Source: a virus (lineage: Duplodnaviria; Heunggongvirae; Uroviricota; Caudoviricetes). From it: a DNA stretch of 47,784 bases. Below the pieces are notes generated by a model. It saw nothing but the letters and a program-made list of their open reading frames with translations. It did not search any database and had not been told where the DNA came from. Position numbers and translations under genes: made by a program. Location of the stretch: the IMG/VR virus record IMGVR_UViG_2706794696_000014. One strand, given 5' to 3'. Below, piece by piece: positions 1 through 47,784 of the stretch; position 1 is the stretch's first letter; the number at the start of each line of letters is the position of its first letter.

Positions 1-1236
1 CTACGATAACCGCGCATTCAACATGGCTACCTGTTCGTCGTTCATGTCATCAATCCACATACCGTAAATTTCATACACCATCTGCGCAGTTTCATGCCCC
101 ATCTGGCTGGCTATAAACGCCGGGTTCGCTCCTGCCGTCAACAGCCAGCAGGCAAAAGTATGCCGCGTATGGTACGGATTACGGCGGCGAATACCAGCAC
201 GTTTTACTGCTGCATTCCATCTCGCACCCAAACTGCTTACCGAGTAATAAGGTTTCTGTTTTCCGTTACACACTCTGGGCATGAAAACAAAATGCAGTTT
301 TTGCTTTTCGGTTCTGCCGTACTCCCGATGATAAAAAGTGATTTCGCTTTTGCGATGATGCCCGGTCAGTTTGTATTGCTCCTTCAGTGCTTCAAGAGCA
401 GGCTGCAGTAGTGTTACCGTCCGGATCCCCGCATTTGTTTTTGGGGGACCGAACATATCCAGTATCGTCAGGTTTCTTCTGACATTCACAACTCCCTTCT
501 CGAAATCCACATCCTCCCACGCCAGAGCAGCCAGTTCCCCGTGACGAAGCCCGGAGTATACGGCAAATTTCCACAAGTTCTGGCTCTGTCCTTTTTCACT
601 TTCCATTAATGCATTGAATTCTGTTTTAGATAACGGGTCAGGCTTTATTCTGTTTCTCTGTAATTTCTTTACTCCTTCAAATGGTTTGGTTGATATAAAT
701 CCCGACTGATACGCAAAACGTAACAACGAACAGAGCAGGGCGATATAGTTATCAACTGTGCGCACGGTTCTTCCTTTTTTGTTGGATCTTGGATTATCCA
801 GGTAAAGCGTTTCTCCATGCAGCAGTTCATTCCGGTAGTTTAAGATATCGCTATAACGAATATGCGATATCGGAGTACTCTCACAAATTATTATCCTGAG
901 TGTTTTTAATTGTGATTTCGTTTTCTTCATTGTGTTTGTTGTTAACTCTGTTTCTTTAATTTTTGTCCAGATATCACAAAGCTCCCCGAACGTTTTTATG
1001 ACCCTCGTTGTCACCATTTTTGCCCCAGTGCTGGACTGGGGAAAACGTCTTAAATACTCAAACTCACCGGAATTGATTTCATGAACTATCAACGCTCTTA
1101 AATTCCCGGCTTTTTTAATGTTACTGTTAGTAACCTCCCAGCCTTTCAATGTTTCCCGACATCGTTTTCCTCGAAACATGAACCAGATGCGAATGTATTT
1201 ACCTCGAATCTCGACACCTGTTGGTAATTTAGACAT
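1..1236 (-). CDS. intR: Tyrosine-type site-specific integrase (Rac prophage IntR-like), 411 aa
   Basis: Full-length minus-strand ORF; N-terminus MSKLPTGVEIRGKYIRIWFMFRGKRCRETLKGWE and C-terminal catalytic region (HTRHTFA...EIYGMWIDD) are typical of lambdoid integrases; first gene at the prophage edge. Confidence 0.9.
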   Translation of the reverse strand: MSKLPTGVEIRGKYIRIWFMFRGKRCRETLKGWEVTNSNIKKAGNLRALIVHEINSGEFEYLRRFPQSSTGAKMVTTRVIKTFGELCDIWTKIKETELTTNTMKKTKSQLKTLRIIICESTPISHIRYSDILNYRNELLHGETLYLDNPRSNKKGRTVRTVDNYIALLCSLLRFAYQSGFISTKPFEGVKKLQRNRIKPDPLSKTEFNALMESEKGQSQNLWKFAVYSGLRHGELAALAWEDVDFEKGVVNVRRNLTILDMFGPPKTNAGIRTVTLLQPALEALKEQYKLTGHHRKSEITFYHREYGRTEKQKLHFVFMPRVCNGKQKPYYSVSSLGARWNAAVKRAGIRRRNPYHTRHTFACWLLTAGANPAFIASQMGHETAQMVYEIYGMWIDDMNDEQVAMLNARLS

Positions 1237-1237
1237 A

Positions 1238-1453
1238 TCATGAGTCTTTGATAAACTGATTTATCTTTGGATAGTTATACCAGATAATCCCTCGCTTACT
1301 GTCTGGCTTCCCTAAAGGAGATACTCGTTTGAAGTGGAAGCCTTCCACCCAACAGTTCTGGCGGTATGCTTCAATTTGTCTGGCCCCCAGACCAGTGCGA
1401 AGCATCAGGCCGTATTCAACCATCCACTCTTCATTAAAGATTACTTGTGCCAT
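1238..1453 (-). CDS. ydaQ: Putative excisionase (YdaQ/XisR-like), 71 aa from the ATG; ORF could extend to a TTG at 1477
   Basis: Small ORF immediately upstream of int on the same strand; ATG at 1453 preceded by a GAGGTGA Shine-Dalgarno; position and size fit an excisionase. Confidence 0.7.
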
Positions 1454-1552
1454 CGCATCACCTCTGGCAGGCGCCAATGTTAGACTTAAATTGACGCCCG
1501 ATGTTGATTATTAATAATCAGCTATGAAGTTTTAATTTGAATACAATGCAAT

Positions 1553-1813
1553 TCACGAGGACTGAAGTTTCTCGCAATTAAAATTTATCAGTTTTACTTT
1601 CTGCTCTCTGGAAACGCCTGCTTCTTTTTTACCTGAGAGCATTTTTTCGCATTCTGATTTCGTTAGTTTAGATTTTGAATATCTTGTCCAGTTAGTAGGA
1701 GTGCCACCTTCCTTTTCAATAGTGGCGGTAATTTTATACATGAACACCTCCATTATTATTTCCAGTGGTTCGTTTATTTCATCGTTCGAGTGCTTCTTTT
1801 TCACTTCCACCAT
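1553..1813 (-). CDS. ydaC: Small Rac prophage protein YdaC-like (function unknown)
   Basis: 86-aa ORF between xis and recT, overlapping the 3' end of the ralR-like ORF; position matches ydaC. Confidence 0.6.
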   Translation of the reverse strand: MVEVKKKHSNDEINEPLEIIMEVFMYKITATIEKEGGTPTNWTRYSKSKLTKSECEKMLSGKKEAGVSREQKVKLINFNCEKLQSS

Positions 1814-1940
1814 AACCGGTTCGGGATTCGCATCCGTTACACTTCGCTCGGTAATATCCTGAAATGGCTTTCACCGTTACTGATGGACAACCACAAAATG
1901 GACATGGTTTAACATTGTCATATCTCATAATTTTTCTCAT
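1779..1940 (-). CDS. ralR: RalR/Lar-like restriction-alleviation / DNase toxin ORF, apparently truncated by an in-frame TGA (53 aa from first Met, 49 aa from second)
   Basis: Translation MRKIMRYDNVKPCPFCGCPSVTVKAISGYYRAKCNGCESRTGYGGSEKEALER then TGA at 1779-1781; the same frame stays open for 14 more codons (NKRTTGNNNGGVHV) to a TAA at 1734-1736, i.e. a 64-aa form if TGA were TGG. Confidence 0.55.
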   Translation of the reverse strand: MRKIMRYDNVKPCPFCGCPSVTVKAISGYYRAKCNGCESRTGYGGSEKEALER

Positions 1941-1983
1941 AAAAATATTTCAAGTTGGCGGTGCATTACACCGCCAGGCTGAA

Positions 1984-2793
1984 TTATTCCTCTGAATTAT
2001 CGATTACACTGTATTCCCCGGTTAATACAGAGGAATCTGCAGGATCGATTGTCAGTGGTTCCTTTTCATCCATTGATACTGCACGCTGGATCTCAATTGA
2101 TACGGGCAGATATTTGAACAGGCGACGAATAGCCGTTTTCTTTGCCATTTCTTCCCAGTGAGTTACCCACGGCCCGTTATTACCAGCTTTACTCTGGCTG
2201 CGCACCAGCTCAATCTGTTTGCGCGTCATAACTTCAAACTGAGTACCTCCGTCTTTCAGTCTTGCGACAGCATAGACGTGGGTAACAGGGGCATCTTCGT
2301 TTTCTCCTGGGCGGTGTATTAACTTTTCATCAAGGCCAAATTCGAAATTAAACTCGTCACCTTCACGGACAACACGGGCTGACAGGCTGGCGATTTGACC
2401 TGAACGGCGAGCCAGATCAATCATGCCGCGATAGCCAATGATTAGCTGAACGTTTTTTTTACCGCTCTTTTCGTTTTTATTACCAAAAGGCAGTAAATAT
2501 GCATGACCGAGGGCGCTACCGGGCTCAAGTCCGAGCTGTGAACACTGTACGATTGCACTGACAAAACTCATAGTGTCACAGTTTCCTAACGCCGGAACTT
2601 TACGAATTTCTGTGGTGGCGATACGGATCATACGTTCAGCCGTCATATGGCGTGGAAGAGCTGCTGCCAGTTGCTCTTTCATTGATGGCTGGTTAATAAA
2701 ACTAATCACGTCGTTATTTTTAATTGCTGCTGGTGCACGGTTTCCCTGAGTTTTTTGCAGATCGGCTTTTGCGATTGGTGGTTGCTTAGTCAT
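1984..2793 (-). CDS. recT: RecT single-strand annealing protein, 269 aa
   Basis: ORF starting [16 protein letters not shown] with an AAGGA Shine-Dalgarno; RecT/Redbeta-family signature; start overlaps the recE stop by 8 nt. Confidence 0.9.
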
Positions 2794-5386
2794 TTGCATA
2801 TTCCTTAGCCCAGCGGGGCAGTGATAACGTCTTAATAGCTGGCCATTCATCGGTATTGAGGCAGTCAGCCAGGGTTCGCAGATTGCGGTGATATTCCAGC
2901 TGACCTGCCAGTTTTGCTTCTTCGCCCATCATGAAAATTTCAACCGGATAACGTCCGCATTCAATAGTTGTGCTGGCAACCAGAAAAACGAAAGTTGGCT
3001 GCACTCCAAACTGTGCTTCATAACCGTCACTGTAGAATGCATCCTGAACGTGATAGCGGTAGTCGTAATAAGCGGTTTTGAATCGTTGAATATCCGCCGT
3101 AGTTTTCACGTCCATGATCCAGTGAAATTCAGGGATAATTTTGTCCGGACGGCACCGACACAAAATTGCTGTTTCAGGATCTTCCCAGTAAATTGATGAT
3201 TCAGCGTGTCCGGCGCTTTCAACAAGCCATTGCCCCAGCGGCAAAGCCATAACGCTCTGATACATGAGTTCAATTTTCCGGCCTTCTTCGGCAGTGATAA
3301 CCGTTTTTCCTGTGCTTGCGCATTCCCTCAGAAACGCTTTCTCTTCTTCTTTTCCGGAGTTTGTCCGGCGGTTAAATTCAGGTGCTACGATAAAGCGGTT
3401 ACTGAATTCTTCCGGCTCAAGTACCCGGCAGTGGAAAGCGGTTCCTAAATCGAGCGTTTTTGTCTTTGTGGTGTCCACGGGGGCATTTTTACGCCACAAA
3501 TACAGTGCCGGAGTATCAGCAATGTCATCGAGCTGAGACTTACTGACACCGGGACCCGCGTGGTAATTCTCATTCGAAATTCCGTAATAAATACCTGGCT
3601 CTATGTCTTCTACGATTACGGGATCTGCGACTTCGCCAGTTTCATCACTGCAATCGCGATGCGGATCGCTGCCAGCATTCTCATTGTGCGGATGTTCAGC
3701 GCCTTCCATTTCCTCCGGATCATTTTCCTTAGCTTCAACCTGACTCTCTTCATCGAATGTTTCCTGGTATGTTGCGTCGCCCATCACCGCACCACAGTCA
3801 GGGCAGTTATCCCCGCCAGTCTGGCCGCAGGCATTGCAGGCTATTTCCGGTTCCTGTTGCACTACTGGCTCAGGTTGATTCATATCCGGGCTGGTTTTTT
3901 CCGTTTCTGGCTGGTTCTGGTACACACAATCGCGAGTCTGGATCCCCTTTACCCATTTCGGATCGTTCGGGTCGCTAATTCCGTCAACAAATTCACCACG
4001 TGATGCAGCAAGCAATTTATCGGCATCGACAGGATTTTTTGATGGAATGTTTTTCCGGGCTTCATGGAGTTCTGCCCGCAGTTCCTGATATTTCGCATCA
4101 ACAGAATTTACCTGTGACTGAGCATCCAGCGGCTGCGTGTCCTGATGATGTTCAGTTGCGTCCGGTTCCATTGTTTCAGCCTCTCCCTGTTCAACTGCCG
4201 TTGTTCCAGATGGTTGCGGTTTTTCTTCATCATCCTGTTTTCCTTCTTCTGTTACTCGCTGCGGCATCGGGGCAGAGGAGCGACCGCAGGCAATATCCAC
4301 GATTTCCGGATCAGGGTTGGCATGATCGGTTTCAGTCAGTACTTTGTTCAGATATTCAGTGACGTGCGCGGGGATGACCTCGATCCCAATTGGTGCTTCT
4401 TTTACGGACGCAACCACGATGGCGCGGGAATAATCCAGCCCGCCAGGCATGGTGATGAATTTGTCGCGGAAAACAGAAAAGGGCGGTTTATTTTCAGCGA
4501 TAATTTCCTCAATGCGTTTAGCGTGTGCCGGATGAAGGTTATAGATGTCCAGATCCATTGAACGGGCCAGTACGCCAGTGGCTACGTCCCGCGCCAGTGA
4601 CGTCAGATCGTGTACGAAACCTTCGCCGCGATCGGTGAGGTTTCCGCCGCCAGCATTAGCACCGGAAGCCGTGCGAGTGATGTGTGAAACACGATTACCC
4701 TTCATCCACTCTTTTGTCAGCAGTCCTCGATCGGTGTAGTCAGCGTTCAGGTATGCTTCGAAAAAAGCAGTTATCAGTCCCAGGTTTGAATTACCAGGAT
4801 TAGGGAAAACTTTGTCAGTGTCACGAACCAGTTTGTGGAGTTCGCGAATTTCCAGCGGGTCGAGCAGGCTGGTTTTGTGGGAAACAGCCAGGGCAGTAAC
4901 AGCCGGTAGTTCTTCAGCCCGAGCAATGTGTAATGCCTGGAGTCCGTCGCGTGAAACGTGCGTTACCGGTTTTTCGCTGCCGTGTTGAGCAAGCCAACGA
5001 ATGGGCAGTTCCTGGCCAGAAATTGGGAGTAGCATATTCTCCTCAATCTCAGGCATGTCTTCGCCGTTGACGTTGGTATTGCCTTGATAGTGAGCGTTGT
5101 CTGGTGCTGCTCCCGGTTTTAGTTCCCATGTCATGGAGTCTTTGCTGAGTTGATAGCGTTCACTCCAGGTAAAATCGATCTCACCTTCAGCGGGCAGGTC
5201 ATTAACGACAGGAAAATTCGTGGCAACAGCTTTAAAATAGCTGCTCAGTTTTTTACCTGACTTAACGATCAGGTAGTCCAGAGTGGCACAGGTCGATTCA
5301 AAATCGTTGCTTGCCCACAGGACGACGTCAGGTTCACCGGATGATTTTTTCGCTTTCCGTAACAGGAAGAGTGGTTTTGTGCTCAT
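2786..5386 (-). CDS. recE: Exodeoxyribonuclease VIII (RecE), 866 aa
   Basis: 866-aa ORF directly upstream of recT on the same strand; acidic low-complexity middle and C-terminal nuclease region as in RecE. Confidence 0.9.
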
Positions 5387-5487
5387 TGTTTTTTAACCTC
5401 AACTCAGATTAAAATTCGTTTTGTTCAGTGAATGATCTTGCCGGATACACACTGTTCATAGCCTGCGCCATACGCAGGCTATTTCTT

Positions 5488-5763
5488 TCAGATTTCACCT
5501 TTTAATTTCATTGCAATTAGAGTTGCCAGAAATTCGGCTTTTTTTTCTGCGGGCAGATTCTTTCCGATATGCACCAGGCACATTTTTTTGACACCTTCAT
5601 CAAGTGTTTTTACGTTGCCTGATGGACCATCGATATCAACCACAGTGAATGGGGTTTCTTTATTTTCTGTTTTAATTACGTAGCCAATGCGCTTTCCTTC
5701 CAGATTCACCTCGTGAACAATGTCATCGGTAGTTACAACAGTGGCTTCATAATTGGTAATCAT
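5488..5763 (-). CDS. racC: RacC-like protein, 91 aa
   Basis: ORF starting MITNYEATVVTTDDIVHEV directly upstream of recE; size and position match racC. Confidence 0.75.
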   Translation of the reverse strand: MITNYEATVVTTDDIVHEVNLEGKRIGYVIKTENKETPFTVVDIDGPSGNVKTLDEGVKKMCLVHIGKNLPAEKKAEFLATLIAMKLKGEI

Positions 5764-5837
5764 GTTTTTCTCCTTAATTAAGGTTGAGCGAATACCTGCC
5801 ATTTCTGGCATAAATTCAGTTTCGAATAGTCAATTAA

Positions 5838-6014
5838 TTAAAGTTCATGTGCCATCTGGTCTTTTTCGGCACAAGCTTCACTGCAATATTTTCTCGGTTC
5901 GTCTTTTGATAAAATCCCGTGCATGAAGTGAAGCATTCTTTCAATAGCTTTGCTTTCTTCAACGTCTTTTTTGCAAAGGTGGTAAGCACATTTTATTTTC
6001 TTAGTCATCACCAT
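5838..6014 (-). CDS. ydaE: Small Cys-rich (zinc-ribbon-like) protein YdaE-like, 58 aa
   Basis: Manually translated: [58 protein letters not shown]; two CxxC-type pairs; overlaps the 3' end of kilR; below the ORF-track length cut-off. Confidence 0.65.
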
Positions 6015-6229
6015 GACTCCGCCTTTACAGGTAAACCATCACGACCGAGGAAGACTTTAATCATGCGGTCAGTAATGCATGTTTTTGTGGTCAGGTTACG
6101 AATATATAGTTTTCGCTTTTTAATATTGTTTGCCGAGGCAATATATGTCCGGCCTTCATGAAGAACATAATCGCCAGGAGTCACACACTGACGTGGTATT
6201 TCATCAGTTCCGAAGTGATGTGCAATCAT
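6008..6229 (-). CDS. kilR: KilR-like cell-division (FtsZ) inhibitor, 73 aa
   Basis: [35 protein letters not shown] with a GGAGA Shine-Dalgarno; position between racC/ydaE and sieB as in Rac. Confidence 0.8.
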
Positions 6230-6670
6230 AATTATCTCCATTTTTACAAATGAACTTTGTTGATGCGGTGCCTGGTGCCTCCAGGTGACTGCAACCAGTT
6301 AACAATTACAGTCGGCTTTCCCACCCAAACCAATAAGGACTAACATGACTTTTAACTGTGCCACGTGCGCTTAGCCGCATTCACCGCATCACAAAATTCA
6401 CTTTAAAAAGGGCGGACATCAGCCGAACTTCAAGAAAAAAACTGATGCCGCCAGGACTACACACAGCAATGTCGTTATTTACAACCGGAGGCGCACTCCC
6501 ACCATTTAAATTTAACAGACAAGACCGACTCTTTATGGATATCGGAAATGCGCCTTCGTGTTGTGCCCGGTTTTATTTCACCACCTCCGGGCTTCGGTGG
6601 TCTCGGCTATACCCCTACAGCGAGAGCTTGTGTTAACATTTCAATACCCTTACAGTTGAGAGTTATTGAT

Positions 6671-7159
6671 ATGTTGGATGTATTTACTCCATTGTTGAAA
6701 CTTTTTGCTAACGAGCCACTCGAAATACTTATGTATACGATTATCATTTTTGGTCTCACTCTCTGGCTGATACCGAAAGAGTTTACTGTCGCATTCAATG
6801 CTTATACTGAAATACCTTGGCTCTTTCAGATTATCGTTTTTGCCTTTTCTTTCGTGGTCGCCATTTCCTTCTCAAGATTGCGAGCACATATTCAAAAGCA
6901 TTATTCATTACTACCAGAGCAACGAGTATTGCTTCGTTTATCTGAGAAAGAAATCGCTGTATTTAAAGATTTCCTTAAAACAGGAAATCTTATTATCACT
7001 TCTCCTTGCCGTAACCCGGTTATGAAAAAATTAGAACGGAAGGGCATCATTCAACATCAGAGTGATAGCGCAAACTGTTCTTATTATCTCGTCACCGAAA
7101 AATACTCCCATTTTATGAAGTTATTCTGGAACAGCAGGAGTAGACGTTTTAATCGTTAG
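6671..7159 (+). CDS. sieB: Superinfection exclusion protein B (SieB), 162 aa membrane protein
   Basis: ORF from MLDVFTPLLKLFANEPLEILMYTIIIFGLTLWLIP with hydrophobic helices; 162 aa from this ATG. Confidence 0.8.
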   Translation: MLDVFTPLLKLFANEPLEILMYTIIIFGLTLWLIPKEFTVAFNAYTEIPWLFQIIVFAFSFVVAISFSRLRAHIQKHYSLLPEQRVLLRLSEKEIAVFKDFLKTGNLIITSPCRNPVMKKLERKGIIQHQSDSANCSYYLVTEKYSHFMKLFWNSRSRRFNR

Positions 7160-7311
7160 CTTACTGTGTGCTTCTCCAACCATCGGCGCGCACCAGTTTC
7201 GGTTTTAAATGTTTTGCTTTTGGTATACGTCATGGCAGTGAACGTTCCATCCTGGTTGGGGAACACGCCGCACACCAGGGATTCGTTGTTGCCGAGGTCG
7301 ATTTTTTGCAT
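7156..7311 (-). CDS. ydaF: Small Rac early protein YdaF-like, 51 aa
   Basis: Manually translated minus-strand ORF MQKIDLGNNESLVCGVFPNQDGTFTAMTYTKSKTFKTETGARRWLEKHTVS; sits between sieB and ydaG. Confidence 0.6.
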   Translation of the reverse strand: MQKIDLGNNESLVCGVFPNQDGTFTAMTYTKSKTFKTETGARRWLEKHTVS

Positions 7312-7321
7312 TTTGCGAATC

Positions 7322-7456
7322 TCACATCTTGTTGCTGTGTATAGCGACTTCTGCCTGCCAGAGATCCCAGTCGTTGCTGCGTAAAGCCTGCACAGCCTGG
7401 TTGTAAGTGATACCGCAACAATCCATCAAATACTGAACTACTTCGTAATGCACCAT
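7322..7456 (-). CDS. ydaG: Small Rac early protein YdaG-like, 44 aa
   Basis: ORF MVHYEVVQYLMDCCGITYNQAVQALRSNDWDLWQAEVAIHSNKM with an AAGGGGA Shine-Dalgarno; the ORF track shows a longer 60-aa version. Confidence 0.6.
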   Translation of the reverse strand: MVHYEVVQYLMDCCGITYNQAVQALRSNDWDLWQAEVAIHSNKM

Positions 7457-7619
7457 CTTATCTCTCCCCTTAACGCCGGGTGGCGGAACTGAAACCTGCT
7501 GCACTGCAAAATCTGAACCCTGCCGTCATGTTCATACGCCTCGGGCTGGCTACTTAACCCCTGACCACTGCCTGGTAACTCGAAGTATTGCCCTGCGTTC
7601 TGTGGGGCGGGGTGGGTTG

Positions 7620-7700
7620 GTAGGTATATAATGTACTTTGTGTTCATTGATGTAAAGTACTATAAGTACATTTTGTGTGTAAAAAAATGAGATGGGATAA
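7620..7700 (-). promoter_or_regulatory. Putative early-left (pL-like) promoter/operator region downstream of the repressor gene
   Basis: AT-rich segment with repeated GTACT/AGTACA half-sites (aatgtactttgtg, aaagtactataagtacattttgtgtg) similar to those in the repressor-cro intergenic region; lies upstream of the minus-strand ydaG-ydaF block. Confidence 0.3.
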
Positions 7701-7746
7701 AGTGAAGCACAAACCCGGAGGGGGACGCTACCGGATTTATGCTGGT

Positions 7747-8166
7747 TTAAGAGGCTTTTTGTTTTTTCTTTCGTGCTAGCTCTTCGTAAATTGCATTGTA
7801 CTTCTGTTTTTTCTCCTCAAGAGTTTTTAAAAGTTCATCTGTCTCACTGTCAGGGAGCTCGTCCAGAAGGTCAATGATGATTTTTTGTCTTGGATTTAAC
7901 TCCTGATAGAAACGTACCTGTCCACTTTCTTCTGTATCCTCTCCCAAAAGATAGGTTGGTGTTGTTCCAATGAGTGTTGCTAATTCCCTTAATTTCTCTC
8001 GGCGAGGAATTGTTTCGCCATTAAACCATTTGCTAACCGCTTTTGGTGTTAATTTCATTCGACGGGCAATTTCTGCCTGCCTTCCATGTTGTTCATAACC
8101 AGCGTTTTCACAGGCTAGCGCAAGCCTACTGGCGAACTCTTTACGCGCTTTATCTTCATGAACCAT
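7747..8166 (-). CDS. racR: Prophage repressor, XRE-family HTH (RacR/CI-like), 139 aa from ATG (GTG alternative at 8184 gives 145 aa)
   Basis: HTH segment QAEIARRMKLTPKAVSKWFNGETIPRREKLRELATLIG; divergent from a Cro-like gene; no Shine-Dalgarno before the ATG, consistent with a leaderless CI-like message. Confidence 0.7.
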   Translation of the reverse strand: MVHEDKARKEFASRLALACENAGYEQHGRQAEIARRMKLTPKAVSKWFNGETIPRREKLRELATLIGTTPTYLLGEDTEESGQVRFYQELNPRQKIIIDLLDELPDSETDELLKTLEEKKQKYNAIYEELARKKKQKAS

Positions 8167-8245
8167 AAGTTCAATGATATTCACTCTTGAATGTACTGTC
8201 AGTTCTGTTATAGCATGTACTCAAAGTTCACATTGTGAGGGTGAT
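8167..8245. promoter_or_regulatory. Divergent immunity-region promoter/operator segment between repressor and cro-like gene
   Basis: About 80 bp between divergent starts; contains GTACT half-site repeats and the perfect palindrome TCACA-T-TGTGA at 8228-8238 just upstream of the ydaS Shine-Dalgarno. Confidence 0.35.
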
Positions 8246-8500
8246 ATGAACCAGAAAACACTTGAAGATGTAATCAAAACTGTTCGCGTTTCTGTTGTGG
8301 CCGACGTTTGTGGTGTCAGCCAAAGAGCAATCTACAAATGGATGGATAACGGAAAATTGCCTCGCACAGAATATACCGGCGAAACAAATTACGCTGAAAA
8401 AATCGCTCATGCATCAAACGGATTATTTTCTGCTGATGTAATTTTAACTATTGGCAGAAATAAAACTACTACGAAAAAGCTGATGGGAGTTGATTCATGA
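8246..8500 (+). CDS. ydaS: Cro-like HTH DNA-binding protein (YdaS-like), 84 aa
   Basis: ORF MNQKTLEDVIKTVRVSVVADVCGVSQRAIYKWMDNGKLPR with a GAGGG Shine-Dalgarno; divergent from the repressor; the ORF track's upstream start would overlap the repressor. Confidence 0.65.
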   Translation: MNQKTLEDVIKTVRVSVVADVCGVSQRAIYKWMDNGKLPRTEYTGETNYAEKIAHASNGLFSADVILTIGRNKTTTKKLMGVDS

Positions 8501-8919
8501 AAATCAAGCATGAGCACATCGAGTCAGTGTTGTTAGCCCTGGCAGCCGAAAAAGGGCAGGCATGGGTAGCCAATGCCATTACTGAAGAATATCTGCGCCA
8601 GGGGGGCGGCGAATTGCCCCTGGTACCAGGCAAGGACTGGAATAATCAGCAGAATATCTATCACCGTTGGTTGAAAGGTGAAACGAAAACGCAAAGAGAA
8701 AAAATTCAGAAGCTGATCCCAGCAATTCTGGCAATCCTTCCGCGCGAGCTGCGTCACCGACTCTGCATCTTCGATACCCTGGAACGCCGTGCATTACTGG
8801 CGGCGCAGGAAGCGTTAAGTACGGCAATTGATGCGCATGATGATGCAGTCCAAGCCGTTTACCGGAAAGCGCATTTCAGCGGCGGCGGGTCTTCCGACGA
8901 TTCTGTCATTGTTCATTAA
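8497..8919 (+). CDS. ydaT: YdaT-like protein (CII-position regulator, toxic when overexpressed), 140 aa
   Basis: 140-aa ORF MKIKHEHIESVLLALAAEKGQAWVANAITEEYLRQGGG, start overlapping the ydaS stop. Confidence 0.75.
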   Translation: MKIKHEHIESVLLALAAEKGQAWVANAITEEYLRQGGGELPLVPGKDWNNQQNIYHRWLKGETKTQREKIQKLIPAILAILPRELRHRLCIFDTLERRALLAAQEALSTAIDAHDDAVQAVYRKAHFSGGGSSDDSVIVH

Positions 8920-8931
8920 GCAAAAGTTTCC

Positions 8932-9789
8932 ATGCTGTTTGTGCTTATTCTAAGCCACCGGGCAGCATCATACGGGGCAATTATGGCCGCATTACCATAC
9001 ATGCAACTGTACATAGCTGATTACCTGGCTGACACCATGCATTTGTCAGCAGAGGAGCATGGTGCGTATTTGTTGCTGATGTTCAATTACTGGCAAACAG
9101 GAAAGCCAATACCTAAAAACAGGCTGGCAAAAATTGCCCGTCTGACTAACGAGCGATGGGCTGATGTTGAACCATCCTTGCAGGAGTTTTTTTGCGATAA
9201 CGGCGAGGAATGGGTGCATCTTCGGATTGAGGAAGATCTGGCATCAGTCAGGGAAAAATTAACCAAAAAATCAGCCGCAGGAAAAGCATCTGTTCAGGCC
9301 AGAAGAAGCAGAAAGGAAGCAGATGTTCAAACAAAACAAGAGAGAAATTTAACAGGTGTTCAAACAGATGTTGAAGTGGTGTTTGAACATGATGTCAACA
9401 CAAAGGCAACTAATAAAGATACAGATAAAGATCTAAAAACAGATCCCCCCCTAAATCCCCCCCGGGGGAATCGAGGTGTCAAAAAGTTTGACCCTCTGGA
9501 TATTGCTTTGCCGAACTGGATTTCTGTCTCGCTTTGGCGTGAGTGGGTTGAATTTCGCCAGGCATTGCGAAAACCGATTCGAACGGAGCAGGGCGCTAAC
9601 GGGGCGATACGGGAGCTGGAAAAATTCCGCCAGCAGGGTTTTTCACCTGAGCAGGTGATTCGACACAGCATCGCCAATGAATACCAGGGCTTGTTCGCGC
9701 CGAAAGGTGTTCGACCTGAGACGTTACTCCGACAGGTTAACACCGTCTCGTTACCGGATAGTGCGATCCCGCCAGGCTTCAGGGGGTAA
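8932..9789 (+). CDS. ydaU: Replication initiation protein (YdaU-like, phage O-like N-terminal DUF1376), 285 aa
   Basis: 285-aa ORF directly upstream of a DnaC-like gene; conserved N-terminal LYIADYLADTMHLSAEEHGAYLLLMFNYW motif and a charged linker. Confidence 0.75.
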   Translation: MLFVLILSHRAASYGAIMAALPYMQLYIADYLADTMHLSAEEHGAYLLLMFNYWQTGKPIPKNRLAKIARLTNERWADVEPSLQEFFCDNGEEWVHLRIEEDLASVREKLTKKSAAGKASVQARRSRKEADVQTKQERNLTGVQTDVEVVFEHDVNTKATNKDTDKDLKTDPPLNPPRGNRGVKKFDPLDIALPNWISVSLWREWVEFRQALRKPIRTEQGANGAIRELEKFRQQGFSPEQVIRHSIANEYQGLFAPKGVRPETLLRQVNTVSLPDSAIPPGFRG

Positions 9790-9795
9790 CTGACC

Positions 9796-10542
9796 ATGAA
9801 AAATATTGCGACAGGCGACGTTCTTGAACGTATCCGCAGACTGGCCCCGTCACATGTAACCGCGCCATTCAAGACGGTAGCGGAGTGGCGCGAGTGGCAA
9901 CTTTCCGAAGGCCAGAAACGTTGTGAGGAGATCAACCGTCAGAATCGTCAGTTGCGGGTGGAAAAAATTCTGAATCGCTCTGGCATCCAGCCATTGCACC
10001 GCAAATGCTCGTTTTCGAATTACCAGGTGCAGAACGAAGCGCAGCGATACGCGTTGAGTCAGGCGAAATCCATCGCTGATGAACTGATGACCGGGTGTAC
10101 AAATTTTGCGTTCAGCGGAAAACCTGGTACCGGGAAGAACCACTTAGCGGCAGCTATCGGGAATCGCCTGCTGAAAGACGGTCAGACAGTGATTGTGGTT
10201 ACCGTGGCTGATGTTATGAGTGCCCTGCACGCCAGCTATGACGATGGGCAGTCAGGCGAAAAATTTTTGCGGGAACTATGCGAAGTGGATCTGCTGGTTC
10301 TTGATGAAATTGGCATTCAGCGCGAGACGAAAAACGAGCAGGTGGTGCTGCACCAGATTGTTGATCGCCGGACAGCGTCGATGCGCAGCGTGGGGATGCT
10401 GACAAACCTGAACTATGAGGCCATGAAAACATTGCTCGGCGAGCGGATTATGGATCGCATGACCATGAACGGCGGGCGATGGGTGAATTTTAACTGGGAG
10501 AGCTGGCGTCCGAATGTCGTCCAGCCAGGAATTGAGAAGTAA
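9796..10542 (+). CDS. ydaV: DnaC-like helicase loader / replication protein (AAA+ ATPase), 248 aa
   Basis: Walker A motif [15 protein letters not shown] and Walker B LLVLDEIG; AGGGGG Shine-Dalgarno; follows the O-like gene. Confidence 0.85.
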
Positions 10543-10564
10543 TTTTTACCGGGAGGAAATTTTT

Positions 10565-11326
10565 ATGGAGACTGTTTTTGACGCACTGAAAGCAATGGGA
10601 AAAGCCACATCCATAGAACTTGCTGCGCGACTTGATATCAGTCGTGAAGAAGTGCTGAACGAACTATGGGAACTGAAAAAAGCTGGTTTCGTTGATAAAA
10701 GCGCGTACACCTGGCGTGTGGCTGATAACAACGTTCAGCAGGAACAGCCAATGCAGGCAGAACTGCCGGAAGAAACCACCACGGCAACTGTAGTGAAAAT
10801 CTCAGAGTGCGATTTAACCGCGACGATTGAACAACGCGGACCACAAACGGCGGATGAACTGGCTACGCTGTTCGGTACAACATCCCGCAAAGTTGCTTCA
10901 ACGCTGGCAATGGCAATCAGCAAAGGACGCCTGATTCGCGTAAACCAGAACAGTAAATTTCGTTACTGCATGCCGGGCGATAATTTACCAGCAGAGCCGA
11001 AAGCTGCATCGGTAGCGGAAACTGATGGTAAAGCCTTTCCTCAGCCAGCCGGTGTTGCGTTACCAGTACAGGAAGCGGCAACACAGGAAGATATTAAAAC
11101 AGAAACTGTGGCGGACATTGTGCAGTCGCTGCCATCGTTTACTGAAACGCAAGCGGATGACCTAGTTTTACCATCGCTGCATATGGCAAACCGCGAACTG
11201 CGTCGGGCGAAAAATCATGTCCAGAAGTGGGAGCGAGTCTGCGCCGCGCTGCGGGAGCTGAACAAGCACCGGGATATTGTCCGACAGATTGTCGATTCCT
11301 CCAGTCGTATTGTGTCGGAAAAGTGA
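10565..11326 (+). CDS. Hypothetical phage protein (DUF1627-like; possibly the full-length counterpart of ydaW)
   Basis: ORF starting [31 protein letters not shown] after a GGGAGG Shine-Dalgarno; N-terminal winged-helix-like region. Confidence 0.6.
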
Positions 11327-11341
11327 TTGCCGGAGGCGCTT

Positions 11342-11758
11342 ATGGCAAAAGTTTTTACACAGGAAGAGCGTGAAAAAATTAAGGAGCAGGTTGTTGAGTT
11401 GGTACGCCAGAGTGGGCGCGAGACGTTAAGGCAACTGGAGGCCAAGACAGGTGCGACAAGATATCTGATGAGCATTCTTGCCAGAGAGTTGGTTGCCAGT
11501 GGCGATGTATACAACTCTGGCTATGGGTTATTCCCGTCTGAACAGGCTCGTAAGGATTGGAAAAACGCCCGCAAAAAACTATCCAGGGCAAAGGTGAAAA
11601 AAACGGTTGTGGTTGATCCTGACCTTATCTGGTCATTACCAGACGGAGAAATACGCCGCTATGACAGGCGTCAGAACATAATCTGTCGCGAGTGCCGGAA
11701 GAGTGAAGTTATGAAACGTGTACTGGCATTTTATCAAGGAAATCTTCGGTATTTATAG
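11342..11758 (+). CDS. Hypothetical phage protein, 138 aa
   Basis: ORF MAKVFTQEEREKIKEQVVELVRQSGRETL after a GGAGG Shine-Dalgarno; normal GC content; directly follows the previous gene. Confidence 0.55.
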   Translation: MAKVFTQEEREKIKEQVVELVRQSGRETLRQLEAKTGATRYLMSILARELVASGDVYNSGYGLFPSEQARKDWKNARKKLSRAKVKKTVVVDPDLIWSLPDGEIRRYDRRQNIICRECRKSEVMKRVLAFYQGNLRYL

Positions 11759-11832
11759 ACGTTACTAGATCAAAGAGCATTAGTTCATATGTAAATTGAC
11801 ATTTTTCTGGCACAGGGGAGAGCTAGCGTGGT

Positions 11833-11858
11833 TGTCCGCTTTGTGCCAATAGCGGACA
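11833..11858. promoter_or_regulatory. Perfect 8-bp inverted repeat (TGTCCGCT-N10-AGCGGACA) upstream of the AT-rich two-gene operon
   Basis: Read directly from the sequence; followed by a consensus Shine-Dalgarno TAAGGAGG (11884-11891) and a TATAAT hexamer at 11929-11934. Confidence 0.3.
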
Positions 11859-11896
11859 TTGCTGGCTCATGGTATGTTAGTTTAAGGAGGCAGGTT

Positions 11897-12919
11897 ATGC
11901 CCTGTATTTCGCTGTGGTATAATAGTTGCGCAATTGATACAAGGGAGCGTTACATCGTGAAAATTGTTTTCGAGGTTAATGGAAAGAAAGTTCCACTAAA
12001 ATCTTTAAAATACATAAGCAAAAAAGATCAACTCGAAGTAATGAAAAACTGGTTCTTTGAAAACTTTGAAGATCCGGCAAATGCTTGTCCGTATGAAAGT
12101 AGAGAAGGTGGCTATGCTTACATATATGGCGGGCCGTATGATGCGAGCGAAGAACTACAATCCATCTTCGGTCAATATGTTAAATCTGAGTATATTGAGG
12201 AATTAGTAGATGAATTACAAACACAATGTTTTGACTGGTCTGGAAACTCAAATAATATAGATGATTGGTACGATGATGATATCTACGACGCTGTAACGTC
12301 TTCCGGTAATCCGTATTTAAAATTCATTGATAATATCGATAAAATAAAAAAACTTGCAAAAGATAAAACTGAACAACAGCAAAAAAACCACTTGCTTAGT
12401 TTGCTCTACACGAATGTTATTACAGCTTTGGAAACGCTTTATGTTGAGCTATTCATTAATTCTATAGAGAAAGATGATGTCTACATAGCCAATTGTATAG
12501 AAAAAGGTAAGACTGAATTTAAAGTAAGCAAAGATATTGCTGCGTTGCCTTTCAAGGGTGAACCCATCGAGAAAATTAGGGGAGAGCTAATCAGGTCAAT
12601 CAAGGAACACTTGATCAGTGCAAGCTGGCATAGCACTAAAAAGGTAATCGACCGCTATGAAGCTACATTCGATATAAAAGTACAAAAAGACTGTCCGATA
12701 GAAGCTATTGAATTGGCAACCCTCAATCGAAATCACTTAGTGCATCGTGGTGGAAAGGATAAAGAAGGGAACCTCGTAGTGATTACAGACCAGGATCTTG
12801 AAACGCTGATTGAAAATGCATCGAACCTGGCAATTATGCTCTACAACAGTTTAAATGTAGCAACGAATAAAACCACCATTTTGCAACCAGATGACAAACC
12901 GTTCATTCATGAATTTTAA
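11897..12919 (+). CDS. Unknown protein, gene 1 of AT-rich accessory operon; carries a candidate HEPN-type R-x4-H motif (LNRNHLVHRGG) near the C-terminus
   Basis: ATG at 11897 six nt after TAAGGAGG (GTG alternatives at 11828 and 11957); markedly AT-rich, K/N/I/E/D-rich coding sequence unlike flanking phage genes; no family recognised by eye. Confidence 0.6.
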   Translation: MPCISLWYNSCAIDTRERYIVKIVFEVNGKKVPLKSLKYISKKDQLEVMKNWFFENFEDPANACPYESREGGYAYIYGGPYDASEELQSIFGQYVKSEYIEELVDELQTQCFDWSGNSNNIDDWYDDDIYDAVTSSGNPYLKFIDNIDKIKKLAKDKTEQQQKNHLLSLLYTNVITALETLYVELFINSIEKDDVYIANCIEKGKTEFKVSKDIAALPFKGEPIEKIRGELIRSIKEHLISASWHSTKKVIDRYEATFDIKVQKDCPIEAIELATLNRNHLVHRGGKDKEGNLVVITDQDLETLIENASNLAIMLYNSLNVATNKTTILQPDDKPFIHEF

Positions 12920-12934
12920 TAGCGCAGGTCATAC

Positions 12935-13936
12935 ATGGATATTCGCACACGAAAGACAAAATTTTTAGAGTCGTTAGATTCAACTGAAGTGATACGCAAA
13001 GCAGTAAGTCTCGCTATAGATTGCATTATTGATAATCATAATAGTAATGAAGATACCCCCTTAGTTATTACCAGCTATGATGATCTCTGTAGAATCCAGG
13101 TGCTAAATTATGTACAGGAGTTTTGCGAAGCTGCATTCCCTGATATGGATGAATATTACTTTAGTCCTAACATACTTCGCATCAACGGCAAGACTAGTGA
13201 AGAAGCTTGTATTAACTTAATTAAACTCTTAAGAAGTACAAAAGGCATGCTATTCTGGTCCGATGCCCCATCGTGGTTCGCTAGCCTCCCCGACGGATTA
13301 TTCCATGTTGTTAACATTGATCAAAAAATCGTTACTCGCGGCCTTAATAAGAAAAACTCTAAGCCGACAATAATCAATAAAGATTACAGTGTAGATACAC
13401 TACTATCAGAGCTATTTTTGAATGGCGCACACATGGAGCAACCCAACGTACACAACGTTTCTGAGGGAAACATGAAGTTCTATGATGAATGCCATGCTGG
13501 ATTAATCAGACCAATACCCGCTCCAATAGGCGCGTCATACGATGAAGAGATCACAATTAATTCTCCAGATTGGCAAAAGCTCGCGTGTGTAGCTTTACGC
13601 CGCTATCAGTCGAAGGAATGTCATGACGGAATGCAATGGGATACAACCGATCATGGTTGGACTGATGTAATCGCGTATCCATTCGTCGAAGAAATACAAT
13701 CAATGGATAATAGTGGTTATCGACAATGTTTAGTTGGGCTGGTCACAATAAACAATTCAAATGCAAATTCTCCGTACCTATCTACCGTTTGGATACATCC
13801 ATTTTATCGCAGGAGAGGGTTATTAAGTAAGTTATGGCCAAAATTACAAGAGTTATATGGAAGTAACTTCGAAATTGAGCGACCTAATGAAAATATGAAA
13901 GCATTTCTGAAAAGTGCGAAACACGCAGATTACTAA
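12935..13936 (+). CDS. Unknown protein, gene 2 of AT-rich accessory operon; C-terminal GNAT-like acetyl-CoA-binding motif (VWIHPFYRRRGLLSKLW)
   Basis: 333-aa ORF starting 15 nt after the gene 1 stop (operonic); AT-rich; the motif resembles GNAT motif A but the domain looks short. Confidence 0.6.
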   Translation: MDIRTRKTKFLESLDSTEVIRKAVSLAIDCIIDNHNSNEDTPLVITSYDDLCRIQVLNYVQEFCEAAFPDMDEYYFSPNILRINGKTSEEACINLIKLLRSTKGMLFWSDAPSWFASLPDGLFHVVNIDQKIVTRGLNKKNSKPTIINKDYSVDTLLSELFLNGAHMEQPNVHNVSEGNMKFYDECHAGLIRPIPAPIGASYDEEITINSPDWQKLACVALRRYQSKECHDGMQWDTTDHGWTDVIAYPFVEEIQSMDNSGYRQCLVGLVTINNSNANSPYLSTVWIHPFYRRRGLLSKLWPKLQELYGSNFEIERPNENMKAFLKSAKHADY

Positions 13937-14489
13937 TTTATGAATCAGTCTGTGGAGTTAGGGTTGGTGTGAACAAGTAGGGTAAGAGCCTCAACGTGAT
14001 GCTATGCCGACCTGCTCCCTGAGAATTCACACAGAAGGCTGCTAGCAATGTCTGCAGATCGCTCAAAGCGGACTAAAATGTTGGCTTGTTTCTGACTTAG
14101 AGCATTTAAGGAAGTGCTGGTGGTGACTGGTTGTTGTGTTCCATTTCTACAGAATAAAATCACAGAAACTATACCCAATAGTTGTATTGAATCACTGACG
14201 AGACAGCCTCATATTTATCAGGACTGGTGTGCGTCTAATACAGGGGGTTGTCGTGCTGGTTCTCAAATGTGCGCTGGCTATTGCGGCTGTAATGGCAATT
14301 TATTGTCTTGCTGTTGTTCTTATGGAGCGGCTTTCTGATTGATTACATACTGGCTAGAAAAAAGGTGTTACCTTGGTTTATCTTTGTCCGGCAAGGTGCG
14401 CTCATTAATCTTAAGTAAATTTATTGCTCAAGTATTCAGATTACTTCTTATGGTTGAAGTCTCCTGTCAATGTAGAACCAATATATTTA

Positions 14490-14530
14490 CAAAAATGAGA
14501 CCCGTCGGGGATAGCCCTGCCGGGTCTGAC
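14490..14530 (-). terminator. Rho-independent terminator for the minus-strand accessory gene
   Basis: On the minus strand: AGACCCG-loop-CGGGTCT stem followed by CATTTTTG; about 30 nt past the stop of the 14557..14895 gene. Confidence 0.5.
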
Positions 14531-14556
14531 TGTTAAAGCATTTTTAATATGATCAT

Positions 14557-14895
14557 CTATTTTTTGGTGCTATAGACTTTTTCGCCCGAAAAGTCTGGAG
14601 CGACCCAAAAGTTAATATTAAACTGAGCATCATCGCTTAGTTCAACACGGTGCCAGTATTGTGGTGGGCTTGTTGCAAAAGCGCCAGCATTAATGACTAC
14701 TTTTATCTCCGGTTCAGTAGCATTCTCATCAGTAAAACCATAATATGTTACAGTGCCTTCCATTACGCACAACTGCCCAAAAACACCTGCTGCTGTATTA
14801 TGATGTGTTAATAACGCTGAAGGTACGTTCTCTTTTGTGAAGAACGGAGTTGAGCGTTTGATTACCCAATCTTTAGGAATTCTCTTGTGTGTCAT
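14557..14895 (-). CDS. Small conserved protein of unknown function (possibly DUF1971 / TehB-N-like), 112 aa
   Basis: ORF MTHKRIPKDWVIKRSTPFFTKENVPSALLTHHNTAAGVFGQLCVMEGTVTYYGF preceded by a GGAGGAGG Shine-Dalgarno; sits inside the AT-rich accessory segment on the opposite strand; the family assignment is from memory and uncertain. Confidence 0.6.
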   Translation of the reverse strand: MTHKRIPKDWVIKRSTPFFTKENVPSALLTHHNTAAGVFGQLCVMEGTVTYYGFTDENATEPEIKVVINAGAFATSPPQYWHRVELSDDAQFNINFWVAPDFSGEKVYSTKK

Positions 14896-15708
14896 AACCA
14901 CCTCCTCCAAAACATGCATTAAAAATGCATCTTTTGGAGGGTTATGTCAAGCTGTTATGAAACACATAATTGATATGTTGATTAGAGGAGAAGATAGAAT
15001 AAATATGGTTGTTTTTCGTATAACTATTTGTTTTACTTTTAGTTTATGCATTCTGTGTGTTAGGAATAAGTTATTAAAGTTTAATCAAAAAATCTCGATG
15101 TAGTCCACATAGATTACTGTTACTGAACCTTATTGTGTGTATTAGTTGTGTTCTGAAATTTCAGCTTAATTATTTATGATGTATTTTTTAACGATAAATA
15201 TTTTCCCAGGATACCTTTACTGTGTATATAAATAAATTATATACGCATAAATAATGTAAAGGCGTCCTTTTAGATATATCTTATCAAATGTTAATGACTT
15301 GAGTGGGAAATATGATTCCAGCAACTTATCATGTGGCTACTTTATAAAAATAATGCCCATATAAAACAACAAGCGAAAAGGATTACGGATAAAAAAGGAG
15401 CGAGATGTGCGAACTTGTTATTTTCCATGTTTAACCACCTTAAATAATTGATGATGACGGGATGATTGCATCTGTAATGCTTTTATTGAAATGTTATGAT
15501 AAAAAAGAACTTTTGCATAACATTAAAATGTAATTTATCTAATCGTTTTTAATAATAAGTGTCGTATTTCTATCCTTGTACCAGCTATTTGATATGTAGT
15601 GTTTGTTCATGCTATGTGGGGCTTTACACCATAGCCAGTTTATTTATACTTTATTCGTCAGCCTGAACAACTGGCATCTGCTGCGCTGCGCCATCGAGAG
15701 ATTGAGAA

Positions 15709-16308
15709 ATGGCGCATATACAACTGGTCAAACAAACCTCTTCTGGTTTACTTCTCCCGGCGACGCCGGAGAGTTGCGATTTTCTGCATCAAATCAAAAT
15801 AGGTGAGTGGATACACGCAGACTTTAAGCGTGTGCGTAACTACGCATTCCACAAGCGTTTTTTCAAACTCCTGCAACTGGGATTCGATTACTGGACTCCG
15901 GTCGGTGGGGCGATCACGCCTCGCGAACGAGAACTGCTGTCTGGTTTCGTTGATTACCTGTGCGAATCAGTTGGTCGGGAACACACGCCAGCCCTGAGTG
16001 ATGCCGCAGAGCAATACCTTAACACCGTTGCGACTCGTAGAACCCGGGATACGGCGTTGCTAAAGTCGTTTGAGGCTTTCCGCGAGTGGGTAACCATTCA
16101 GGCCGGATTTTACACCGAGCATATTTATCCGGACGGTAGCCGTGGGCGTCGGGCAAAATCCATCGCTTTTGCGAATATGGACGAAGTCGAGTTTCAGCAG
16201 GTTTATAAATCTGTACTGAATGTGCTGTGGAACTGGATTCTGTTCCGTAAATTCTCCTCTCAGGAGGAAGTTGAAAATGTGGCCGCACAACTACTGGAGT
16301 TTGCGTAA
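15709..16308 (+). CDS. Phage nin-region protein (DUF1367-like), 199 aa
   Basis: ORF MAHIQLVKQTSSGLLLPATPESCDFLHQIKIGEWIHADFKRVRNYAFHKRFF; directly upstream of a small zinc-binding protein and Q, as in lambdoid nin regions. Confidence 0.7.
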   Translation: MAHIQLVKQTSSGLLLPATPESCDFLHQIKIGEWIHADFKRVRNYAFHKRFFKLLQLGFDYWTPVGGAITPRERELLSGFVDYLCESVGREHTPALSDAAEQYLNTVATRRTRDTALLKSFEAFREWVTIQAGFYTEHIYPDGSRGRRAKSIAFANMDEVEFQQVYKSVLNVLWNWILFRKFSSQEEVENVAAQLLEFA

Positions 16309-16598
16309 TGGTGAATTTACGTAAAGCGGCTAAAGGCCAGATGTGCCAGATCAGAATCCCTGGCTACTGCAATCACAATCCCGAAACCTCTGTGCTGGCG
16401 CATTACAGGCTGGCGGGGACGTGCGGAACAGCGACAAAACCACATGATATGCAGGCGGCGATAGCCTGTAGCTCATGCCACGATCTAATCGACGGGCGGG
16501 TAAAAACCAGCGATTACACCAAAGAAGAATTGCGCCTGATGCATGCTGAAGGGGTTTTTCGCACACAAGAAATCTGGAGAAAGAAAGGTCATTTATGA
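16308..16598 (+). CDS. Small Cys-rich nin-region protein (DUF1364 / YbcO-like putative nuclease), 96 aa
   Basis: 96-aa ORF with cysteine clusters (CQIRIPGYC ... CSSCHDLIDG); start overlaps the upstream stop (TAATG). Confidence 0.7.
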   Translation: MVNLRKAAKGQMCQIRIPGYCNHNPETSVLAHYRLAGTCGTATKPHDMQAAIACSSCHDLIDGRVKTSDYTKEELRLMHAEGVFRTQEIWRKKGHL

Positions 16599-17137
16599 TT
16601 TACCCAACGAATACAGGAAAAAGCGGAGAACACCTTCGCCTCACCACGCTGGAAAGTGTCTGGATTCAGGGAAAACTACGTATGTGGGGGCGCTGGTCGT
16701 ATATTGGCGGTGGCAGGTCAGGGAATATGTTCAATCAGTTGTTGGCATCCAAAAAACTGACGAAAACAGCCATTAATGAAGCCCTGCGCAGAATGAAAAA
16801 AGCGGGAATAGAGAAAGCTGAGCTGGAAGCGTTTTTGCGAGAGATGATCAACGGCAAGCAAAAGAGCTGGCTGGCGCATTGTACTGATGCAGAGGCGTTA
16901 TGTATTGATCGAGTCATAAGTGAGGTGCTGGCAGAGCATCCAGGATTGATTTGCATTCTCCGGCAACGCTATGAAGGGCGGGGGATGACTAAGCGCAAAA
17001 TGGCTGAATTGCTAAATGATGCACACCCAGAGTGGTGTTTTAGCACATGCGAAAAACGGATTGCTAATTGGTTAGCTGTTGCTGAGTATGCCCTATATAT
17101 TCCCATGCGTGAATCATTTGCTGAGAAAATGGCTTGA
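16595..17137 (+). CDS. Late-gene antitermination protein Q-like, 180 aa
   Basis: Last gene before a tR'-like terminator and the lysis cassette; start overlaps the previous stop; size and position fit a lambdoid Q. The specific Q family is not certain. Confidence 0.65.
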   Translation: MIYPTNTGKSGEHLRLTTLESVWIQGKLRMWGRWSYIGGGRSGNMFNQLLASKKLTKTAINEALRRMKKAGIEKAELEAFLREMINGKQKSWLAHCTDAEALCIDRVISEVLAEHPGLICILRQRYEGRGMTKRKMAELLNDAHPEWCFSTCEKRIANWLAVAEYALYIPMRESFAEKMA

Positions 17138-17217
17138 TTTCTTACGTATAAACTGCTTCAATTTTGCTATGCTTCGCAAAGCTGTATCGCGAGGCGGATT
17201 GCAGACATGGACATCGT
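17138..17217 (+). promoter_or_regulatory. Putative Q-dependent late promoter (pR'-like) and qut region
   Basis: About 80 bp between the Q stop and a strong intrinsic terminator; contains TTGCTA ... TATCGC-like hexamers; assigned by position only. Confidence 0.25.
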
Positions 17218-17245
17218 AAAAAAACCGCTTAATGCGGTTTTTTTA
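17218..17245 (+). terminator. Rho-independent terminator (tR'-like) downstream of Q
   Basis: AAAAAAACCGCttaatGCGGTTTTTTT: 6-bp GC stem, 5-nt loop, A-tract before and T-tract after. Confidence 0.7.
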
Positions 17246-17562
17246 CGTCAGGAAAGCAGGGGAGAATGCTGCTAGTTGGGCAACTGGTCTTTCTGCTCCA
17301 AATTATAACAGAGACCAGTTATAGTTTCGGTGCTGTGTTTTTTTTACAATATTGTGATAACACATTGCTGGCGGGAGTTTTGATATTTCTTGGCAGGGGC
17401 TGATGATGCGTTATCCTGATGTCGTCAACTCATATAAAATGAGATGAGAGATCATTGCAGGGTGGTTTGTAATTCGCTGTTTAGCGGGACAATATGTTGT
17501 CTGATACAAGACACCCGACGCCTCAGATTACTATAATAAAGACGAAGCATCCTTTGTATTGA

Positions 17563-17592
17563 CCAACCGCCTGTTTAGGCGGTTCTTTTTGG
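17563..17592 (+). terminator. Rho-independent terminator-like hairpin
   Basis: ACCGCCT-gttt-AGGCGGT followed by TCTTTTT. Confidence 0.5.
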
Positions 17593-18181
17593 GCTGGTTT
17601 ATTGTATGCCAAATGATTATTAAAAAGGTTGTGTTAATAACAAGATCCGAAATAATATGCCTGCATATTTTTATCTTGCTTATATTCTGCATATTGTGCA
17701 TAGCAGGCTCATCCCTGCAATCAAAACTGTATGATGAGTATTTTTTGTTTTCCTTTTTTCCAGTCATCTGATGATGACCTGCTTCTTTTTAATCCGGATC
17801 GACATCAGTTTTTTAAGATAATTCCTGCGAGTTATATGCATAAATGCCACAAACTCCGCATTTTATGTGGTTGGGAGTTGCCGGGCGCGCAGTGAGTTTG
17901 CTAAGAAAACTCCTGCATGGTGAATCCCCCTGTGCGGTGGGGTGATACCATTAACCTTTTCTGTCGCCGACAGGTATCACGAACATTTTGTTCACCGGGA
18001 GGCACCCGGCACCATGCACTTCAATAGATTCTCTCCACATTATGGATATTCTTTCAGAATATCCCACGCAGACTTTGTGTAAATGTTAACAAATGTGCGT
18101 TTTATTTGATCTGATTCGCTGTTTGAGCGTCCAAAACAACGGTATATATAATCCTTTACTATATGACATATGTGAGGAAAA

Positions 18182-18610
18182 ATGGGTTTTCGTAGCGCAT
18201 CAATTCTTACGTTGATTATTAGTGGGATTATTATCGGGTGCACTGATGCTGTATCGACAAATTATCATGACCGTACATCATATTACTCCGATAAAGCAAT
18301 AGAGACACAGTATGTGAGTTCATCTGAACGTACTTCTGATGTTAGTGAGGATATCCGTCTGTATGCCCATCAAATCAAGAGCGCCATCGAAAAACAGTTC
18401 GGGGATGCGAGTAAGTATTCAGGAAAAGAGTGTACACTGAGAATGCATATGGCCCCGAATGGCCTTCTACTGGAGGTTAAAAGAGAAAGTGGAGACCTCG
18501 ATTTATGTCGTGAAGCGATGAATGCGATAAAGAATGCTGATATACCTGCCCCCCCTTCGCCGGAAGTATATAAAGTATTTCAAAATGGGGTGCTGGATTT
18601 TAAACCCTGA
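18182..18610 (+). CDS. Lipoprotein with a C-terminal TolA domain III-like region (moron), 142 aa
   Basis: Signal peptide plus lipobox (LIISGIIIGC); C-terminal YAHQIKSAIEKQFGDASKYSGKECTLRMHMAPNGLLLEVKRESGDLDLCREAMNAIKNADIPAPPSPEVYKVFQNGVLDFKP closely resembles the C-terminus of E. coli TolA as I remember it. Confidence 0.7.
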   Translation: MGFRSASILTLIISGIIIGCTDAVSTNYHDRTSYYSDKAIETQYVSSSERTSDVSEDIRLYAHQIKSAIEKQFGDASKYSGKECTLRMHMAPNGLLLEVKRESGDLDLCREAMNAIKNADIPAPPSPEVYKVFQNGVLDFKP

Positions 18611-18760
18611 TATTTATTGTTTTGTAATAAACGGTTTCGGCTTAGGTTTGTTCTGACACAGCTACGGCACTGAGCTAAATTTAGCGGATAGTCAGCTCTG
18701 AGCCAGTGGCGGACGTAACAACTACTATTGCTGAGATTTTAATGGATTGAGGAGCAAGAA

Positions 18761-19156
18761 GTGGGATTAAAGAAAATCGTTATGTTGACTTTTTGGGTCG
18801 GTTTTGTTGCGGGATGCACACCTTTACACCCTTCAGATTGCCACAAAACTACTGCTACAGGTAGTTGCAGTTCAGGACGCTGGGATGATCAGGATGAATG
18901 GGGGGCGCAAGCGCGGGGAATCAGAGCTGCAATTAATGCCAAACTTGATGAGCCGCATAACTGGAAAGGGAAAAAATGCAGGTTGCATATGGAATTCTCT
19001 CAGGATGGCACGGCGTTAAAAATATCTACCAGTAACGGTGATAAAGCCTATTGCGAAGCGATAAAGTCCGCAGCTCATAAAGCCAAATTTCCGGCCTTCA
19101 ACAATCCGGAAGTCTACAGAGATTTTCAGAAATCTGGCTTTGACATGCGAGGTTAG
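18761..19156 (+). CDS. Second, diverged paralogous lipoprotein with TolA-III-like C-terminus, 131 aa (GTG start)
   Basis: Lipobox VAGC; GAGGAG Shine-Dalgarno; shares the motifs I..AI..K...GKKC.LHM..S.DG..L.I....GD...C.A...A...AKFPA...PEVY..FQ with the upstream gene. Confidence 0.65.
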   Translation: MGLKKIVMLTFWVGFVAGCTPLHPSDCHKTTATGSCSSGRWDDQDEWGAQARGIRAAINAKLDEPHNWKGKKCRLHMEFSQDGTALKISTSNGDKAYCEAIKSAAHKAKFPAFNNPEVYRDFQKSGFDMRG

Positions 19157-19279
19157 CTCTTCAATTACTATATCTCATTCATAGCAAACTGACAGATTTG
19201 ATGATGTTCTATATACGAAACCTGTGATGTCAAGTCTGAGCTAATACAAATAAACATAATATCAGAGAAATACATTTTA

Positions 19280-19305
19280 TTAGCTCGCTACGGCGAGCTT
19301 TTTAT
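19280..19305 (+). terminator. Rho-independent terminator after the lipoprotein pair
   Basis: AGCTCGC-tacg-GCGAGCT followed by TTTTTAT. Confidence 0.6.
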
Positions 19306-19407
19306 ATTGCATCGTCTCCAGCATATATATCAATTAAGGCTCTGATTGATGTGTCTGAAAGCCTACACATAATAACTATGCCATCCGTTCCGTGCGGAGG
19401 TGAGGCT

Positions 19408-19623
19408 ATGAAATCCATGGACAAAATTTCAACAGGCATTGCCTACGGCACCTCCGCAGGCAGTGCTGGCTACTGGTTTTTACAGTTGCTCGATAGAGTA
19501 ACTCCGTCACAGTGGGCTGCAATCGGTGTGCTGGGTAGTCTGGTATTTGGCCTGCTGACGTACCTGACAAACCTTTATTTCAAGATTAAAGAAGATAAGC
19601 GCAAGGCTGCGAGAGGTGAATAA
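19408..19623 (+). CDS. Pinholin (phage 21 S21-like, class II holin) with dual-start motif, 71 aa
   Basis: [71 protein letters not shown]; two TM helices; Met1-Lys-Ser-Met4 dual start; GGAGG Shine-Dalgarno. Confidence 0.85.
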
Positions 19624-20120
19624 TGCCTCCATCATTACGAAAAGTCGTTGCTGCTGCTATTGGTGGCGGAGCAATTGCTATAGCATCAGTGTTAATCACT
19701 GGCCCAAGTGGTAACGATGGTCTGGAAGGTGTCAGCTACATACCATACAAAGATATTGTTGGTGTATGGACTGTATGTCACGGGCATACAGGAAAAGACA
19801 TCATGCTCGGTAAAACGTATACCAAAGCAGAATGCAAAACACTCTTGAATAAAGACCTTGCCACTGTCGCCAGACAAATTAACCCGTACATCAAAGTCGA
19901 TATACCGGAAACAACGCGCGGCGCTCTTTACTCATTCGTTTACAACGTGGGTGCTGGCAATTTCAGAACATCGACGCTTCTTCGCAAAATAAACCAGGGC
20001 GATATCAAAGGCGCATGTGATCAGCTACGGCGCTGGACATACGCTGGCGGTAAGCAATGGAAAGGTCTCATGACTCGTCGTGAGATTGAGCGTGAAATCT
20101 GTTTGTGGGGTCAGCAATGA
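19623..20120 (+). CDS. SAR endolysin (phage lysozyme with N-terminal signal-anchor-release domain), 165 aa
   Basis: Gly/Ala-rich weakly hydrophobic N-terminus ([20 protein letters not shown]) followed by a lysozyme-like catalytic region; start overlaps the holin stop (TAATG). Confidence 0.85.
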
Positions 20121-20581
20121 ACAGAGTAACCGCGATTATCTCCGCTCTGGTTATCTGCATCATCGTCTGCCTGTCATGGGCTGTTAATCATTACCGTGAT
20201 AACGCCATTACCTACAAAGCCCAGCGCGACAAAAATGCCAGAGAACTGAAGCTGGCGAACGCGGCAATTACTGACATGCAGATGCGTCAGCGTGATGTTG
20301 CTGCGCTCGATGCAAAATACACGAAGGAGTTAGCTGATGCGAAAGCTGAAAATGATGCTCTGCGTGATGATGTTGCCGCTGGTCGTCGTCGGTTGCACAT
20401 CAAAGCAGTCTGTCAGTCAGTGCGTGAAGCCACCACCGCCTCCGGCGTGGATAATGCAGCCTCCCCCCGACTGGCAGACACCGCTGAACGGGATTATTTC
20501 ACCCTCCGGGAACGACTGGTAATGATGCAGGCCCAACTTGAAGGTGCTCAGCAATACATAACCGAGCAGTGTTTAAAGTAA
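20117..20581 (+). CDS. Rz-like i-spanin, 153 aa
   Basis: N-terminal TM helix and coiled-coil periplasmic domain; start overlaps the endolysin stop (ATGA). Confidence 0.8.
20337..20522 (+). CDS. Rz1-like o-spanin lipoprotein, 61 aa, embedded in the +1 frame inside Rz
   Basis: [24 protein letters not shown]... with lipobox VVGC and a proline-rich stretch ([15 protein letters not shown]); AAGGAG Shine-Dalgarno inside Rz. Confidence 0.8.
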
Positions 20582-20718
20582 AATCTTAACTACAATATGA
20601 TTCATTTTGATGATTGTTTCATAAGGAACAGTGAAGTAAGATCTAAGAGGAGTTAAATTTTATACAGTATAATCATAATATTGCAGCAAGGTGGTTATAA
20701 TTGAAAGAATATTTAGAT

Positions 20719-22176
20719 ATGAATACATCTCATGTAAGAGTTGTTACTCATATGTGTGGGTTCCTGGTTTGGCTCTATAGTCTTTCAATGTTGCCACCAA
20801 TGGTTGTAGCATTGTTTTATAAAGAAAAAAGCCTGTTCGTTTTCTTTATAACTTTCGTTATATTTTTTTGCATTGGTGGCGGAGCGTGGTATACAACTAA
20901 GAAATCTGGCATTCAATTACGTACCCGTGATGGGTTTATTATAATTGTAATGTTTTGGATTTTGTTTTCTGTTATTAGTGCATTCCCTTTATGGATTGAC
21001 TCAGAACTTAATTTAACGTTCATTGATGCTCTGTTTGAAGGGGTTTCTGGAATAACAACAACAGGAGCAACTGTAATTGATGATGTTAGTTCATTACCTC
21101 GGGCATATTTGTACTATCGGTCACAGTTAAATTTTATAGGTGGTTTAGGAGTTATTGTTCTGGCGGTTGCAGTATTGCCATTATTGGGTATTGGTGGTGC
21201 AAAGCTTTATCAGTCAGAAATGCCGGGGCCATTTAAGGATGACAAACTCACTCCCCGCCTGGCCGATACGTCACGGACACTGTGGATAACTTATTCTTTA
21301 TTAGGTATTGCTTGTATTGTCTGTTATAGACTTGCAGGAATGCCTTTGTTTGATGCTATTTGTCACGGGATTTCCACAGTTTCGCTTGGTGGTTTCTCAA
21401 CTCATAGCGAGAGTATCGGATATTTTAATAACTATTTGGTTGAGCTGGTGGCTGGTTCTTTTTCCCTGCTATCGGCTTTCAACTTCACTCTTTGGTATAT
21501 TGTTATTAGCAGAAAAACGATAAAACCTTTAATCAGAGATATTGAACTTCGTTTCTTTCTGTTAATAGCCTTAGGGGTGATCATTGTTACCTCTTTCCAG
21601 GTCTGGCATATAGGTATGTATGACTTGCATGGAAGTTTTATTCATTCGTTTTTTCTTGCCAGCTCCATGCTCACTGATAATGGTTTAGCTACGCAGGATT
21701 ATGCAAACTGGCCCACGCACACGATAGTGTTTTTGCTGTTGTCAAGTTTCTTTGGGGGATGTATAGGTTCAACCTGTGGTGGAATTAAGTCACTTCGATT
21801 TCTTATACTTTTCAAACAAAGCAAACACGAGATAAATCAGCTTTCTCATCCCAGAGCGTTGTTGAGTGTAAATGTAGGAGGGAAGATAGTTACAGATCGT
21901 GTAATGAGGTCTGTATGGAGTTTCTTTTTTCTTTATACTCTCTTCACGGTGTTTTTTATACTGGTGTTAAATGGTATGGGATATGATTTTCTTACATCAT
22001 TTGCAACAGTGGCTGCATGTATTAATAATATGGGATTAGGTTTTGGGGCTACTGCATCGTCATTCGGAGTGCTTAATGACATTGCAAAATATTTAATGTG
22101 CATAGCTATGATTCTTGGTCGCCTTGAAATTTATCCTGTTATTATATTGTTTTCAGGTTTTTTTTGGCGCTCCTAA
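20719..22176 (+). CDS. trkG: Trk-system potassium uptake protein TrkG (TrkH/TrkG family), 485 aa
   Basis: Polytopic membrane protein starting MNTSHVRVVTHMCGFLVWLYSLSMLPPMVVALFYKEK; AT-rich codon usage; sits right after the lysis cassette as in Rac. Confidence 0.85.
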   Translation: MNTSHVRVVTHMCGFLVWLYSLSMLPPMVVALFYKEKSLFVFFITFVIFFCIGGGAWYTTKKSGIQLRTRDGFIIIVMFWILFSVISAFPLWIDSELNLTFIDALFEGVSGITTTGATVIDDVSSLPRAYLYYRSQLNFIGGLGVIVLAVAVLPLLGIGGAKLYQSEMPGPFKDDKLTPRLADTSRTLWITYSLLGIACIVCYRLAGMPLFDAICHGISTVSLGGFSTHSESIGYFNNYLVELVAGSFSLLSAFNFTLWYIVISRKTIKPLIRDIELRFFLLIALGVIIVTSFQVWHIGMYDLHGSFIHSFFLASSMLTDNGLATQDYANWPTHTIVFLLLSSFFGGCIGSTCGGIKSLRFLILFKQSKHEINQLSHPRALLSVNVGGKIVTDRVMRSVWSFFFLYTLFTVFFILVLNGMGYDFLTSFATVAACINNMGLGFGATASSFGVLNDIAKYLMCIAMILGRLEIYPVIILFSGFFWRS

Positions 22177-22313
22177 TATATGGCTGATTTATAATTGTGA
22201 GTTTAATATTATGTTGACTCACTCATTGATCCAATACCTAACTTTACCAGCAACACCTCCGCCCCCAGTAGCACTGGCTGCTGGGGTGCGTTTTATTCAT
22301 AAAGCAAGGCTGT

Positions 22314-23102
22314 ATGAGCGAGAAATTAAAGATAGTCTATCGCCCATTACAAGAATTGTCACCGTATGCGCACAACGCCAGGACGCACAGTACTGAGCAG
22401 GTGGCACAACTGGTAGAAAGTATTAAGCAATTCGGCTGGACTAATCCGGTGCTGATTGACGAAAAGGGCGAAATTATTGCGGGTCACGGTCGTGTTATGG
22501 CGGCTGAAATGCTCAAAATGGATTCTGTTCCGGTCATTGTTCTGTCTGGCCTGACGGATGAGCAGAAAAAGGCGTACCGCCTGGCAGATAATCGCCTGCC
22601 GATGAATGCTGGCTGGGATGAAGATCTGTTGCGGATGGAGCTGTCGGACCTAATCAATGCTGATTTTGATGTCTCCCTGACAGGCTTCATCCCGGCAGAA
22701 ATTGATGAACTGTTGACGGATGTTTTGCCCGGTACAGGAAATGAGGAGGAGCCGTATACGACGAAAATTGATACGCCTGTTTATGAGCCGTCAGGCGGTA
22801 AACCGGATATCAGTGAACTGTACGACGATACGAAAACTCAGGAGCTGATCAGCCGGATACGTTCGGCGTCCCTTGATCCTGATATTGAGAAATTCCTCCT
22901 GTGTGCAGCAGAACGTCACACGGTGTTTAATTTCAGCAGAATTGCGGACTATTACGCTCATGCCCCCGCTGAAATTCAGTGCCTTTTCGAGGAGTCGGCG
23001 CTGGTGATCATTGATTATCAGCAGGCTATTGAAAATGGATTTGTCCGAATGACGCAGCGCATGGTGGAGATCATGCATGGCGGGGAGGAGGAATATGCGT
23101 GA
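22314..23102 (+). CDS. ynaK: ParB-like nuclease domain protein (ParB/sulfiredoxin fold), 262 aa; probably the full-length form of ynaK
   Basis: N-terminal ParB-box-like region (VYRPLQELSPYAHNARTHSTEQVAQLVESIKQFGWTNPVLIDEKGEIIAGHGRVMAA); located upstream of the terminase genes. Confidence 0.65.
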   Translation: MSEKLKIVYRPLQELSPYAHNARTHSTEQVAQLVESIKQFGWTNPVLIDEKGEIIAGHGRVMAAEMLKMDSVPVIVLSGLTDEQKKAYRLADNRLPMNAGWDEDLLRMELSDLINADFDVSLTGFIPAEIDELLTDVLPGTGNEEEPYTTKIDTPVYEPSGGKPDISELYDDTKTQELISRIRSASLDPDIEKFLLCAAERHTVFNFSRIADYYAHAPAEIQCLFEESALVIIDYQQAIENGFVRMTQRMVEIMHGGEEEYA

Positions 23103-24027
23103 TGATTTTTGCGCCTTTATTCTGACTCACGGGCGACCGGACAAAGTTCTGACTTACCGGACGTTGCGTCGTGCTGGCTATACCGGGAAAATTTTTATCG
23201 TTGTTGATGATGAAGATAAGACACGGCATCAGTACATGGCTGAATTTGGTGAACAGGTGCTGGTATTTTCCAAAGCCGATATTGCTAGTCGTTTTGACGA
23301 AGCCGATAATTTTAGTGACCGCCGCTCAATTTTTTACGCCCGTAATGCCTGTTTCGACCAGGCAAAACTGGTCGGGTGTAAATACTTCATTCAGCTCGAT
23401 GATGATTATCACGAGTTCCAGTTTCGGGTGGATCGCAACTATGACCAGGCCTATTTCCCGATAAGGAAACTGGATGAGATCCTTTCTGAAATGCTTGCGT
23501 ACTACGAATCAATACCTGCTCTTTCCATCGCTATGTCGCAGGGCGGGGATTTTCTTGGTGACAATGGCGGCCATGCTTCGTGGGTGAAACGCAAGGCAAT
23601 GAACAGCTTTATCTGTTCGGTTGATCGACCGTTCTCATTCATGGGGCGCATTAACGAGGATGTGAATACGTACACGAATCTCGGTCGCTGTGGTGAATTG
23701 TTTATGACGATCGGTGCTGTCCAGTTAGGGCAGAAACAGACGCAGAAAAACAGCGGCGGAATGACCGAGCTGTATCTGGATTCCGGAACCTACGTTAAAA
23801 GTTTTTACTCCGTCATGTATGCGCCGTCGTGCGTAAAAATCTCACTTATGGGTGCCAGTCATAAACGCATTCACCATCAGGTCACCTGGAACAACGCTGC
23901 AGTAAAAATCCTTCACGAAAAATACAGGAAGAAGACACCCTGCATATCAATGGGGGTGACAAATGATTCCGTATTCGAAAGTCGAGTCTCTGGCAGCGTG
24001 CCGGATGACTGCACAACAAATCGCTGA
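23095..24027 (+). CDS. Hypothetical protein, 310 aa, translationally coupled to the ParB-like gene; function unknown
   Basis: ATG at 23095 after GGAGGAGG, overlapping the ParB-like stop by 8 nt; contains an acidic DDDY stretch; no family recognised. Confidence 0.55.
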   Translation: MRDDFCAFILTHGRPDKVLTYRTLRRAGYTGKIFIVVDDEDKTRHQYMAEFGEQVLVFSKADIASRFDEADNFSDRRSIFYARNACFDQAKLVGCKYFIQLDDDYHEFQFRVDRNYDQAYFPIRKLDEILSEMLAYYESIPALSIAMSQGGDFLGDNGGHASWVKRKAMNSFICSVDRPFSFMGRINEDVNTYTNLGRCGELFMTIGAVQLGQKQTQKNSGGMTELYLDSGTYVKSFYSVMYAPSCVKISLMGASHKRIHHQVTWNNAAVKILHEKYRKKTPCISMGVTNDSVFESRVSGSVPDDCTTNR

Positions 24028-24214
24028 CGTTCTGGATGTTGATCTGAACCGACTGAAAGAAAATCGGGAAGCAATGACAGATTTTTATGCGGCCATCCGT
24101 AAGGGCAGAGCGAAAGGTGAAGCCGAGTTACGAGCGGCATTGTTTAAGCTTGCCAGAAAAGGGGATGCCTTTGCTCTGCGCGAACTACTCAGGGTGGATA
24201 AAAATCAGGACTAA
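23963..24214 (+). CDS. Small protein upstream of the terminase small subunit (possible DNA-binding / packaging accessory), 83 aa
   Basis: 83-aa ORF ending 4 nt before the small-terminase start; basic, helical; overlaps the 3' end of the previous gene. Confidence 0.4.
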   Translation: MIPYSKVESLAACRMTAQQIADVLDVDLNRLKENREAMTDFYAAIRKGRAKGEAELRAALFKLARKGDAFALRELLRVDKNQD

Positions 24215-24217
24215 CTG

Positions 24218-25312
24218 ATGAGCAGACCGGACTGGGGGGCGTTGCAGCAGGAGTATATTGCTGAATACACCCGCTCCGGTATATCTCCGGTGGCATGGTG
24301 TGAAGCAAGGGGACTGAATTACGCAACAGCCCGTCGTTACATCAAAAAAACTCCGAAAAATGCGCAGACAGAAATGTGCAAAACTGCGCAAAAAAGTGCG
24401 CAGAAAAAATCTGCGCAGACTGCACAAAAGCGGAACGAAAAATCTCAGGAAAAAAAGCCAGTATTCGATGCGGGCCTGAATGAGGGCGACGCGGAGGAAT
24501 TTTCGTTCTGTCCCGATGAATTCGGCATTTCTGACCAGCAGGCTAAGTTTGCGATGCTTGTTGCTCAGGGTAAAAAGCCGACAGAGGCGTACCGACTAGC
24601 CGGTTATGAGGGGCAAGGTGCGACAGCTAACAGCAACGCCAGTCGTATGCTTAGAAATGCCAGGGTTTTTCGCGCTATCAGCTACTTCCGCAATCAGTAC
24701 CAGAAACGCTATACCGCAGACCTGGATTTACTAGTGAGTCAGTTGATGGCTATTGTCCTGGCCGACCCCAATCAGCTTGCACAATTTCGCCGTGTTAACT
24801 GCCGTTATTGCTGGGGCGAGAATCATCTCTACCAGTGGCGCGATATAGCAGAATTCGACAAGGCAGCGGCGCAGGCTTCCAGAGATGGCAAACCCGAACC
24901 GGAATATGGAGGCCTCGGCTTTGTTGATAACGCCATACCCAATCCGGACTGCCCGAAGTGCTGCGGTGAGGGAACGGGACAGCTTTATATGGCTGATACC
25001 ACTCTGCTTGATGGGGATGCGCGGCAATTATATGCAGGGGCAAAATTCGGAAAATTCGGCGTTGAGATCCTGCTGGAGGATAAGGCTGCCGCCCGGCGTG
25101 AATTGTTGCGTTTGTTTTCTGCTGGCGGGGCTTTATGTGCAGATAAGCGGCTACGGGAACTGGAAATTGAACGGCGCAGAATGGAAAACCAGAAGCTGCG
25201 CAAAGAGATCGAAACGGTGGAAGATAATGAACATCCCCAGCCTGTGGCGATCAATATTAATGTGGTTGATGCCAGAGTAAGGAGTGATGAAGATGATCTC
25301 TCCGACGCTTAA
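24218..25312 (+). CDS. Terminase small subunit, 364 aa
   Basis: Immediately upstream of and overlapping the large terminase; N-terminal HTH-like region and basic repeats (KTAQKSAQKKSAQTAQK). Confidence 0.7.
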   Translation: MSRPDWGALQQEYIAEYTRSGISPVAWCEARGLNYATARRYIKKTPKNAQTEMCKTAQKSAQKKSAQTAQKRNEKSQEKKPVFDAGLNEGDAEEFSFCPDEFGISDQQAKFAMLVAQGKKPTEAYRLAGYEGQGATANSNASRMLRNARVFRAISYFRNQYQKRYTADLDLLVSQLMAIVLADPNQLAQFRRVNCRYCWGENHLYQWRDIAEFDKAAAQASRDGKPEPEYGGLGFVDNAIPNPDCPKCCGEGTGQLYMADTTLLDGDARQLYAGAKFGKFGVEILLEDKAAARRELLRLFSAGGALCADKRLRELEIERRRMENQKLRKEIETVEDNEHPQPVAININVVDARVRSDEDDLSDA

Positions 25313-26594
25313 TGTGCCTCAGGCGCGATTTCTTTCAATGCCCCATAAATTTAAAGCCTATATTGCTGGTTTTGGCTCGGGCAAAACATGGGTTGGGTGT
25401 GGCGGCATATGCAAGGGGATTTGGGAGCATCCAGGTATAAATCAGGGATATTTTGCGCCAACGTATCCCCAAATTCGCGATATTTTTTACCCTACAGTGG
25501 AAGAAGTTGCTGCTGACTGGGGATTGAACGTAAAAATTAATGAGGGAAATAAAGAGGTTCACTTTTATTACGGACGCCAGTATCGGGGAACCACTATCTG
25601 CAGATCGATGGAGAAGCCACAAACGATCGTCGGTTTCAAAATTGGTAATGCGTTGGTGGATGAACTGGACATTTTGCCGAAGGAAAAAGCCAGAACGGCG
25701 TGGCGCAAGATAATTGCACGTATGCGTTATAAGATTGATGGACTTCGCAACGGTATTGACGTTACAACCACGCCGGAAGGATTCAAATTTGTCTACGAGC
25801 AGTTTGTTAAAGCCGTGCGTGAAAAAACAGAGCTGGCCTCACTGTATGGTCTGGTGCAGGCATCTACTTTCGATAATGAAAAGAACCTGCCAGCAGATTA
25901 CATTCCTTCGCTTCTTGAATCATACCCTCCAGAGCTGATTAAAGCCTATCTTCGAGGACAGTTTACTAACCTGACAAGTGGTACTGTTTACCATCAGTTT
26001 GACCGGAAACTGAATAATTGCGAAGAAGTGGAGCAGCCAGGGGAGCCGATTTATATTGGGATGGATTTTAACGTTGGAAAGATGGCGGGAATCGTCCATG
26101 TGCTGCGTTTGGGGCTTCCATGTGCGGTAACTGAAATCATCAATGCCTACGATACGCCGGATATGATCCGCATCATTAAAGAACGCTTCTGGCTGTATGA
26201 TGGGAATGATTACCGGAAAGTGAGGGAAATTTATATTTATCCAGATGCTTCCGGGGATTCCAGAAAATCAAGTAACGCAAGTACGACGGATATAGCCCAG
26301 CTTAAGCAGGCTGGTTTTAACGTTGTGGTGAACAGCTCGAACCCGCCAGTAAAAGATCGCGTTAACTCAATGAATGCAATGTTCTGCAATGCCAATGGTG
26401 AGCGTCGCTATAAAGTTAATGTGAAGCGTTGCCCGTTATATGCCGAATCTCTGGAGCAACAGGTCTGGGATGAGAAGGGGGAGCCTGATAAAAAATCTGG
26501 CAATGATCACCCGAATGATGCCGGAGGTTATTTCATCGTTAAGCAATTCCCTATTGTCAAACCGACCGGAAGAGTCACATCACTTCGGATTTAA
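25287..26594 (+). CDS. Terminase large subunit (ATPase/nuclease), about 435 aa
   Basis: Walker A-like motif YIAGFGSGKTW near the N-terminus and acidic nuclease-type residues in the C-terminal part; TAAGGAG Shine-Dalgarno; followed by the portal gene. Confidence 0.85.
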   Translation: MKMISPTLNVPQARFLSMPHKFKAYIAGFGSGKTWVGCGGICKGIWEHPGINQGYFAPTYPQIRDIFYPTVEEVAADWGLNVKINEGNKEVHFYYGRQYRGTTICRSMEKPQTIVGFKIGNALVDELDILPKEKARTAWRKIIARMRYKIDGLRNGIDVTTTPEGFKFVYEQFVKAVREKTELASLYGLVQASTFDNEKNLPADYIPSLLESYPPELIKAYLRGQFTNLTSGTVYHQFDRKLNNCEEVEQPGEPIYIGMDFNVGKMAGIVHVLRLGLPCAVTEIINAYDTPDMIRIIKERFWLYDGNDYRKVREIYIYPDASGDSRKSSNASTTDIAQLKQAGFNVVVNSSNPPVKDRVNSMNAMFCNANGERRYKVNVKRCPLYAESLEQQVWDEKGEPDKKSGNDHPNDAGGYFIVKQFPIVKPTGRVTSLRI

Positions 26595-26596
26595 TT

Positions 26597-28003
26597 ATGG
26601 CTGATATATCAACACCCAACCTCGACTATAACGATATGCTGGAGGCGTGGGATATTAACGACGCACTGATGGGCGGTACGCTTGAAATGCGCAGGCAGGG
26701 GGAAAATTATCTCCCAAAATGGCCTAACGAAGATGAAGACGCTTATAAAAAACGCCTGTCTGTGGCTACGCTACTTCCTGTGTATGAAGAAAGCATCAAG
26801 CAAAATATTGGGCGCATATTTGCAGAGCCGACAGTATTGAGTGAGGAAACGCCGGCAAAAATCAGGGAATATGCAGAAAATATCGACATGGAGGGGAGCC
26901 GACTGGATGTGTGGGCGCAGCAATTTTTCAGCCTCGCATTTCAGTATGGTGTGGCACATGCGCTGGTGGACTATCCACGAACGGATATGAAAGAGATTCG
27001 GACAAAAGCCGATGAAAACGCGACCGGTGGTCGTCCGTACGTTACGATGCTGAATCCACGCCAGGTTATTGGATGGAAATCGAAAGTTGAAAAAGGGAAA
27101 GTTGTTCTCACTGATTTGCGTATAAAAGAGGTCATCATTATTGATGGTGATGATTTCGGGCAGAAGAAGGTGGAGCAGATCCGCCATATTATGCCCCGTC
27201 GAGTTGAAATTTATCGACGTAGCGAAGGCACTAATGGCGAATCTGTCTGGACGCTTCATGAGTCATGGAATACCAGCCGTGATGATATTCCTCTGGTAAC
27301 ACTGTACACGAAGAAAACAGGATTTATGCGTGGTACACCGCCATTGCTTAATCTTGGCTTGCTGAATATCAAGCACTGGCAAAGCCAGAGCGAGCAGGAC
27401 AATATTCTTCATGTTGCCCGCGTTCCATTGCTGGTGGCCTACGGGCTGGACAGGAATGAAGAACTGACGGTTGGTGCATCCACCGCTACGATTTTTGAGG
27501 ACAGAACAAAAAATGGCCTCGAATATGTTGAACATAGTGGCGCAGCGATAGAATCTGGCGAAACATCACTTGAGAAGCTGGAAAATCAGATGCGTCATGC
27601 CGGCGCTAAACTTCTGCGTGCTGAAAATACATCCACCAAATCTGTTGATCAGACTAATGAAGAGCGAATGCAGGAAAACTCGCCGCTTTATACAATGGCG
27701 AACTCCCTCGAAGATGCCCTCGATAATATTCTCCAGATAATGGCGGAATGGATCGGAGAGAGTTGCGGTGGCAATGTGGATGTGCGCACTGAACTGGATG
27801 TATCTGCCCAGGTGTTTGACTCATCCTCCGCGCTGGCTGTTCAGTCATTGCGTCAGGGCGGTGATATACGTCAGATTGATGCGGTTCGGGTGTTGCAGGC
27901 GTTGAAATTTATCGATCAGGATTCCCGTCCAGAGGAAGTGATCGATGAATTAAAAAATCAGAGTGTAATGCTGATGGAAATCAATGATGCAAACCGTGAA
28001 TGA
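26597..28003 (+). CDS. Portal protein, 468 aa
   Basis: Large ORF between the large terminase and the head morphogenesis gene; size and position typical of a portal. Confidence 0.8.
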   Translation: MADISTPNLDYNDMLEAWDINDALMGGTLEMRRQGENYLPKWPNEDEDAYKKRLSVATLLPVYEESIKQNIGRIFAEPTVLSEETPAKIREYAENIDMEGSRLDVWAQQFFSLAFQYGVAHALVDYPRTDMKEIRTKADENATGGRPYVTMLNPRQVIGWKSKVEKGKVVLTDLRIKEVIIIDGDDFGQKKVEQIRHIMPRRVEIYRRSEGTNGESVWTLHESWNTSRDDIPLVTLYTKKTGFMRGTPPLLNLGLLNIKHWQSQSEQDNILHVARVPLLVAYGLDRNEELTVGASTATIFEDRTKNGLEYVEHSGAAIESGETSLEKLENQMRHAGAKLLRAENTSTKSVDQTNEERMQENSPLYTMANSLEDALDNILQIMAEWIGESCGGNVDVRTELDVSAQVFDSSSALAVQSLRQGGDIRQIDAVRVLQALKFIDQDSRPEEVIDELKNQSVMLMEINDANRE

Positions 28004-29099
28004 ACGGCTGCGTGATGAATCAATTGCTCATGCAGTCTGGATATCCCGCTATAGCACTGGCGTGGCTGCCAGAATGGTGAAAATACTGAATGACAGCGAT
28101 GCGGAACTTACTGCTCGCCTGCTGATAGCACTGGACAGCCTCGATCCAGGTAGTTTTACCGTTAAGCGCCTGGAGTCACTTCTGGCGAGCGTCAGAGAGG
28201 TTAACCGCACTGCTATTAACAGCATGTTTACCAGTCTCTCCGGAGAGCTGAACGAGCTGGCAATTTATGAGGCTGGTTATCAGTTAAGTCTGTTTGATTC
28301 TATGCTACCTGATTTTGTTGCTGATGTTCACCCTCTGGTTGGTATCTCTCCTGATGCACTTTATGCCGCTGCAATGGCGCGACCATTCCAGGGACGACTG
28401 CTCAGTGAGTGGGCCTCAGATCTTGAGGCGGATCGGCTCAGACGCATAACAAATACAGTGCGTCAGGGTTTTTTGCTGGGGGATACCAATGAGCAGATCG
28501 CAAGAAAAATTCGGGGACATGTCAGTAAGGGATTTCAGGATGGTGCATTGCAGATGAGCCGGGCTAATGCGGCCAGCATTGCAAAAACAGCGGTTGGACA
28601 TCTTGCTGCTACTGCCCGTGAGAGTTTTGCCAGCGCGAATAATGATTTGATTAAGGGTAAGCAATGGTTATCAACGCTTGATAATCGTACTACGCCACAA
28701 TGTCGAATCAGGGATCGCCTCAAATATACGCTGAATAATAAACCTGTAGGTCACAGCGTGCCTTATTTGCAGGGGCCGGGAAAAATTCATTTCTGCTGCC
28801 GCTCAACGGAAACGTTCATTCTGAAATCAGCGAAGGAACTGGGTATTGATGTTCGCGATATTTCCCCGGCTGAGCGGGCCAGCATGGATGGCGTGGTGGC
28901 CGGAGATACAACCTACAGGGAATGGTTTTTGCGTCAGCCTTACACCAGACAAAAACAGATTGTGGGGGAAAGCCGAGCAAAGCTGATTCGGGATGGTGGT
29001 ATGTCGCCAGATGAATTTTACACCGATAAAGGCGAATGGCTGACGCTGAAGCAGCTCCGTGAGCGTGATGCACAGGTATTCAGAAAAGCAGGGATTTAA
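27984..29099 (+). CDS. Head morphogenesis protein (Mu gpF / SPP1 gp7-like minor head protein), 371 aa
   Basis: Follows and overlaps the portal gene; assigned by position and size. Confidence 0.7.
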   Translation: MMQTVNERLRDESIAHAVWISRYSTGVAARMVKILNDSDAELTARLLIALDSLDPGSFTVKRLESLLASVREVNRTAINSMFTSLSGELNELAIYEAGYQLSLFDSMLPDFVADVHPLVGISPDALYAAAMARPFQGRLLSEWASDLEADRLRRITNTVRQGFLLGDTNEQIARKIRGHVSKGFQDGALQMSRANAASIAKTAVGHLAATARESFASANNDLIKGKQWLSTLDNRTTPQCRIRDRLKYTLNNKPVGHSVPYLQGPGKIHFCCRSTETFILKSAKELGIDVRDISPAERASMDGVVAGDTTYREWFLRQPYTRQKQIVGESRAKLIRDGGMSPDEFYTDKGEWLTLKQLRERDAQVFRKAGI

Positions 29100-29117
29100 A
29101 TAAATCATTTATTACAA

Positions 29118-29145
29118 CAGGCTACCTTCGGGTGGCCTTTTTTAT
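29118..29145 (+). terminator. Rho-independent terminator with UUCG tetraloop
   Basis: GGCTACC-ttcg-GGTGGCC followed by TTTTTT. Confidence 0.6.
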
Positions 29146-29203
29146 TGCTGCGATCCGGATGGTGAGCAGCGTAACTGTCGGAAGACTTAAACCAGGTACT
29201 AAT

Positions 29204-29968
29204 ATGAAACTGAAAACGGTCGAGATTAACGGAAAACAATACGCAGAAATTGATACTGCTGGCCTGCCAGTTTATGTGCACGACGATGGTAAAGAAATTG
29301 GCTTCGATGCACCGCTGGCGACAAAAAAAATTACAGAGCTTAATGGCGAGGCAAAAAATCATCGCCTGGCTAAAGAAGCTGCAGAGGAAAAACTGGCTAA
29401 GTTTGCCGCTATCGAAGACCCGAAGAAGGCGATCGAGGCACTGGAAATGCTGTCAAAAATCGACCAGAAAAAGCTGCTCGATGCGGGACAGGTTGACCAG
29501 GTTAAGGCAGAAATTACGAAAAATTTTCAGCAGCAATTAGATGAAGAAAAGCAACGCTCTCAGATGCTGGAGAAGCAGCTTTACGATTCTATGATTGGCG
29601 GTAGTTTTGCGGGTTCAAAATATATTGCCGATAAAATTGCGATCCCGGCAGATTTATTACAAGCCCGCTTCGGGCAGGCATTCAAAGTGGAAGAAGGGAG
29701 GATCGTTGCTTATGACGCTTCCGGCAACAAAATTTATTCCCGCGCGAAGCCTGGCGAACTGGCGCAGTTTGATGAGGCGCTGGAGTTCCTTGTCGAAAAT
29801 TACCCTCAGAAAGACTACATCCTGAAAGCCAGTGGCAACAATGGCGGCGGCTCCCGTCCGACACAGCATGATATTGGTCAGAAAACGATGAAACGCTCTG
29901 CTTTTGATGCACTGGATGTTGCAGGTAAGCAAAACGCATTGAAAGACGGTATCACAATCGTTGATTAA
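29204..29968 (+). CDS. Head scaffolding protein, about 254 aa
   Basis: Helical, charged, coiled-coil-like protein directly upstream of the major capsid gene. Confidence 0.65.
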   Translation: MKLKTVEINGKQYAEIDTAGLPVYVHDDGKEIGFDAPLATKKITELNGEAKNHRLAKEAAEEKLAKFAAIEDPKKAIEALEMLSKIDQKKLLDAGQVDQVKAEITKNFQQQLDEEKQRSQMLEKQLYDSMIGGSFAGSKYIADKIAIPADLLQARFGQAFKVEEGRIVAYDASGNKIYSRAKPGELAQFDEALEFLVENYPQKDYILKASGNNGGGSRPTQHDIGQKTMKRSAFDALDVAGKQNALKDGITIVD

Positions 29969-30066
29969 CACATTTGTCAGCTTCCGGATGGGAGCTGGTG
30001 TCAGGGCTGGATAGCTCATTACTCCATCTATTCACAATTACGCAAATTTTTAAGGAATATTTAATT

Positions 30067-31206
30067 ATGGCTGGAAATACCCTGACCGGGTTGATCCCGA
30101 CTATTTATACCGCCCTGGATGTTGTATCCCGTGAGCAGGTAGGTTTTATCCCTGCGGTAGCAAAAAACGCAAAAGCTGACGCCGCAGCAAAAGATCAGAC
30201 GGTAACCGCGCCAGTTGCGCCTGAGGCGAAAACCGAAGATATCGTACCGGGGCCGTCAGCTCCGAATACCGGTGATCAAAATATTGGCACTGTTGATGTA
30301 AAAATTACTAAATCCAAAATGGCACCGGTTAAATGGAATGGTGAAGAACAACTGGCTCTTGGCCCTTCAGGGACTTACAACACCATTCTGGCTGATCAGT
30401 TCAAGCAGGCTTTTCGCGCCCTTGCAAACGAGGTTGAGGCTGATCTTGGTGCGTTGTATTTCGGTGCTTCCCGCGCCGTGGGAACCGCAGGGACAACGCC
30501 GTTTGGTGTTAAAGATGATCTTTCTGATGCTGCTCTGGCTCGTCAGGTTCTGGAGGATAACGGCGCACCGACAACCGATCTGCAGATGGTGCTTGGCTCC
30601 ACTGCCATTGCTAATTTGCGCGGAAAACAGTCTGTATTGTTTAAAGTGAATGAATCCGGCACTGAACAGCTACTGCGTGAGGGCGTGTTGGGGCGTCTGG
30701 AGGGATTCAATATTCACAGTTCGGCAGGTGTGAAACGAGCGCCAAAGGTTGCTGCAACTGGTTATCTCGTGAATGGAGAGAAAAAAGAAGGCGATGTTCT
30801 TATTTCCATTGATACTGGTTCGGGGAGTATTTCTGCAGGTCAGATTGTTACGTTCGCTGGTGATCCGAATCAGTATGTTGTGGCAGCAGCGACCAGCAAT
30901 CTGATTACTCTTGCAGCGCCCGGACTGCGTCAGGATCTGGCCGATGATACTGCCATCACAGTTGTTGGGGCCTTTACTGCAAATATGGCGTTTGATCGCA
31001 ACGCGTTTCTGCTGGCATCCCGTACTCCGGCAATGCCGGAAGGTGGCGATAATGCTGATGATGTAATGAATGTTACGGACCCGATTTCAGGGATTACGTT
31101 CCAGATTGCACTGTATCGTCAGTATCGCCAGGTGCGCTATGAAGTTGGACTGGCATGGGGTGTTTCATCAGTGAAGCCGGCACATGGTTGTCTGATTCTT
31201 GGTTAA
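30067..31206 (+). CDS. Major capsid protein, 379 aa
   Basis: ATG after an AAGGA Shine-Dalgarno; follows the scaffold gene; followed by a strong terminator, as is typical for a capsid gene. Confidence 0.8.
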   Translation: MAGNTLTGLIPTIYTALDVVSREQVGFIPAVAKNAKADAAAKDQTVTAPVAPEAKTEDIVPGPSAPNTGDQNIGTVDVKITKSKMAPVKWNGEEQLALGPSGTYNTILADQFKQAFRALANEVEADLGALYFGASRAVGTAGTTPFGVKDDLSDAALARQVLEDNGAPTTDLQMVLGSTAIANLRGKQSVLFKVNESGTEQLLREGVLGRLEGFNIHSSAGVKRAPKVAATGYLVNGEKKEGDVLISIDTGSGSISAGQIVTFAGDPNQYVVAAATSNLITLAAPGLRQDLADDTAITVVGAFTANMAFDRNAFLLASRTPAMPEGGDNADDVMNVTDPISGITFQIALYRQYRQVRYEVGLAWGVSSVKPAHGCLILG

Positions 31207-31214
31207 ACATTCAA

Positions 31215-31238
31215 ACGGGGCTTCGGCCCCATTTTTAA
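31215..31238 (+). terminator. Rho-independent terminator after the major capsid gene (UUCG tetraloop)
   Basis: GGGGC-ttcg-GCCCC followed by ATTTTT. Confidence 0.65.
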
Positions 31239-31248
31239 TGGGGGGCAT

Positions 31249-31425
31249 ATGGCCGGATTAACTAAAGAGCAAAGAGCACAGCGTGAAGCCGCACAAAAAA
31301 CGCAAATTGAGTTAGTGGTTATGGTGACCGATTATCAGATGTTTCCCGGCGCACCAACTATCGCTAATGTTCATCCTGATGAAGTTGACAACTGGAAGGC
31401 TATGGGCTGGAAAACTCAGGAGTAA
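31249..31425 (+). CDS. Small hypothetical head-region protein, 58 aa
   Basis: Manually translated ORF MAGLTKEQRAQREAAQKTQIELVVMVTDYQMFPGAPTIANVHPDEVDNWKAMGWKTQE between capsid and connector genes; below the ORF-track cut-off. Confidence 0.45.
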   Translation: MAGLTKEQRAQREAAQKTQIELVVMVTDYQMFPGAPTIANVHPDEVDNWKAMGWKTQE

Positions 31426-31428
31426 CAC

Positions 31429-31824
31429 ATGATCACTTACGTGACCTGTGATGACGTTGATAATGCGTTTGGGAACGCCTGGACGAGTGAGAACGCTAAA
31501 AATAAAGCTGTTTTAATGGCTAATGCCTGGCTTAATGGCTTCAACCTGAAAATTAACCCATCCCGTATTCCGGAAGAGGTAAAACTTGCGGGAGCATATG
31601 CAGCCAGAATTGCCTCATTCGGTAAGTTGTTTCAGCAGAAAAATGATTCTGGCGTTGTTATCAGTAAAGCCGTGTCGGCTGACGGGGTCAGTGTATCGAA
31701 ATCATTTTCTGAGTTGCCAGCAAACAGCACTGCATTGCTTGAACCCGATTTACAGCTTGCGATAGCACTGCTGAAACCGTACGGACTTAGTCGCTCACAA
31801 GTCAGGGTTGTGAGGGGGGGATAA
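31429..31824 (+). CDS. Head-tail connector / head completion protein (putative), 131 aa
   Basis: Member of a string of four about 130-aa overlapping ORFs between capsid and major tail genes; AGGAG Shine-Dalgarno. Confidence 0.6.
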   Translation: MITYVTCDDVDNAFGNAWTSENAKNKAVLMANAWLNGFNLKINPSRIPEEVKLAGAYAARIASFGKLFQQKNDSGVVISKAVSADGVSVSKSFSELPANSTALLEPDLQLAIALLKPYGLSRSQVRVVRGG

Positions 31825-32207
31825 TGGGGCTTCGTGAAGAGATTCAGTCAGAGGTTGCCGCTGCTTTTGATGAGGATTTAGCGGACGCCGTGAGTGATTT
31901 TTCTGGTTCTTACGTTACGCACCGGCACTGGGATCCTGTGACGGAAACTGGCGGCGAATCAACCGCAATCTATACCGGGCGAGGCGTGTTGACACGTTAT
32001 AAGCTGGGCAGAATTGATGGGATTAATATTTTGCATGGTGACCTTAAATTAACCGCTCTGGTATGCGAGGTTACGGATAAACCAGCTGTCGACCATATTA
32101 TTGAGATTTATGATCCTGTATCAAGGCAGTTACAACGATACGAGGTAATTACAGCAAGTGTAGATCCTTCCGCATCAGTTTACTCTATCCAGTTAAGGAG
32201 AGCGTAA
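31824..32207 (+). CDS. Head-tail adaptor / head closure protein (putative), 127 aa
   Basis: Start overlaps the upstream stop (TAATG); position in the head-tail joining module. Confidence 0.6.
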   Translation: MGLREEIQSEVAAAFDEDLADAVSDFSGSYVTHRHWDPVTETGGESTAIYTGRGVLTRYKLGRIDGINILHGDLKLTALVCEVTDKPAVDHIIEIYDPVSRQLQRYEVITASVDPSASVYSIQLRRA

Positions 32208-32588
32208 ATGGCAAAGGCATGGGATATAGAACCGTCAATATTTGCCGGGATGATTGAGGAAGATGTAGGGCTGAAGATTCGCTACATCGCTATGCAGATT
32301 CTTACTGCTATTGATATTGCTGCTCCGGTTGATACCGGACGTTTCAGAAATAACAACCTGGTGTCGTTACAGCATCCCGATTTTGGTATATCTGATAACG
32401 TGGATCCGAACGGTACGATTGCTGTTCAGCGTGGGATCGGGGTTATTTCGAAAGCTGCAAATTACGGGGTTATTTATATCCAGAATAACCTTCCTTATGC
32501 AGAGGCTCTTGAAAACGGTCATTCACAACAAGCGCCAACTGGCGTGTATGCCAACGCTTTTCATGGTGTTTTACAGGCTTACAAATGA
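32208..32588 (+). CDS. Tail completion protein (HK97 gp10-like, putative), 126 aa
   Basis: Position in the head-tail joining module, immediately after the previous gene. Confidence 0.6.
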   Translation: MAKAWDIEPSIFAGMIEEDVGLKIRYIAMQILTAIDIAAPVDTGRFRNNNLVSLQHPDFGISDNVDPNGTIAVQRGIGVISKAANYGVIYIQNNLPYAEALENGHSQQAPTGVYANAFHGVLQAYK

Positions 32589-32977
32589 AGTTTACTGAAA
32601 TCAGAAATACGGTTATTTCCAGAATGACGGCACAGACGATTATTGATGGAAAAGACGTATTGTATCCGAACGGGCCAACGTTCGATCCTTCCGGTAAGTT
32701 AATCTGGGCGCGGTTAAGTAATATTCCCGGGCAGGCTGGAGTTAATGAAATTGGCGCGGGGCCGGTTGTTTATCGCACGGGGATAATCATTATTCAGTTA
32801 TTTGTCCCCGCAGGTTCTGGTTCAAAACTCATTACTGAGACAGCCGATAAATTGCGGGAACTGTTTGAGTTTCAGGATGACGATCGTCTCAGTTACCAGG
32901 CTGTTTCCTCAATAGCCGTTGGCGAAAAGAATGGCTGGTTCCAGCTTAATCTTCAAATTCCATATCGCGCGCTCTAG
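32585..32977 (+). CDS. Tail terminator protein (putative), 130 aa
   Basis: Start overlaps the previous stop (ATGA); immediately upstream of the major tail protein gene. Confidence 0.6.
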   Translation: MKFTEIRNTVISRMTAQTIIDGKDVLYPNGPTFDPSGKLIWARLSNIPGQAGVNEIGAGPVVYRTGIIIIQLFVPAGSGSKLITETADKLRELFEFQDDDRLSYQAVSSIAVGEKNGWFQLNLQIPYRAL

Positions 32978-33003
32978 CGCAATTAATGACATAGGAGGCT
33001 CCT

Positions 33004-33966
33004 GTGAGTTCAGGTGCAAAGGTTATCTCGGCATTTATCCGGGAGACGGTTGCAGGCACTACGCCAGCAAGTGGTGACTGGAGTTTATTAAAACGCACAA
33101 GCTGGGGAGTAAAACCCACCCAGAATAAAGGCGAAAATAATGAGATTGGTGGCTCCCGGATGGCTCAGGGGGCGACGCCTGGCACTGTGGATGTCGGCGG
33201 TGATGTTGGTACCAAATTTCGCTGGGGTCAACATGATGATTTTCTTGCATCCTGTTTCGGCGCGGAATGGTCAGGCGATTCTCTGACAATGGGGAATGAG
33301 CGAATAACATTTTCTCTGGCGACCTATGCGTCCGATGTCGGAATTGCCTCTGTCGTCAGAGGAGCGCAGGTTGGCTCATGGAAAATGCAGATCCCTAACG
33401 ACGGCGATATTACAGCGACCGTAACCTTTGCCGGACTGGACTGGGAATCAAAGGCCGATGATACGAATTTTATCAAAGGCGAACCTGTGGATAGTGCAGG
33501 AAAGCTACGTTATTCGTTTAAGGAGGTTTCAGCAGTAAGCCTGAATGGTGTTGCCGGAGGTAACGGTTTTTGTATCGACAGTTTTGATATTCAGTTCGAT
33601 AACAAACTCCAGACACAGCGTTGTATCGGGACTGGCTCGCCTTATGCAGGAGCAAATATTCCGACTACTTTTACACCGTCCGGTACGGTGACGCTTTCAT
33701 GGTCTAAAGCCGCGTGGGAAATCTGGAGTAAAACACTGACTGGAGAAACAGTTCCGTTCAGCTTCACGCTTTCGAATGGAGAGGGGGCATACACTTTCAG
33801 TTTCCCGAAGGTTCAGGTGTCAGGTGAATGGCCTGATGGGGGTAATAGCGACATTATCCAGGTTCAATTGAGCATTACCGCAGCAGATGAAGCACCTACG
33901 ATAACCAGAAAAAAAAATTCCCCGGCTGCCGTGATCGCAAAAGCCAGTGCTGAGGCGATTAGTTGA
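33004..33966 (+). CDS. Major tail (tube) protein, 320 aa
   Basis: GTG start after AGGAGG; located just before the G/GT chaperone pair and the tape measure. Confidence 0.75.
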   Translation: MSSGAKVISAFIRETVAGTTPASGDWSLLKRTSWGVKPTQNKGENNEIGGSRMAQGATPGTVDVGGDVGTKFRWGQHDDFLASCFGAEWSGDSLTMGNERITFSLATYASDVGIASVVRGAQVGSWKMQIPNDGDITATVTFAGLDWESKADDTNFIKGEPVDSAGKLRYSFKEVSAVSLNGVAGGNGFCIDSFDIQFDNKLQTQRCIGTGSPYAGANIPTTFTPSGTVTLSWSKAAWEIWSKTLTGETVPFSFTLSNGEGAYTFSFPKVQVSGEWPDGGNSDIIQVQLSITAADEAPTITRKKNSPAAVIAKASAEAIS

Positions 33967-34014
33967 TTTTCCGTTATTCCTCCTGTGGTACTGCCCTACA
34001 GGGGGACGCATTGA

Positions 34015-34476
34015 ATGAGGTTATGGATGTTTATTCTTAATCAGAAAATTATCATTGGTGGAGAACGCTGGTTTACGCCAATGAAGGACTTAAAACCTGT
34101 AGACGGGTTAAAACTGTTGGTGGCAAGCAGCGATAACGATCAGTATCGCTCCCGTAATGCATTAATCCGTCGCCACATTGAGAAAATGGATGCCAGTTTG
34201 CACGTCGGAACGAAGGAGTTTGATATTTCAAAGGTTTCCGAGGTGGATTCTGTTGATGATTTACTCATTGATAATGCCGCTCGTTATCTGCTGAAAGACT
34301 GGAAAGGGGTTGGTGAACTGGTTAATGGTGTTGAGGTTGCACTGGAATATACGGCAGAACGAGGGATCGCGCTGCTTAAGCAGAATCCAGAGTTGTACTG
34401 GCAGATCCTTGCAGAAGCAGCCAGCATCGCCCAGGGTAAAGAGCAGCAGAAGCAGGATACGATAAAAAAGCCATAG
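34015..34476 (+). CDS. Tail assembly chaperone (lambda G-like), 153 aa
   Basis: ORF before the tape measure gene; its 3' end contains a -1 slippery heptamer leading into an overlapping downstream frame. Confidence 0.75.
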   Translation: MRLWMFILNQKIIIGGERWFTPMKDLKPVDGLKLLVASSDNDQYRSRNALIRRHIEKMDASLHVGTKEFDISKVSEVDSVDDLLIDNAARYLLKDWKGVGELVNGVEVALEYTAERGIALLKQNPELYWQILAEAASIAQGKEQQKQDTIKKP

Positions 34477-34784
34477 CTGCCCAGCGGTGGTTATCGGAGT
34501 TCGGGGGAGAAAGGGGGGAAAAGGCAAGATGGAAGCGAGAAAAACTCAGGTTGCCACCGATACCGGAACCAGAAATAGACCCGGTGCTTAAGGAGTTGTT
34601 GTACGCCTATTCGGTAATATCCCGTGCCCGACGTTATGCTGGAATGGCTGGGGTGCCTTTGCCTTTATCTCTGACAGAGATAAATGAATATTTAGCCACT
34701 CATCCGGTATTGATTGAGCGCGATGAATTTGAAGCAGTGATCTTTGCACTGGATGACCAGTATTTTCAGGAGCAGTGTGTGTAG
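34015..34784 (+). CDS. Tail assembly chaperone G-T fusion product made by programmed -1 frameshift (T segment about 34470..34784)
   Basis: The -1 frame is open from 34440 to 34784; slippery site A_AAA_AAG at 34464-34470 lies inside the 37-nt overlap before the G stop (TAG 34474-34476). Confidence 0.65.
34464..34470 (+). other. Programmed -1 ribosomal frameshift slippery heptamer A_AAA_AAG
   Basis: Zero-frame codons ACG ATA AAA AAG CCA TAG; the heptamer is positioned exactly in the G / -1 frame overlap. Confidence 0.65.
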
Positions 34785-34902
34785 TTGTTAATTACGTACA
34801 CTCTGTTACAGAGATGTGATGGTGTCTTTAATTAAATCGATGATGCTCCTGGAGAAAAGCATTGCGTGGCCTCGTAATCGCTATATCTACTATTATGTCG
34901 CC

Positions 34903-34930
34903 TGAAACCCACTTCGCGGTGGGTTTTTTG
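34903..34930 (+). terminator. Terminator-like hairpin just upstream of the tape measure gene (possible attenuator)
   Basis: AAACCCAC-ttcgcg-GTGGGTTT followed by TTTT; lies 20 nt before the tape measure Shine-Dalgarno. Confidence 0.45.
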
Positions 34931-34949
34931 TTGTCAGGAGTTTTAATAA

Positions 34950-37900
34950 ATGGCAGAGCAAACCTCGCGTCTCGCAATAATTATTGATAGCACTGGAGCG
35001 AAAAATAATGCTGACAATCTGACCTCCTCATTAGTCAAAATGACGCAGGCTGGGGAAACTGCTGCAAATAGCGCAGGGAAAGTGACTAAGGCAACAGAAG
35101 ATGAGAAGAACGCGCTCGCAAAATTAAAAGCAGCTATTGATCCAGTTGGTGCCGCAATTGATACTGTCGGTCGACGCTATTCTGAATTAAAGAAATTTTT
35201 CGATAAAGGGCTTATTGATAAAGAAGAATATGAATTTCTTGTCCGTAAACTTAATGAAACCACAGAGGAATTGAGCGGGGTTGCGCAAGCGCAGAGAGAA
35301 GCCGAGAAGGCCGGAAAACTTGCTGCCGCCCAGCAGGAAGCGCAGGCTCAGGCCTTTCAAAGAATGCTGGACAAGATCGACCCTCTGGCTGCGGCGCTAA
35401 GAAATCTTGAACAACAGCATGATGAACTTAATGCTGCGTTTGCATCCGGGAAAATAAATGGTTCTCAGTTTGAGAATTATAGCCGAAAAATACAGGAAAC
35501 ACGGCGAGAGCTTACCGGAGAGGCTCAGGCAGAGCGAGAAGCAGCAAAAGCGCATGATGAACAGGTTGTTGCTTTGCAACGTCTGATTGCTCAACTTGAT
35601 CCTGTCGGAACTGCTTTTAATCGTCTGGTAGAACAACAGAAACAGCTCAATGAAGCAAAAGCTAAGGGGATGCTTTCTCCTGAAATGTATGAGGAGCTTT
35701 CTGGAAAACTTCGTGCTATGCGGAGTGAGCTTGAGGTTACTCAATCACAATTAAGCAAAACCGGAATGTCGGCAAAACAAACGGCTTTTGCTATGCGCAT
35801 GTTGCCTGTACAAATGACGGATATTGTTGTTGGGTTGTCCACTGGTCAGTCGCCATTTATGGTGTTAATGCAGCAGGGCGGCCAGCTAAAAGATATGTTC
35901 GGTGGGATTGGCCCGGCGATCAAAGGTGTAGGTTCTTATGTGCTGGGATTAATTAATCCTTTTACCCTGGCCGCAGCAGCCGTTGGGGTCTTAGGACTGG
36001 CTTACTATAAAGGCTCTCAGGAGCAGGACGAATTTAATAAATCTCTTATTCTTACCGGAAATCAGTTGGGGACAACCAGCGGGCAATTGGGCGATATAGC
36101 TCAACGTGCCGGGAATGCGGCTGATTCGACAACTGGTGCTGCGGCGGCAGTATTAAATCAGCTTGTGCGTTCGGGAAAGGTAGCGAGCAGTTCGCTGGAG
36201 CAAGTGACGACAGCGATAGTAAAAACGAGCGAAGTAACAGGAATATCAACCGAACAACTGGTTAATGACTTCAATGAAATTGCAAAGGATCCTGTCAGTG
36301 CCATATCAAAACTTAATGATCAGTACCATTTTCTGACACTTGCGACTTATAACCAGATTAAGGCGCTACAGGATGAAGGGAACCAGCAGGAGGCCGCCCG
36401 CATTGCGACAGAAGAATACTCATCCTCAATGATCCAGCGCACCAACCAGATTAAAGAAAATCTTGGTTATCTTGAGACTGCATGGAAAGCTGTCGCAGAC
36501 TCCGCAAAATGGGCATGGGATTCCATGCTGGATATTGGCCGTGAGGCCTCCCTTGATCAAAAAATCTCAGATGTTCTCCGTCAAATTGATGAAATAGAAA
36601 AAAATACCCGACCCGGAGTTTTCGGGTTAGGTGGCATTGGAGATGGCGGAGCTCAAAATAAAAGGCTGGCACGATTAAAGCAGCAATTGGGCGTACTTCA
36701 AGCAGAAAAAATTGCTCAGGACGTACTAAATTCATCAATAAACGATTACAACAAGCGACAACAGGAAGGAATTGAACTCAGACAGAGAGCAGATGCCTTT
36801 TCAAAACAATATCAGACCCGGGAGCAGCAGAGAGCTAGTGAACTTGCAAAACTGGAAAAGCTAAAGAATCAGTATTCAAAGGAAGAATATAATAATCTTA
36901 TCGCTCAAATAAATGAGCGTTATAAAGATCCAAAGCAACCAAAGGCGAAAGGTTATTCTGATGATGCAGCCCAACGAATGATTGATCATCTGAATCAACA
37001 GAATGCGTTACTAAGTTCACAAGCTGAGTTGACCGTTAAATTAAGTTCCTCTGAACAGGAACTGGTTAAGTGGCGTCAGCGGATTGCCGACCTAGAGTCA
37101 CGACCATCATCGAAATTAACCCAGGATCAGAAATCGCTTCTCTTACACCGGGAAGAAATAACCACGTTGATGGAGAAAAATGTTGCGATTGAAAAAAATA
37201 ACAGGCTAATCAAGGAATCCGCCGAAATAACAGCATGGCGTGATTCATTGCAGGCTTCGATTGATAATCGTCAGCAGGGGTATGATATTCAGATTGCTGG
37301 TTATGGGGTTGGCGATAAAAATCAGCAACGCCAGCAGGAATTACTGCGGATTGAACATGGATATAACAATCAGCGTCTGCAACTTGAACGTGACTATGCA
37401 GATAAATCCCGTGGAATGTCAGATCATGTTTTTCAAGAGAAAATGCAGGCTCTGAATGATGCTCTGGAACGGGAAAAAGAAATTGTCAGACAGAAAAACG
37501 AGCAGCTCGATATTCAGGCAGGAGACTGGGTTAGTGGTGCCTCCCAGGGATTCAATAACTGGCTGGATGACACTAAGGATATCAGTGAGCAGATAAAATC
37601 AACCACGACTCAGATGTTTGATGGGATGACCGATGCGCTGGGTGATTTTGTCACGACAGGCAAGGCAAATTTTCGTTCTTTCGCTACTTCCGTGATTTCG
37701 GATCTTAGTCGAATAGCATTAAAGGCTTCAATTACTGGGATTTTCGACAGCATTAGTAACAGTTCTTCTGGGGGGATTTTAGGAACTATCGGGAGTGCTA
37801 TTAGTAAATTTATTCCGAATGCAAAGGGCGGTGTTTATGAGTCTCCGTCATTGAGCACGTATTCGAACGGTATTTATGATTCCCCGCAATTTTTTGCTTT

Positions 37901-38183
37901 TGCAAAAGGGGCTGGTGTTTTTGGTGAGGCTGGACCGGAAGCCATTATGCCATTAACACGAACTTCCGATGGTTCTCTTGGTGTCAGAGCTATTAATAGT
38001 AAAAGTGGTAATGGAGGCGGAGATATTACCTATGCCCCTGTATACCAAATCACTATTCAAAATGACGGCCAGAATGGAGAGATTGGCCCTCAGGCAATAA
38101 AAGCACTTATGGGGATGGTTGATCAGCGGGTGCAGGGCAATCTGTTAAATATGCGACGTGATGGGGGAATGTTAAGTGGCTAA
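34950..38183 (+). CDS. Tail tape measure protein, 1077 aa
   Basis: Very long, alpha-helical, Q/A/E/K-rich ORF downstream of G/GT; AGGAG Shine-Dalgarno. Confidence 0.9.
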
Positions 38184-38217
38184 TACGGAAGAATTTCACT
38201 GGTTACCAGAGGATGGA

Positions 38218-38514
38218 ATGAAAACAGAAAATAAACCATCGATAAAAACTGTAAGATTTGGTGATGGTTATGAGCAACGAAGTCCAAATGGACTTAATCA
38301 TTCTCTGCGCGTTTTCACCTGTGATTTCAAAGTTGAGGCGAATGAACGTGATTCATTTGAAAAATTTTTAGCCCGGCATGAAGGCTATAAATCTTTTTTT
38401 TGGCGCCCGCCGGGTATTAACAGAAAAATCAGAGTGGTGTGTCGAACGTGGTCAGCGACAGAACATATCACCTATACCGATTTTTCGTGTCAGTTTGACG
38501 AAGTGGTGATCTGA
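38218..38514 (+). CDS. Minor tail protein M-like, 98 aa from ATG (GTG alternative at 38176)
   Basis: VRFGDGYEQRSPNGLN ... FFWRPP ... FDEVVI follows the lambda M pattern as I remember it; GAGGA Shine-Dalgarno before the ATG. Confidence 0.8.
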   Translation: MKTENKPSIKTVRFGDGYEQRSPNGLNHSLRVFTCDFKVEANERDSFEKFLARHEGYKSFFWRPPGINRKIRVVCRTWSATEHITYTDFSCQFDEVVI

Positions 38515-39212
38515 TGCAGGACATACAACAGGAAACGCTGAATGAATGCATTCGTGCGGAGCAGTCGGCCAGCGTGGTGCTCTGGGAAATCGACCTGACC
38601 GAGGTAGGCGGGGATCGCTACTTTTTCTGCAATGAGCAGAACGAGAAAGGAGAGTCTGTCACCTGGCAGAGTCGGCAGTATCAGGCCTATCCCATTCAGG
38701 GGAGTGGATTTGAGATGAACGGCAAAGGTGCCAGTGCAAGGCCAACGCTGAAAGTCTCTAATCTGCACGGCATGGTCACCGGGATGGCGGAAGACCTGCA
38801 GAGTCTGGTCGGCGGAACGGTGGTCAGGCGTAAGGTTTACGCCCGTTTTCTGGATGCGGTGAACTTCGTCAACGGAAACAGTGACGCCGATCCGGAGCAG
38901 GAGGTGATCAGCCGCTGGCGTATTGAGCAGTGCAGCGAACTGAGCGCGGTCAGTGCCTCCTTTGTACTGTCCACGCCGACGGAAACGGACGGCGCTGTTT
39001 TTCCGGGGCGCATCATGCTTGCTAATACCTGCACCTGGACCTATCGCGGTGATGAGTGCGGTTATCACGGTCCGGCTGTCGCGGATGAATATGACCAGCC
39101 AACGTCCGATATCACGAAGGATAAATGCAGCAAATGCCTGAGCGGTTGTAAGTTCCGCAATAACGTCGGCAACTTTGGCGGCTTCCTTTCCATTAACAAA
39201 CTTTCGCAGTAA
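38514..39212 (+). CDS. Minor tail protein L-like, 232 aa
   Basis: 232-aa ORF with a C-terminal Cys cluster (CTWTYRGDECGY ... CSKCLSGC); start overlaps the M stop. Confidence 0.85.
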   Translation: MQDIQQETLNECIRAEQSASVVLWEIDLTEVGGDRYFFCNEQNEKGESVTWQSRQYQAYPIQGSGFEMNGKGASARPTLKVSNLHGMVTGMAEDLQSLVGGTVVRRKVYARFLDAVNFVNGNSDADPEQEVISRWRIEQCSELSAVSASFVLSTPTETDGAVFPGRIMLANTCTWTYRGDECGYHGPAVADEYDQPTSDITKDKCSKCLSGCKFRNNVGNFGGFLSINKLSQ

Positions 39213-39217
39213 ATCCC

Positions 39218-39961
39218 ATGACACAGACAGAATCAGCGATTCTGGCGCACGCCCGGCGATGTGCGCCAGCGGAGTCGTGCGGCTTCGTGGTGAGAACACC
39301 GGAGGGGGAAAGATATTTTCCCTGCGTGAATATTTCCGGTGAGCCGGAGGAGTATTTCCGGATGGCTCCGGAGGACTGGCTGCAGGCAGAGATGCAGGGT
39401 GAGATTGTGGCGCTGGTCCACAGCCACCCCGGTGGTCTGCCCTGGCTGAGTGAGGCCGACCGGCGGCTGCAGGTGCAGAGTGATTTGTCGTGGTGGCTGG
39501 TCTGCCGCGGGGCGATTCACAAGTTCCGCTGTGTGCCGCATCTCACCGGGCGGCGCTTTGAGCACGGGGTGACGGACTGTTACACGCTGTTCCGGGACGC
39601 TTACCATCTGGCGGGAATTGAGATGCCAGATTTTCATCGTGAGGACGACTGGTGGCGTAATGGTCAGAATCTCTATCTGGATAATCTGGAGGCTACAGGG
39701 CTGTATCAGGTGCCGTTGTCAACGGCGCAGCCGGGCGATGTGCTGCTGTGCTGTTTTGGTTCATCGGTGCCGAATCATGCCGCCATTTACTGTGGTGACG
39801 GCGAGCTGCTGCACCATATTCCTGAACAACTGAGTAAACGAGAGAGGTACACCGACAAATGGCAGCGACGCACACACTCCCTCTGGCGTCACCGGGCATG
39901 GCACGCATCTGCCTTTACGGGGATTTGCAGCGATTTGGCCGCCGCATCGACCTTCGTGTGA
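39218..39961 (+). CDS. Tail tip assembly protein K-like (JAB/MPN plus NlpC/P60-type domains), ORF of 247 aa; true start may be the internal Met49
   Basis: HSHPGG metalloprotease-type motif and a Cys/His hydrolase region; the 3' end overlaps the I start by about 100 nt. Confidence 0.75.
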   Translation: MTQTESAILAHARRCAPAESCGFVVRTPEGERYFPCVNISGEPEEYFRMAPEDWLQAEMQGEIVALVHSHPGGLPWLSEADRRLQVQSDLSWWLVCRGAIHKFRCVPHLTGRRFEHGVTDCYTLFRDAYHLAGIEMPDFHREDDWWRNGQNLYLDNLEATGLYQVPLSTAQPGDVLLCCFGSSVPNHAAIYCGDGELLHHIPEQLSKRERYTDKWQRRTHSLWRHRAWHASAFTGICSDLAAASTFV

Positions 39962-40506
39962 AAACGGGGGCCGAAGCCATCCGGGCACTGGCCACACAGC
40001 TCCCGGCATTTCGTCAGAAACTGAGCGACGGCTGGTATCAGGTGCGCATTGCCGGGCGTGATGCAGGCGAAAATGAATTATCTGCCCGTCTTAATGAACC
40101 GCTGGCAAATGGTGCCGTGATCCACATCGTTCCGCGTCTGGCGGGTGCCAAAAGTGGCGGTGTGTTTCAGGCGGTGCTGGGTGCGGCGCTGATTGCGGTG
40201 GCATGGTGGAACCCTGTGGGCTGGCTGGGGGCCGCGGCTGTATCGGGTATGTATGCAGCAGGGGCCAGTATGATCCTGGGTGGTGTGGCGCAGATGCTGG
40301 CACCGAAAGCCAGGACGCCCACGGCAGCCAGTACAGATAACGGCAAACAGAACACGTATTTCTCGTCACTGGATAACATGGTTGCCCAGGGTAATGTTCT
40401 GCCTGTTCTGTACGGGGAAATGCGCGTGGGGTCACGTGTGGTTTCTCAGGAGATCAGCACGGCAGACGAAGGGGATGGTGGTCAGGTTGTGGTGATTGGT
40501 CGCTGA
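39859..40506 (+). CDS. Tail tip assembly protein I-like, 215 aa
   Basis: ORF MAATHTLPLASPGMARICLYGDLQRFGRRIDLRVKTGAEAIRAL ... GEMRVGSRVVSQEISTADEGDGGQVVVIGR, in the lambda I position. Confidence 0.85.
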   Translation: MAATHTLPLASPGMARICLYGDLQRFGRRIDLRVKTGAEAIRALATQLPAFRQKLSDGWYQVRIAGRDAGENELSARLNEPLANGAVIHIVPRLAGAKSGGVFQAVLGAALIAVAWWNPVGWLGAAAVSGMYAAGASMILGGVAQMLAPKARTPTAASTDNGKQNTYFSSLDNMVAQGNVLPVLYGEMRVGSRVVSQEISTADEGDGGQVVVIGR

Positions 40507-43500
40507 TGCAAAATGTTTTATGNNNNNNNNNNNNNNNNNNNNNNNNNNNNNNNNNNNNNNNNNNNNNNNNNNNNNNNNNNNNNNNNNNNNNNNNNNNNNN
40601 NNNNNNNNNNNNNNNNNNNNNNNNNNNNNNNNNNNNNNNNNNNNNNNNNNNNNNNNNNNNNNNNNNNNNNNNNNNNNNNNNNNNNNNNNNNNNNNNNNNN
40701 NNNNNNNNNNNNNNNNNNNNNNNNNNNNNNNNNNNNNNNNNNNNNNNNNNNNNNNNNNNNNNNNNNNNNNNNNNNNNNNNNNNNNNNNNNNNNNNNNNNN
40801 NNNNNNNNNNTGAGCAGGAGCAGTCACCGCCGGAGGGGTTTGAATCCTCCGGCTCCGAGACGGTGCTGGGTACGGAAGTGAAATATGACACGCCGATCAC
40901 CCGGACCATCACGTCGGCAAACATCGACCGTCTGCGCTTTACCTTCGGTGTACAGGCACTGGTGGAAACCACCTCAAAGGGAGACAGGAATCCGTCGGAA
41001 GTCCGCCTGCTGGTTCAGATACAGCGTAACGGTGGCTGGGTGACGGAAAAAGACATCACCATTAAGGGCAAAACCACCTCGCAGTATCTGGTCTCGGTGG
41101 TGGTGGATAACCTGCCTCCGCGCCCGTTCAGTATCCGGATGCGCAGGATGACACCGGACAGCACCACAGACCAGCTGCAGAACAAAACGCTCTGGTCGTC
41201 ATACACCGAAATCATCGATGTGAAACAGTGCTACCCGAACACTGCACTGGTCGGCGTACAGGTGGACTCGGAGCAGTTCGGCAGCCAGCAGGTGAGTCGT
41301 AATTATCATCTTCGCGGGCGCATTCTGCAGGTGCCGTCGAACTATAACCCGCAGACGCGACAATACAGCGGTATCTGGGACGGAACGTTAAAACCAGCAT
41401 ACAGCAACAACATGGCCTGGTGTCTGTGGGATATGCTGACCCACCCGCGCTACGGCATGGGGAAACGTCTTGGTGCGGCGGATGTGGACAAATGGGCGCT
41501 GTATGTCATCGGCCAGTACTGCGACCAGTCAGTGCCGGACGGCTTTGGCGGCACGGAGCCGCGCATCACCTGTAATGCGTACCTGACCACACAGCGCAAG
41601 GCGTGGGATGTGCTCAGTGATTTCTGCTCGGCGATGCGCTGTATGCCGGTATGGAACGGGCAGACGCTGACGTTCGTGCAGGACCGACCGTCGGATAAGG
41701 TGTGGACCTATAACCGCAGTAATGTGGTGATGCCGGATGATGGCGCGCCGTTCCGCTACAGCTTCAGCGCCCTGAAAGACCGCCATAATGCCGTTGAGGT
41801 GAACTGGATTGACCCGGATAACGGCTGGGAGACGGCGACAGAGCTTGTGGAGGATACGCAGGCCATTGCCCGTTACGGTCGTAACGTCACGAAGATGGAT
41901 GCTTTTGGCTGTACCAGCCGGGGGCAGGCACACCGCGCCGGGCTGTGGCTGATTAAAACAGAACTGCTGGAAACGCAGACCGTGGACTTCAGCGTGGGCG
42001 CAGAAGGGCTTCGCCATGTGCCGGGCGATGTCATTGAAATCTGTGATGATGACTATGCGGGTATCAGCATCGGCGGGCGCGTGCTGGCGGTAAACAGCCA
42101 GACCCGGACGCTGACGCTCGACCGTGAAATCACGCTGCCATCNNNNNNNNNNNNNNNNNNNNNNNNNNNNNNNNNNNNNNNNNNNNNNNNNNNNNNNNNN
42201 NNNNNNNNNNNNNNNNNNNNNNNNNNNNNNNNNNNNNNNNNNNNNNNNNNNNNNNNNNNNNNNNNNNNNNNNNNNNNNNNNNNNNNNNNNNNNNNNNNNN
42301 NNNNNNNNNNNNNNNNNNNNNNNNNNNNNNNNNNNNNNNNNNNNNNNNNNNNNNNNNNNNNNNNNNNNNNNNNNNNNNNNNNNNNNNNNNNNNNNNNNNN
42401 NNNNNNNNNNNNNNNNNNNNNNNNNNNNNNNNNNNNNNNNNNNNNNNNNNNNNNNNNNNNNNNGCCATCGTGGATAACGGGGCGCACTTTGACGGCGACC
42501 AGAGCGGCACGGTGAATGGTGTCACGCCGCCAGCGGTGCAGCACCTGACTGCCGAAGTCACCGCAGACAGCGGGGAATATCAGGTGCTGGCGCGCTGGGA
42601 CACGCCGAAGGTGGTGAAGGGGGTGAGCTTTATGCTTCGCCTGACCGTGGCAGCGGATGACGGCAGTGAGCGGCTGGTCAGCACGGCCCGGACGACGGAA
42701 ACCACATACCGCTTCACGCAACTGGCGCTGGGACGGTACACGCTGACAGTCCGGGCGGTAAATGCCTGGGGACAGCAGGGCGATCCGGCGTCGGTATCGT
42801 TCAGGATTGCCGCACCGGTAGCACCGTCGCGGATTGAGCTGACGCCGGGCTATTTTCAGATAACTGCCACGCCGCATCTTGCGGTTTATGATCCGACGGT
42901 ACAGTTTGAGTTCTGGTTCTCGGAAACGCGGATTACCGATATCAGGCAGGTTGAAACCACAGCCCGCTACCTTGGCGCGGGGCTGTACTGGATAGCCGCC
43001 AGTATCAATATCAAACCGGGCCATGATTATTACTTTTATATCCGCAGTGTGAACACCGTTGGCAAATCGGCATTCGTGGAGGCCGTCGGTCGGGCGAGCG
43101 ATGATGCGGAAGGTTACCTGGATTTTTTCAAAGGCAAGATAACCGAATCCCATCTCGGTAAAGAGCTGCTGGAAAAAGTTGATCTGACGGAGGATAACGC
43201 CAGCAGACTGGATGAGTTTTCGAAAGAGTGGAAGGACGCTAACGATAAATGGAATGCGATGTGGGGCGTCAAAATTGAGCAGACCAAAGACGGCAAACAT
43301 TATGTCGCGGGTATTGGCCTCAGCATGGAGGACACGGAGGAAGGCAAGCTGAGCCAGTTTCTGGTTGCCGCCAATCGTATCGCGTTTATTGACCCGGCAA
43401 ACGGGAATGAAACGCCGATGTTTGTGGCGCAGGGCAACCAGATATTCATGAACGACGTGTTCCTGAAGCGCCTGACAGCCCCCGCCATTACCAGCGGTGG

Positions 43501-44089
43501 CAGTCCTCCGGTATTTTCCCTGACATCAGACGGAAAGCTGACCGCTAAAAATGCGGATATCAGTGGTAGTGTGAATGCGAACTCAGGAACGCTCAACAAT
43601 GTCACGATTAACCAGAACTGTACGATTAAGGGCATGCTGGAGGCGACCCAGGTCAGAGGGGATTTCGTTAAAGCTGTATCAAAAGCCTTCCCGAAAAAAG
43701 TCGGTACGTGGGGTAACACGGAAACACCAGACGGTACGGTTACAGTCACCATCAGCGATGATCATAACTTTGACCGCCAGATTATTATTCCGCCCATTAT
43801 TTTTAACGGTATAGCGTATGACGATCCGGGGAGCGGAAATAACCCAGGAGGCACGCGATACACGGGTTATGGTTTTGAAGTTCGCAAAAACGGCGTATTA
43901 ATCGCATCCAGAGAAACTAAAGGGGCCATTCCCGGTAGTTACAGTGCAGTTATTGATATGCCTAGTGGTGGTGGTAGCGTCACTCTGGAGTTTAAGATTT
44001 TCCAGAAAGGCAATCAGGGGGCAGGCAATATCACCGACTGTACGGTGATTGTGACCAAAAAAGCGGCTTCCGGCATCAGTATTCGTTGA
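40506..44089 (+). CDS. Central tail fiber / host specificity protein J-like, interrupted by two assembly gaps; true start lies inside the first gap
   Basis: Resolved segments ([31 protein letters not shown] ..., [28 protein letters not shown] ...) read as one lambda J-like protein; the frame differs across the second N-run, so gap lengths are estimates. Confidence 0.8.
40523..40810. other. Assembly gap (288 N) inside the 5' end of J
   Basis: Run of n in the sequence. Confidence 0.99.
42143..42463. other. Assembly gap (321 N) inside J
   Basis: Run of n; the J reading frame is not preserved across it, so the length is a placeholder. Confidence 0.99.
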
Positions 44090-44109
44090 AATATTTATAA
44101 CCCCAATAA

Positions 44110-44137
44110 ATGGCGTCAGGAATGACGCCTTTTTTAT
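44110..44137 (+). terminator. Rho-independent terminator after J
   Basis: GGCGTCA-ggaa-TGACGCC followed by TTTTTTATT. Confidence 0.7.
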
Positions 44138-44159
44138 TGCAGAAAAGCGAGAGGTAATT

Positions 44160-44759
44160 ATGCGTAAAGTTTGTGCCGCCATTTTGTCCGCAGCCATTTG
44201 TCTGGCCGTATCCGGTGCGCCTGCATGGGCGTCTGAACATCAGTCCACGCTGAGCGCGGGGTATCTTCATGCCCGGACCAACGTTCCCGGCAGTGATGAT
44301 CTGAACGGGATTAACGTGAAATACCGTTATGAGTTTACGGATACGCTGGGGCTGGTGACGTCATTCAGCTATGCAGGAGACAAGAATCGCCAGCTGACCC
44401 GTTACAGCGATACCCGCTGGCATGAAGATTCCGTTCGTAACCGCTGGTTCAGCGTAATGGCGGGGCCGTCTGTGCGCGTGAATGAATGGTTCAGCGCGTA
44501 TGCGATGGCGGGTGTGGCTTACAGCCGTGTGTCGACTTTCTCCGGGGATTATCTCCGCGTAACTGACAACAAGGGGAAAACGCACGACGTGCTGACCGGA
44601 AGTGATGACGGTCGCCACAGCAACACGTCTCTGGCGTGGGGAGCTGGCGTGCAGTTTAACCCGACCGAATCCGTGGCCATTGATATTGCTTATGAAGGCT
44701 CCGGCAGTGGCGACTGGCGCACTGACGGTTTCATCGTGGGTGTCGGTTATAAGTTCTGA
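44160..44759 (+). CDS. lomR: Lom-like outer membrane protein (Ail/Lom family beta-barrel), 199 aa
   Basis: Signal peptide (MRKVCAAILSAAICLAVSGAPAWA), alternating beta-strand pattern and C-terminal GYKF; located between J and stf as lambda lom is. Confidence 0.85.
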   Translation: MRKVCAAILSAAICLAVSGAPAWASEHQSTLSAGYLHARTNVPGSDDLNGINVKYRYEFTDTLGLVTSFSYAGDKNRQLTRYSDTRWHEDSVRNRWFSVMAGPSVRVNEWFSAYAMAGVAYSRVSTFSGDYLRVTDNKGKTHDVLTGSDDGRHSNTSLAWGAGVQFNPTESVAIDIAYEGSGSGDWRTDGFIVGVGYKF

Positions 44760-44784
44760 TTAGCCAGGTAACACAGTGTTATGA

Positions 44785-44814
44785 CAGCCCGCCGGTTCAG
44801 GCGGGCTTTTTTGT
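44785..44814 (+). terminator. Rho-independent terminator after lom
   Basis: AGCCCGCC-ggttca-GGCGGGCT followed by TTTTTTG. Confidence 0.7.
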
Positions 44815-44823
44815 GGGGTGAAT

Positions 44824-47784
44824 ATGGCAGTAAAGATTTCAGGTGTACTGAAAGACGGCACAGGAAAACCGGTACAGAACTGCACAATCCAGCTGAAAGC
44901 AAAACGTAACAGCACCACGGTGGTGGTGAACACGCTGGCCTCAGAAAATCCGGATGAAGCCGGGCGTTACAGCATGGACGTTGAGTACGGTCAGTACAGC
45001 GTTATTCTGTTGGTGGAAGGATTCCCGCCGTCACATGCCGGGACCATCACTGTGTATGAAGATTCCCGACCCGGTACGCTGAATGATTTTCTCGGTGCCA
45101 TGACGGAGGATGATGCCCGTCCGGAGGCTCTGCGCCGTTTTGAACTGATGGTGGAAGAGGTGGCGCGTAACGCGTCCGCGGTGGCACAGAACACGGCAGC
45201 CGCGAAGAAGTCAGCCAGTGATGCCGGCACATCTGCCCGTGAGGCGGCAACCCATGCGACTGATGCTGCAGGCTCAGCGCGTGCAGCCAGCACGTCAGCC
45301 GGACAGGCCGCGACTTCGGCTCAGGAGGCGTCTTCCAGCGCAGGAACGGCATCAACAAAGGCCACTGAAGCATCAAAAAGTGCTGCCGCTGCAGAGTCCT
45401 CAAAAAGCGCGGCGGCCACCAGTGCCGGTGCGGCGAAAACGTCAGAAACGAATGCTGCAGCGTCACAAAAATCAGCAGCCACTTCTGCATCCACTGCGAC
45501 AACGAAAGCGTCAGAAGCCGCCACTTCAGCCAGAGATGCGGCGGCCTCCAAAGAGGCGGCAAAATCATCAGAAACGAACGCCTCCACAAGCGCCAGCAGT
45601 GCAGCCTCCTCGGCAACGGCGGCAGGAAATTCCGTGAAGGCGGCAAAAACGTCCGAGACGAATGCTAAGTCTTCTGAAACGGCAGCGGAACAGAGCGCCT
45701 CAGCTGCGGCAGACTCTGAGACAGCAGCTGCATCATCGGCCCGTGAGGCGTCCATTAAGGCAGAGGAGGCAGCAGTCAGTGCCACCGCCGCCGGAAAATC
45801 GGCAGAAAGCGCCGCATCATCCGCTTCAACAGCCACAACGAAGGCTGGCGAAGCCACTGAACAGGCCAGCGCAGCAGCGAGGTCTGCTTCCGCAGCGAAG
45901 ACATCCGAAACGAACGCGAAAGCGTCGGAAACCAGCGCAGAATCCTCAAAAACGGCTGCCGCATCGTCCGCCAGTTCGGCGGCGTCATCGGCATCATCTG
46001 CGTCTGCTTCAAAAGATGAGGCGACCAGACAGGCGTCAGCAGCGAGGGGCAGCGCCACGACGGCATCCACGAAGGCGACAGAGGCTGCTGGCAGTGCGGC
46101 AGCGGCAGCACAGAGCAAAAGTACGGCGGAATCCGCGGCAACGCGCGCCGAGACAGCAGCAAAACGGGCAGAGGATATTGCATCCGCCGTGGCGCTTGAG
46201 GATGCGAGCACGACGAAAAAGGGGATAGTACAGCTCAGCAGTGCGACCAACAGCACTTCCGAGTCACAGGCGGCAACGCCAAAAGCCGTTAAGGCCGCGT
46301 ATGACCTGGCTAACGGGAAATACACCGCACAGGATGCAACGACAGCACAGAAAGGGATAGTTCAGCTCAGCAGTGCGACTAACAGCACTTCCGAGTCACA
46401 GGCGGCAACGCCAAAAGCCGTTAAGGCCGCGTATGACCTGGCTAACGGGAAATACACCGCACAGGACGCTACGACAGCACAAAAAGGAATTGTCCAGCTC
46501 AGTAGTGCAACCAACAGCACATCTGAAACGCTTGCTGCGACACCGAAAGCAGTGAAAGCAGCTAATGACAATGCGAATGGTCGGGTACCTTCTGCCCGTA
46601 AGGTGAATGGTAAGGCGCTTTCAGCGGATATAACACTGACGCCGAAAGATATTGGTACGCTTAACTCAACAACAATGTCATTCAGCGGTGGTGCTGGTTG
46701 GTTCAAATTAGCAACGGTAACCATGCCACAGGCGAGTTCTGTTGTTTCAATTACGTTGATTGGTGGCGCTGGATTTAACGTGGGGTCACCTCAACAGGCA
46801 GGTATATCTGAACTTGTTTTACGTGCAGGTAATGGTAATCCGAAGGGGATTACTGGTGCTTTATGGCAGCGCACATTGACAGGGTTTACAAATTTTGCCT
46901 GGGTTAATACATCTGGTGATACTTACGATATTTACGTTGCAATCGGAAATTATGCGACTGGTGTAAATATTCAATGGGATTATACCAGTAATGCCAGCGT
47001 GACGATTCATACGTCACCAGCATATTCTGCTAATAAGCCGGAAGGGTTAACGGACGGTACAGTTTATTCACTCTATACGCCATCAGAGCAGTTTTATCCG
47101 CCTGGCGCACCAATCCCGTGGCCATCAGATACCGTTCCGTCTGGCTATGCCCTGATGCAGGGGCAGGCTTTTGACAAATCTGCATACCCGAAACTTGCAG
47201 CGGCTTATCCGTCAGGCGTGATCCCTGATATGCGTGGCTGGACGATTAAGGGCAAACCTGCCAGTGGTCGGGCCGTATTGTCTCAGGAACAGGACGGCAT
47301 TAAATCGCATACCCACAGCGCCAGCGCATCCAGTACGGATTTGGGGACGAAAACCACATCGTCGTTTGATTACGGCACTAAATCCACGAATAACACTGGT
47401 GCGCATACCCATAGTTTAAGTGGCAGCACGAATGCAGCTGGTAATCACAGCCATAGAGATGGCCGTCGATTTAACCCCAGTGTTTTTAAAGATACTTATC
47501 AATATGGTTATACAAGCTCAGGTCAAAATACCTGGGGTGTACAAGGCTCAGTAGGTATGTCTACGGGGTGGTTAGCGAATACCAGTATAGATGGTAATCA
47601 TAGCCATTCACTGTCCGGCACAGCAGCATCTGCAGGTGCACACGCGCATACTGTCGGTATTGGTGCTCATACGCACTCCGTTGCGATTGGTTCACATGGA
47701 CATACCATCACCGTTAACGCTGCGGGTAACGCGGAAAACACCGTCAAAAACATCGCATTTAACTATATTGTGAGGCTTGCATAA
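44824..47784 (+). CDS. stfR: Side tail fiber protein (Stf-like), about 986 aa
   Basis: N-terminus [26 protein letters not shown]; long Ala/Ser/Thr-rich region; three tandem 44-aa repeats; His-rich C-terminus with repeated HxH motifs. Confidence 0.9.
45130..46200 (+). repeat. Low-complexity Ala/Ser/Thr-rich imperfect repeat region within stf
   Basis: Recurrent degenerate units (KTSETNA..S.., AAS.SA..) at the DNA level (GC-rich GCN/TCN codons); these generate spurious long antisense ORFs. Confidence 0.6.
46222..46617 (+). repeat. Three tandem 132-bp (44-aa) repeats inside stf
   Basis: Units begin at 46222, 46354 and 46486 ([44 protein letters not shown]); copies 1 and 2 are nearly identical in DNA, copy 3 diverges in its second half. 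Confidence 0.85.

Follow-up and report, generated by a model that had tools for sequence, protein, structure and literature searches.

In Escherichia coli K-12, the Rac prophage gene ralR encodes a protein of 64 aa, yet the corresponding frame in the prophage analysed here ends after 49 codons. This raises the question of whether ralR was cut short by a single nonsense mutation and, if so, whether loss of its product was selected. [quoted passage not shown] The stretch of DNA analysed (the window, 47,784 nucleotides) is essentially one complete prophage, 99.96% identical to E. coli NCTC10444 over positions 1-40522 (40.5 kb), a region of NCTC10444 in which trkG and genes for replication, lysis, terminase, capsid, tail, and tail fibres are annotated. 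On the minus strand, the initial 5.4 kb of the window form the left end of a lambdoid prophage of Rac type, and the gene order recE, recT, ralR, DUF1187/rcbA, xisR, intR confirms the Rac-type position of ralR. The gene ttcA lies just beyond the window and adjoins intR in all matched genomes. The features of this end are as follows:

5386-2786, minus strand: recE
2793-1984, minus strand: recT
1940-1938, minus strand: upstream in-frame ATG of ralR, which would give 53 codons
1928-1926, minus strand: second ATG of ralR, the start used by RefSeq
1779-1928, minus strand: truncated ralR ORF, 49 codons and TGA from the second ATG, the RefSeq start (WP_001443846.1)
1782-1784, minus strand: Arg49 codon with the synonymous change linked to the stop, CGA in the window and AGA in K-12
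1779-1781, minus strand: premature stop TGA at codon 50, which is TGG (Trp50) in K-12 and in all other full-length alleles examined
1734-1778, minus strand: orphaned 3' end of ralR, 14 sense codons (NKRTTGNNNGGVHV) and the original TAA (1736-1734), identical to K-12
1553-1741, minus strand: DUF1187/rcbA (ydaC) homologue of 62 aa, matching the Pfam PF06688 profile over positions 1-61 of 61, its start overlapping the original ralR end
1236-1, minus strand: intR

Read from 1940, the minus-strand frame translates as MRKIMRYDNVKPCPFCGCPSVTVKAISGYYRAKCNGCESRTGYGGSEKEALER, a stop, NKRTTGNNNGGVHV, and a second stop. If W is placed at the first stop, the product from the second Met becomes a 64-aa protein that equals K-12 RalR in length and sequence. 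The first-pass annotation had described a TGA at 1779-1781 after 53 codons, followed by 14 sense codons up to a TAA at 1734-1736, and translation bore these coordinates out. It had also attributed the short frame to a single TGG-to-TGA change, which agrees with the K-12 alignment (TGG at this codon) and with the 64-aa product of the repaired frame; the mutated base, which it had put at 1780, is instead the third base of the codon, at 1779, which reads A on the minus and T on the plus strand. A tail of 14 open codons after a stop has a chance probability of ~0.5, (61/64)^14, and is not improbable alone, so the case for a truncation rests on homology and not on ORF statistics. The orphaned 3' end also contains the Shine-Dalgarno sequence and the start codon of the downstream gene.

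The homology is close. The proposed identity of the gene as ralR is upheld by its setting between recT and rcbA and by profile matches of the 49-aa product, which scores 126.9 bits against NCBIfam NF007260 (cutoff 113), 40.3 against TIGR03655 (cutoff 39.6), and 39 against Pfam PF14354, Lar_restr_allev (cutoff 28.6). Compared with K-12 Rac, the window has the same order recE-recT-ralR-rcbA-xisR-intR, the same RalA, and the same pairing sites, and is 99.2% identical over 501 bp, with four differences, one of which is TGG/TGA at codon 50. Residues 1-49 are identical to those of K-12 RalR (Lar, RALR_ECOLI, 64 aa), whereas the last 15 residues, which include the W-N-x-R motif, are missing from the window protein. 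The T-run upstream of the ralR ATG is 1 nt shorter in the window, and the window prophage is complete, whereas K-12 Rac is a 23-kb remnant. Homologues from E. ruysiae, Shigella, Salmonella, Citrobacter, Kluyvera, and Serratia read through codon 50 with Trp, and Trp is also found in distant Lar members from Bombella, Desulfobacterales, Clostridia, and Chitinophagales. Across these sequences, the comparison indicates that TGG is the ancestral codon; reference proteins do not end at the position of the window's stop, since W50 is invariant across the Lar family.

The allele with the stop (hereafter W50stop) is not confined to the window. Among 5,426 complete E. coli genomes, 308 have the exact 81-nt stretch with the TGA, including strains of O157:H7, O55:H7, and O111:H8; the K-12 version of the same stretch occurs exactly in 1,110. 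About 1,760-1,880 of the 5,426 genomes carry ralR in total, and W50stop accounts for ~1/6 of these carriers, the O157:H7/O55:H7 lineage included. The exact 49-aa product corresponds to the RefSeq MULTISPECIES entry WP_001443846.1 and is present on at least 1,000 contigs; ralR is annotated with 195 nt (64 aa) in K-12 and with 150 nt (49 aa) in the window-identical copy of O55:H7. Because the exact allele recurs in so many complete genomes and its protein on so many contigs, the TGA is, judged by this distribution, a genuine inherited allele and no sequencing error, a concern that the first-pass annotation had raised. W50stop is an already catalogued, widespread, ordinary polymorphism, and the literature searched, including PMC4041452, PMC4632033, and PMC7232551, holds no description of the truncated allele.

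The W50stop carriers share more than the stop codon. E. coli O55:H7 CB9615, O111:H8 SF4-1, the urinary isolate EC7, the calf strain NCTC10444, and the deposited record vB_EcoS-666R9 match the window without a difference from at least 1158 to 2385, and the identical block common to the sampled carriers measures at least 1.2 kb. O55:H7 CB9615 has the identical protein and shares at least 3.7 kb of identical DNA; taken as a whole, the window prophage is closest to non-O157 strains, e.g., NCTC10444, whereas the locus itself is the same as in O55:H7. The TGG alleles compared all depart from the window at 1779 and, in addition, at 1784 or elsewhere close by. The W50stop locus occupies the same ttcA-adjacent site in each carrier genome examined, and the ttcA proteins vary between hosts. 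Because carriers from differing backgrounds share an identical block, the allele is, on this comparison, identical by descent, with a single origin and later movement with the prophage or by recombination, so that the 308 genomes count as one event. Phage Rac-SA53 has CGA followed by TGG at codons 49-50, which represents the precursor state; the precursor 81-mer (CGA TGG with the flanks of the window) is absent from the 5,426 complete genomes. W50stop is also present in three deposited prophage records. These "phage" records begin at int and contain trkG, and we rejected them as proof of carriage in virions, as they look like prophage regions cut from genomes.

The antitoxin side of the locus comprises three features:

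1557-1735, plus strand: complete RalA antitoxin sRNA (Rfam RF02694, covering model positions 1-179 of 179 with 225.1 bits, gathering score 170)
1791-1806, minus strand: 16-nt RalA-pairing site in the ralR mRNA, AAGTGAAAAAGAAGCA, at codons 41-46 (GSEKEA), identical to K-12
1619-1634, plus strand: 16-nt pairing segment of RalA, TGCTTCTTTTTTACCT, at RalA nt 63-78, identical to K-12

The pairing site in ralR was defined in PMC4041452, where the 5' end of RalA was mapped 62 nt upstream of the repeat, in agreement with the position of the segment at 1619-1634. An inverted-repeat search missed the 16-nt repeat, as its two copies have the same orientation in the DNA, and it was located by eye. The pairing site in ralR precedes the new stop by 10 nt, and there is no difference from K-12 inside RalA. 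The regulatory half of RalR/RalA thus survives, with RalA and both 16-nt pairing sites unchanged: RalA lies beside ralR on the opposite strand and the 16-nt complementarity is present, and the intact toxin ORF is absent. As RalA is antisense to the intact DUF1187/rcbA gene, which would constrain it independently, its conservation is not independent evidence of function.

RalA may have a narrower distribution than the toxin. In Citrobacter braakii, only a weak RalA-like match (3210-3385, 35 bits against the gathering score of 170) comes after the Lar/RalR homologue, and the Kluyvera and Serratia loci yielded no match to RalA. RalA is perhaps confined to the Escherichia/Shigella Rac lineage, and the Lar protein is far more widespread. 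There are also rare RalR-DUF1187 fusion proteins, represented by two E. coli proteins on 1-2 contigs each. Their junctions are located at short direct repeats common to ralR and ydaC, one of them at the 16-nt RalA pairing repeat; the fusions look like deletions between repeats, which would also remove part of ralA.

The explanation that we favour, and consider probable, is that W50stop is a natural ralR nonsense allele of single origin that spread with the prophage, and that its product is most likely inactive or weakened while the RalA side is unchanged. The ralR haplotype hit by the mutation would have had the synonymous CGA at Arg49 beforehand, and the allele would then have spread with the Rac-type prophage into many E. 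coli backgrounds.

Had the loss of RalR toxicity been selected, either because a leaky DNase toxin is costly to lysogens or because the prophage is stabilised, the high frequency of W50stop would be explained; we regard this as possible but doubtful. RalR is toxic when overproduced (PMC4041452), which is in line with such selection. The recE, recT, xis, int, head, tail, and lysis genes of the prophage are intact, and no lesion other than that in ralR is evident at this end; since the prophage is otherwise complete, the lesion is not part of general prophage decay. RalR fusions and other short forms are on record, and a second nonsense allele arose independently. This allele (G24stop) occupies the same prophage position in strain 2013C-3264 and 14 other complete genomes (15 in total) and belongs to a diverged haplotype, with GGA changed to TGA at codon 24, the start ATG lost to TTG, and several extra amino acid changes. 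Its pN/pS of 0.17-0.29 is as expected for a decaying pseudogene.

Full-length ralR alleles have far fewer nonsynonymous than synonymous changes. K-12 and UTAK-1 differ by 11 synonymous and 1 nonsynonymous changes (pN/pS 0.03), UTAK-1 and Rac-SA53 by 15 and 3 (pN/pS 0.06), and the full range is 0.03-0.09. These ratios indicate that full-length ralR is under strong purifying selection, so the gene normally matters and the nonsense mutation is a real lesion. The same conservation argues against an advantage of the truncation, as the intact protein would usually be favoured. Moreover, a single origin reduces the 308 genomes to one event, heavily sequenced clones (O157:H7) inflate the frequency, and two nonsense alleles among roughly 1,880 carriers are not clearly above what mutation and drift produce. 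In addition, ralR belongs to the early leftward operon of Rac; this operon is kept repressed in lysogens, which would leave hardly any toxin for selection to act upon. The suggestion that the truncation reflects selection against the toxin fits the data, but neutral loss of a lysogen-silent gene, combined with hitch-hiking on a successful prophage lineage, fits them equally well, and the sequence evidence does not favour selection over neutral loss.

The expectation that the product is inactive or weakened depends on what the stop removes. The four-cysteine zinc ribbon (C9-x2-C12 ... C30-x2-C33), whose cysteines are invariant or nearly so in an alignment of 69 Lar family members, is complete in the 49-aa product. 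The W-N-x-R motif, which is the most conserved Lar feature after the first zinc knuckle and contains the most conserved non-cysteine residues, is encoded downstream of the TGA in the window and is left untranslated. In the same alignment of diverse single-domain proteins, W50 is found in 69/69, N51 in 68/69, and R53 in 68/69 sequences. All 69 members run at least 6 residues beyond the Trp, although the alignment was limited to members of 55-75 aa and cannot reveal naturally short ones. The Pfam PF14354 score drops from 53.5 bits for the full-length protein to 39 bits for the truncated one, a loss of 14.5 bits, and the truncated match already breaks off at profile position 52 of 58.

A full-length RalR homologue (92% identical to K-12 RalR) was modelled with AlphaFold2 from the 69-sequence alignment, giving a mean pLDDT of 76.5 and of ~86 for residues 11-50. 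The model predicts a beta-hairpin (strands 17-22 and 25-30) carrying the zinc-binding cysteines, a helix at residues 43-51, and a disordered tail from residue 56. According to this model, the 49-aa peptide would keep the four zinc-binding cysteines and the beta-hairpin, and would lack the last turn of the sole predicted helix together with Trp50-Asn51-x-Arg53 and the disordered tail. A change of E43-K44-E45-A46 to A-I-A-E, in the same helix, abolishes toxicity (Guo et al., PMC4041452). A sequence search of the PDB gave no match, and Foldseek gave 0 matches to the model at E <= 0.001; the fold search returned only generic zinc ribbons (Elf1/ELOF1, eIF2-beta, Pol III C11), none of them significant. 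The predicted Lar fold, a small zinc ribbon with one helix, appears unlike known nucleases and would be hard to square with the reported non-specific DNase activity of RalR.

Given these losses, the 49-aa RalR is most likely devoid of activity, or much impaired, in its roles as toxin and in the alleviation of type I restriction. That it still functions, fully or in attenuated form, with the C-terminal 15 residues dispensable, is in our view distinctly unlikely. It would be consistent with the four cysteines and most of the Pfam domain being kept, and with the last 9 residues being predicted to be disordered; with the zinc ribbon intact, residual activity of the 49-aa protein is possible. The product also scores above the RalR equivalog cutoff, and the Prokaryotic Genome Annotation Pipeline (PGAP) does not call a pseudogene. 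The short protein has accumulated no extra amino acid changes. This lack of further decay counts against inactivation, as it fits constraint on the short protein, but it fits a recent origin as well; W50stop differs from K-12 by only one synonymous change, which gives no power to separate the two. Against a functional short form stand the loss of W50, N51, and R53, the extension of all 69 aligned members (chosen at 55-75 aa) beyond the Trp, and the loss of toxicity upon mutation of residues 43-46.

Loss of the full-length protein may not be total. In E. coli, termination at a UGA with A as the next base is comparatively leaky, and the near-cognate reader of UGA is tRNA-Trp, so read-through would remake the exact wild-type RalR at a low level. 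W50stop could accordingly be imagined as a tuned allele, in which read-through supplies 64-aa RalR at a roughly hundred-fold lower dose, but we consider this very improbable. If true, it would allow some restriction alleviation on prophage induction with the toxicity risk removed, and it would explain the untouched 14-codon tail, RalA, the pairing sites, and the absence of further decay. We give practically no credence to the idea that the stop is an artefact of assembly or sequencing, or that RalR normally ends here, as nothing was found in favour of either, the identical allele is present in 308 complete genomes and its protein on at least 1,000 contigs, and K-12 and the enterobacterial homologues named above read through with Trp.

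A type I locus that persists with a disabled toxin gene, as the favoured single-origin nonsense allele would have it, has a likeness in the hok/sok-type loci of the K-12 chromosome. Their toxins are membrane peptides of an unrelated family, whereas RalR is a zinc-ribbon protein, and their inactivation came about through insertion elements or rearrangements and did not involve a point nonsense mutation. The Hok-like toxins of the K-12 chromosome seem for the most part to be inactive (PMC4041452).

The neighbouring rcbA gene also differs in length from its K-12 homologue (62 aa versus 69 aa), owing to one A/T difference at 1555 that makes TGA in the window of the K-12 AGA (1553-1555). We considered a second premature stop here and rejected it, as all diverged alleles examined end in TCG TGA, an end common to UTAK-1, 2013C-3264, and Rac-SA53, and the 62 aa fill the whole Pfam profile. 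The 62-aa form is the common and probably the ancestral state, and the K-12 form is probably a derived stop-loss extension. Base 1555 is located 2 nt before the 5' end of RalA and might in principle affect the RalA promoter. Creation of an rcbA promoter by the G-to-A change in ralR was likewise rejected: the candidate ATGAAA-16-AATAAT at 1782-1755 (minus strand, 9/12 matches) is insignificant, with four promoter-like sites found against 1.9 +/- 1.4 in shuffles, and the start that it implies falls within the rcbA Shine-Dalgarno sequence.

Upstream of ralR, the spacer to recT contains a further feature:

1937-1995, minus strand: stable hairpin in the recT-ralR spacer (-25.4 kcal/mol, z = -5.4, 0/200 shuffles as stable)

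The hairpin has the core GGCGGUG/CACCGCC; the upstream ATG (1940) and the T-run are paired in the lower stem, and the ATG at 1928 stays free. The core stem is kept in Rac-SA53 and the loop differs. This structure might act in transcription termination or in the control of ralR translation.

Elsewhere in the prophage, the tail-tip (J) and tail-fibre region at about 40500-47784 is at most 96% identical to the closest genome, compared with 99.96% in the rest, which suggests an exchanged host-range module. The prophage also has a match to the Rfam sRNA STnc100 (17885-18071, plus strand, 86.6 bits against a gathering score of 47), and a weaker STnc100 copy is found in the Citrobacter braakii ralR locus (positions 22-220 of that locus).

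The main value of W50stop lies in annotation and in the interpretation of toxin-antitoxin surveys. Pipelines name its product an intact "endodeoxyribonuclease toxin RalR" despite the missing invariant C-terminal motif, because the 49 aa still score 126.9 against the cutoff of 113. PGAP flags G24stop as a pseudogene with an "internal stop" and keeps W50stop as an intact gene, which is inconsistent. Inferences drawn from K-12 RalR on fosfomycin tolerance, toxicity, and restriction alleviation are thus not transferable to W50stop strains without a test. At the same time, W50stop is a natural truncation mutant for probing the role of W-N-x-R in a family without a solved structure or a recognisable nuclease fold.

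Follow-up and report, generated by a model that had tools for sequence, protein, structure and literature searches.

What does a pair of AT-rich genes contribute to a prophage when it lies between the replication and nin/Q modules? The window, by which we mean the whole 47,784-nucleotide stretch of DNA that was analysed, carries such a pair in a Rac-like E. coli prophage at ttcA, where the order is: intR, xisR, ralR, recET, kilR, sieB, ydaS/T/U, dnaC-like, DUF1627, DUF977, the gene pair, DUF1971, DUF1367, DUF1364, and DUF1133. Two co-directional open reading frames occupy the + strand, the first ending at 12919 and the second spanning 12935 to 13936 (333 aa), and their GC fractions (0.361 for gene 1, 0.391 for gene 2) contrast with 0.498 in the replication genes to the left and 0.491 in the nin-like genes to the right. 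A sequence-only reading of this DNA had described this layout, composition, and position correctly, and had considered the slot dispensable to the phage; the slot is an accessory-gene hotspot. The best explanation is that the two co-transcribed genes form a mobile, accessory cassette, with its own candidate promoter, in a hairpin-bounded slot where a lambdoid (Rac-like) prophage carries cargo, usually anti-phage systems.

The cassette is a discrete segment of 2,240 bp (11834-14073) that holds both genes between terminal inverted hairpin repeats of ~33 bp:

11834 to 11866, + strand: left terminal inverted repeat, GTCCGCTTTGTGCCAATAGCGGACATTGCTGGC, with the hairpin GTCCGC-N12-GCGGAC within it.
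14041 to 14073, - strand: right terminal inverted repeat, GTCCGCTTTGAGCGATCTGCAGACATTGCTAGC as read on the minus strand.

These repeats are the sole such pair in the window, with none expected by chance. When cassette copies with unrelated flanks are aligned, homology stops exactly at GTCCGC on the left and exactly at ...GCGGAC on the right, and the same ends are found in Serratia, P4-like, and defence-island contexts. The inverted repeat noticed earlier upstream of gene 1, TGTCCGCT/AGCGGACA at 11833-11840 and 11851-11858, is real; it is not an operator specific to one gene, however, but one end of the cassette. Folded as DNA, the left repeat reaches -9.3 kcal/mol (z = -2.4); the right-repeat hairpin in the window contains one T·G mismatch and its stability is not significant. 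The cassette has the inverted repeats at both ends and the copies in unrelated flanks that characterize non-autonomous TIR elements (MITEs or mobile insertion cassettes). The aligned flanks of the copies contain no consistent target-site duplication, and no cognate transposase was noticed. Rfam identified no RNA family at the hairpins or within the cassette. An assignment of the repeats as integron attC sites was set aside: they come as two inverted copies per cassette, and inspection by eye revealed no GTTRRRY core.

Expression of the cassette likely involves signals that differ from those first proposed. These are:

11915 to 11923, + strand: extended -10 of the candidate cassette promoter, TGgTATAAT (TGgTACAAT elsewhere), conserved in all aligned copies.
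11942 to 11948, + strand: gene 1 Shine-Dalgarno, AAGGGAG (AAGGAGG elsewhere), 8 nt before GTG 11957, from alignment of the upstream region.
12920 to 12934, + strand: intergenic spacer of 15 nt between gene 1 and gene 2.

Gene 1 had been assigned a start at ATG 11897 (341 aa), preceded by a Shine-Dalgarno described as strong. The likely start is instead GTG 11957 (320 aa), as in RefSeq. The combination of TAAGGAGG and ATG at 11883-11899 is probably not a translated start because: every homologue starts at the equivalent of 11957, with several lacking any upstream in-frame extension; a conserved Shine-Dalgarno serves 11957; and the extended -10 sits downstream of ATG 11897. The conservation of the 11915-11923 element suggests that it may act as the promoter of the cassette, and it is still present in two derivatives that contain only gene 2 (L097 and L146). 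A promoter and terminator scan returned promoter-like sites no more often than in shuffled sequence; that consensus scan demands a -35, and it missed the extended -10 for this reason. All paired copies keep nearly this spacing, to within 1-3 nt, although their identity ranges over 84-100% in gene 1 and 73-100% in gene 2.

The features of the first protein are:

11957 to 12919, + strand: gene 1, 320 aa, with a HEPN/RES-NTD1 domain at ~aa 20-112 and a RiboL-PSP-type HEPN domain at ~aa 120-308.
12728 to 12745, + strand: HEPN R-x4-H catalytic motif of gene 1, R258-N-H-L-V-H263.

The R-x4-H motif, initially picked out by eye as RNHLVH, withstands comparison across the family: R258, H263, and R264 do not vary among 54 sequences whose identity falls as low as 26%, and the residue following R258 is N or H throughout these members, which is the polar character that the HEPN motif requires. 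Consistent with the earlier description of this protein as HEPN-like, it has an all-alpha HEPN fold with a four-helix up-and-down core, in agreement with both the motif and the Pfam matches of the family. PF18870 matches 51 of the 54 members and PF18735 matches 30 of them, with three homologues (P0101, P0087, and P0112) above the gathering score; within the family, the Pfam thresholds of both domains are reached. Taken alone, the window protein falls below the gathering threshold for PF18870 (21.8 vs 27.4 bits, E 2e-4) and has no PF18735 match, such that the architecture of PF18870 followed by PF18735 is established in the right order at the level of the family. Gene 1 is accordingly a predicted HEPN ribonuclease. 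This architecture is not new. Proteins of the MAE_18760 / RiboL-PSP-HEPN group, which fuse HEPN/RES-NTD1 to HEPN, were described computationally in 2013 as predicted conflict-system RNases (Anantharaman et al. 2013, PMC3710099). Gene 1 has the two-domain architecture and the invariant R-x4-H in common with that group; the operon partner in the 2013 description was ParA/Soj, whereas here it is a GNAT. The NTD1-HEPN family is known from computational analysis only. To our knowledge, it has been the subject of no experimental study.

The second protein has two domains, and a GNAT fold is assigned to one of them:

12935 to 13936, + strand: gene 2, 333 aa, with a family-specific alpha/beta N-domain at ~aa 1-170 and a GNAT-fold C-domain at ~aa 175-333.
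13787 to 13837, + strand: GNAT motif-A-like segment, VWIHPFYRRRGLLSKLW (beta4-alpha3), in which R292 is invariant.

The C-terminal part has the GNAT alpha/beta fold, and Pfam Acetyltransf_1 (PF00583) aligns at aa 264-311, where motif A had been proposed. As compared to R/Q-x-x-G-x-G/A, which binds the pyrophosphate of acetyl-CoA, the segment reads R292-R-R-G295-L-L297, with R292 invariant, G295 nearly so, and the final Leu found family-wide. The placement of the motif-A-like segment stands, but the motif is only partly canonical because its last position is Leu, and use of acetyl-CoA is accordingly putative. The PF00583 score of the window protein is 19.9 bits against a cutoff of 20.7; 26 of 45 relatives match, the best with an E of 6e-6. 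A complete GNAT sheet includes beta6 and beta7 after alpha4; here the chain ends six residues past its last helix (H319-327 of 333). The N-domain has no Pfam match, and a profile search against 1.84 billion representatives recovered its own family only. The overall two-domain shape is closest to the protein lysine acetyltransferases, with structural resemblance to HAT1, MYST, and ESCO1. Gene 2 may catalyze acetyl transfer and is possibly an accessory, protein-directed acetyltransferase. For both proteins, PHROGs returned function-unknown families only (phrog_17908 and phrog_16994), and NCBIfam and PDB-chain sequence searches gave nothing significant.

The company that the cassette keeps bears on its function. 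Elsewhere, the same repeats enclose Rst_3HP, PD-T7-1-like, DRT RT_UG17, AbiC-like, Mrr+nSTAND1 (STAND-Mrr), and DUF5677 cargo, and most of the identifiable cargo is defence-related. Gabija-like genes adjoin the pair itself at two loci (L100 and L094). Solo relatives of gene 2 are located beside PD-Lambda-4_A, between PD-Lambda-1 and PDC-S06, by HerA, and by an Abi_2 HEPN; solo relatives of gene 1 adjoin RmrA/CapP-like peptidases, SoFic, PDC candidates, and a type I restriction enzyme. This neighbourhood evidence is qualitative. A defence role for the cassette is strongly suggested by association, and the cassette is a good candidate for a new phage-defence module. Of the earlier proposal of a novel defence system, the association with defence is upheld by the common repeats and the defence-island relatives; the novelty does not extend to the gene 1 architecture.

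One could instead assign the pair a role outside defence: it could be a moron for lysogenic conversion or housekeeping, such as a small-molecule or antibiotic acetyltransferase with an RNA-processing protein, or it could include a gene 2 that provides counter-defence or self-immunity for the prophage. The slot does carry QueH, an example of non-defence cargo, and PADLOC v2.0.0 matched no system model (gene 2 with 0 hits, gene 1 with a best E of 0.01). However, the HEPN catalytic motif is intact, the cargo that can be identified inside such repeats is mostly defence-related, and both families have defence-island neighbourhoods, making this alternative very unlikely.

HEPN RNases are recurrent effectors in bacterial immunity. 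In the reading that we favour, with somewhat better than even confidence, the cassette is anti-phage and combines a HEPN abortive-infection RNase with an accessory protein of acetyltransferase fold. Gene 1 would most likely be the effector; by analogy to other HEPN enzymes, two subunits would each contribute an R-x4-H motif to the active site between them. The protein would be silent until infection is sensed, and the conserved N-terminal HEPN/RES-NTD1 domain is likely the sensing or autoinhibitory part. Once triggered, gene 1 would cut RNA (tRNA, rRNA, or mRNA), stopping translation and aborting the infection. Gene 2 would most likely supply a second activity or tune the system, rather than being an obligatory antidote. 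Abortive infection, its trigger, and any interaction between the gene 1 and gene 2 proteins are inferred. A comparable case is HepS of the Salmonella prophage Gifsy-1, a solo HEPN abortive-infection tRNase (anticodon nuclease) that is inactive by default and needs no obligatory inhibitor (Sargen et al., Nature 2026, PMC13043305). Like gene 1, HepS is a HEPN gene of a lambdoid prophage and lies in the accessory region past the replication genes, and the mechanism proposed for gene 1 resembles its own. If the cassette protects against phage, it would be a new system with an accessory enzyme, and its size of 2.2 kb makes it directly testable by cloning.

The tight linkage of the two genes and their fixed spacer also invite comparison with toxin-antitoxin modules, in which case gene 1 would be a constitutively toxic HEPN RNase that gene 2 neutralises via binding or acetylation. 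The enzymatic version is likened to type VII systems, in which MntA AMPylates HepT, and the resemblance of the gene 2 fold to protein acetyltransferases would suit it. The pattern of gene loss points in the same direction: gene 1 has been removed by internal deletion at least twice, with gene 2 and the candidate promoter kept (L097 and L146); in four E. coli genomes, gene 1 is truncated while gene 2 is intact; and no copy in the hairpin-bounded clade was seen with gene 1 only. Against such dependence, gene 1 of E. coli SF-173 is intact and retains its native upstream region, whereas gene 2 is split by IS1. More than 55 full-length relatives of gene 1, from many phyla, are solo with no conserved neighbour, and neighbour clustering over 80 loci revealed no conserved partner. 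Gene 1 relatives with 54-76% identity (in Aeromonas, Yersinia, Pantoea, and other Enterobacteriaceae) are likewise without gene 2, relatives of gene 2 at ≤56% identity never adjoin gene 1, and a toxin-first gene order is atypical. The linkage of the two genes is real, but co-occurrence is not obligatory. Strict dependence is unsupported, given the mostly solo occurrence of both families, the deletions of gene 1 that spare gene 2, and the IS1-split gene 2 of SF-173. We regard the toxin-antitoxin reading as unlikely.

As compared to HepT/MntA, the partner here has a GNAT fold and is not an MNT nucleotidyltransferase (neither protein has an MNT/NTP_transf Pfam match), the gene order is reversed, and mutual dependence is not seen. 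The TacAT, AtaRT, KacAT, and ItaRT toxins are single-domain GNATs of ~170 aa that follow a DUF1778/RHH antitoxin. The cassette resembles these in placing a GNAT-fold protein within a two-gene mobile module; it differs in that gene 2 encodes 333 aa in two domains, with a unique N-domain, a HEPN gene upstream, and no RHH partner.

The prevalence of solo copies raises a further alternative, which is that gene 1 and gene 2 each act alone and merely share a cassette, with no functional interaction. The solo copies of each family in defence-island-like neighbourhoods fit this, as does the purifying selection that the tools detect and that persists in cassettes containing only gene 2. In contrast, the fixed 15-nt spacer and single candidate promoter imply that both genes share a transcript and that their expression is probably coupled, and the pair is maintained jointly up to a synonymous divergence of ~0.65. 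The relative of gene 2 that adjoins Abi_2, a different HEPN family, in Marinomonas is a second, independent adjacency and hints at a functional link, albeit in one case. Fully independent action is distinctly improbable. Synonymous divergence of gene 1 and gene 2 is concordant in most loci (L099, L101, and L102), with L100 discordant. Together with the ~15-nt spacer and the common terminal repeats in unrelated flanks, this shows from sequence comparison that the two genes are inherited together as one unit.

A more elaborate version of the favoured defence reading, which we hold to be improbable, joins both features of the cassette: acetylation by gene 2 would covalently control the HEPN RNase or modify its trigger or target, and the repeats would be the hallmark of portable defence cassettes of a class not yet described. 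Such cassettes could be exchanged among lambdoid prophages, P4-like satellites, and chromosomal islands, and the exchange could proceed via a hairpin-specific recombinase or via short-homology recombination by phage RecT/Red-type enzymes. If true, control by acetylation would parallel the AMPylation seen in HepT/MntA and would mean that phage-defence modules can be regulated by a logic that is new.

Hotspots in P2/P4 elements and prophages are known to hold interchangeable defence cargo in a fixed slot of a temperate element (Rousset et al. 2022, PMC9122126; Vassallo et al. 2022, PMC9519451). The locus resembles these in that Rst_3HP and PD-T7-1-like cargo occurs between the same repeats and that the pair occurs in P4-like contexts (L100 and L147); it differs in that the slot here is in lambdoid prophages, downstream of a DUF977 gene. 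The hotspot papers that were text-searched make no mention of the ~33-bp repeats. Literature searches by protein accession, by HEPN with GNAT, and by lambdoid hotspot, with supplements covered in part, returned nothing on the pair or the repeats, and no description of a HEPN-plus-acetyltransferase module was found in the searched sources. The hairpin repeats could be used as a signature in searches for more cargo in similar slots, and may explain the exchange of defence genes among prophages, satellites, and islands.

An IS2 insertion in O78 strain 3 had been considered a sign of silencing and was discarded because it is located outside the cassette. The gene pair is absent from the isolated phages in INPHARED. 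Among complete E. coli genomes, the cassette is present in 209 of 5,426, and the carriers include ExPEC and APEC strains, for example S88, IHE3034, and the type strain ATCC 11775.

Two co-directional, AT-rich open reading frames separated by 15 nt, as described in the sequence-only reading, are borne out by the ORF and base-composition figures. GC is 0.361 in gene 1, which encodes a predicted HEPN protein, and 0.391 in gene 2, which encodes a protein with a GNAT-fold C-terminal domain; both values lie below those of the replication genes to the left (0.498) and the nin-like genes to the right (0.491). The features of this cassette are:

11834-11866, plus strand: left inverted repeat, ~33 bp, with hairpin, GTCCGCTTTGTGCCAATAGCGGACATTGCTGGC
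11915-11923: extended -10, TGgTATAAT, conserved, 3' of the ATG at 11897
8 nt 5' of GTG 11957: Shine-Dalgarno of gene 1, conserved
12935..13936, plus strand: gene 2, 333 aa, 15 nt 3' of the first ORF, which ends at 12919
14041-14073, minus strand: right inverted repeat, ~33 bp, with hairpin, GTCCGCTTTGAGCGATCTGCAGACATTGCTAGC

An identical region is found in E. coli FORC_081, in a Rac-like prophage at ttcA. The gene order there (intR, xisR, ralR, recET, kilR, sieB, ydaS/T/U, dnaC-like, DUF1627, DUF977, the pair, DUF1971, DUF1367, DUF1364, DUF1133) confirms the proposed slot between replication and nin-like genes, and both members of the pair are annotated as 'hypothetical protein'. Rfam matches in the window fit a Rac-like prophage: the antitoxin sRNA RalA, from the type I toxin-antitoxin system RalR/RalA (1557-1735, 225 bits), and the sRNA STnc100 (17885-18071, 87 bits). 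The pair occurs at ≥99% identity in 205-209 of 5,426 complete E. coli genomes, and is absent from the isolated phage records searched. Three of the ~210 cassette places in complete E. coli genomes are plasmid-borne rather than chromosomal. A 3.3-kb contig labelled as a Collinsella sp. MAG (L002, JAIHTM010000277.1) matches the E. coli cassette at 100% identity; mis-binning of an Enterobacterales contig is the most likely explanation.

The likely start of gene 1 moves from ATG 11897 to GTG 11957, giving a protein of 320 aa. Every homologue starts at the position equivalent to this GTG, and the in-frame extension upstream of it is missing in several copies. The conserved Shine-Dalgarno, the position of the extended -10 and the RefSeq annotation, which also has the 320-aa form, all favour the same start.

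The assignment of gene 1 as a HEPN protein is upheld by its relatives. Against Pfam, the window protein itself gives a weak match to HEPN/RES-NTD1 and nothing stronger. Among 54 aligned relatives, with identity down to 26%, PF18870 is matched by 51 and PF18735 (RiboL-PSP-HEPN) by 30 (best E 7e-11). The R-x4-H motif noted in the sequence-only reading takes the form R-N/H-x-L-V-H-R, with R258, H263 and R264 invariant across the alignment. Anantharaman et al. 2013 (PMC3710099) defined the NTD1+HEPN architecture by computational analysis; no experimental work on it was found in the literature searched. Gene 1 adds a member to this computationally known family.

The GNAT call on gene 2 likewise stands: Pfam Acetyltransf_1 is matched by 26 of 45 relatives, and acetyltransferases lead the Foldseek list. 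Motif A (R-R-R-G-L-L) is canonical only in part. In Foldseek, HAT1 ranks first over 248-306 aligned columns, with poor global superposition (TM 0.25); ESCO1 and MYST enzymes lie directly below, mixed among small-molecule acetyltransferases. The high ranks of HAT1, ESCO1 and MYST hint that the protein may have a layout like that of protein lysine acetyltransferases. Pfam offers no match for the N-terminal ~170 residues. As a profile of this domain retrieves just 24 clusters from 1.84 billion representatives, all of them ~330-aa proteins of the same architecture or fragments thereof, the gene 2 family is small and rare; it is also uncharacterised.

Within one clade the two genes form a unit; elsewhere the two families are independent of each other. 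Copies of gene 2 at ≥~73% identity have gene 1 upstream across a spacer of ~15 nt (within 1-3 nt), the exceptions being: three gene-2-only loci; truncated copies (e.g. L134, L151); and contigs too short to judge. At ≤56% identity, gene 2 relatives never have gene 1 adjacent. A scan of one genome per species yielded 80 loci with gene 1 relatives, ~60 of them full-length, from Acidobacteriota, Chloroflexota, Desulfobacterota, cyanobacteria and others. In these 80 loci, gene 2 lies beside gene 1 only in E. coli-type copies, and no other neighbour recurs. Synonymous divergence for gene 1/gene 2 is concordant at most loci, namely L099 (0.305/0.29), L101 (0.324/0.357) and L102 (0.653/0.636); L100 (0.32/0.17) is discordant. 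Purifying selection acts on both genes: dN/dS is 0.12-0.21 in gene 1 and 0.19-0.42 in gene 2.

Loss of either gene bears on the toxin-antitoxin alternative raised in the sequence-only reading. The three gene-2-only loci keep the left repeat and leader (L097 and L146 also the promoter), and then run through the final ~10-20 gene 1 codons and the spacer into gene 2. As the two deletion junctions differ, gene 1 has been lost by two or more independent deletions. In four E. coli genomes, gene 1 is truncated at its 5' end and gene 2 is intact. Conversely, in strain SF-173, gene 1 is intact with its native upstream region and IS1 splits gene 2 near codon 187. Decay thus occurs on both sides of the pair, and strict toxin-antitoxin dependence is not supported. 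The N-domain of gene 2 survives in SF-173, however, leaving it conceivable that this domain neutralises gene 1. IS elements have struck the cassette repeatedly: besides SF-173, strain MB56 carries ISSen4 both in the leader of gene 1 and between the genes, and O78 strain 3 has IS2 just outside the left repeat. A fitness cost of expression might explain these insertions, as might simply an AT-rich target.

The cassette ends are sharply defined. Copies were compared in unrelated flanks on a Serratia chromosome, on metagenomic contigs, in P4-like contexts and in defence islands. Their homology begins precisely at GTCCGC (11834) and stops precisely at GCGGAC (14073). The 'perfect inverted repeat' reported upstream of gene 1 is the left end repeat and marks a boundary of the cassette, not a gene-specific operator. 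The repeat pair is unique in the window, with zero matches expected by chance. No consistent target-site duplication is seen in the compared flanks, no Rfam family matches the hairpins, and a text search of selected defence-hotspot papers found no mention of such repeats.

Of 5,426 E. coli genomes, ~2,500 contain the repeat motif, each with one to five copies. The matches inspected lie in lambdoid prophages, one of them within the annotated 'ydfV' in the Qin prophage of K-12, close to relBE-hokD. Some hairpins (L166, L169, L171) have an inner extension on both sides and appear to be common to two adjacent cassettes. Between the two hairpins of the cassette, other Rac-like prophages carry a DUF5677 gene (L154) or an opposite-strand 269-aa gene (L155). 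A pattern scan of viral contigs located further cargo.

Cargo between or beside the same repeats in the viral-contig scan
Rst_3HP (Hp1-3)
PD-T7-1-like gene with a 156-aa partner
DRT reverse transcriptase (RT_UG17)
AbiC-like gene
Mrr_cat+nSTAND1 protein
DUF5677 genes

As a boundary, the ~33-bp inverted hairpin repeat is shared by many different cargo modules, known defence systems among them, and is not confined to this cassette.

The pair goes unrecognised by PADLOC v2.0.0. The shared repeats around known defence systems and the defence-type neighbours of both families support its reading as a candidate defence module, the neighbourhood association being qualitative. In L100 and L094, the pair directly adjoins Gabija-like OLD-ATPase and UvrD-helicase genes, identified by eye from sequence. 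Solo gene 2 copies are: preceded by a full-length PD-Lambda-4_A homologue (L146); placed between PD-Lambda-1 and a PDC-S06 (PrrC-like) gene (L115, 46% identity); preceded by HerA (L121); or divergent to an Abi_2-family HEPN gene (Marinomonas). In L116 (3199-4020) and L210 (9021-9842), a conserved 273-aa CxxC protein lies ~45 nt downstream of a gene 2 relative (~44-45% identity). These CxxC proteins are 77% identical to each other and have no Pfam match; they may represent a different two-gene arrangement centred on this acetyltransferase family. Solo gene 1 relatives have RmrA/CapP-like ImmA/IrrE peptidases, SoFic, several PADLOC candidate systems and a type I restriction enzyme among their neighbours. 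The peptidase genes adjoin distant relatives in L063 (79-924 with 937-1779, a gap of 13 nt), L034, L053 and L039, which suggests that this HEPN family supplies the toxin of RosmerTA-like modules in some lineages. Also adjoining the pair in the L094 defence island (6590-7660) is a 356-aa protein with no Pfam match and an R-x4-H-like motif (AVRNSIAHRQS); it may be another HEPN-type protein.

The mechanism set out here is inferred as a whole; what the tools report is the folds, the conservation of the motif, the cassette boundaries, the co-inheritance and the neighbourhoods. Gene 1 would be an abortive-infection RNase kept inactive, plausibly via its NTD1 domain or oligomeric state, until activated by a phage cue. 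HepS, which lies in the equivalent accessory region of Gifsy-1, has been shown to behave in this way; it is a solo HEPN protein and an anticodon nuclease (PMC13043305). Gene 2 is predicted to be an accessory acetyltransferase-fold protein. As it persists alone and has its own defence-island neighbourhoods, a function independent of gene 1 is suggested; the constant linkage of the two genes in this clade suggests that gene 2 adds to or tunes the system. Neither the HEPN plus GNAT-fold pairing nor the hairpin-bounded cassette format was found described in the sources searched.

The interval 14074-15708 has a GC of 0.357, indicating that a second foreign segment adjoins the cassette. An unannotated Cys-rich ORF lies right after the right repeat (14044-14338), with 74 aa from GTG 14114 and a C-terminus of ...CGCNGNLLSCCCSYGAAF. 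L134 and L151 have a 96-aa version with its ATG within the hairpin (MSADRSKRT...), the frame of which is broken in the window; the K-12 'ydfV' annotation over the hairpin may be related to this ORF. Further right, 14920-15700 has a GC of 0.27-0.31 and is without an ORF of ≥100 aa, flanked by a DUF1971 gene (14557-14919, minus strand) and a DUF1367-like gene (15709-16308).

Follow-up and report, generated by a model that had tools for sequence, protein, structure and literature searches.

Prophage lipoproteins built on the TolA C-terminal domain: candidate periplasmic decoys for Tol-dependent phages and colicins

Two lipoprotein genes between Q and the lysis cassette

We analyzed a stretch of viral DNA of 47,784 nucleotides (the window; IMG/VR record IMGVR_UViG_2706794696_000014) in which two genes, here called ORF A and ORF B, occupy the slot bounded by a Q-like antiterminator on one side and a P21-type lysis cassette on the other (Table 1). 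A sequence-only reading had placed two lipoprotein genes with lipoboxes here and had described the position between Q and the lysis genes as a moron slot. Both statements hold. The two open reading frames lie on the same strand, each carries a lipobox, and the pair is inserted between conserved modules and absent from related phages. An A-only module (17805-18611), a B-only module (18724-19159) and an A+B module (17894-19624) are common to phages whose Q and lysis genes differ.

ORF B begins with a GTG codon, with the Shine-Dalgarno sequence GAGGAG located 6 nt 5' of it. RefSeq starts this gene at an internal ATG (18782), and the charged n-region is thereby lost; plasmid homologues of ORF B have an ATG at the codon matching the GTG start. 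ORF A is labelled by RefSeq/PGAP as a tolA pseudogene, 'incomplete, missing N-terminus'. Because of this label, and of the ORF B start that cuts the signal peptide, the family is hidden from protein-based surveys.

The promoter-like site 5' of ORF A matches the sigma-70 consensus at 10 of 12 positions. It is weak evidence, since the consensus scan of the region found 11 sites against 7.3 expected from shuffles; we treat it as a candidate moron promoter, with expression in the lysogen suggested by the consensus match. The terminator that had been noted after the pair was recovered by a terminator scan. It consists, at 19282-19299, of a 7-bp GC-rich stem followed by UUUUUAUAUU, and its RNA fold (dG -13 kcal/mol, z -4.2 relative to shuffles) was equalled by none of 200 shuffles. 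A terminator between ORF B and the holin would be characteristic of a moron whose expression does not depend on lysis.

Table 1. Features of the locus, with positions counted from the first nucleotide of the window.
Feature	Position	Strand	Basis or remark
Q-like antiterminator	16595-17137		DUF1133, PHROG 753
Sigma-70 promoter-like site	18123..18152	+	TTGAGC-18 nt-TATAAT, ~30 nt 5' of ORF A
ORF A, 142-aa TolA-III lipoprotein	18182-18610	+	Open reading frame, PF06519
ORF A lipoprotein signal peptide, aa 1-20	18182..18241	+	Lipobox IIGC, read from sequence
ORF A linker, aa 21-54	18242..18343	+	Ser/Thr/Tyr/Asp-rich, predicted disordered
ORF A TolA-III domain, aa 55-142	18344..18607	+	Disulfide pair C84/C109; C-terminal β3 strand GVLDFKP
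ORF B, 131-aa TolA-III lipoprotein	18761-19156	+	Open reading frame, PF06519
ORF B lipoprotein signal peptide, aa 1-19	18761..18817	+	Lipobox VAGC, read from sequence
ORF B conserved N-terminal segment, aa 20-45	18818..18895	+	PLHPSxCHKTTATGSCSSGRWDDQDEWG
ORF B TolA-III domain, aa 46-131	18896..19153	+	Disulfide pair C73/C98; C-terminal β3 strand SGFDMRG
Intrinsic terminator	19282..19309	+	After the ORF A/B pair, before the holin; terminator scan
P21-type holin	ends 19623		Lysis cassette
Lysozyme	19623-20120		Lysis cassette
Rz	20105-20581		Lysis cassette
Rz1	20337-20522		Lysis cassette

Protein architecture and relationship to TolA

In both ORF A and ORF B, a lipoprotein signal peptide is followed by a linker and then by the TolA C-terminal domain (TolA-III) in its full length. 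Both fit a PROSITE-style lipobox rule, [LVI][ASTVI][GAS]C, at IIG-C20 and VAG-C19, respectively, and both have a charged n-region and a hydrophobic core. The N-terminus of ORF A reads MGFRSASILTLIISGIIIG up to Cys20, with Arg in the n-region and the lipobox I-I-G-C, which is preserved in variants at 65-91% identity. The N-terminus of ORF B reads MGLKKIVMLTFWVGFVAG up to Cys19 and ends in the lipobox V-A-G-C. Cys20 of ORF A is followed by Thr-Asp and Cys19 of ORF B by Thr-Pro, such that the +2 residue is Thr, and not Asp, in both. From this residue the two proteins are predicted to be anchored in the outer membrane. The earlier proposal of a membrane-anchored TolA-III mimic stands with respect to the lipobox and the domain, with the anchoring predicted to be in the outer and not the inner membrane.

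The linkers, of about 25-35 residues, are predicted to be disordered. In ORF A the AlphaFold model has a pLDDT below 50 for residues 18-52, and no other part of the protein evolves as fast as the linker (dN/dS 0.4-0.8). AlphaFold confidence is likewise low for residues 1-38 of ORF B. The conserved N-terminal segment of ORF B contains two extra conserved Cys, is kept across genera, and has a dN/dS of 0.11-0.18. The TolA-III domains of both proteins are modeled with pLDDT of about 90 or higher.

The likeness of the C-terminal halves to TolA-III, which had been noted earlier, is borne out by alignment and by superposition. ORF A scores 82.6 bits (E 2.4e-23) and ORF B 54.6 bits (E 1.3e-14) against the TolA C-terminal family PF06519, whose gathering threshold is 25 bits, and the solved E. 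coli TolA-III chains 1S62, 1TOL, 3QDP and 2X9A are matched with E of about 1e-27 and about 5e-9, respectively. Over the 88 residues of E. coli TolA 334-421, 52 are identical in ORF A (59%) and 27 in ORF B (31%), and the second copy is indeed the more diverged, as had been supposed. In Foldseek comparisons the ORF A model superposes on 2X9A, 1TOL and 3QDP with 0.6-1.7 Å rmsd (0.6-0.7 Å over 86 residues at 60% identity for 2X9A_B and 1TOL), and the ORF B model on 3QDP, 3QDR, 2X9A and 1TOL with 1.0-1.3 Å rmsd at 31-32% identity.

ORF A and ORF B share a Pfam family, a fold and a disulfide pair with domain III of E. coli TolA; however, the transmembrane domain I and the helical domain II are both missing, and in their place stand a short linker and, at the N-terminus, a predicted cleavable lipoprotein signal peptide instead of the transmembrane anchor. 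Matches to a full-length TolA model are confined to positions 293-386 of 387. With the equivalog model NF007065 (cutoff 213 bits) ORF A scores 107.8 and ORF B 53.7, both below the cutoff, and with TIGR02794 (cutoff 59.45) the scores are 75.6 for ORF A, where the match is limited to the C-terminal part, and 47.2 for ORF B. E. coli TolA is encoded in the tol-pal operon, whereas proteins of the ORF A/B type are encoded by prophages and plasmids, and the setting here is a prophage late region and not tolQRAB-pal.

Alignment of one protein with the other gives 29% identity (E 2e-18), which makes them distant paralogues, in agreement with the sequence-only reading, which had called the pair paralogous. 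An origin by local tandem duplication is ruled out, as A and B travel separately elsewhere; they are separate mobile modules joined at the present locus. Purifying selection acts on both families: dN/dS in the domain is 0.06-0.34 overall (0.09-0.34 in the domain of ORF A, and 0.06-0.17 for ORF B). The length of ORF A is constant at 142 aa across variants at 65-100% identity.

In TolA, the β3 strand binds g3p-N1, colicin N and TolB, and by alignment this strand is retained to its exact C-terminus in both proteins. Each ends flush with TolA P421, at the same C-terminal residue position. The TolA sequence L417-D418-F419-K420 corresponds to LDFK in ORF A, where the terminal LDFKP is identical to that of TolA, and to FDMR in ORF B. 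P416 is replaced in both. D418 is invariant in the A-type and B-type families and in a Klebsiella plasmid family, no proline has been introduced into β3, and the Cys pair equivalent to TolA C363/C388 is invariant. The ligands g3p-N1, ColN and TolB contact TolA through the backbone amides of D418 and K420, and only proline substitutions in β3 abolish binding (PMC4339652). Lys368, the TolA partner of the essential Tyr58 of ColA, is replaced in all of the families by H, Y, N or E, and ORF B additionally lacks Lys379 and Lys396. Capture of colicin A is for these reasons doubtful, especially by ORF B.

Distribution and genomic neighborhoods

In an exhaustive search, TolA-III-only lipoproteins proved to form a broad family in which no member has an inner-membrane retention signal. 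Among 68 short representatives, 46 are lipobox-positive under a strict rule, and Asp is found at +2 in 0 of these 46. Dozens of 50%-identity clusters share the ORF A/B architecture. Of 5426 complete E. coli genomes, 775 carry the cassette at ≥99% identity and 1340 match the whole or part of it; we know of no ORF A/B-type genes in E. coli K-12. A scan of IMG/VR returned essentially identical copies, and GenBank phages include a single carrier, mEp460_ev081.

Carriage is mainly on mobile elements. A-type genes in other lambdoid prophages occupy the same Q-to-holin slot, which in lambdoid prophages is also the Shiga-toxin slot. B-type genes were found on IncI-complex plasmids, pO157-like plasmids and enterobacterial chromosomes. 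On the IncI-complex (I-pilus) plasmids the insertion point follows nikB and the gene adjoins the relaxase and trb genes, and on pO157-like plasmids it adjoins toxB. About 300 Klebsiella IncF plasmids carry related genes, which form a third family, near a Gabija system, and in Serratia a gene of the family adjoins an NsnA-like defense gene. In Enterobacter, B-type genes lie in an ordinary-looking, non-mobile chromosomal neighborhood. The reference IncI1 plasmid R64 has no B-type gene: nikB abuts trbC, and there is no tblastn match better than E 0.3.

PHROG 5772 contains both ORF A and ORF B and is labelled 'unknown function'. No family in PADLOC-DB matched ORF A or ORF B at E ≤ 0.01, and none of the viral structures in BFVD was matched. 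Neither protein showed homology to Bor, Iss, TraT, Llp or Cor, and Pfam returned TolA and TonB-type models only. A full-text literature search, with subscription journals largely outside its range, found no study of TolA-III-only lipoproteins. A prophage 'TolA' seemingly induced 32-fold in ciprofloxacin-treated EHEC was considered and set aside: EDL933_2012 is a tail fibre protein in the supplement of that paper.

Possible functions

We consider the most likely function of ORF A and ORF B to be that of decoys, that is, outer-membrane-anchored copies of TolA-III which have no link to TolQR and would act as dead-end co-receptors. We place this reading a little short of an even chance, and we infer localization, ligand binding and protection from sequence. 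Both proteins would be exported and lipidated at the lipobox Cys and, because neither has Asp at +2, Lol would deliver them to the inner leaflet of the outer membrane. The flexible linker would keep the TolA-III domain just beneath this membrane, at the site where colicin translocation domains leave the porins and where the N1 domain of g3p arrives after pilus retraction. Since the β3 edge strand is kept, the domain could capture incoming ligands by β-strand augmentation ahead of the host TolA. Captured ligands would not be drawn into the cell, as domains I and II are missing and there is no coupling to the TolQ-TolR proton motor. The cell and its resident prophage or plasmid would in this way be shielded from filamentous phages that depend on Tol and from bacteriocins of the group A colicin type.

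Retention of β3, the missing domains I and II, the predicted outer-membrane sorting, the selection on both families and the mobile carriage are all consistent with a decoy. Energized uptake of colicins requires that TolA-III be joined to the motor via domain II (PMC10666116). Periplasmic g3p-N1 or full-length pIII sequesters TolA, which lowers phage uptake by 4 logs and confers resistance to colicin A (PMC10424213). Superinfection exclusion by pIII targets the same periplasmic interaction of g3p-N1 with TolA-III, and yields the phage and colicin resistance that we propose for ORF A and ORF B (PMC10424213). It is, however, the mirror image of a decoy: an excess of ligand blocks the receptor, whereas ORF A and ORF B would be copies of the receptor that soak up the ligand. 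The pIII route has tol-like side effects because the host TolA is occupied, and a decoy need not have them. An artificial motor-uncoupled periplasmic domain is a further point of comparison. The soluble TolA-III of Levengood-Freyermuth et al. 1993 reportedly makes E. coli colicin-tolerant and leaky, and is said to have been overproduced; in contrast, ORF A and ORF B are natural, predicted to be lipid-anchored, diverged, and under selection on mobile elements. Llp of T5, Cor of phi80, N15 and mEp phages, and TraT are likewise small outer-membrane lipoproteins of mobile elements that guard the carrier from phage or DNA. They have no kinship with ORF A and ORF B in sequence or fold, and they mask an outer-membrane receptor (FhuA, OmpA), whereas ORF A and ORF B would mimic a periplasmic co-receptor.

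Several observations count against the decoy. It leaves the conserved N-terminal Cys-loop motif of ORF B unexplained, and the identity of ORF B to E. coli TolA-III is no more than 31%. The chromosomal B-type genes of Enterobacter could indicate a housekeeping role in the envelope. The late-operon position, with lysogenic expression read from a consensus promoter match, would also speak against it, as would the missing PADLOC match and, for a decoy of colicin A, the replacement of Lys368 in every family. The lack of a B-type gene in R64 neither refutes the decoy nor gives it strong support. In addition, the β3 site is also the site of TolB, and a decoy could therefore poison Tol-Pal.

This last point leads to the main rival, modulation of Tol-Pal, which we regard as unlikely. 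An outer-membrane-tethered TolA-III would bind the N-terminus of TolB, shift TolB-Pal dynamics and loosen the outer membrane, with more vesiculation, help with Q-driven phage lysis and release, or an altered lysogen envelope as possible results. The TolB-binding β3 site is the best-conserved surface of the two proteins and the TolB N-terminus is the natural ligand of β3, loss of TolB binding through mutation of TolA β3 leads to a full tol phenotype, and altering TolB interactions has been suggested in a review as a means to regulate vesicle production (PMC7391070). ORF A and ORF B also lie directly 5' of the holin, endolysin and Rz/Rz1 genes in the late transcript; however, a terminator intervenes between ORF B and the holin, and B-type genes occur on plasmids and chromosomes without lysis genes. 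Furthermore, the affinity of TolA for TolB is weak (Kd 40-200 µM), and a permanent tol phenotype would carry a cost, which is at odds with the presence of the nearly identical cassette in 775 E. coli genomes. Less probable again, in our estimate, is that these are envelope lipoproteins in which the TolA/TonB-type fold binds some other partner by strand augmentation. This partner may be a host factor, a protein of the outer membrane or part of the conjugation apparatus, and the carrier would gain a trait such as serum resistance, adhesion or conjugative exclusion, in the manner of Bor, Iss and TraT. The B family offers the best case, with its divergence from TolA-III, its extra N-terminal motif CHKTTATGSCSSGRWDDQDEWG, which is highly conserved and under purifying selection, its proximity to relaxase and trb genes or to toxB on plasmids, and its non-mobile context in Enterobacter. 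Yet R64 conjugates without a B-type gene, and the searches gave TolA and TonB-type models rather than Bor, Iss, TraT, Llp or Cor. ORF A, moreover, copies enterobacterial TolA-III closely, including the exact C-terminal LDFKP, a likeness that would make little sense if the targets were not the partners of TolA itself.

That the genes are non-functional debris, fragments of a captured tolA gene, is highly improbable, despite the PGAP label for ORF A and its score above the TIGR02794 cutoff on the C-terminal part alone. Both genes are intact, with a Shine-Dalgarno sequence and an acquired lipoprotein signal peptide in each; the length of 142 aa does not change among variants; dN/dS is well below 1; and dozens of clusters have an identical architecture. 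A pseudogene is contradicted by this architecture and by dN/dS, and was ruled out.

Returning to the decoy, a wider proposal, which we advance with somewhat greater reserve, is that TolA-III-only lipoproteins may be a widespread and unrecognized class of periplasmic receptor-mimic immunity proteins, with the A, B and Klebsiella types tuned to different invaders while avoiding TolB. Hosts would then be immune to Tol-dependent colicins and klebicins as well as to filamentous phages, among them phages that exploit pili encoded by the plasmid itself. If ORF A and ORF B are decoys, they would protect from phages and bacteriocins by a mechanism that the literature we found does not describe, namely mimicry of a periplasmic co-receptor as opposed to masking or loss of a surface receptor. 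Such a mechanism would bear on colicin- and klebicin-based therapeutics, phage-display hosts, the ecology of filamentous phages and the fitness of resistance plasmids. The medically relevant carriers include the pO157-like virulence plasmids, the IncI-complex resistance plasmids and the approximately 300 Klebsiella IncF plasmids.

Domain identity and annotation of the two lipoproteins

We identified two lipobox-bearing ORFs, A and B, on the plus strand as members of the family defined by the C-terminal domain of E. coli TolA (TolA-III). Pfam PF06519 scores are 82.6 bits for A and 54.6 bits for B (threshold 25 bits), and the solved TolA-III chains 1S62, 3QDP, 2X9A and 1TOL are matched with E values of about 1e-27 and about 5e-9, respectively. 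Identity to TolA residues 334–421 is 59% for A and 31% for B, and the two proteins are 29% identical to each other. AlphaFold predicts with confidence (pLDDT about 90 or higher) a domain at residues 55–142 of A and 40–131 of B, preceded in both by an N-terminus of low confidence. Superposition of these domains on the TolA-III structures in complex with g3p or colicin A gives 0.6–1.7 Å (A) and 1.0–1.3 Å (B). The signal peptides are textbook lipoprotein signals, with lipobox IIG-C20 in A and VAG-C19 in B; in each the Cys is followed by Thr, so neither carries the Asp+2 signal for retention in the inner membrane. Together, the Pfam, PDB-chain, identity, superposition and lipobox results confirm the description in a sequence-only reading, which had placed two lipoproteins with TolA-III-like C-termini here and suggested superposition as a check.

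The proteins are not TolA itself: both lack domains I and II, and neither the operon context nor the NF007065 cutoff supports that assignment. Residues 20–45 of B (18818–18895) form a strongly conserved motif, PLHPSxCHKTTATGSCSSGRWDDQDEWG, that has two extra cysteines and low AlphaFold confidence and is retained in Escherichia, Enterobacter, Serratia, Citrobacter and Klebsiella homologues. This motif is not accounted for by any reading that we considered.

The pair is a real, well-defined and misannotated feature. RefSeq PGAP (NZ_CP033250.1, the compared locus L001) records A as a tolA pseudogene 'missing N-terminus' (18350–18610) and starts B at an internal ATG at 18782 (18782–19156), cutting off the charged n-region of its signal peptide; the GTG at which B begins here is replaced by ATG in plasmid homologues of B. 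Both the pseudogene call and the late start are annotation artefacts, and PGAP's handling of A leaves it without a protein record in many genomes. PHROGs assigns both proteins to phrog_5772, 'unknown function', and PADLOC gave no match to either. A literature search, whose coverage left out most subscription journals, found no paper on them.

Setting in the prophage

The prophage is nearly complete, lambdoid and Rac/mEp460-like, with the integrase at the left end of the window and head and tail genes toward the right. The RalA sRNA and trkG, both Rac hallmarks, lie inside it, trkG directly 3' of the intact lysis cassette; the Rac prophage of K-12, in contrast, is degraded. A near-consensus promoter (AAGACA-18-TATAAT), followed 28 nt on by a GC-rich hairpin and T-run, is probably the pR'/tR' of the prophage. 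An isrK-like match at 17171–17244 is weak and sub-threshold. The strong STnc100 match immediately 5' of gene A accompanies A in other prophages, in a shared module starting at 17805–17894, and may be part of a Q-dependent late leader.

Features of the prophage around ORFs A and B
Feature	Position	Strand	Details
RalA antitoxin sRNA	1557–1735	+	225 bits
Q-like antiterminator	16595–17137		DUF1133, PHROG 753
Second hairpin with T-run	17213–17240	+	just 3' of Q-like gene
Strong promoter-like site and hairpin terminators	17508–17584	+	probably pR'/tR'
Rfam STnc100 match	17885–18071	+	86.6 bits (gathering score 47)
Promoter-like site 5' of A	18123–18152		10/12 consensus match
ORF A	18182–18610	+	142 aa
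ORF B	18761–19156	+	131 aa
Intrinsic terminator	19282–19299		dG -13 kcal/mol, z -4.2
P21-type holin	end at 19623
Lysozyme	19623–20120
Rz	20105–20581
Rz1	20337–20522
trkG	20701–22176	+

In Stx phages, Shiga-toxin genes fill the slot that A and B fill here. Elsewhere, A-type variants lie between Q and nanS-p/DUF1378/DUF826/holin genes, an arrangement typical of Stx phages. An AraC-family regulator gene is immediately 5' of a 66%-identical A variant in such a Q-to-nanS-p-to-holin slot (compared loci L012–L015, 3826–5429).

Distribution, selection and breadth of the family

A and B are separate mobile modules. The block carrying both (17894–19624) is 96.9% identical in phage mEp460_ev081, whose Q and lysis genes differ. 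A-type genes (66–91% identical) are found without B in other lambdoid prophages, in every case between Q and holin, and similarity to the window then stops exactly at the A stop codon. B-type genes (78–89% identical) are likewise found on their own, and in every setting homology covers just the ORF and about 35 upstream bases. About 600 plasmids of E. coli and Shigella carry them. In IncI1/B/O and IncK2/Z plasmids they lie directly 3' of the nikA-nikB relaxase genes, in pO157-like IncF plasmids of 92–95 kb they lie between hok and toxB, and Enterobacter, Citrobacter, Klebsiella and Serratia have them in their chromosomes. R64, the reference IncI1 plasmid, lacks a B-type gene, nikB being followed after 36 bp by trbC, so B is an accessory insertion in I-complex plasmids. 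On the pO157-like virulence plasmid NZ_CP028612.1 (L020, 5965–6396), a gene 88% identical to B sits between the psiB-psiA-hok leading region and toxB. Of 5426 complete E. coli genomes, 775 have the whole cassette at 99% identity or higher and 1340 match some part of it. Only one carrier was found among 50,697 GenBank phage genomes.

The TolA-III part has dN/dS values of 0.09–0.34 among A variants and 0.06–0.17 among B variants; both genes are maintained by selection, and the A linker evolves faster than the domain (0.4–0.8). An exhaustive HMMER search of 1.84 billion cluster representatives with B (E <= 1e-3) matched 130 proteins, 68 of them full-looking (105–170 aa). A lipobox is present in at least 46 of the 68 by a strict rule, and in six more by eye; most of the 68 end in a TolA-like [LIV]-[DN]-[FLM]-[KRQ]-x, and none of the lipobox-bearing TolA-III proteins in the set has Asp at +2. 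About 300 Klebsiella IncFIB/FII plasmids carry a third family (145 aa, 43% identity to TolA-III, lipobox ITAC), whose gene directly follows a thioredoxin-fold gene and has a Gabija system 3.4 kb away. With the Klebsiella and Serratia carriers, the HMMER set makes TolA-III-only lipoproteins a sizeable family, largely on mobile elements. They represent a novel architecture for a known domain, and probably a novel function.

Near the third-family gene on Klebsiella plasmid NC_022609.1 (L021; 5217–6246, 1–2394) are a Gabija-type GajA (PADLOC E 2e-217) and a UvrD-like helicase. In Serratia marcescens (L008, 6001–8736), a B-type gene adjoins a HEPN-domain gene and a GmrSD_N-domain protein matching PADLOC NsnA and PD-T4-2_A; lying downstream of nrdDG, they form a small cluster resembling a defence island. 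Two matched proteins, P0205 (804 aa) and P0216 (2512 aa), hold 11 and 6 separate TolA-III-like stretches; they could be either repeat proteins with many domains or artefacts of assembly.

Ligand-binding surfaces and possible roles

Three ligands, g3p-N1, colicin N and the N-terminus of TolB, pair with the TolA-III beta3 edge strand (A415–K420) by strand augmentation; binding depends critically on the backbone amides of D418 and K420 and is lost only when proline is substituted (PMC4339652, PMC7391070). In beta3, A has LDFK, B has FDMR and the Klebsiella family has LDFR. Across the three families D418 is invariant, there are no new prolines in beta3, and host P416 is always substituted (V, G or A). 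The surface common to g3p, colicin N and TolB is preserved. Colicin A uses the beta2 strand L375–P380 with K368, K379, K396 and L392, and its Tyr58–Lys368 pair with TolA is essential (PMC3365938). K368 is never Lys in these families (H, Y, N or E); A has K379 and K396, and B has lost all three lysines. A retains part of the colicin A surface, and B has lost it.

Both proteins combine a complete TolA-III, free of domains I and II, with lipoprotein signal peptides devoid of a retention signal, purifying selection and carriage on mobile elements. The sequence-only reading had suggested decoys for Tol-dependent phages or colicins, and this remains the best reading, narrowed to outer-membrane tethering and the beta3 ligand class. 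We infer, at somewhat less than even probability, that A and B act as dead-end co-receptors: tethered beneath the outer membrane, they would capture incoming Tol-binding epitopes, and no force would be transduced to the captured ligands. Levengood-Freyermuth in 1993 reportedly found that soluble periplasmic TolA-III confers colicin tolerance. Energised colicin import needs TolA-III joined via domain II to the TolQR motor (PMC10666116), and periplasmic g3p-N1, which saturates the g3p–TolA interaction from the opposite side, blocks phage and colicin A (PMC10424213).

TolB binds at the beta3 site as well, and the late transcript carries both genes just 5' of the lysis cassette; modulation of Tol-Pal via TolB, to which both points lend weight, seems unlikely. 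That the proteins serve a different partner or role we consider rather improbable, even though the conserved Cys-loop motif of B, the copies of B on Enterobacter chromosomes and the low identity of B to TolA speak for it. Decay products are contradicted by the data and very improbable indeed.

The genes are common in clinically important elements, and the dead-end co-receptor mechanism, distinctive if true, is testable by standard assays. A and B would functionally resemble Llp, Cor and TraT, the receptor-blocking lipoproteins of mobile elements; however, they are unrelated to these in sequence and would act by mimicry of a periplasmic co-receptor.

Follow-up and report, generated by a model that had tools for sequence, protein, structure and literature searches.

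A TAGT-family glycosyltransferase gene and a ParB-fold partner gene form a conserved pair upstream of the terminase in a lambdoid prophage

What does a pair of overlapping genes, lying just upstream of the terminase, do for a lambdoid Escherichia coli prophage? We addressed this question in a 47,784-nucleotide stretch of viral DNA (the window; Caudoviricetes, IMG/VR record IMGVR_UViG_2706794696_000014). The first gene, ORF A (positions 22314 to 23102, plus strand), starts with ATG and is a full-length ynaK that encodes a two-domain partner protein of 262 amino acids (aa). The second, ORF B (23095 to 24027, plus strand), encodes 310 aa; its longest frame begins at 23077 (316 aa), and the ATG at 23095 agrees with the MRDDF... 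N termini of all homologues. A preliminary description of this DNA had placed a 262-aa ParB/Srx gene, overlapping a 310-aa gene by 8 nucleotides (nt), upstream of the terminase, and both the coordinates and a ParB_N match agree with it. The strong Shine-Dalgarno sequence that it reported before the 310-aa gene is also present: read off the sequence, it is GGGGAGGAGG (23082 to 23091, plus strand), a GGAGG-rich site within the 3' end of ORF A. The ORF A stop codon is the TGA at 23100 to 23102, and the two genes share the 8 nt ATGCGTGA. We infer that they are translationally coupled.

Downstream, ORF B overlaps by 65 nt an 83-aa ORF with a helix-turn-helix (HTH) (23963 to 24214, plus strand) that is TerS-like (phrog_309; E = 8e-23), and a small TerS-like ORF lies 3' of the glycosyltransferase in many relatives (neighbor clusters 3, 7, and 22). 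TerS (24218 to 25312) and TerL (25284 to 26594) follow on the same strand, with Pfam matches to Terminase_2 and Terminase_6N/6C; both are context and lie outside the ORF A/ORF B module. Upstream, a terminator-like hairpin (22263 to 22286, plus strand; 10-bp stem, 7 of whose pairs are G-C, followed by a T-rich tail) follows trkG and ends 28 nt 5' of ORF A, and we found no sigma-70-like promoter on the plus strand between trkG and ORF A. Taken together, these two features suggest that the pair is expressed late in the lytic cycle and not during lysogeny, with Q-modified late transcription probably reading through the hairpin into the pair.

The 310-aa protein, to which the preliminary description had assigned no family, matches Pfam family PF20691 (TET-associated glycosyltransferases [TAGT]) over residues 8 to 222 (E = 3.7e-34; 118.9 bits against a cutoff of 27.5). 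It also matches phrog_842, all of its homologues have a precomputed PF20691 assignment, and RefSeq names it "GREB1-related protein." Had ORF B matched a standard family of packaging or structural proteins, this would have spoken against a modifying role, but it did not. ORF B is predicted to adopt the GT-A fold. Structure comparison recovered the generic form of this fold that is common to TarP and lipopolysaccharide (LPS) glycosyltransferases, and the C-terminal third of the model is of low confidence. The acidic DDDY stretch that had been pointed out earlier is indeed there (residues 102 to 105; 23398 to 23409), and we read it as the DxD motif of a GT-A enzyme: D102-D103-D104 (23398 to 23406, plus strand), predicted to bind metal and nucleotide sugar, is conserved in homologues. 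Across 85 sequences with 39 to 80% identity, R14, the DDD triplet, and E188-D189 are invariant or at least 95% conserved. The pattern R...DDD...ED is the signature of phage GT-A DNA glycosyltransferases (bioRxiv 10.1101/2023.12.21.572611), so that ORF B has the fold, the DxD motif, and the signature of a TAGT enzyme. Long homologues of ORF B are fused to a SAM-methyltransferase, a sulfotransferase, or a second TAGT domain and never to ParB. In some loci, the glycosyltransferase and TerS genes are separated by a gene for a CapD/PseB-type sugar dehydratase or by one resembling a cytidylyltransferase. We counted these insertions and fusions as favoring genuine glycosyl transfer by the ORF B clade.

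The N-terminal domain of ORF A (residues 1 to 135; 22314 to 22718, plus strand) is predicted to have the NTP-binding ParB/Srx fold, with N21 in box I, G57-H-G-R60 in box II, and D92-N93 in box III. It matches Pfam ParB_N (PF02195; E = 8.7e-7; 29.3 bits against a cutoff of 26.3), and ORF A matches phrog_620 (E = 1.7e-90). The AF2 model of these residues has a pLDDT of approximately 70 to 90, and Foldseek matched it to ParB-CDP (6sdk), MxParB-CTPgS (7bnr), Noc, PadC, and KorB at E values of approximately 1e-6 (approximately 3e-6 to the CDP- and CTPgS-bound ParB structures). In a PDB profile alignment, GHGR stands opposite GERR and ADN opposite ..EN. The box residues are retained among homologues (G57, 100%; R60, 92%; N93, 93%; N21, at least 92%). 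The earlier reading of ORF A as a nuclease does not hold, as no nuclease family matched and the closest structures are the NTP-binding ParB, Noc, KorB, PadC, and Srx proteins; the name "ParB-like nuclease" is historical. A canonical ParABS partition ParB was likewise rejected: Pfam gives ParB_N alone, with no HTH or parS-binding domain, the match to TIGR00180 stays below the cutoff (38.1 versus 58.45 bits) and covers only residues 11 to 94, and no ParA-like match was found in any window ORF scanned. No DNA-binding domain was recognized in either ORF A or ORF B. The N-domain belongs to the same subfamily as that of ParB-DNA-methylase fusions (phrog_498, E = 6e-51; PADLOC MTase_II, E = 1.5e-38). 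PADLOC returned nothing for ORF B and, for ORF A, matched only the ParB part of the methylase model; we therefore do not regard the pair as a catalogued defense system.

The remainder of ORF A contains an unannotated conserved domain (residues 148 to 245; 22755 to 23048, plus strand), which begins with a YTxKIxxPxYEP peptide and continues as a helical domain. Searches of Pfam, NCBIfam, and PDB sequences gave no match to it (armadillo-repeat matches of its profile to PDB sequences were judged spurious), and its AF2 model is of low confidence. Conservation is higher here than in the N-domain, with Y148, Y157, R201, A211, Y214, E226, I232, and D234 invariant in 75 to 78 sequences. In 7 viral and approximately 9 cellular loci, the C-terminal domain is encoded by a gene of its own that immediately precedes the glycosyltransferase gene, and the ParB N-domain is missing in approximately one-quarter of module loci, which means that DNA clamping cannot be essential for catalysis. 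Pairwise distances in the glycosyltransferase correlate better with those in the C-terminal domain (r = 0.70) than with those in the N-domain (r = 0.45) or TerL (r = 0.38). The one apparent fusion of the C-terminal domain to a TAGT domain (P0081), seen on a single contig, probably reflects two genes merged during gene calling. Judged by these sequence comparisons, the constant partner of the glycosyltransferase is the C-terminal domain of ORF A and not the ParB domain.

The partner gene adjoins the glycosyltransferase, overlapping or abutting it, in 84 of 84 close viral loci, 74 of 79 diverse viral loci, and 63 of 66 evaluable cellular-genome loci. Because the pair recurs in this way among the close and diverse viral loci, the arrangement reflects more than chance. 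The cellular-genome loci span more than 12 phyla, one haloarchaeal virus carries the pair, and the pairing holds across terminase types GpA, Terminase_4/TerL_ATPase, and Terminase_6. Carriers include Lactobacillus phages c5 and phi jlb1, Nocardia phage NTR1, and halovirus HHTV-2. In the virulent phage c5, the two genes are the first after cos; in NTR1, they directly abut TerL with no TerS between; and in Vibrio phage pv27, the neighbors of the module are genes for primase, helicase, SSB, and clamp proteins. At one locus (L130), a fusion of ParB_N to an N6_N4 methylase lies directly upstream of the pair. The pair appears to be under strong purifying selection, with dN/dS values of 0.07 to 0.09 (0.09 for ORF A against locus L055), although synonymous sites are saturated in most comparisons and the ratio is finite only for L055 (both genes) and L069 (ORF A). 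It is nonetheless an accessory module that is often lost: it is intact in 867 of 5,426 complete E. coli genomes (approximately 16%) and partial in others, and several L. delbrueckii phages have it split or partial.

One such loss is that of E. coli K-12. The K-12 Rac prophage aligns to window positions 22136 to 22567 and then jumps to 34125, so that ynaK corresponds to the 5'-terminal 85 codons of ORF A, all that K-12 has left of the module, and ORF B is wholly deleted. The 11.6-kb deletion took the terminase, portal, and head genes together with ORF B. The earlier statement that this neighborhood is reduced to short remnants in K-12 is thus correct for ORF A, whereas the 310-aa gene has left no remnant; the window does carry both genes intact, as had been proposed. 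The K-12 gene ydaY, considered as a remnant of ORF B, was rejected, as it maps to the tail region from window position 34125 onward.

The context from which the TAGT family takes its name, a TET/JBP dioxygenase or hydroxymethyl-pyrimidine pathway nearby, is absent from this pair. A Pfam scan of approximately 45 window ORFs found no TET/JBP dioxygenase, thymidylate-synthase-like hydroxymethylase, or DNA methylase, and the window has no alpha- or beta-glucosyltransferase (GT) or dCMP hydroxymethylase genes. The loci of relatives were covered by clustering the neighboring genes and scanning them with Pfam. No dioxygenase family matched more than 1 of the 131 neighbor-cluster representatives, and the 25 families listed, of 84 in all, do not include Tet_JBP, which leaves room for a rare singleton elsewhere. 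In the 31.8-kb genome of phage c5, the hypothetical ORFs whose size would accommodate one of these enzymes (ORF25, -41, -44, and -45) contained none, and approximately 63 kb inspected of the 191-kb pv27 genome contained no hydroxymethylase. To our knowledge, every characterized DNA glycosyltransferase of the ORF B kind needs a preinstalled hydroxyl (5hmC, 5hmU, or a sugar on them), and we know of no such acceptor in E. coli DNA. In the literature that we searched, DNA carrying sugar modifications was not reported for any lambdoid phage, and nothing useful emerged on DNA modification in HHTV-2 or the Lactobacillus phages.

The reading that we favor, tentatively, is that ORF A and ORF B form a late-expressed DNA glycosylation module in which the ParB-type partner assists the enzyme and the packaged DNA is protected. 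The pair would most likely modify replicated DNA of the phage itself, either just ahead of packaging or while it is under way. ORF B would be the catalyst, a GT-A enzyme using a nucleotide sugar that in E. coli is probably drawn from the host pool, since the prophage adds no sugar-synthesis gene. ORF A would be its obligate partner: the C-terminal domain may bind, complete, or activate the glycosyltransferase, and the ParB/Srx domain may serve as an NTP-binding switch that brings the enzyme to double-stranded DNA or holds it there. The expected gain would be packaged DNA shielded from restriction or other DNA-targeting defenses in the next host, a benefit that fits a module that is accessory and often lost. 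A complex of the two proteins, DNA as the acceptor, and the antidefense benefit are all presumed here. The earlier suggestion that the partner of the ParB-like protein could be the modifying component of a DNA modification or antidefense pair fits the TAGT membership of ORF B. The characterized TAGT members and relatives glycosylate DNA bases (the T2/T6 gentiobiosyl-hmC enzymes, 5mYOX-associated GT-A enzymes, and JGT-like enzymes), and we counted in favor of a DNA link the NTP-binding ParB N-domain, its subfamily being that fused to DNA methylases, the methylase fusion beside the pair at L130, and the replication-gene setting in pv27. Against this reading count the missing hydroxymethyl source in the ORFs and loci scanned, the lack of a recognized DNA-binding domain in both proteins, the loci without a ParB N-domain, the low-confidence regions of both models, the negative literature search, and GREB1, an animal TAGT-domain protein that glycosylates protein and not DNA (PMC7968844).

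The part proposed for ORF A has models in ParB-fold proteins that support other DNA-modifying enzymes. Phage thymine dioxygenases require ParB-like proteins on double-stranded DNA, in a cognate-specific manner (5mYOX176/ParB176; O'Toole et al., PNAS 2026, PMC13229309). As here, a phage DNA-modifying enzyme stands beside a short ParB-like protein with an NTP-binding N-domain, a C-terminal domain, and no recognizable HTH, often near terminase genes. The enzyme in our case is a glycosyltransferase, however, and no dioxygenase is present: no cognate 5mYOX gene adjoined ORF A or the ParB-like genes of the loci examined, where the neighbor was always the glycosyltransferase, and no recurrent dioxygenase family was detected there. 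The C-terminal domain of ORF A is also without a family assignment and occurs as a stand-alone gene. Similarly, DpdA, which inserts 7-deazaguanine into DNA, is inactive without the adjacent ParB-fold NTPase DpdB, and a stable complex is not needed (PMC10164549). That system shares with ours a base-modifying enzyme, a presumed one in our case, and a neighboring ParB-fold gene; it differs in its own ParB subfamily (DGQQR motif), its base exchange chemistry, and its place in cellular restriction-modification and not in a phage late operon. The ParB_N-DNA methyltransferase fusions (phrog_498; PADLOC MTase_II; N6_N4_Mtase, MT-A70), which are enriched in prophages (bioRxiv 10.1101/2025.10.10.680097), have the same N-domain subfamily and likewise attach a ParB fold to a postreplicative DNA modifier, but here the enzyme is separate, is linked via a dedicated C-terminal domain, and is predicted to transfer sugar and not methyl groups.

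If DNA is the acceptor, the lack of a hydroxymethyl pathway could be met by self-sufficiency, a reading that we consider doubtful: the C-terminal domain and the glycosyltransferase clade would together add sugar to DNA without a preinstalled hydroxymethyl group. The sugar could be placed directly on a canonical base or on the backbone, or a missing activation or base-presentation step could come from the C-terminal domain, in which Tyr, Arg, His, Glu, and Asp residues are invariant. Equally unlikely, in our estimation, is that the acceptor is a protein, either ORF A itself or a packaging or virion protein of the same late operon. The invariant Tyr/Thr-rich stretch of ORF A, Y148-T-x-K-I-x-x-P-x-Y157-E-P, lies in a disordered linker beside the enzyme and would permit glycogenin-like self-priming. 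GREB1 shares the TAGT domain and is the source of the RefSeq name for ORF B, but this large protein of eukaryotes modifies ER-alpha with O-GlcNAc and has no ParB partner.

We think it improbable that ORF B is a conventional glycosyltransferase for hydroxymethyl-pyrimidines (or for glycosyl-hmC) whose substrate is supplied in trans, by a superinfecting or coresident 5hmC or 5hmU phage or by a host dioxygenase, the pair then serving in interphage conflict or being left over from a three-gene pathway. Its PF20691 membership and the namesake association with TET/JBP would fit, as would the 5mYOX neighborhoods, which often include glycosyltransferases, ParB, and terminases; hypermodification of invading genomes by prophage glycosyltransferases has been raised as a possibility (bioRxiv 10.1101/2023.12.21.572611). 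The module, however, has no recurrent dioxygenase in approximately 150 diverse loci or in small complete genomes of virulent phages such as c5, the hairpin and the missing upstream promoter point to late lytic expression, and the strong purifying selection argues against a relic. The ORF B clade is also very far from the T2/T6 enzyme. ORF B resembles the TAGT DNA glycosyltransferases (T2/T6 and 5mYOX- or ThyS-associated) in its PF20691 match, GT-A fold, and R...DDD...ED pattern, and the trypanosome base-J glucosyltransferase is structurally akin to this family, but tblastn of ORF B against 50,697 phage records returned no Tequatrovirus at an E value of 0.01. The nearest T4-like match was Aeromonas phage 65 (22% identity; E = 6e-5). 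In contrast to the T2/T6 beta-glucosyl-HMC-alpha-glucosyltransferase, ORF B is accompanied by no hydroxymethylcytosine or hydroxymethyluracil pathway and no alpha- or beta-GT. Because the clade is distant from T2/T6 and lacks an hmC pathway, the label "beta-glucosyl-HMC-alpha-glucosyltransferase" that RefSeq and PHROG attach to relatives is an overannotation.

A role in packaging or genome handling, in which the ParB-like protein would mark or organize DNA near cos/pac for the terminase and the glycosyltransferase would be an accessory or regulator, seems very unlikely. The position directly upstream of TerS/TerL is constant over three terminase types, the placements after cos in c5 and against TerL in NTR1 would fit, and it has been speculated in print that ParB directs modification machinery in packaging. 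Yet the module is frequently lost or split while the phage is kept, ORF A has no HTH or parS-binding domain, and strict conservation of the glycosyltransferase's catalytic motifs indicates that selection acts on enzymatic activity. Modification of the cell envelope (LPS/O-antigen seroconversion or superinfection exclusion, as with many prophage glycosyltransferases) shares with ORF B the generic GT-A fold of TarP and LPS enzymes but is most improbable for a gene that is coupled to a ParB-fold protein, lies in the late operon and not near int/att, and recurs in virulent phages and an archaeal virus.

We return to the favored reading, a DNA glycosylation module, and to what the pair means for its family. 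ORF B falls in the group of "solitary" TAGT homologues, present in 288 of 753 glycosyltransferase-encoding phage genomes, whose function has been called undefined (PMC13216743), and approximately 65% of glycosyltransferase-containing contigs are without a neighboring base-modifying enzyme (bioRxiv 10.1101/2023.12.21.572611). The window puts a solitary TAGT into a genetically tractable lambdoid E. coli prophage. Our comparisons suggest that this enzyme is not really solitary and has an obligate, coevolving partner domain, annotated in no database, which in most cases is joined to the NTP-binding ParB fold also found on phage DNA methylases, with no hydroxylase alongside. If DNA is modified, either phage DNA glycosylation accepts a wider range of substrates than its known rule allows or activation by a ParB-like protein, the principle shown for the dioxygenases, also applies to glycosyltransferases. 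If a protein is modified, the TAGT family name and current annotations mislead; the RefSeq and PHROG label on the relatives is unsupported whichever acceptor is used. Should the self-sufficient reading be true, the module would represent a new chemical class of DNA modification, present in tailed viruses of more than 12 bacterial phyla and of archaea and in approximately 16% of complete E. coli genomes.

The window is a nearly complete Rac-like lambdoid prophage, with the gene order integrase (1-1236), RecT and exonuclease VIII, replication, nin, Q, lysis, trkG, head, tail, Lom, and side tail fiber. ORF A (22314-23102; 262 amino acids [aa]) overlaps ORF B (23095-24027; 310 aa) by 8 nt (ATGCGTGA), and GGGGAGGAGG lies ahead of ORF B at 23082-23091. 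The coordinates and a Pfam ParB_N match to ORF A agree with the preliminary description, which had reported a ParB/Srx-fold gene overlapping a 310-aa gene. The ORF B start at 23095 is backed by an MRDDF N terminus in all homologues, and the gene is followed by an 83-aa TerS-like ORF, TerS, and TerL. Because the trkG insert ends in a terminator-like hairpin (22263-22286) and nothing promoter-like was found from there to ORF A, we infer that the pair is transcribed as part of the late operon through Q read-through. E. coli ORF B carries a 22-aa C-terminal extension compared to its ~288-aa homologues, possibly due to stop codon loss, and its 65-nt overlap with the 83-aa ORF (23963-24027) is unusually long.

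Elsewhere in the prophage, a two-gene insert (11828-13936) separates the replication genes from the nin region and encodes products of 363 aa (weak HEPN_RES_NTD1 match, E = 2e-4) and 333 aa (weak GNAT match, E = 9e-4). Neither gene had a match in PADLOC or NCBIfam, and they may be an uncharacterized moron or defense pair. A DUF1971 (TehB-like) ORF on the opposite strand in a nin-region gap (14557-14919, minus strand) is probably another moron. Two small ORFs just upstream of the lysis cassette (18182-18610 and 18761-19156) have TolA C-terminal domains (E = 2e-23 and 1e-14) and could mimic TolA, for example, as a way of blocking Tol-dependent phages or colicins.

The 310-aa protein, previously assigned to no known family, is a glycosyltransferase. 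ORF B matched the TET-associated glycosyltransferase (TAGT) family PF20691 (E = 3.7e-34) and phrog_842 (E = 7.5e-104), and its nearest viral structures were other TAGT proteins; RefSeq names it "GREB1-related protein" or hypothetical. Across 85 sequences (39 to 80% identity), residues R14, D41, D68, D71, N72, R83, N84, D102-104, D152, R166, K167, N187, D189, and H260-261 were at least 95% conserved. The acidic DDDY stretch noted earlier is present and is the DxD motif of the enzyme; ORF B also shows the R...DDD...ED signature described for phage GT-A DNA glycosyltransferases (bioRxiv 10.1101/2023.12.21.572611). The family comprises 1323 clusters (50% identity, E <= 1e-3). Some relatives are labeled beta-glucosyl-HMC-alpha-glucosyltransferase, which is unsupported because the ORF B clade is remote from that T2/T6 enzyme (no tblastn match at E = 0.01). 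Fusions to SAM-methyltransferase or sulfotransferase domains occur in some homologues, and in some loci the glycosyltransferase gene is separated from TerS by a gene for either a CapD/PseB-type sugar dehydratase (Polysacc_synt_2, E = 1e-100) or a cytidylyltransferase-like protein. Such insertions and fusions are consistent with real glycan chemistry, and the optional third gene (seen before TerS in L135, L124, L140, L125, L157, L120, and L133) suggests that some phages have dedicated sugar donors.

An ORF A homologue lay directly upstream of, and overlapping, the glycosyltransferase gene in all 84 close viral loci and in 74 of 79 diverse viral loci (about 40 to 46% identity); the five exceptions each had less than 500 nt of upstream sequence. 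Among 69 loci from cellular genomes, the partner was adjacent in 63 of the 66 that could be evaluated. These came from Proteobacteria, Bacillota, Bacteroidota, Actinobacteria, Verrucomicrobia, Acidobacteriota, Planctomycetes, Spirochaetia, Chlorobi, Cloacimonadota, candidate-phyla-radiation lineages, and one Methanosphaera genome bin. Cultured viruses with the module include Lactobacillus phages c5 and phi jlb1, Nocardia phage NTR1, and haloarchaeal virus HHTV-2. The module mostly lies ahead of the terminase regardless of terminase type, and the c5 pair comes first after cos. Both genes are under strong purifying selection (dN/dS of 0.09 for ORF A and 0.07 for ORF B against locus L055); in more distant comparisons, synonymous sites were saturated with dN still at 0.13 to 0.29. 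The module also occurs on the 50-kb Virgibacillus sp. CBA3643 plasmid pCBA3643-01, possibly a phage-plasmid, and E. coli plasmids held 16 matching places.

The first ~135 residues of ORF A form a ParB/Srx fold, with Pfam ParB_N above threshold and a confident AF2 model. The earlier suggestion of a nuclease found no backing: the fold resembles CDP- and CTPgS-bound ParB, Noc, PadC, and KorB, ParB boxes II and III line up with its GHGR and ADN motifs, and conservation of N21, G57, R60, and N93 extends across 66 relatives. The domain falls within a subfamily found in phage proteins as a fusion to DNA methyltransferases (phrog_498, E = 6e-51; PADLOC MTase_II, E = 1.5e-38, model positions 13 to 151). 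A partition protein found no backing either: ORF A has no recognized HTH, the window ORFs scanned include no ParA, and the TIGR00180 score is below the cutoff.

Conservation in ORF A peaks outside the ParB fold, in residues 148 to 245, which comprise a YTxKIxxPxYEP peptide and, after it, a small helical domain, with invariant Y148, Y157, R201, A211, Y214, E226, I232, and D234 and no match in Pfam, NCBIfam, or PDB sequences. In 7 viral loci, Vibrio phage pv27 among them, and about 9 cellular loci, this domain forms its own gene (~135 aa), which immediately precedes the glycosyltransferase. Its pairwise distances tracked those of the glycosyltransferase best (r = 0.70, supportive but not decisive since pairs are nonindependent), compared to 0.45 for the ParB fold of the same polypeptide and 0.38 for TerL. 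The ParB fold is present in about 75% of loci and missing from about a quarter. The system core is therefore the C-terminal domain plus the glycosyltransferase, with the ParB fold a usual add-on. In Vibrio phage pv27 (191 kb; L163, 6459-7888) and relatives, a domain-only gene (139 aa) precedes the glycosyltransferase, and the pv27 locus is found not at the terminase but amid genes for primase, helicase, exonuclease, SSB, and clamp. A Gemmatales MAG (L236, 38-1694) has a permuted module: domain gene, glycosyltransferase, and then a separate ParB-N gene.

We propose that a late-expressed two-protein module adds sugar to the phage's own DNA, either ahead of packaging or in the course of it. ORF B would be the catalyst, the ORF A C-terminal domain an obligate adaptor or activator, and the ParB fold the element engaging dsDNA. 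There are experimental precedents for ParB-assisted modifying enzymes: a subclass of phage thymine dioxygenases requires a cognate ParB-like protein on dsDNA (PMC13229309), and DpdA requires the ParB-fold ATPase DpdB (PMC10164549). ParB fold-DNA methylase fusions are enriched in prophages (bioRxiv 10.1101/2025.10.10.680097), and one lies directly upstream of the pair in locus L130.

The main weakness of DNA glycosylation is the absent acceptor. Canonical DNA of E. coli and lambdoid phages is not known to carry a hydroxymethyl group. For this reason, and because the pair has no recognizable DNA-binding domain and the ParB fold is missing from a quarter of loci, we hold this best-supported reading tentatively, at slightly under an even chance. 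The acceptor could instead be a protein, for instance through self-glycosylation at the invariant Tyr/Thr peptide; this has a precedent in GREB1 (PMC7968844) but seems unlikely. The substrates of characterized DNA glycosyltransferases of this kind are 5hmC, 5hmU, or a sugar attached to either (PMC13216743; bioRxiv 10.1101/2023.12.21.572611). Pfam searches of about 45 window ORFs found no TET/JBP dioxygenase, thymidylate-synthase-like hydroxymethylase, DNA methylase, or TGT-like enzyme. In the complete 31.8-kb c5 genome, ORF25, ORF41, ORF44, and ORF45, the only hypothetical ORFs large enough for a dioxygenase, had no dioxygenase match, and no hydroxymethylase was seen in the roughly 63 kb covered of the 191-kb pv27 genome. 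Among 131 neighbor-cluster representatives, which matched 84 Pfam families, no dioxygenase family had more than one match and the 25 families listed did not include Tet_JBP, which leaves room for a rare singleton. A conventional hm-pyrimidine glycosyltransferase whose substrate is fed in trans is a less probable explanation than a protein acceptor. The only frequent neighbor families in the 79 diverse loci were TerL, small TerS-like proteins, and portal. A packaging role for the pair is improbable. Envelope modification by the glycosyltransferase is very improbable.

The module is dispensable: in 5426 complete E. coli genomes, the pair was intact in 867 and partial in others. This neighborhood was earlier described as reduced to short remnants in K-12 Rac, which holds for ORF A only. 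A clean 11.56-kb deletion (window 22568-34124) joined ORF A codon 85 to the tail-assembly region, creating ynaK (87 aa, 85 codons from ORF A) and ydaY and removing ORF B entirely; ydaY is a tail-region fragment, not an ORF B remnant. Many other E. coli homologues are similar chimeras, e.g., fusions to Ail/Lom or terminase fragments. Several L. delbrueckii phages likewise keep the module only in pieces or in part. The glycosyltransferase gene is in two pieces or partial in the virulent dairy phages phiLdb, Ld17, LL-Ku, and Ld25A (NC_022762, NC_025420, NC_022989, and NC_025415), which looks like recurrent decay, and intact in c5 and PMBT4.

The protein families of ORF A and ORF B are already known, and the co-occurrence of glycosyltransferases and ParB-like genes near terminases has been mentioned in passing (bioRxiv 10.1101/2023.12.21.572611). 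In the literature searched, we found no recognition that a large TAGT clade is obligately paired, that pairing involves an unannotated domain, or that the module functions without a dioxygenase, and no biochemical test of it. A ParB-fold survey does not mention glycosyltransferases (bioRxiv 10.1101/2025.10.10.680097), and "solitary" TAGTs are explicitly called undefined (PMC13216743). We would rate the module as putative ParB-assisted, glycosyltransferase-based postreplicative DNA modification without a hydroxylase. A specialist would not be astonished by it, and the acknowledged question of solitary TAGT function becomes a simple experiment in E. coli.

Follow-up and report, generated by a model that had tools for sequence, protein, structure and literature searches.

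Organization of the Tail Gene Region

The window, i.e., the entire stretch of 47,784 nucleotides analyzed here, is an intact Rac-like prophage of Escherichia coli. Its tail genes are arranged in the order tail terminator, tail tube, G, T, and tape measure, followed by homologues of the lambda-like genes M, L, K, I, and J, according to Pfam matches and to the PGAP annotation of an identical prophage. The tail terminator gene lies at 32585–32977 (Pfam). The gene coding for the tail tube (major tail) protein (33004–33966, plus strand), which matches PF18906 (Phage_tube_2; E = 9e-32) and is labeled "phage tail tube protein" by PGAP in the identical prophage, directly precedes the gene of a G-like tail assembly chaperone (34027–34476, plus strand). 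The latter is known as "YdaY" in E. coli annotation and its zero-frame product is 149 aa long. A T-like extension in the -1 frame comes next (34470–34784, plus strand; 104 codons and a TAG), and beyond it lies the gene of a 1077-aa tape measure protein (34950–38183, plus strand), recognized by the Pfam families TMP_2 (PF06791; E = 4e-81) and Tape_meas_lam_C (PF09718; E = 4e-26). Given these Pfam-identified neighbors and the lambda-like minor tail genes annotated downstream by PGAP, the pair of ORFs occupies the canonical G/T position, and by analogy the tape measure protein would be the expected client of both G and GT.

Salmonella phage SPF_0923 shares the 1.1-kb region surrounding the G/T pair at 100% identity and nine vB_EcoS phages share it at 97.9%; among 5426 complete E. 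coli genomes, 1074 contain this region. The Rac remnant of E. coli K-12 retains positions 34125–34960 of the window at 100% identity, a stretch containing a 5'-truncated ydaY, the slip site described below, the -1 ORF in full, and the beginning of ynaA, a tape measure remnant.

Elsewhere in the window, positions 1–29000 read as the remainder of a complete Rac-like prophage. ORFs of 411 aa (1–1236), 288 aa (1984–2850), and 866 aa (2786–5386) are found on the minus strand, and a 491-aa ORF lies at 20701–22176; by analogy with K-12 Rac, the 411-, 866-/288-, and 491-aa ORFs might encode the integrase, RecE/RecT, and TrkG. The window yielded no tRNA genes. Downstream of the tape measure gene, the tail-tip gene J appears as two overlapping plus-strand ORFs in different frames (40506–42515, 669 aa; 42470–44089, 539 aa). 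Among complete E. coli genomes, no contiguous match to 42200–42800 was found and the best hits begin at about position 42464 of the window, pointing to a mosaic junction in J, or else to a frameshift, near 42464–42515.

Overlapping Reading Frames and Proposed Slip Site

The upstream ORF, preceded by a stop at 34012, extends from 34015 to 34476. The ATG at 34027, with a GAGG 6 nt 5' of it, is likely the better start of G, the ATG at 34015 being an alternative. Translation of G ends at a TAG (34474–34476) that had been predicted and that a scripted frame table places at the same position. According to this table, the -1 frame is interrupted by a TAA at 34437–34439, is open from 34440 onward, and closes at a TAG (34782–34784); both the limits of the open frame (34440 through 34784) and the 37-nt overlap put forward in the original prediction are correct.

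The overlap contains the slippery heptamer A_AAA_AAG (34464–34470, plus strand), where tRNAs are proposed to slip in tandem into the -1 frame. Its phase was read directly from the sequence of positions 33900–35000, in which the zero-frame codons are ACG, ATA (34462–34464), AAA (34465–34467), AAG (34468–34470), CCA, and TAG, the stop thus standing two codons past the heptamer. The location of the heptamer and its zero-frame reading as AAA AAG had been called accurately to the base, and it is the sole in-phase heptamer of the X_XXY_YYZ type within the overlap. A conceptual -1 slip at this site joins residues 1–148 of G to 104 residues encoded in the -1 frame and so predicts a GT fusion of 252 aa, whose expected junction peptide is ...QDTIKKAIAAQR...

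By itself, the heptamer carries no significance, as the sequence AAAAAAG is common in the window, where both strands together hold 25 copies versus 14 ± 3.6 expected from shuffled sequences. Moreover, a mechanical scan for open frames no shorter than 100 codons that have an in-phase heptamer and can be extended by 60 or more codons in the -1 frame returned five others on the plus strand and one on the minus strand; we take these to be alternative frames within real genes and not genes themselves. The case for frameshifting therefore rests on genomic context and on comparison with relatives: the G/T arrangement is more than chance because the tube and tape measure genes flank it and because it is conserved in related loci.

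Identity of the G and T Proteins

G matches PHROG 313, "tail assembly chaperone" (E = 5e-46, 158 bits). The alignment of the 252-aa fusion is colinear with positions 20–246 of this family (227 of 258) and scores 174 bits versus 158 for G alone, from which it follows that PHROG 313 already includes long, fused members. The -1 frame part matches PHROG 1189, a family annotated as of unknown function (E = 1e-36). The predicted fold of G resembles those of phage tail assembly or tape measure chaperones in BFVD (E = 6e-5 to 1e-3, probability 1.0), and of 48,164 PDB chains, the one that matches it best belongs to the HK97 tail assembly chaperone (PDB 2ob9). Family membership and predicted fold thus support G as a tail assembly chaperone.

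Other resources were less informative. The local copy of Pfam gave no match for G, homologues of which have a precomputed hit to PF27119.1, and T reached 20.7 bits against PF23812 (Phage_TAC_18), under the cut-off of 27. No NCBIfam family matched G or T, and no sequence similarity of either to solved structures was found.

Conservation of the Slip Site

The comparison covered 95 loci encoding relatives of G (15 genomic and 80 from IMG/VR), to which phages of Klebsiella, Erwinia, Pseudomonas, and Acinetobacter were added. The genera represented are Escherichia, Shigella, Citrobacter, Raoultella, Siccibacter, Serratia, Pantoea, Dryocola, Scandinavium, and Pectobacterium. Across the 95 loci and two Klebsiella phages, the slip site falls at the same ungapped aligned position. 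Most loci carry A_AAA_AAG there (Escherichia, Shigella, Citrobacter, Siccibacter, Dryocola, Scandinavium, and the two Klebsiella phages), and G_GGA_AAG, the heptamer of lambda, is found in Raoultella, Serratia, and Pantoea. This swap alters a residue in both frames (VKKP to VGKP in one, RKKA to RGKA in the other) and preserves slipperiness. A residue-changing exchange between two shift-prone heptamers is what selection acting on slipperiness predicts.

The same exchange bears on the possibility that RNA polymerase, rather than the ribosome, slips on the run of six A, deleting one A or adding two in the mRNA. Transcriptional slippage on A/T runs is a known route of recoding in bacteria (PMC5009743), and a run of six A is indeed present at the site. 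Nevertheless, the relatives from Raoultella, Serratia, and Pantoea, as well as Acinetobacter phage TRS1, use G_GGA_AAG, in which the runs are just three bases long; this makes polymerase slippage unlikely and fits tandem tRNA slippage. In addition, six A are short for efficient transcriptional slippage. We consider this explanation very improbable and favor slippage of the ribosome.

Beyond the conserved site, the two frames behave differently. The zero-frame stop occurs 10, 28, 82, or 112 nt past the start of the heptamer depending on the lineage, and the tail of G beyond the slip site varies among relatives in both sequence and length. In the -1 frame, the peptide KKA[IL]EAQKWLxEFGGExGEKAKWxREKLxLPPIPEPEID... 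is conserved from the first codon past the heptamer. Nei-Gojobori counts over 14 diverged loci gave, for the first 26 codons of the -1 frame, a pN/pS of 0.21 versus 1.59 and 1.32 in the other two frames, and for the segment from +9 to +180 nt, 0.235 versus 1.48 and 1.45. Downstream of the heptamer, purifying selection is seen only in the -1 frame (pN/pS 0.21–0.28), in which the variable columns number 15, 13, and 24 of 26 at codon positions 1, 2, and 3, respectively, i.e., variation affects mainly third positions.

These 26 codons are located upstream of any candidate start of T in the window, which is relevant to the alternative that T is a small gene initiated independently, at a start codon of its own, the heptamer being incidental. 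Candidate starts are TTG codons at 34551, 34599, and 34659 and an ATG at 34644. Gene callers do annotate the region in this manner: in SPF_0923, a 61-aa CDS corresponds to positions 34599–34784 of the window, and in some genomes PGAP reports a 41-aa "hypothetical protein" at 34659–34784. An AAGGAG (34590–34595) also stands ahead of the TTG codons at 34596 and 34599, but merely 0–3 nt from them. Against these calls, the choice of start differs between annotation pipelines, many records annotate nothing there, and the 26–58 codons located 5' of the candidate starts are under purifying selection in the -1 frame (pN/pS 0.21–0.24). Furthermore, among the 14 loci, no ATG, GTG, or TTG in the -1 frame is conserved before an internal Met at +180 nt that is itself conserved, and two loci (L012 and L018) have none of these codons before that point. 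The original prediction had named the use of an independent start by the downstream ORF as the observation that would refute it; the relatives instead display the evolutionary signature of a translated -1 frame without a start of its own. An independent T appears scarcely credible.

A third alternative is decay or error: a gene of a defective prophage, continuous at one time, would have been split by a frameshift mutation or by a sequencing error in a homopolymer. In its favor, many prophages of the Rac type are defective, the K-12 ydaY is truncated at its 5' end, and a few in-frame fused variants exist in databases, such as the 240-aa P0001, which arose by deletion. Yet the two-frame layout is present at a coverage of at least 80% in 1041 of the 5426 complete E. 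coli genomes. It is shared by 80 IMG/VR contigs, by genomes from nine further genera, and by deposited genomes of phages of Klebsiella, Escherichia, and Salmonella, and both frames are under purifying selection. Decay or error is consequently the least probable of the explanations considered, with next to no chance of being right. Together, the conserved heptamer, the roaming zero-frame stop, selection in the -1 frame, and the lack of a conserved start effectively exclude an independent T, a recent frameshift mutation, and a sequencing error, and favor programmed frameshifting.

As a separate observation, a few E. coli database proteins are in-frame G-T fusions (P0001, 240 aa; P0002, 220 aa). 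We rejected them as representatives of an ancestral single ORF, since small deletions or indels near the slip region produced them; they are natural or assembly-derived variants encoding GT only.

Variation in More Distant Relatives

The wider family includes loci that depart from the two common heptamers. In Pectobacterium odoriferum (L014, about 2920–2926), the homologous site reads G_GGG_AAG. In Erwinia phage Gungnir39 (L102, 1981–1995), it reads GTC GCA AAG TAA, that is, C_GCA_AAG followed by a TAA. In Pseudomonas phages phiPSA1 and Aurca01, the frames overlap by 154 nt and no in-phase canonical XXXYYYZ heptamer was found in the overlap. These variants may reflect alternative slip mechanisms, other sites, or decayed copies, and they indicate that a strict heptamer is not universal in the wider family. 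The forms observed at the homologous slip position are therefore A_AAA_AAG, G_GGA_AAG, G_GGG_AAG, and C_GCA_AAG plus TAA. Should the Pectobacterium and Gungnir39 forms be functional, they would provide a natural series for defining the minimal slippery sequence of a G/GT site, an example being single-tRNA slippage on A_AAG helped by an adjacent stop.

A second variable feature is an intrinsic-terminator-like hairpin followed by a T-run (34904–34933, plus strand), located in the 165-nt non-coding gap between the stop of T and the start of the tape measure gene. It consists of GAAACCCAC-TTCG-CGGTGGGTTTT and the T-run, 20 nt 5' of the tape measure ATG, and may lie outside the recoding device. Five diverged relatives (L006, L087, L014, L016, and L018) have a different hairpin with a T-run directly after the T stop; the feature thus recurs by position and not by sequence. 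Such a hairpin could set the dosage or stability of the transcript covering the tube and chaperone genes relative to that of the tape measure and tip genes.

Finally, the K-12 Rac cassette, with its truncated ydaY and its T frame, could still yield a frameshifted fusion in the laboratory strain. Taken jointly, turnover of the slip signal at a fixed position, frameshifting of the K-12 Rac cassette, and control of dosage by the hairpin downstream of T make up a speculative proposition, the truth of which in all its parts we consider rather doubtful.

Search for Stimulatory Signals

Efficient -1 frameshifting in E. coli is exemplified by dnaX, where roughly 50% efficiency is attained through a Shine-Dalgarno (SD)-like element about 10 nt upstream and a strong downstream hairpin. 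In the window, folding of positions 34471–34560 as a single sequence gives a GU-rich hairpin beginning directly at the heptamer, but this 90-nt fold is no better than those of shuffled sequences (z = -0.24). RNAalifold found no conserved downstream structure in 14 relatives (-3.7 kcal/mol, one covarying pair), and a downstream stimulatory RNA was rejected on these two grounds. Upstream, an AGGA lies 6 nt 5' of the heptamer, within conserved Q-E/D-T codons of G, and is absent in 3 of the 14 relatives. Stimulation of a -1 shift by an SD-like motif involves a spacing of roughly 10–14 nt in dnaX, for which 6 nt is too close. A scan of 33900–35100 against Rfam returned a single, sub-threshold match, to the terminator end of sroH. 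Hence, neither an SD-like element at about 10–14 nt nor a stable downstream hairpin, the stimulators of the dnaX type, was found here, and from the lack of a conserved stimulator we infer a low efficiency, lambda-like rather than dnaX-like.

Comparison with Known Systems

The locus shares with lambda G/GT its position between the major tail and tape measure genes, a short chaperone ORF with a -1 extension of about 100–140 codons, a heptamer a few codons ahead of the zero-frame stop, and the lack of any evident stimulatory structure; some orthologues even carry the heptamer of lambda. It differs from lambda by its heptamer, A_AAA_AAG instead of G_GGA_AAG, and by the 165-nt gap with a terminator-like hairpin that separates T from the tape measure gene, whereas T overlaps H in lambda. 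Comparison with lambda, which the original prediction had proposed, upholds the same arrangement and probably the same mechanism, but does not extend to the proteins themselves, as neither G nor T has a detectable sequence relation to its lambda counterpart. BLASTP of G against lambda G gave an E-value of 61, i.e., no detectable similarity, and PF06223 (Phage_tail_T), which matches lambda T, does not match the T of four relatives (two Enterobacterales loci, TRS1, and phiPSA1). What is shared is thus an arrangement and, probably, a mechanism, not a protein family.

Acinetobacter phage vB_AbaS_TRS1 encodes a distant homologue of T (38.8% identity over residues 170–249), and its chaperone was deposited as a joined CDS (TRS1_18/19) with an in-phase G_GGA_AAG. 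The heptamer of TRS1 precedes the zero-frame stop by 85 nt, unlike the 10 nt seen here, its host belongs to a different phylogroup, and its G part had no tblastn match.

E. coli dnaX (tau/gamma) offers the other point of reference, with the same heptamer A_AAA_AAG and the same host translation apparatus. The two cases differ in their surroundings, since the present locus has its AGGA, which some relatives lack, only 6 nt ahead of the heptamer and shows no conserved hairpin, and in their outcome: the shift truncates the product in dnaX and extends it at the present locus.

Proposed Mechanism

Gene order, chaperone family and fold, an in-phase heptamer, selection in the -1 frame, and a conserved slip site together support recoding of the G/GT type, as originally predicted. 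On these sequence-based grounds, we regard it as highly probable that the locus directs a genuine programmed -1 frameshift yielding both G and GT.

A single tRNA-Lys decodes both AAA and AAG in E. coli, as is generally known (see also PMC5009743). Both A_AAA_AAG and G_GGA_AAG have been described as highly shift-prone in this species (PMC5009743). Under the proposed mechanism, most ribosomes would translate from the ATG at 34027 to the TAG at 34474 and produce the 149-aa G-like chaperone. In a minority of them, the tRNA-Lys on AAA in the P site and that on AAG in the A site would both re-pair one base back. For slipped ribosomes, GCC at 34470 would be the next codon, and translation in the -1 frame would then run to the TAG at 34782, thereby producing the 252-aa GT. 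By analogy with lambda, the G part common to both products would serve to bind the tape measure protein and the T part to recruit the tail tube protein, and the efficiency of slippage would fix the G:GT ratio, which in lambda is about 30:1 and is required for tail assembly (PMC5009743). The sequence anatomy, the gene context, the chaperone family and predicted fold, and the signature of a translated -1 frame are thus results of the analysis, and slippage itself, its tandem ribosomal nature, its low efficiency, and the roles of both products are deductions that we regard as probable.

Annotation and Biological Meaning

The arrangement is that of textbook G/GT recoding in long-tailed phages, and it is unannotated in the examined records of this phage group, namely SPF_0923, the nine vB_EcoS phages, Klebsiella phages, and PGAP annotations of E. 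coli genomes, none of which bears a frameshift annotation. In these records, G is called "YdaY" or "hypothetical protein," and T either appears as a "hypothetical protein" of 41–61 aa with differing TTG starts or is left uncalled. The "protein YdaY" of PGAP starts internally at position 34117 of the window (119 aa), as opposed to 34027 for the full-length gene (149 aa). As this start matches that of the 5'-truncated K-12 gene (L003, 2993–3352), the full-length gene is evidently mis-started in intact prophages. A survey of A_AAA_AAG sites in E. coli K-12 genes was reportedly published by Gurvich et al. in 2003 (EMBO J). In the literature searched, which did not extend to that article or to Xu et al. 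(2004), no paper linking ydaY or Rac to frameshifting was found, nor were any published data on the production of G and GT in this phage group.

The main value of the present finding lies in annotation: biologically, it is one more case of a well-established rule and opens no new question. Since roughly one in five complete E. coli genomes contains the cassette, a joined CDS would nonetheless fix a widespread error. Tail assembly chaperones are a class of proteins sensed by the bacterial Avs17 receptors (PMC13581612), and a correct joined CDS would supply the true long isoform of this class.
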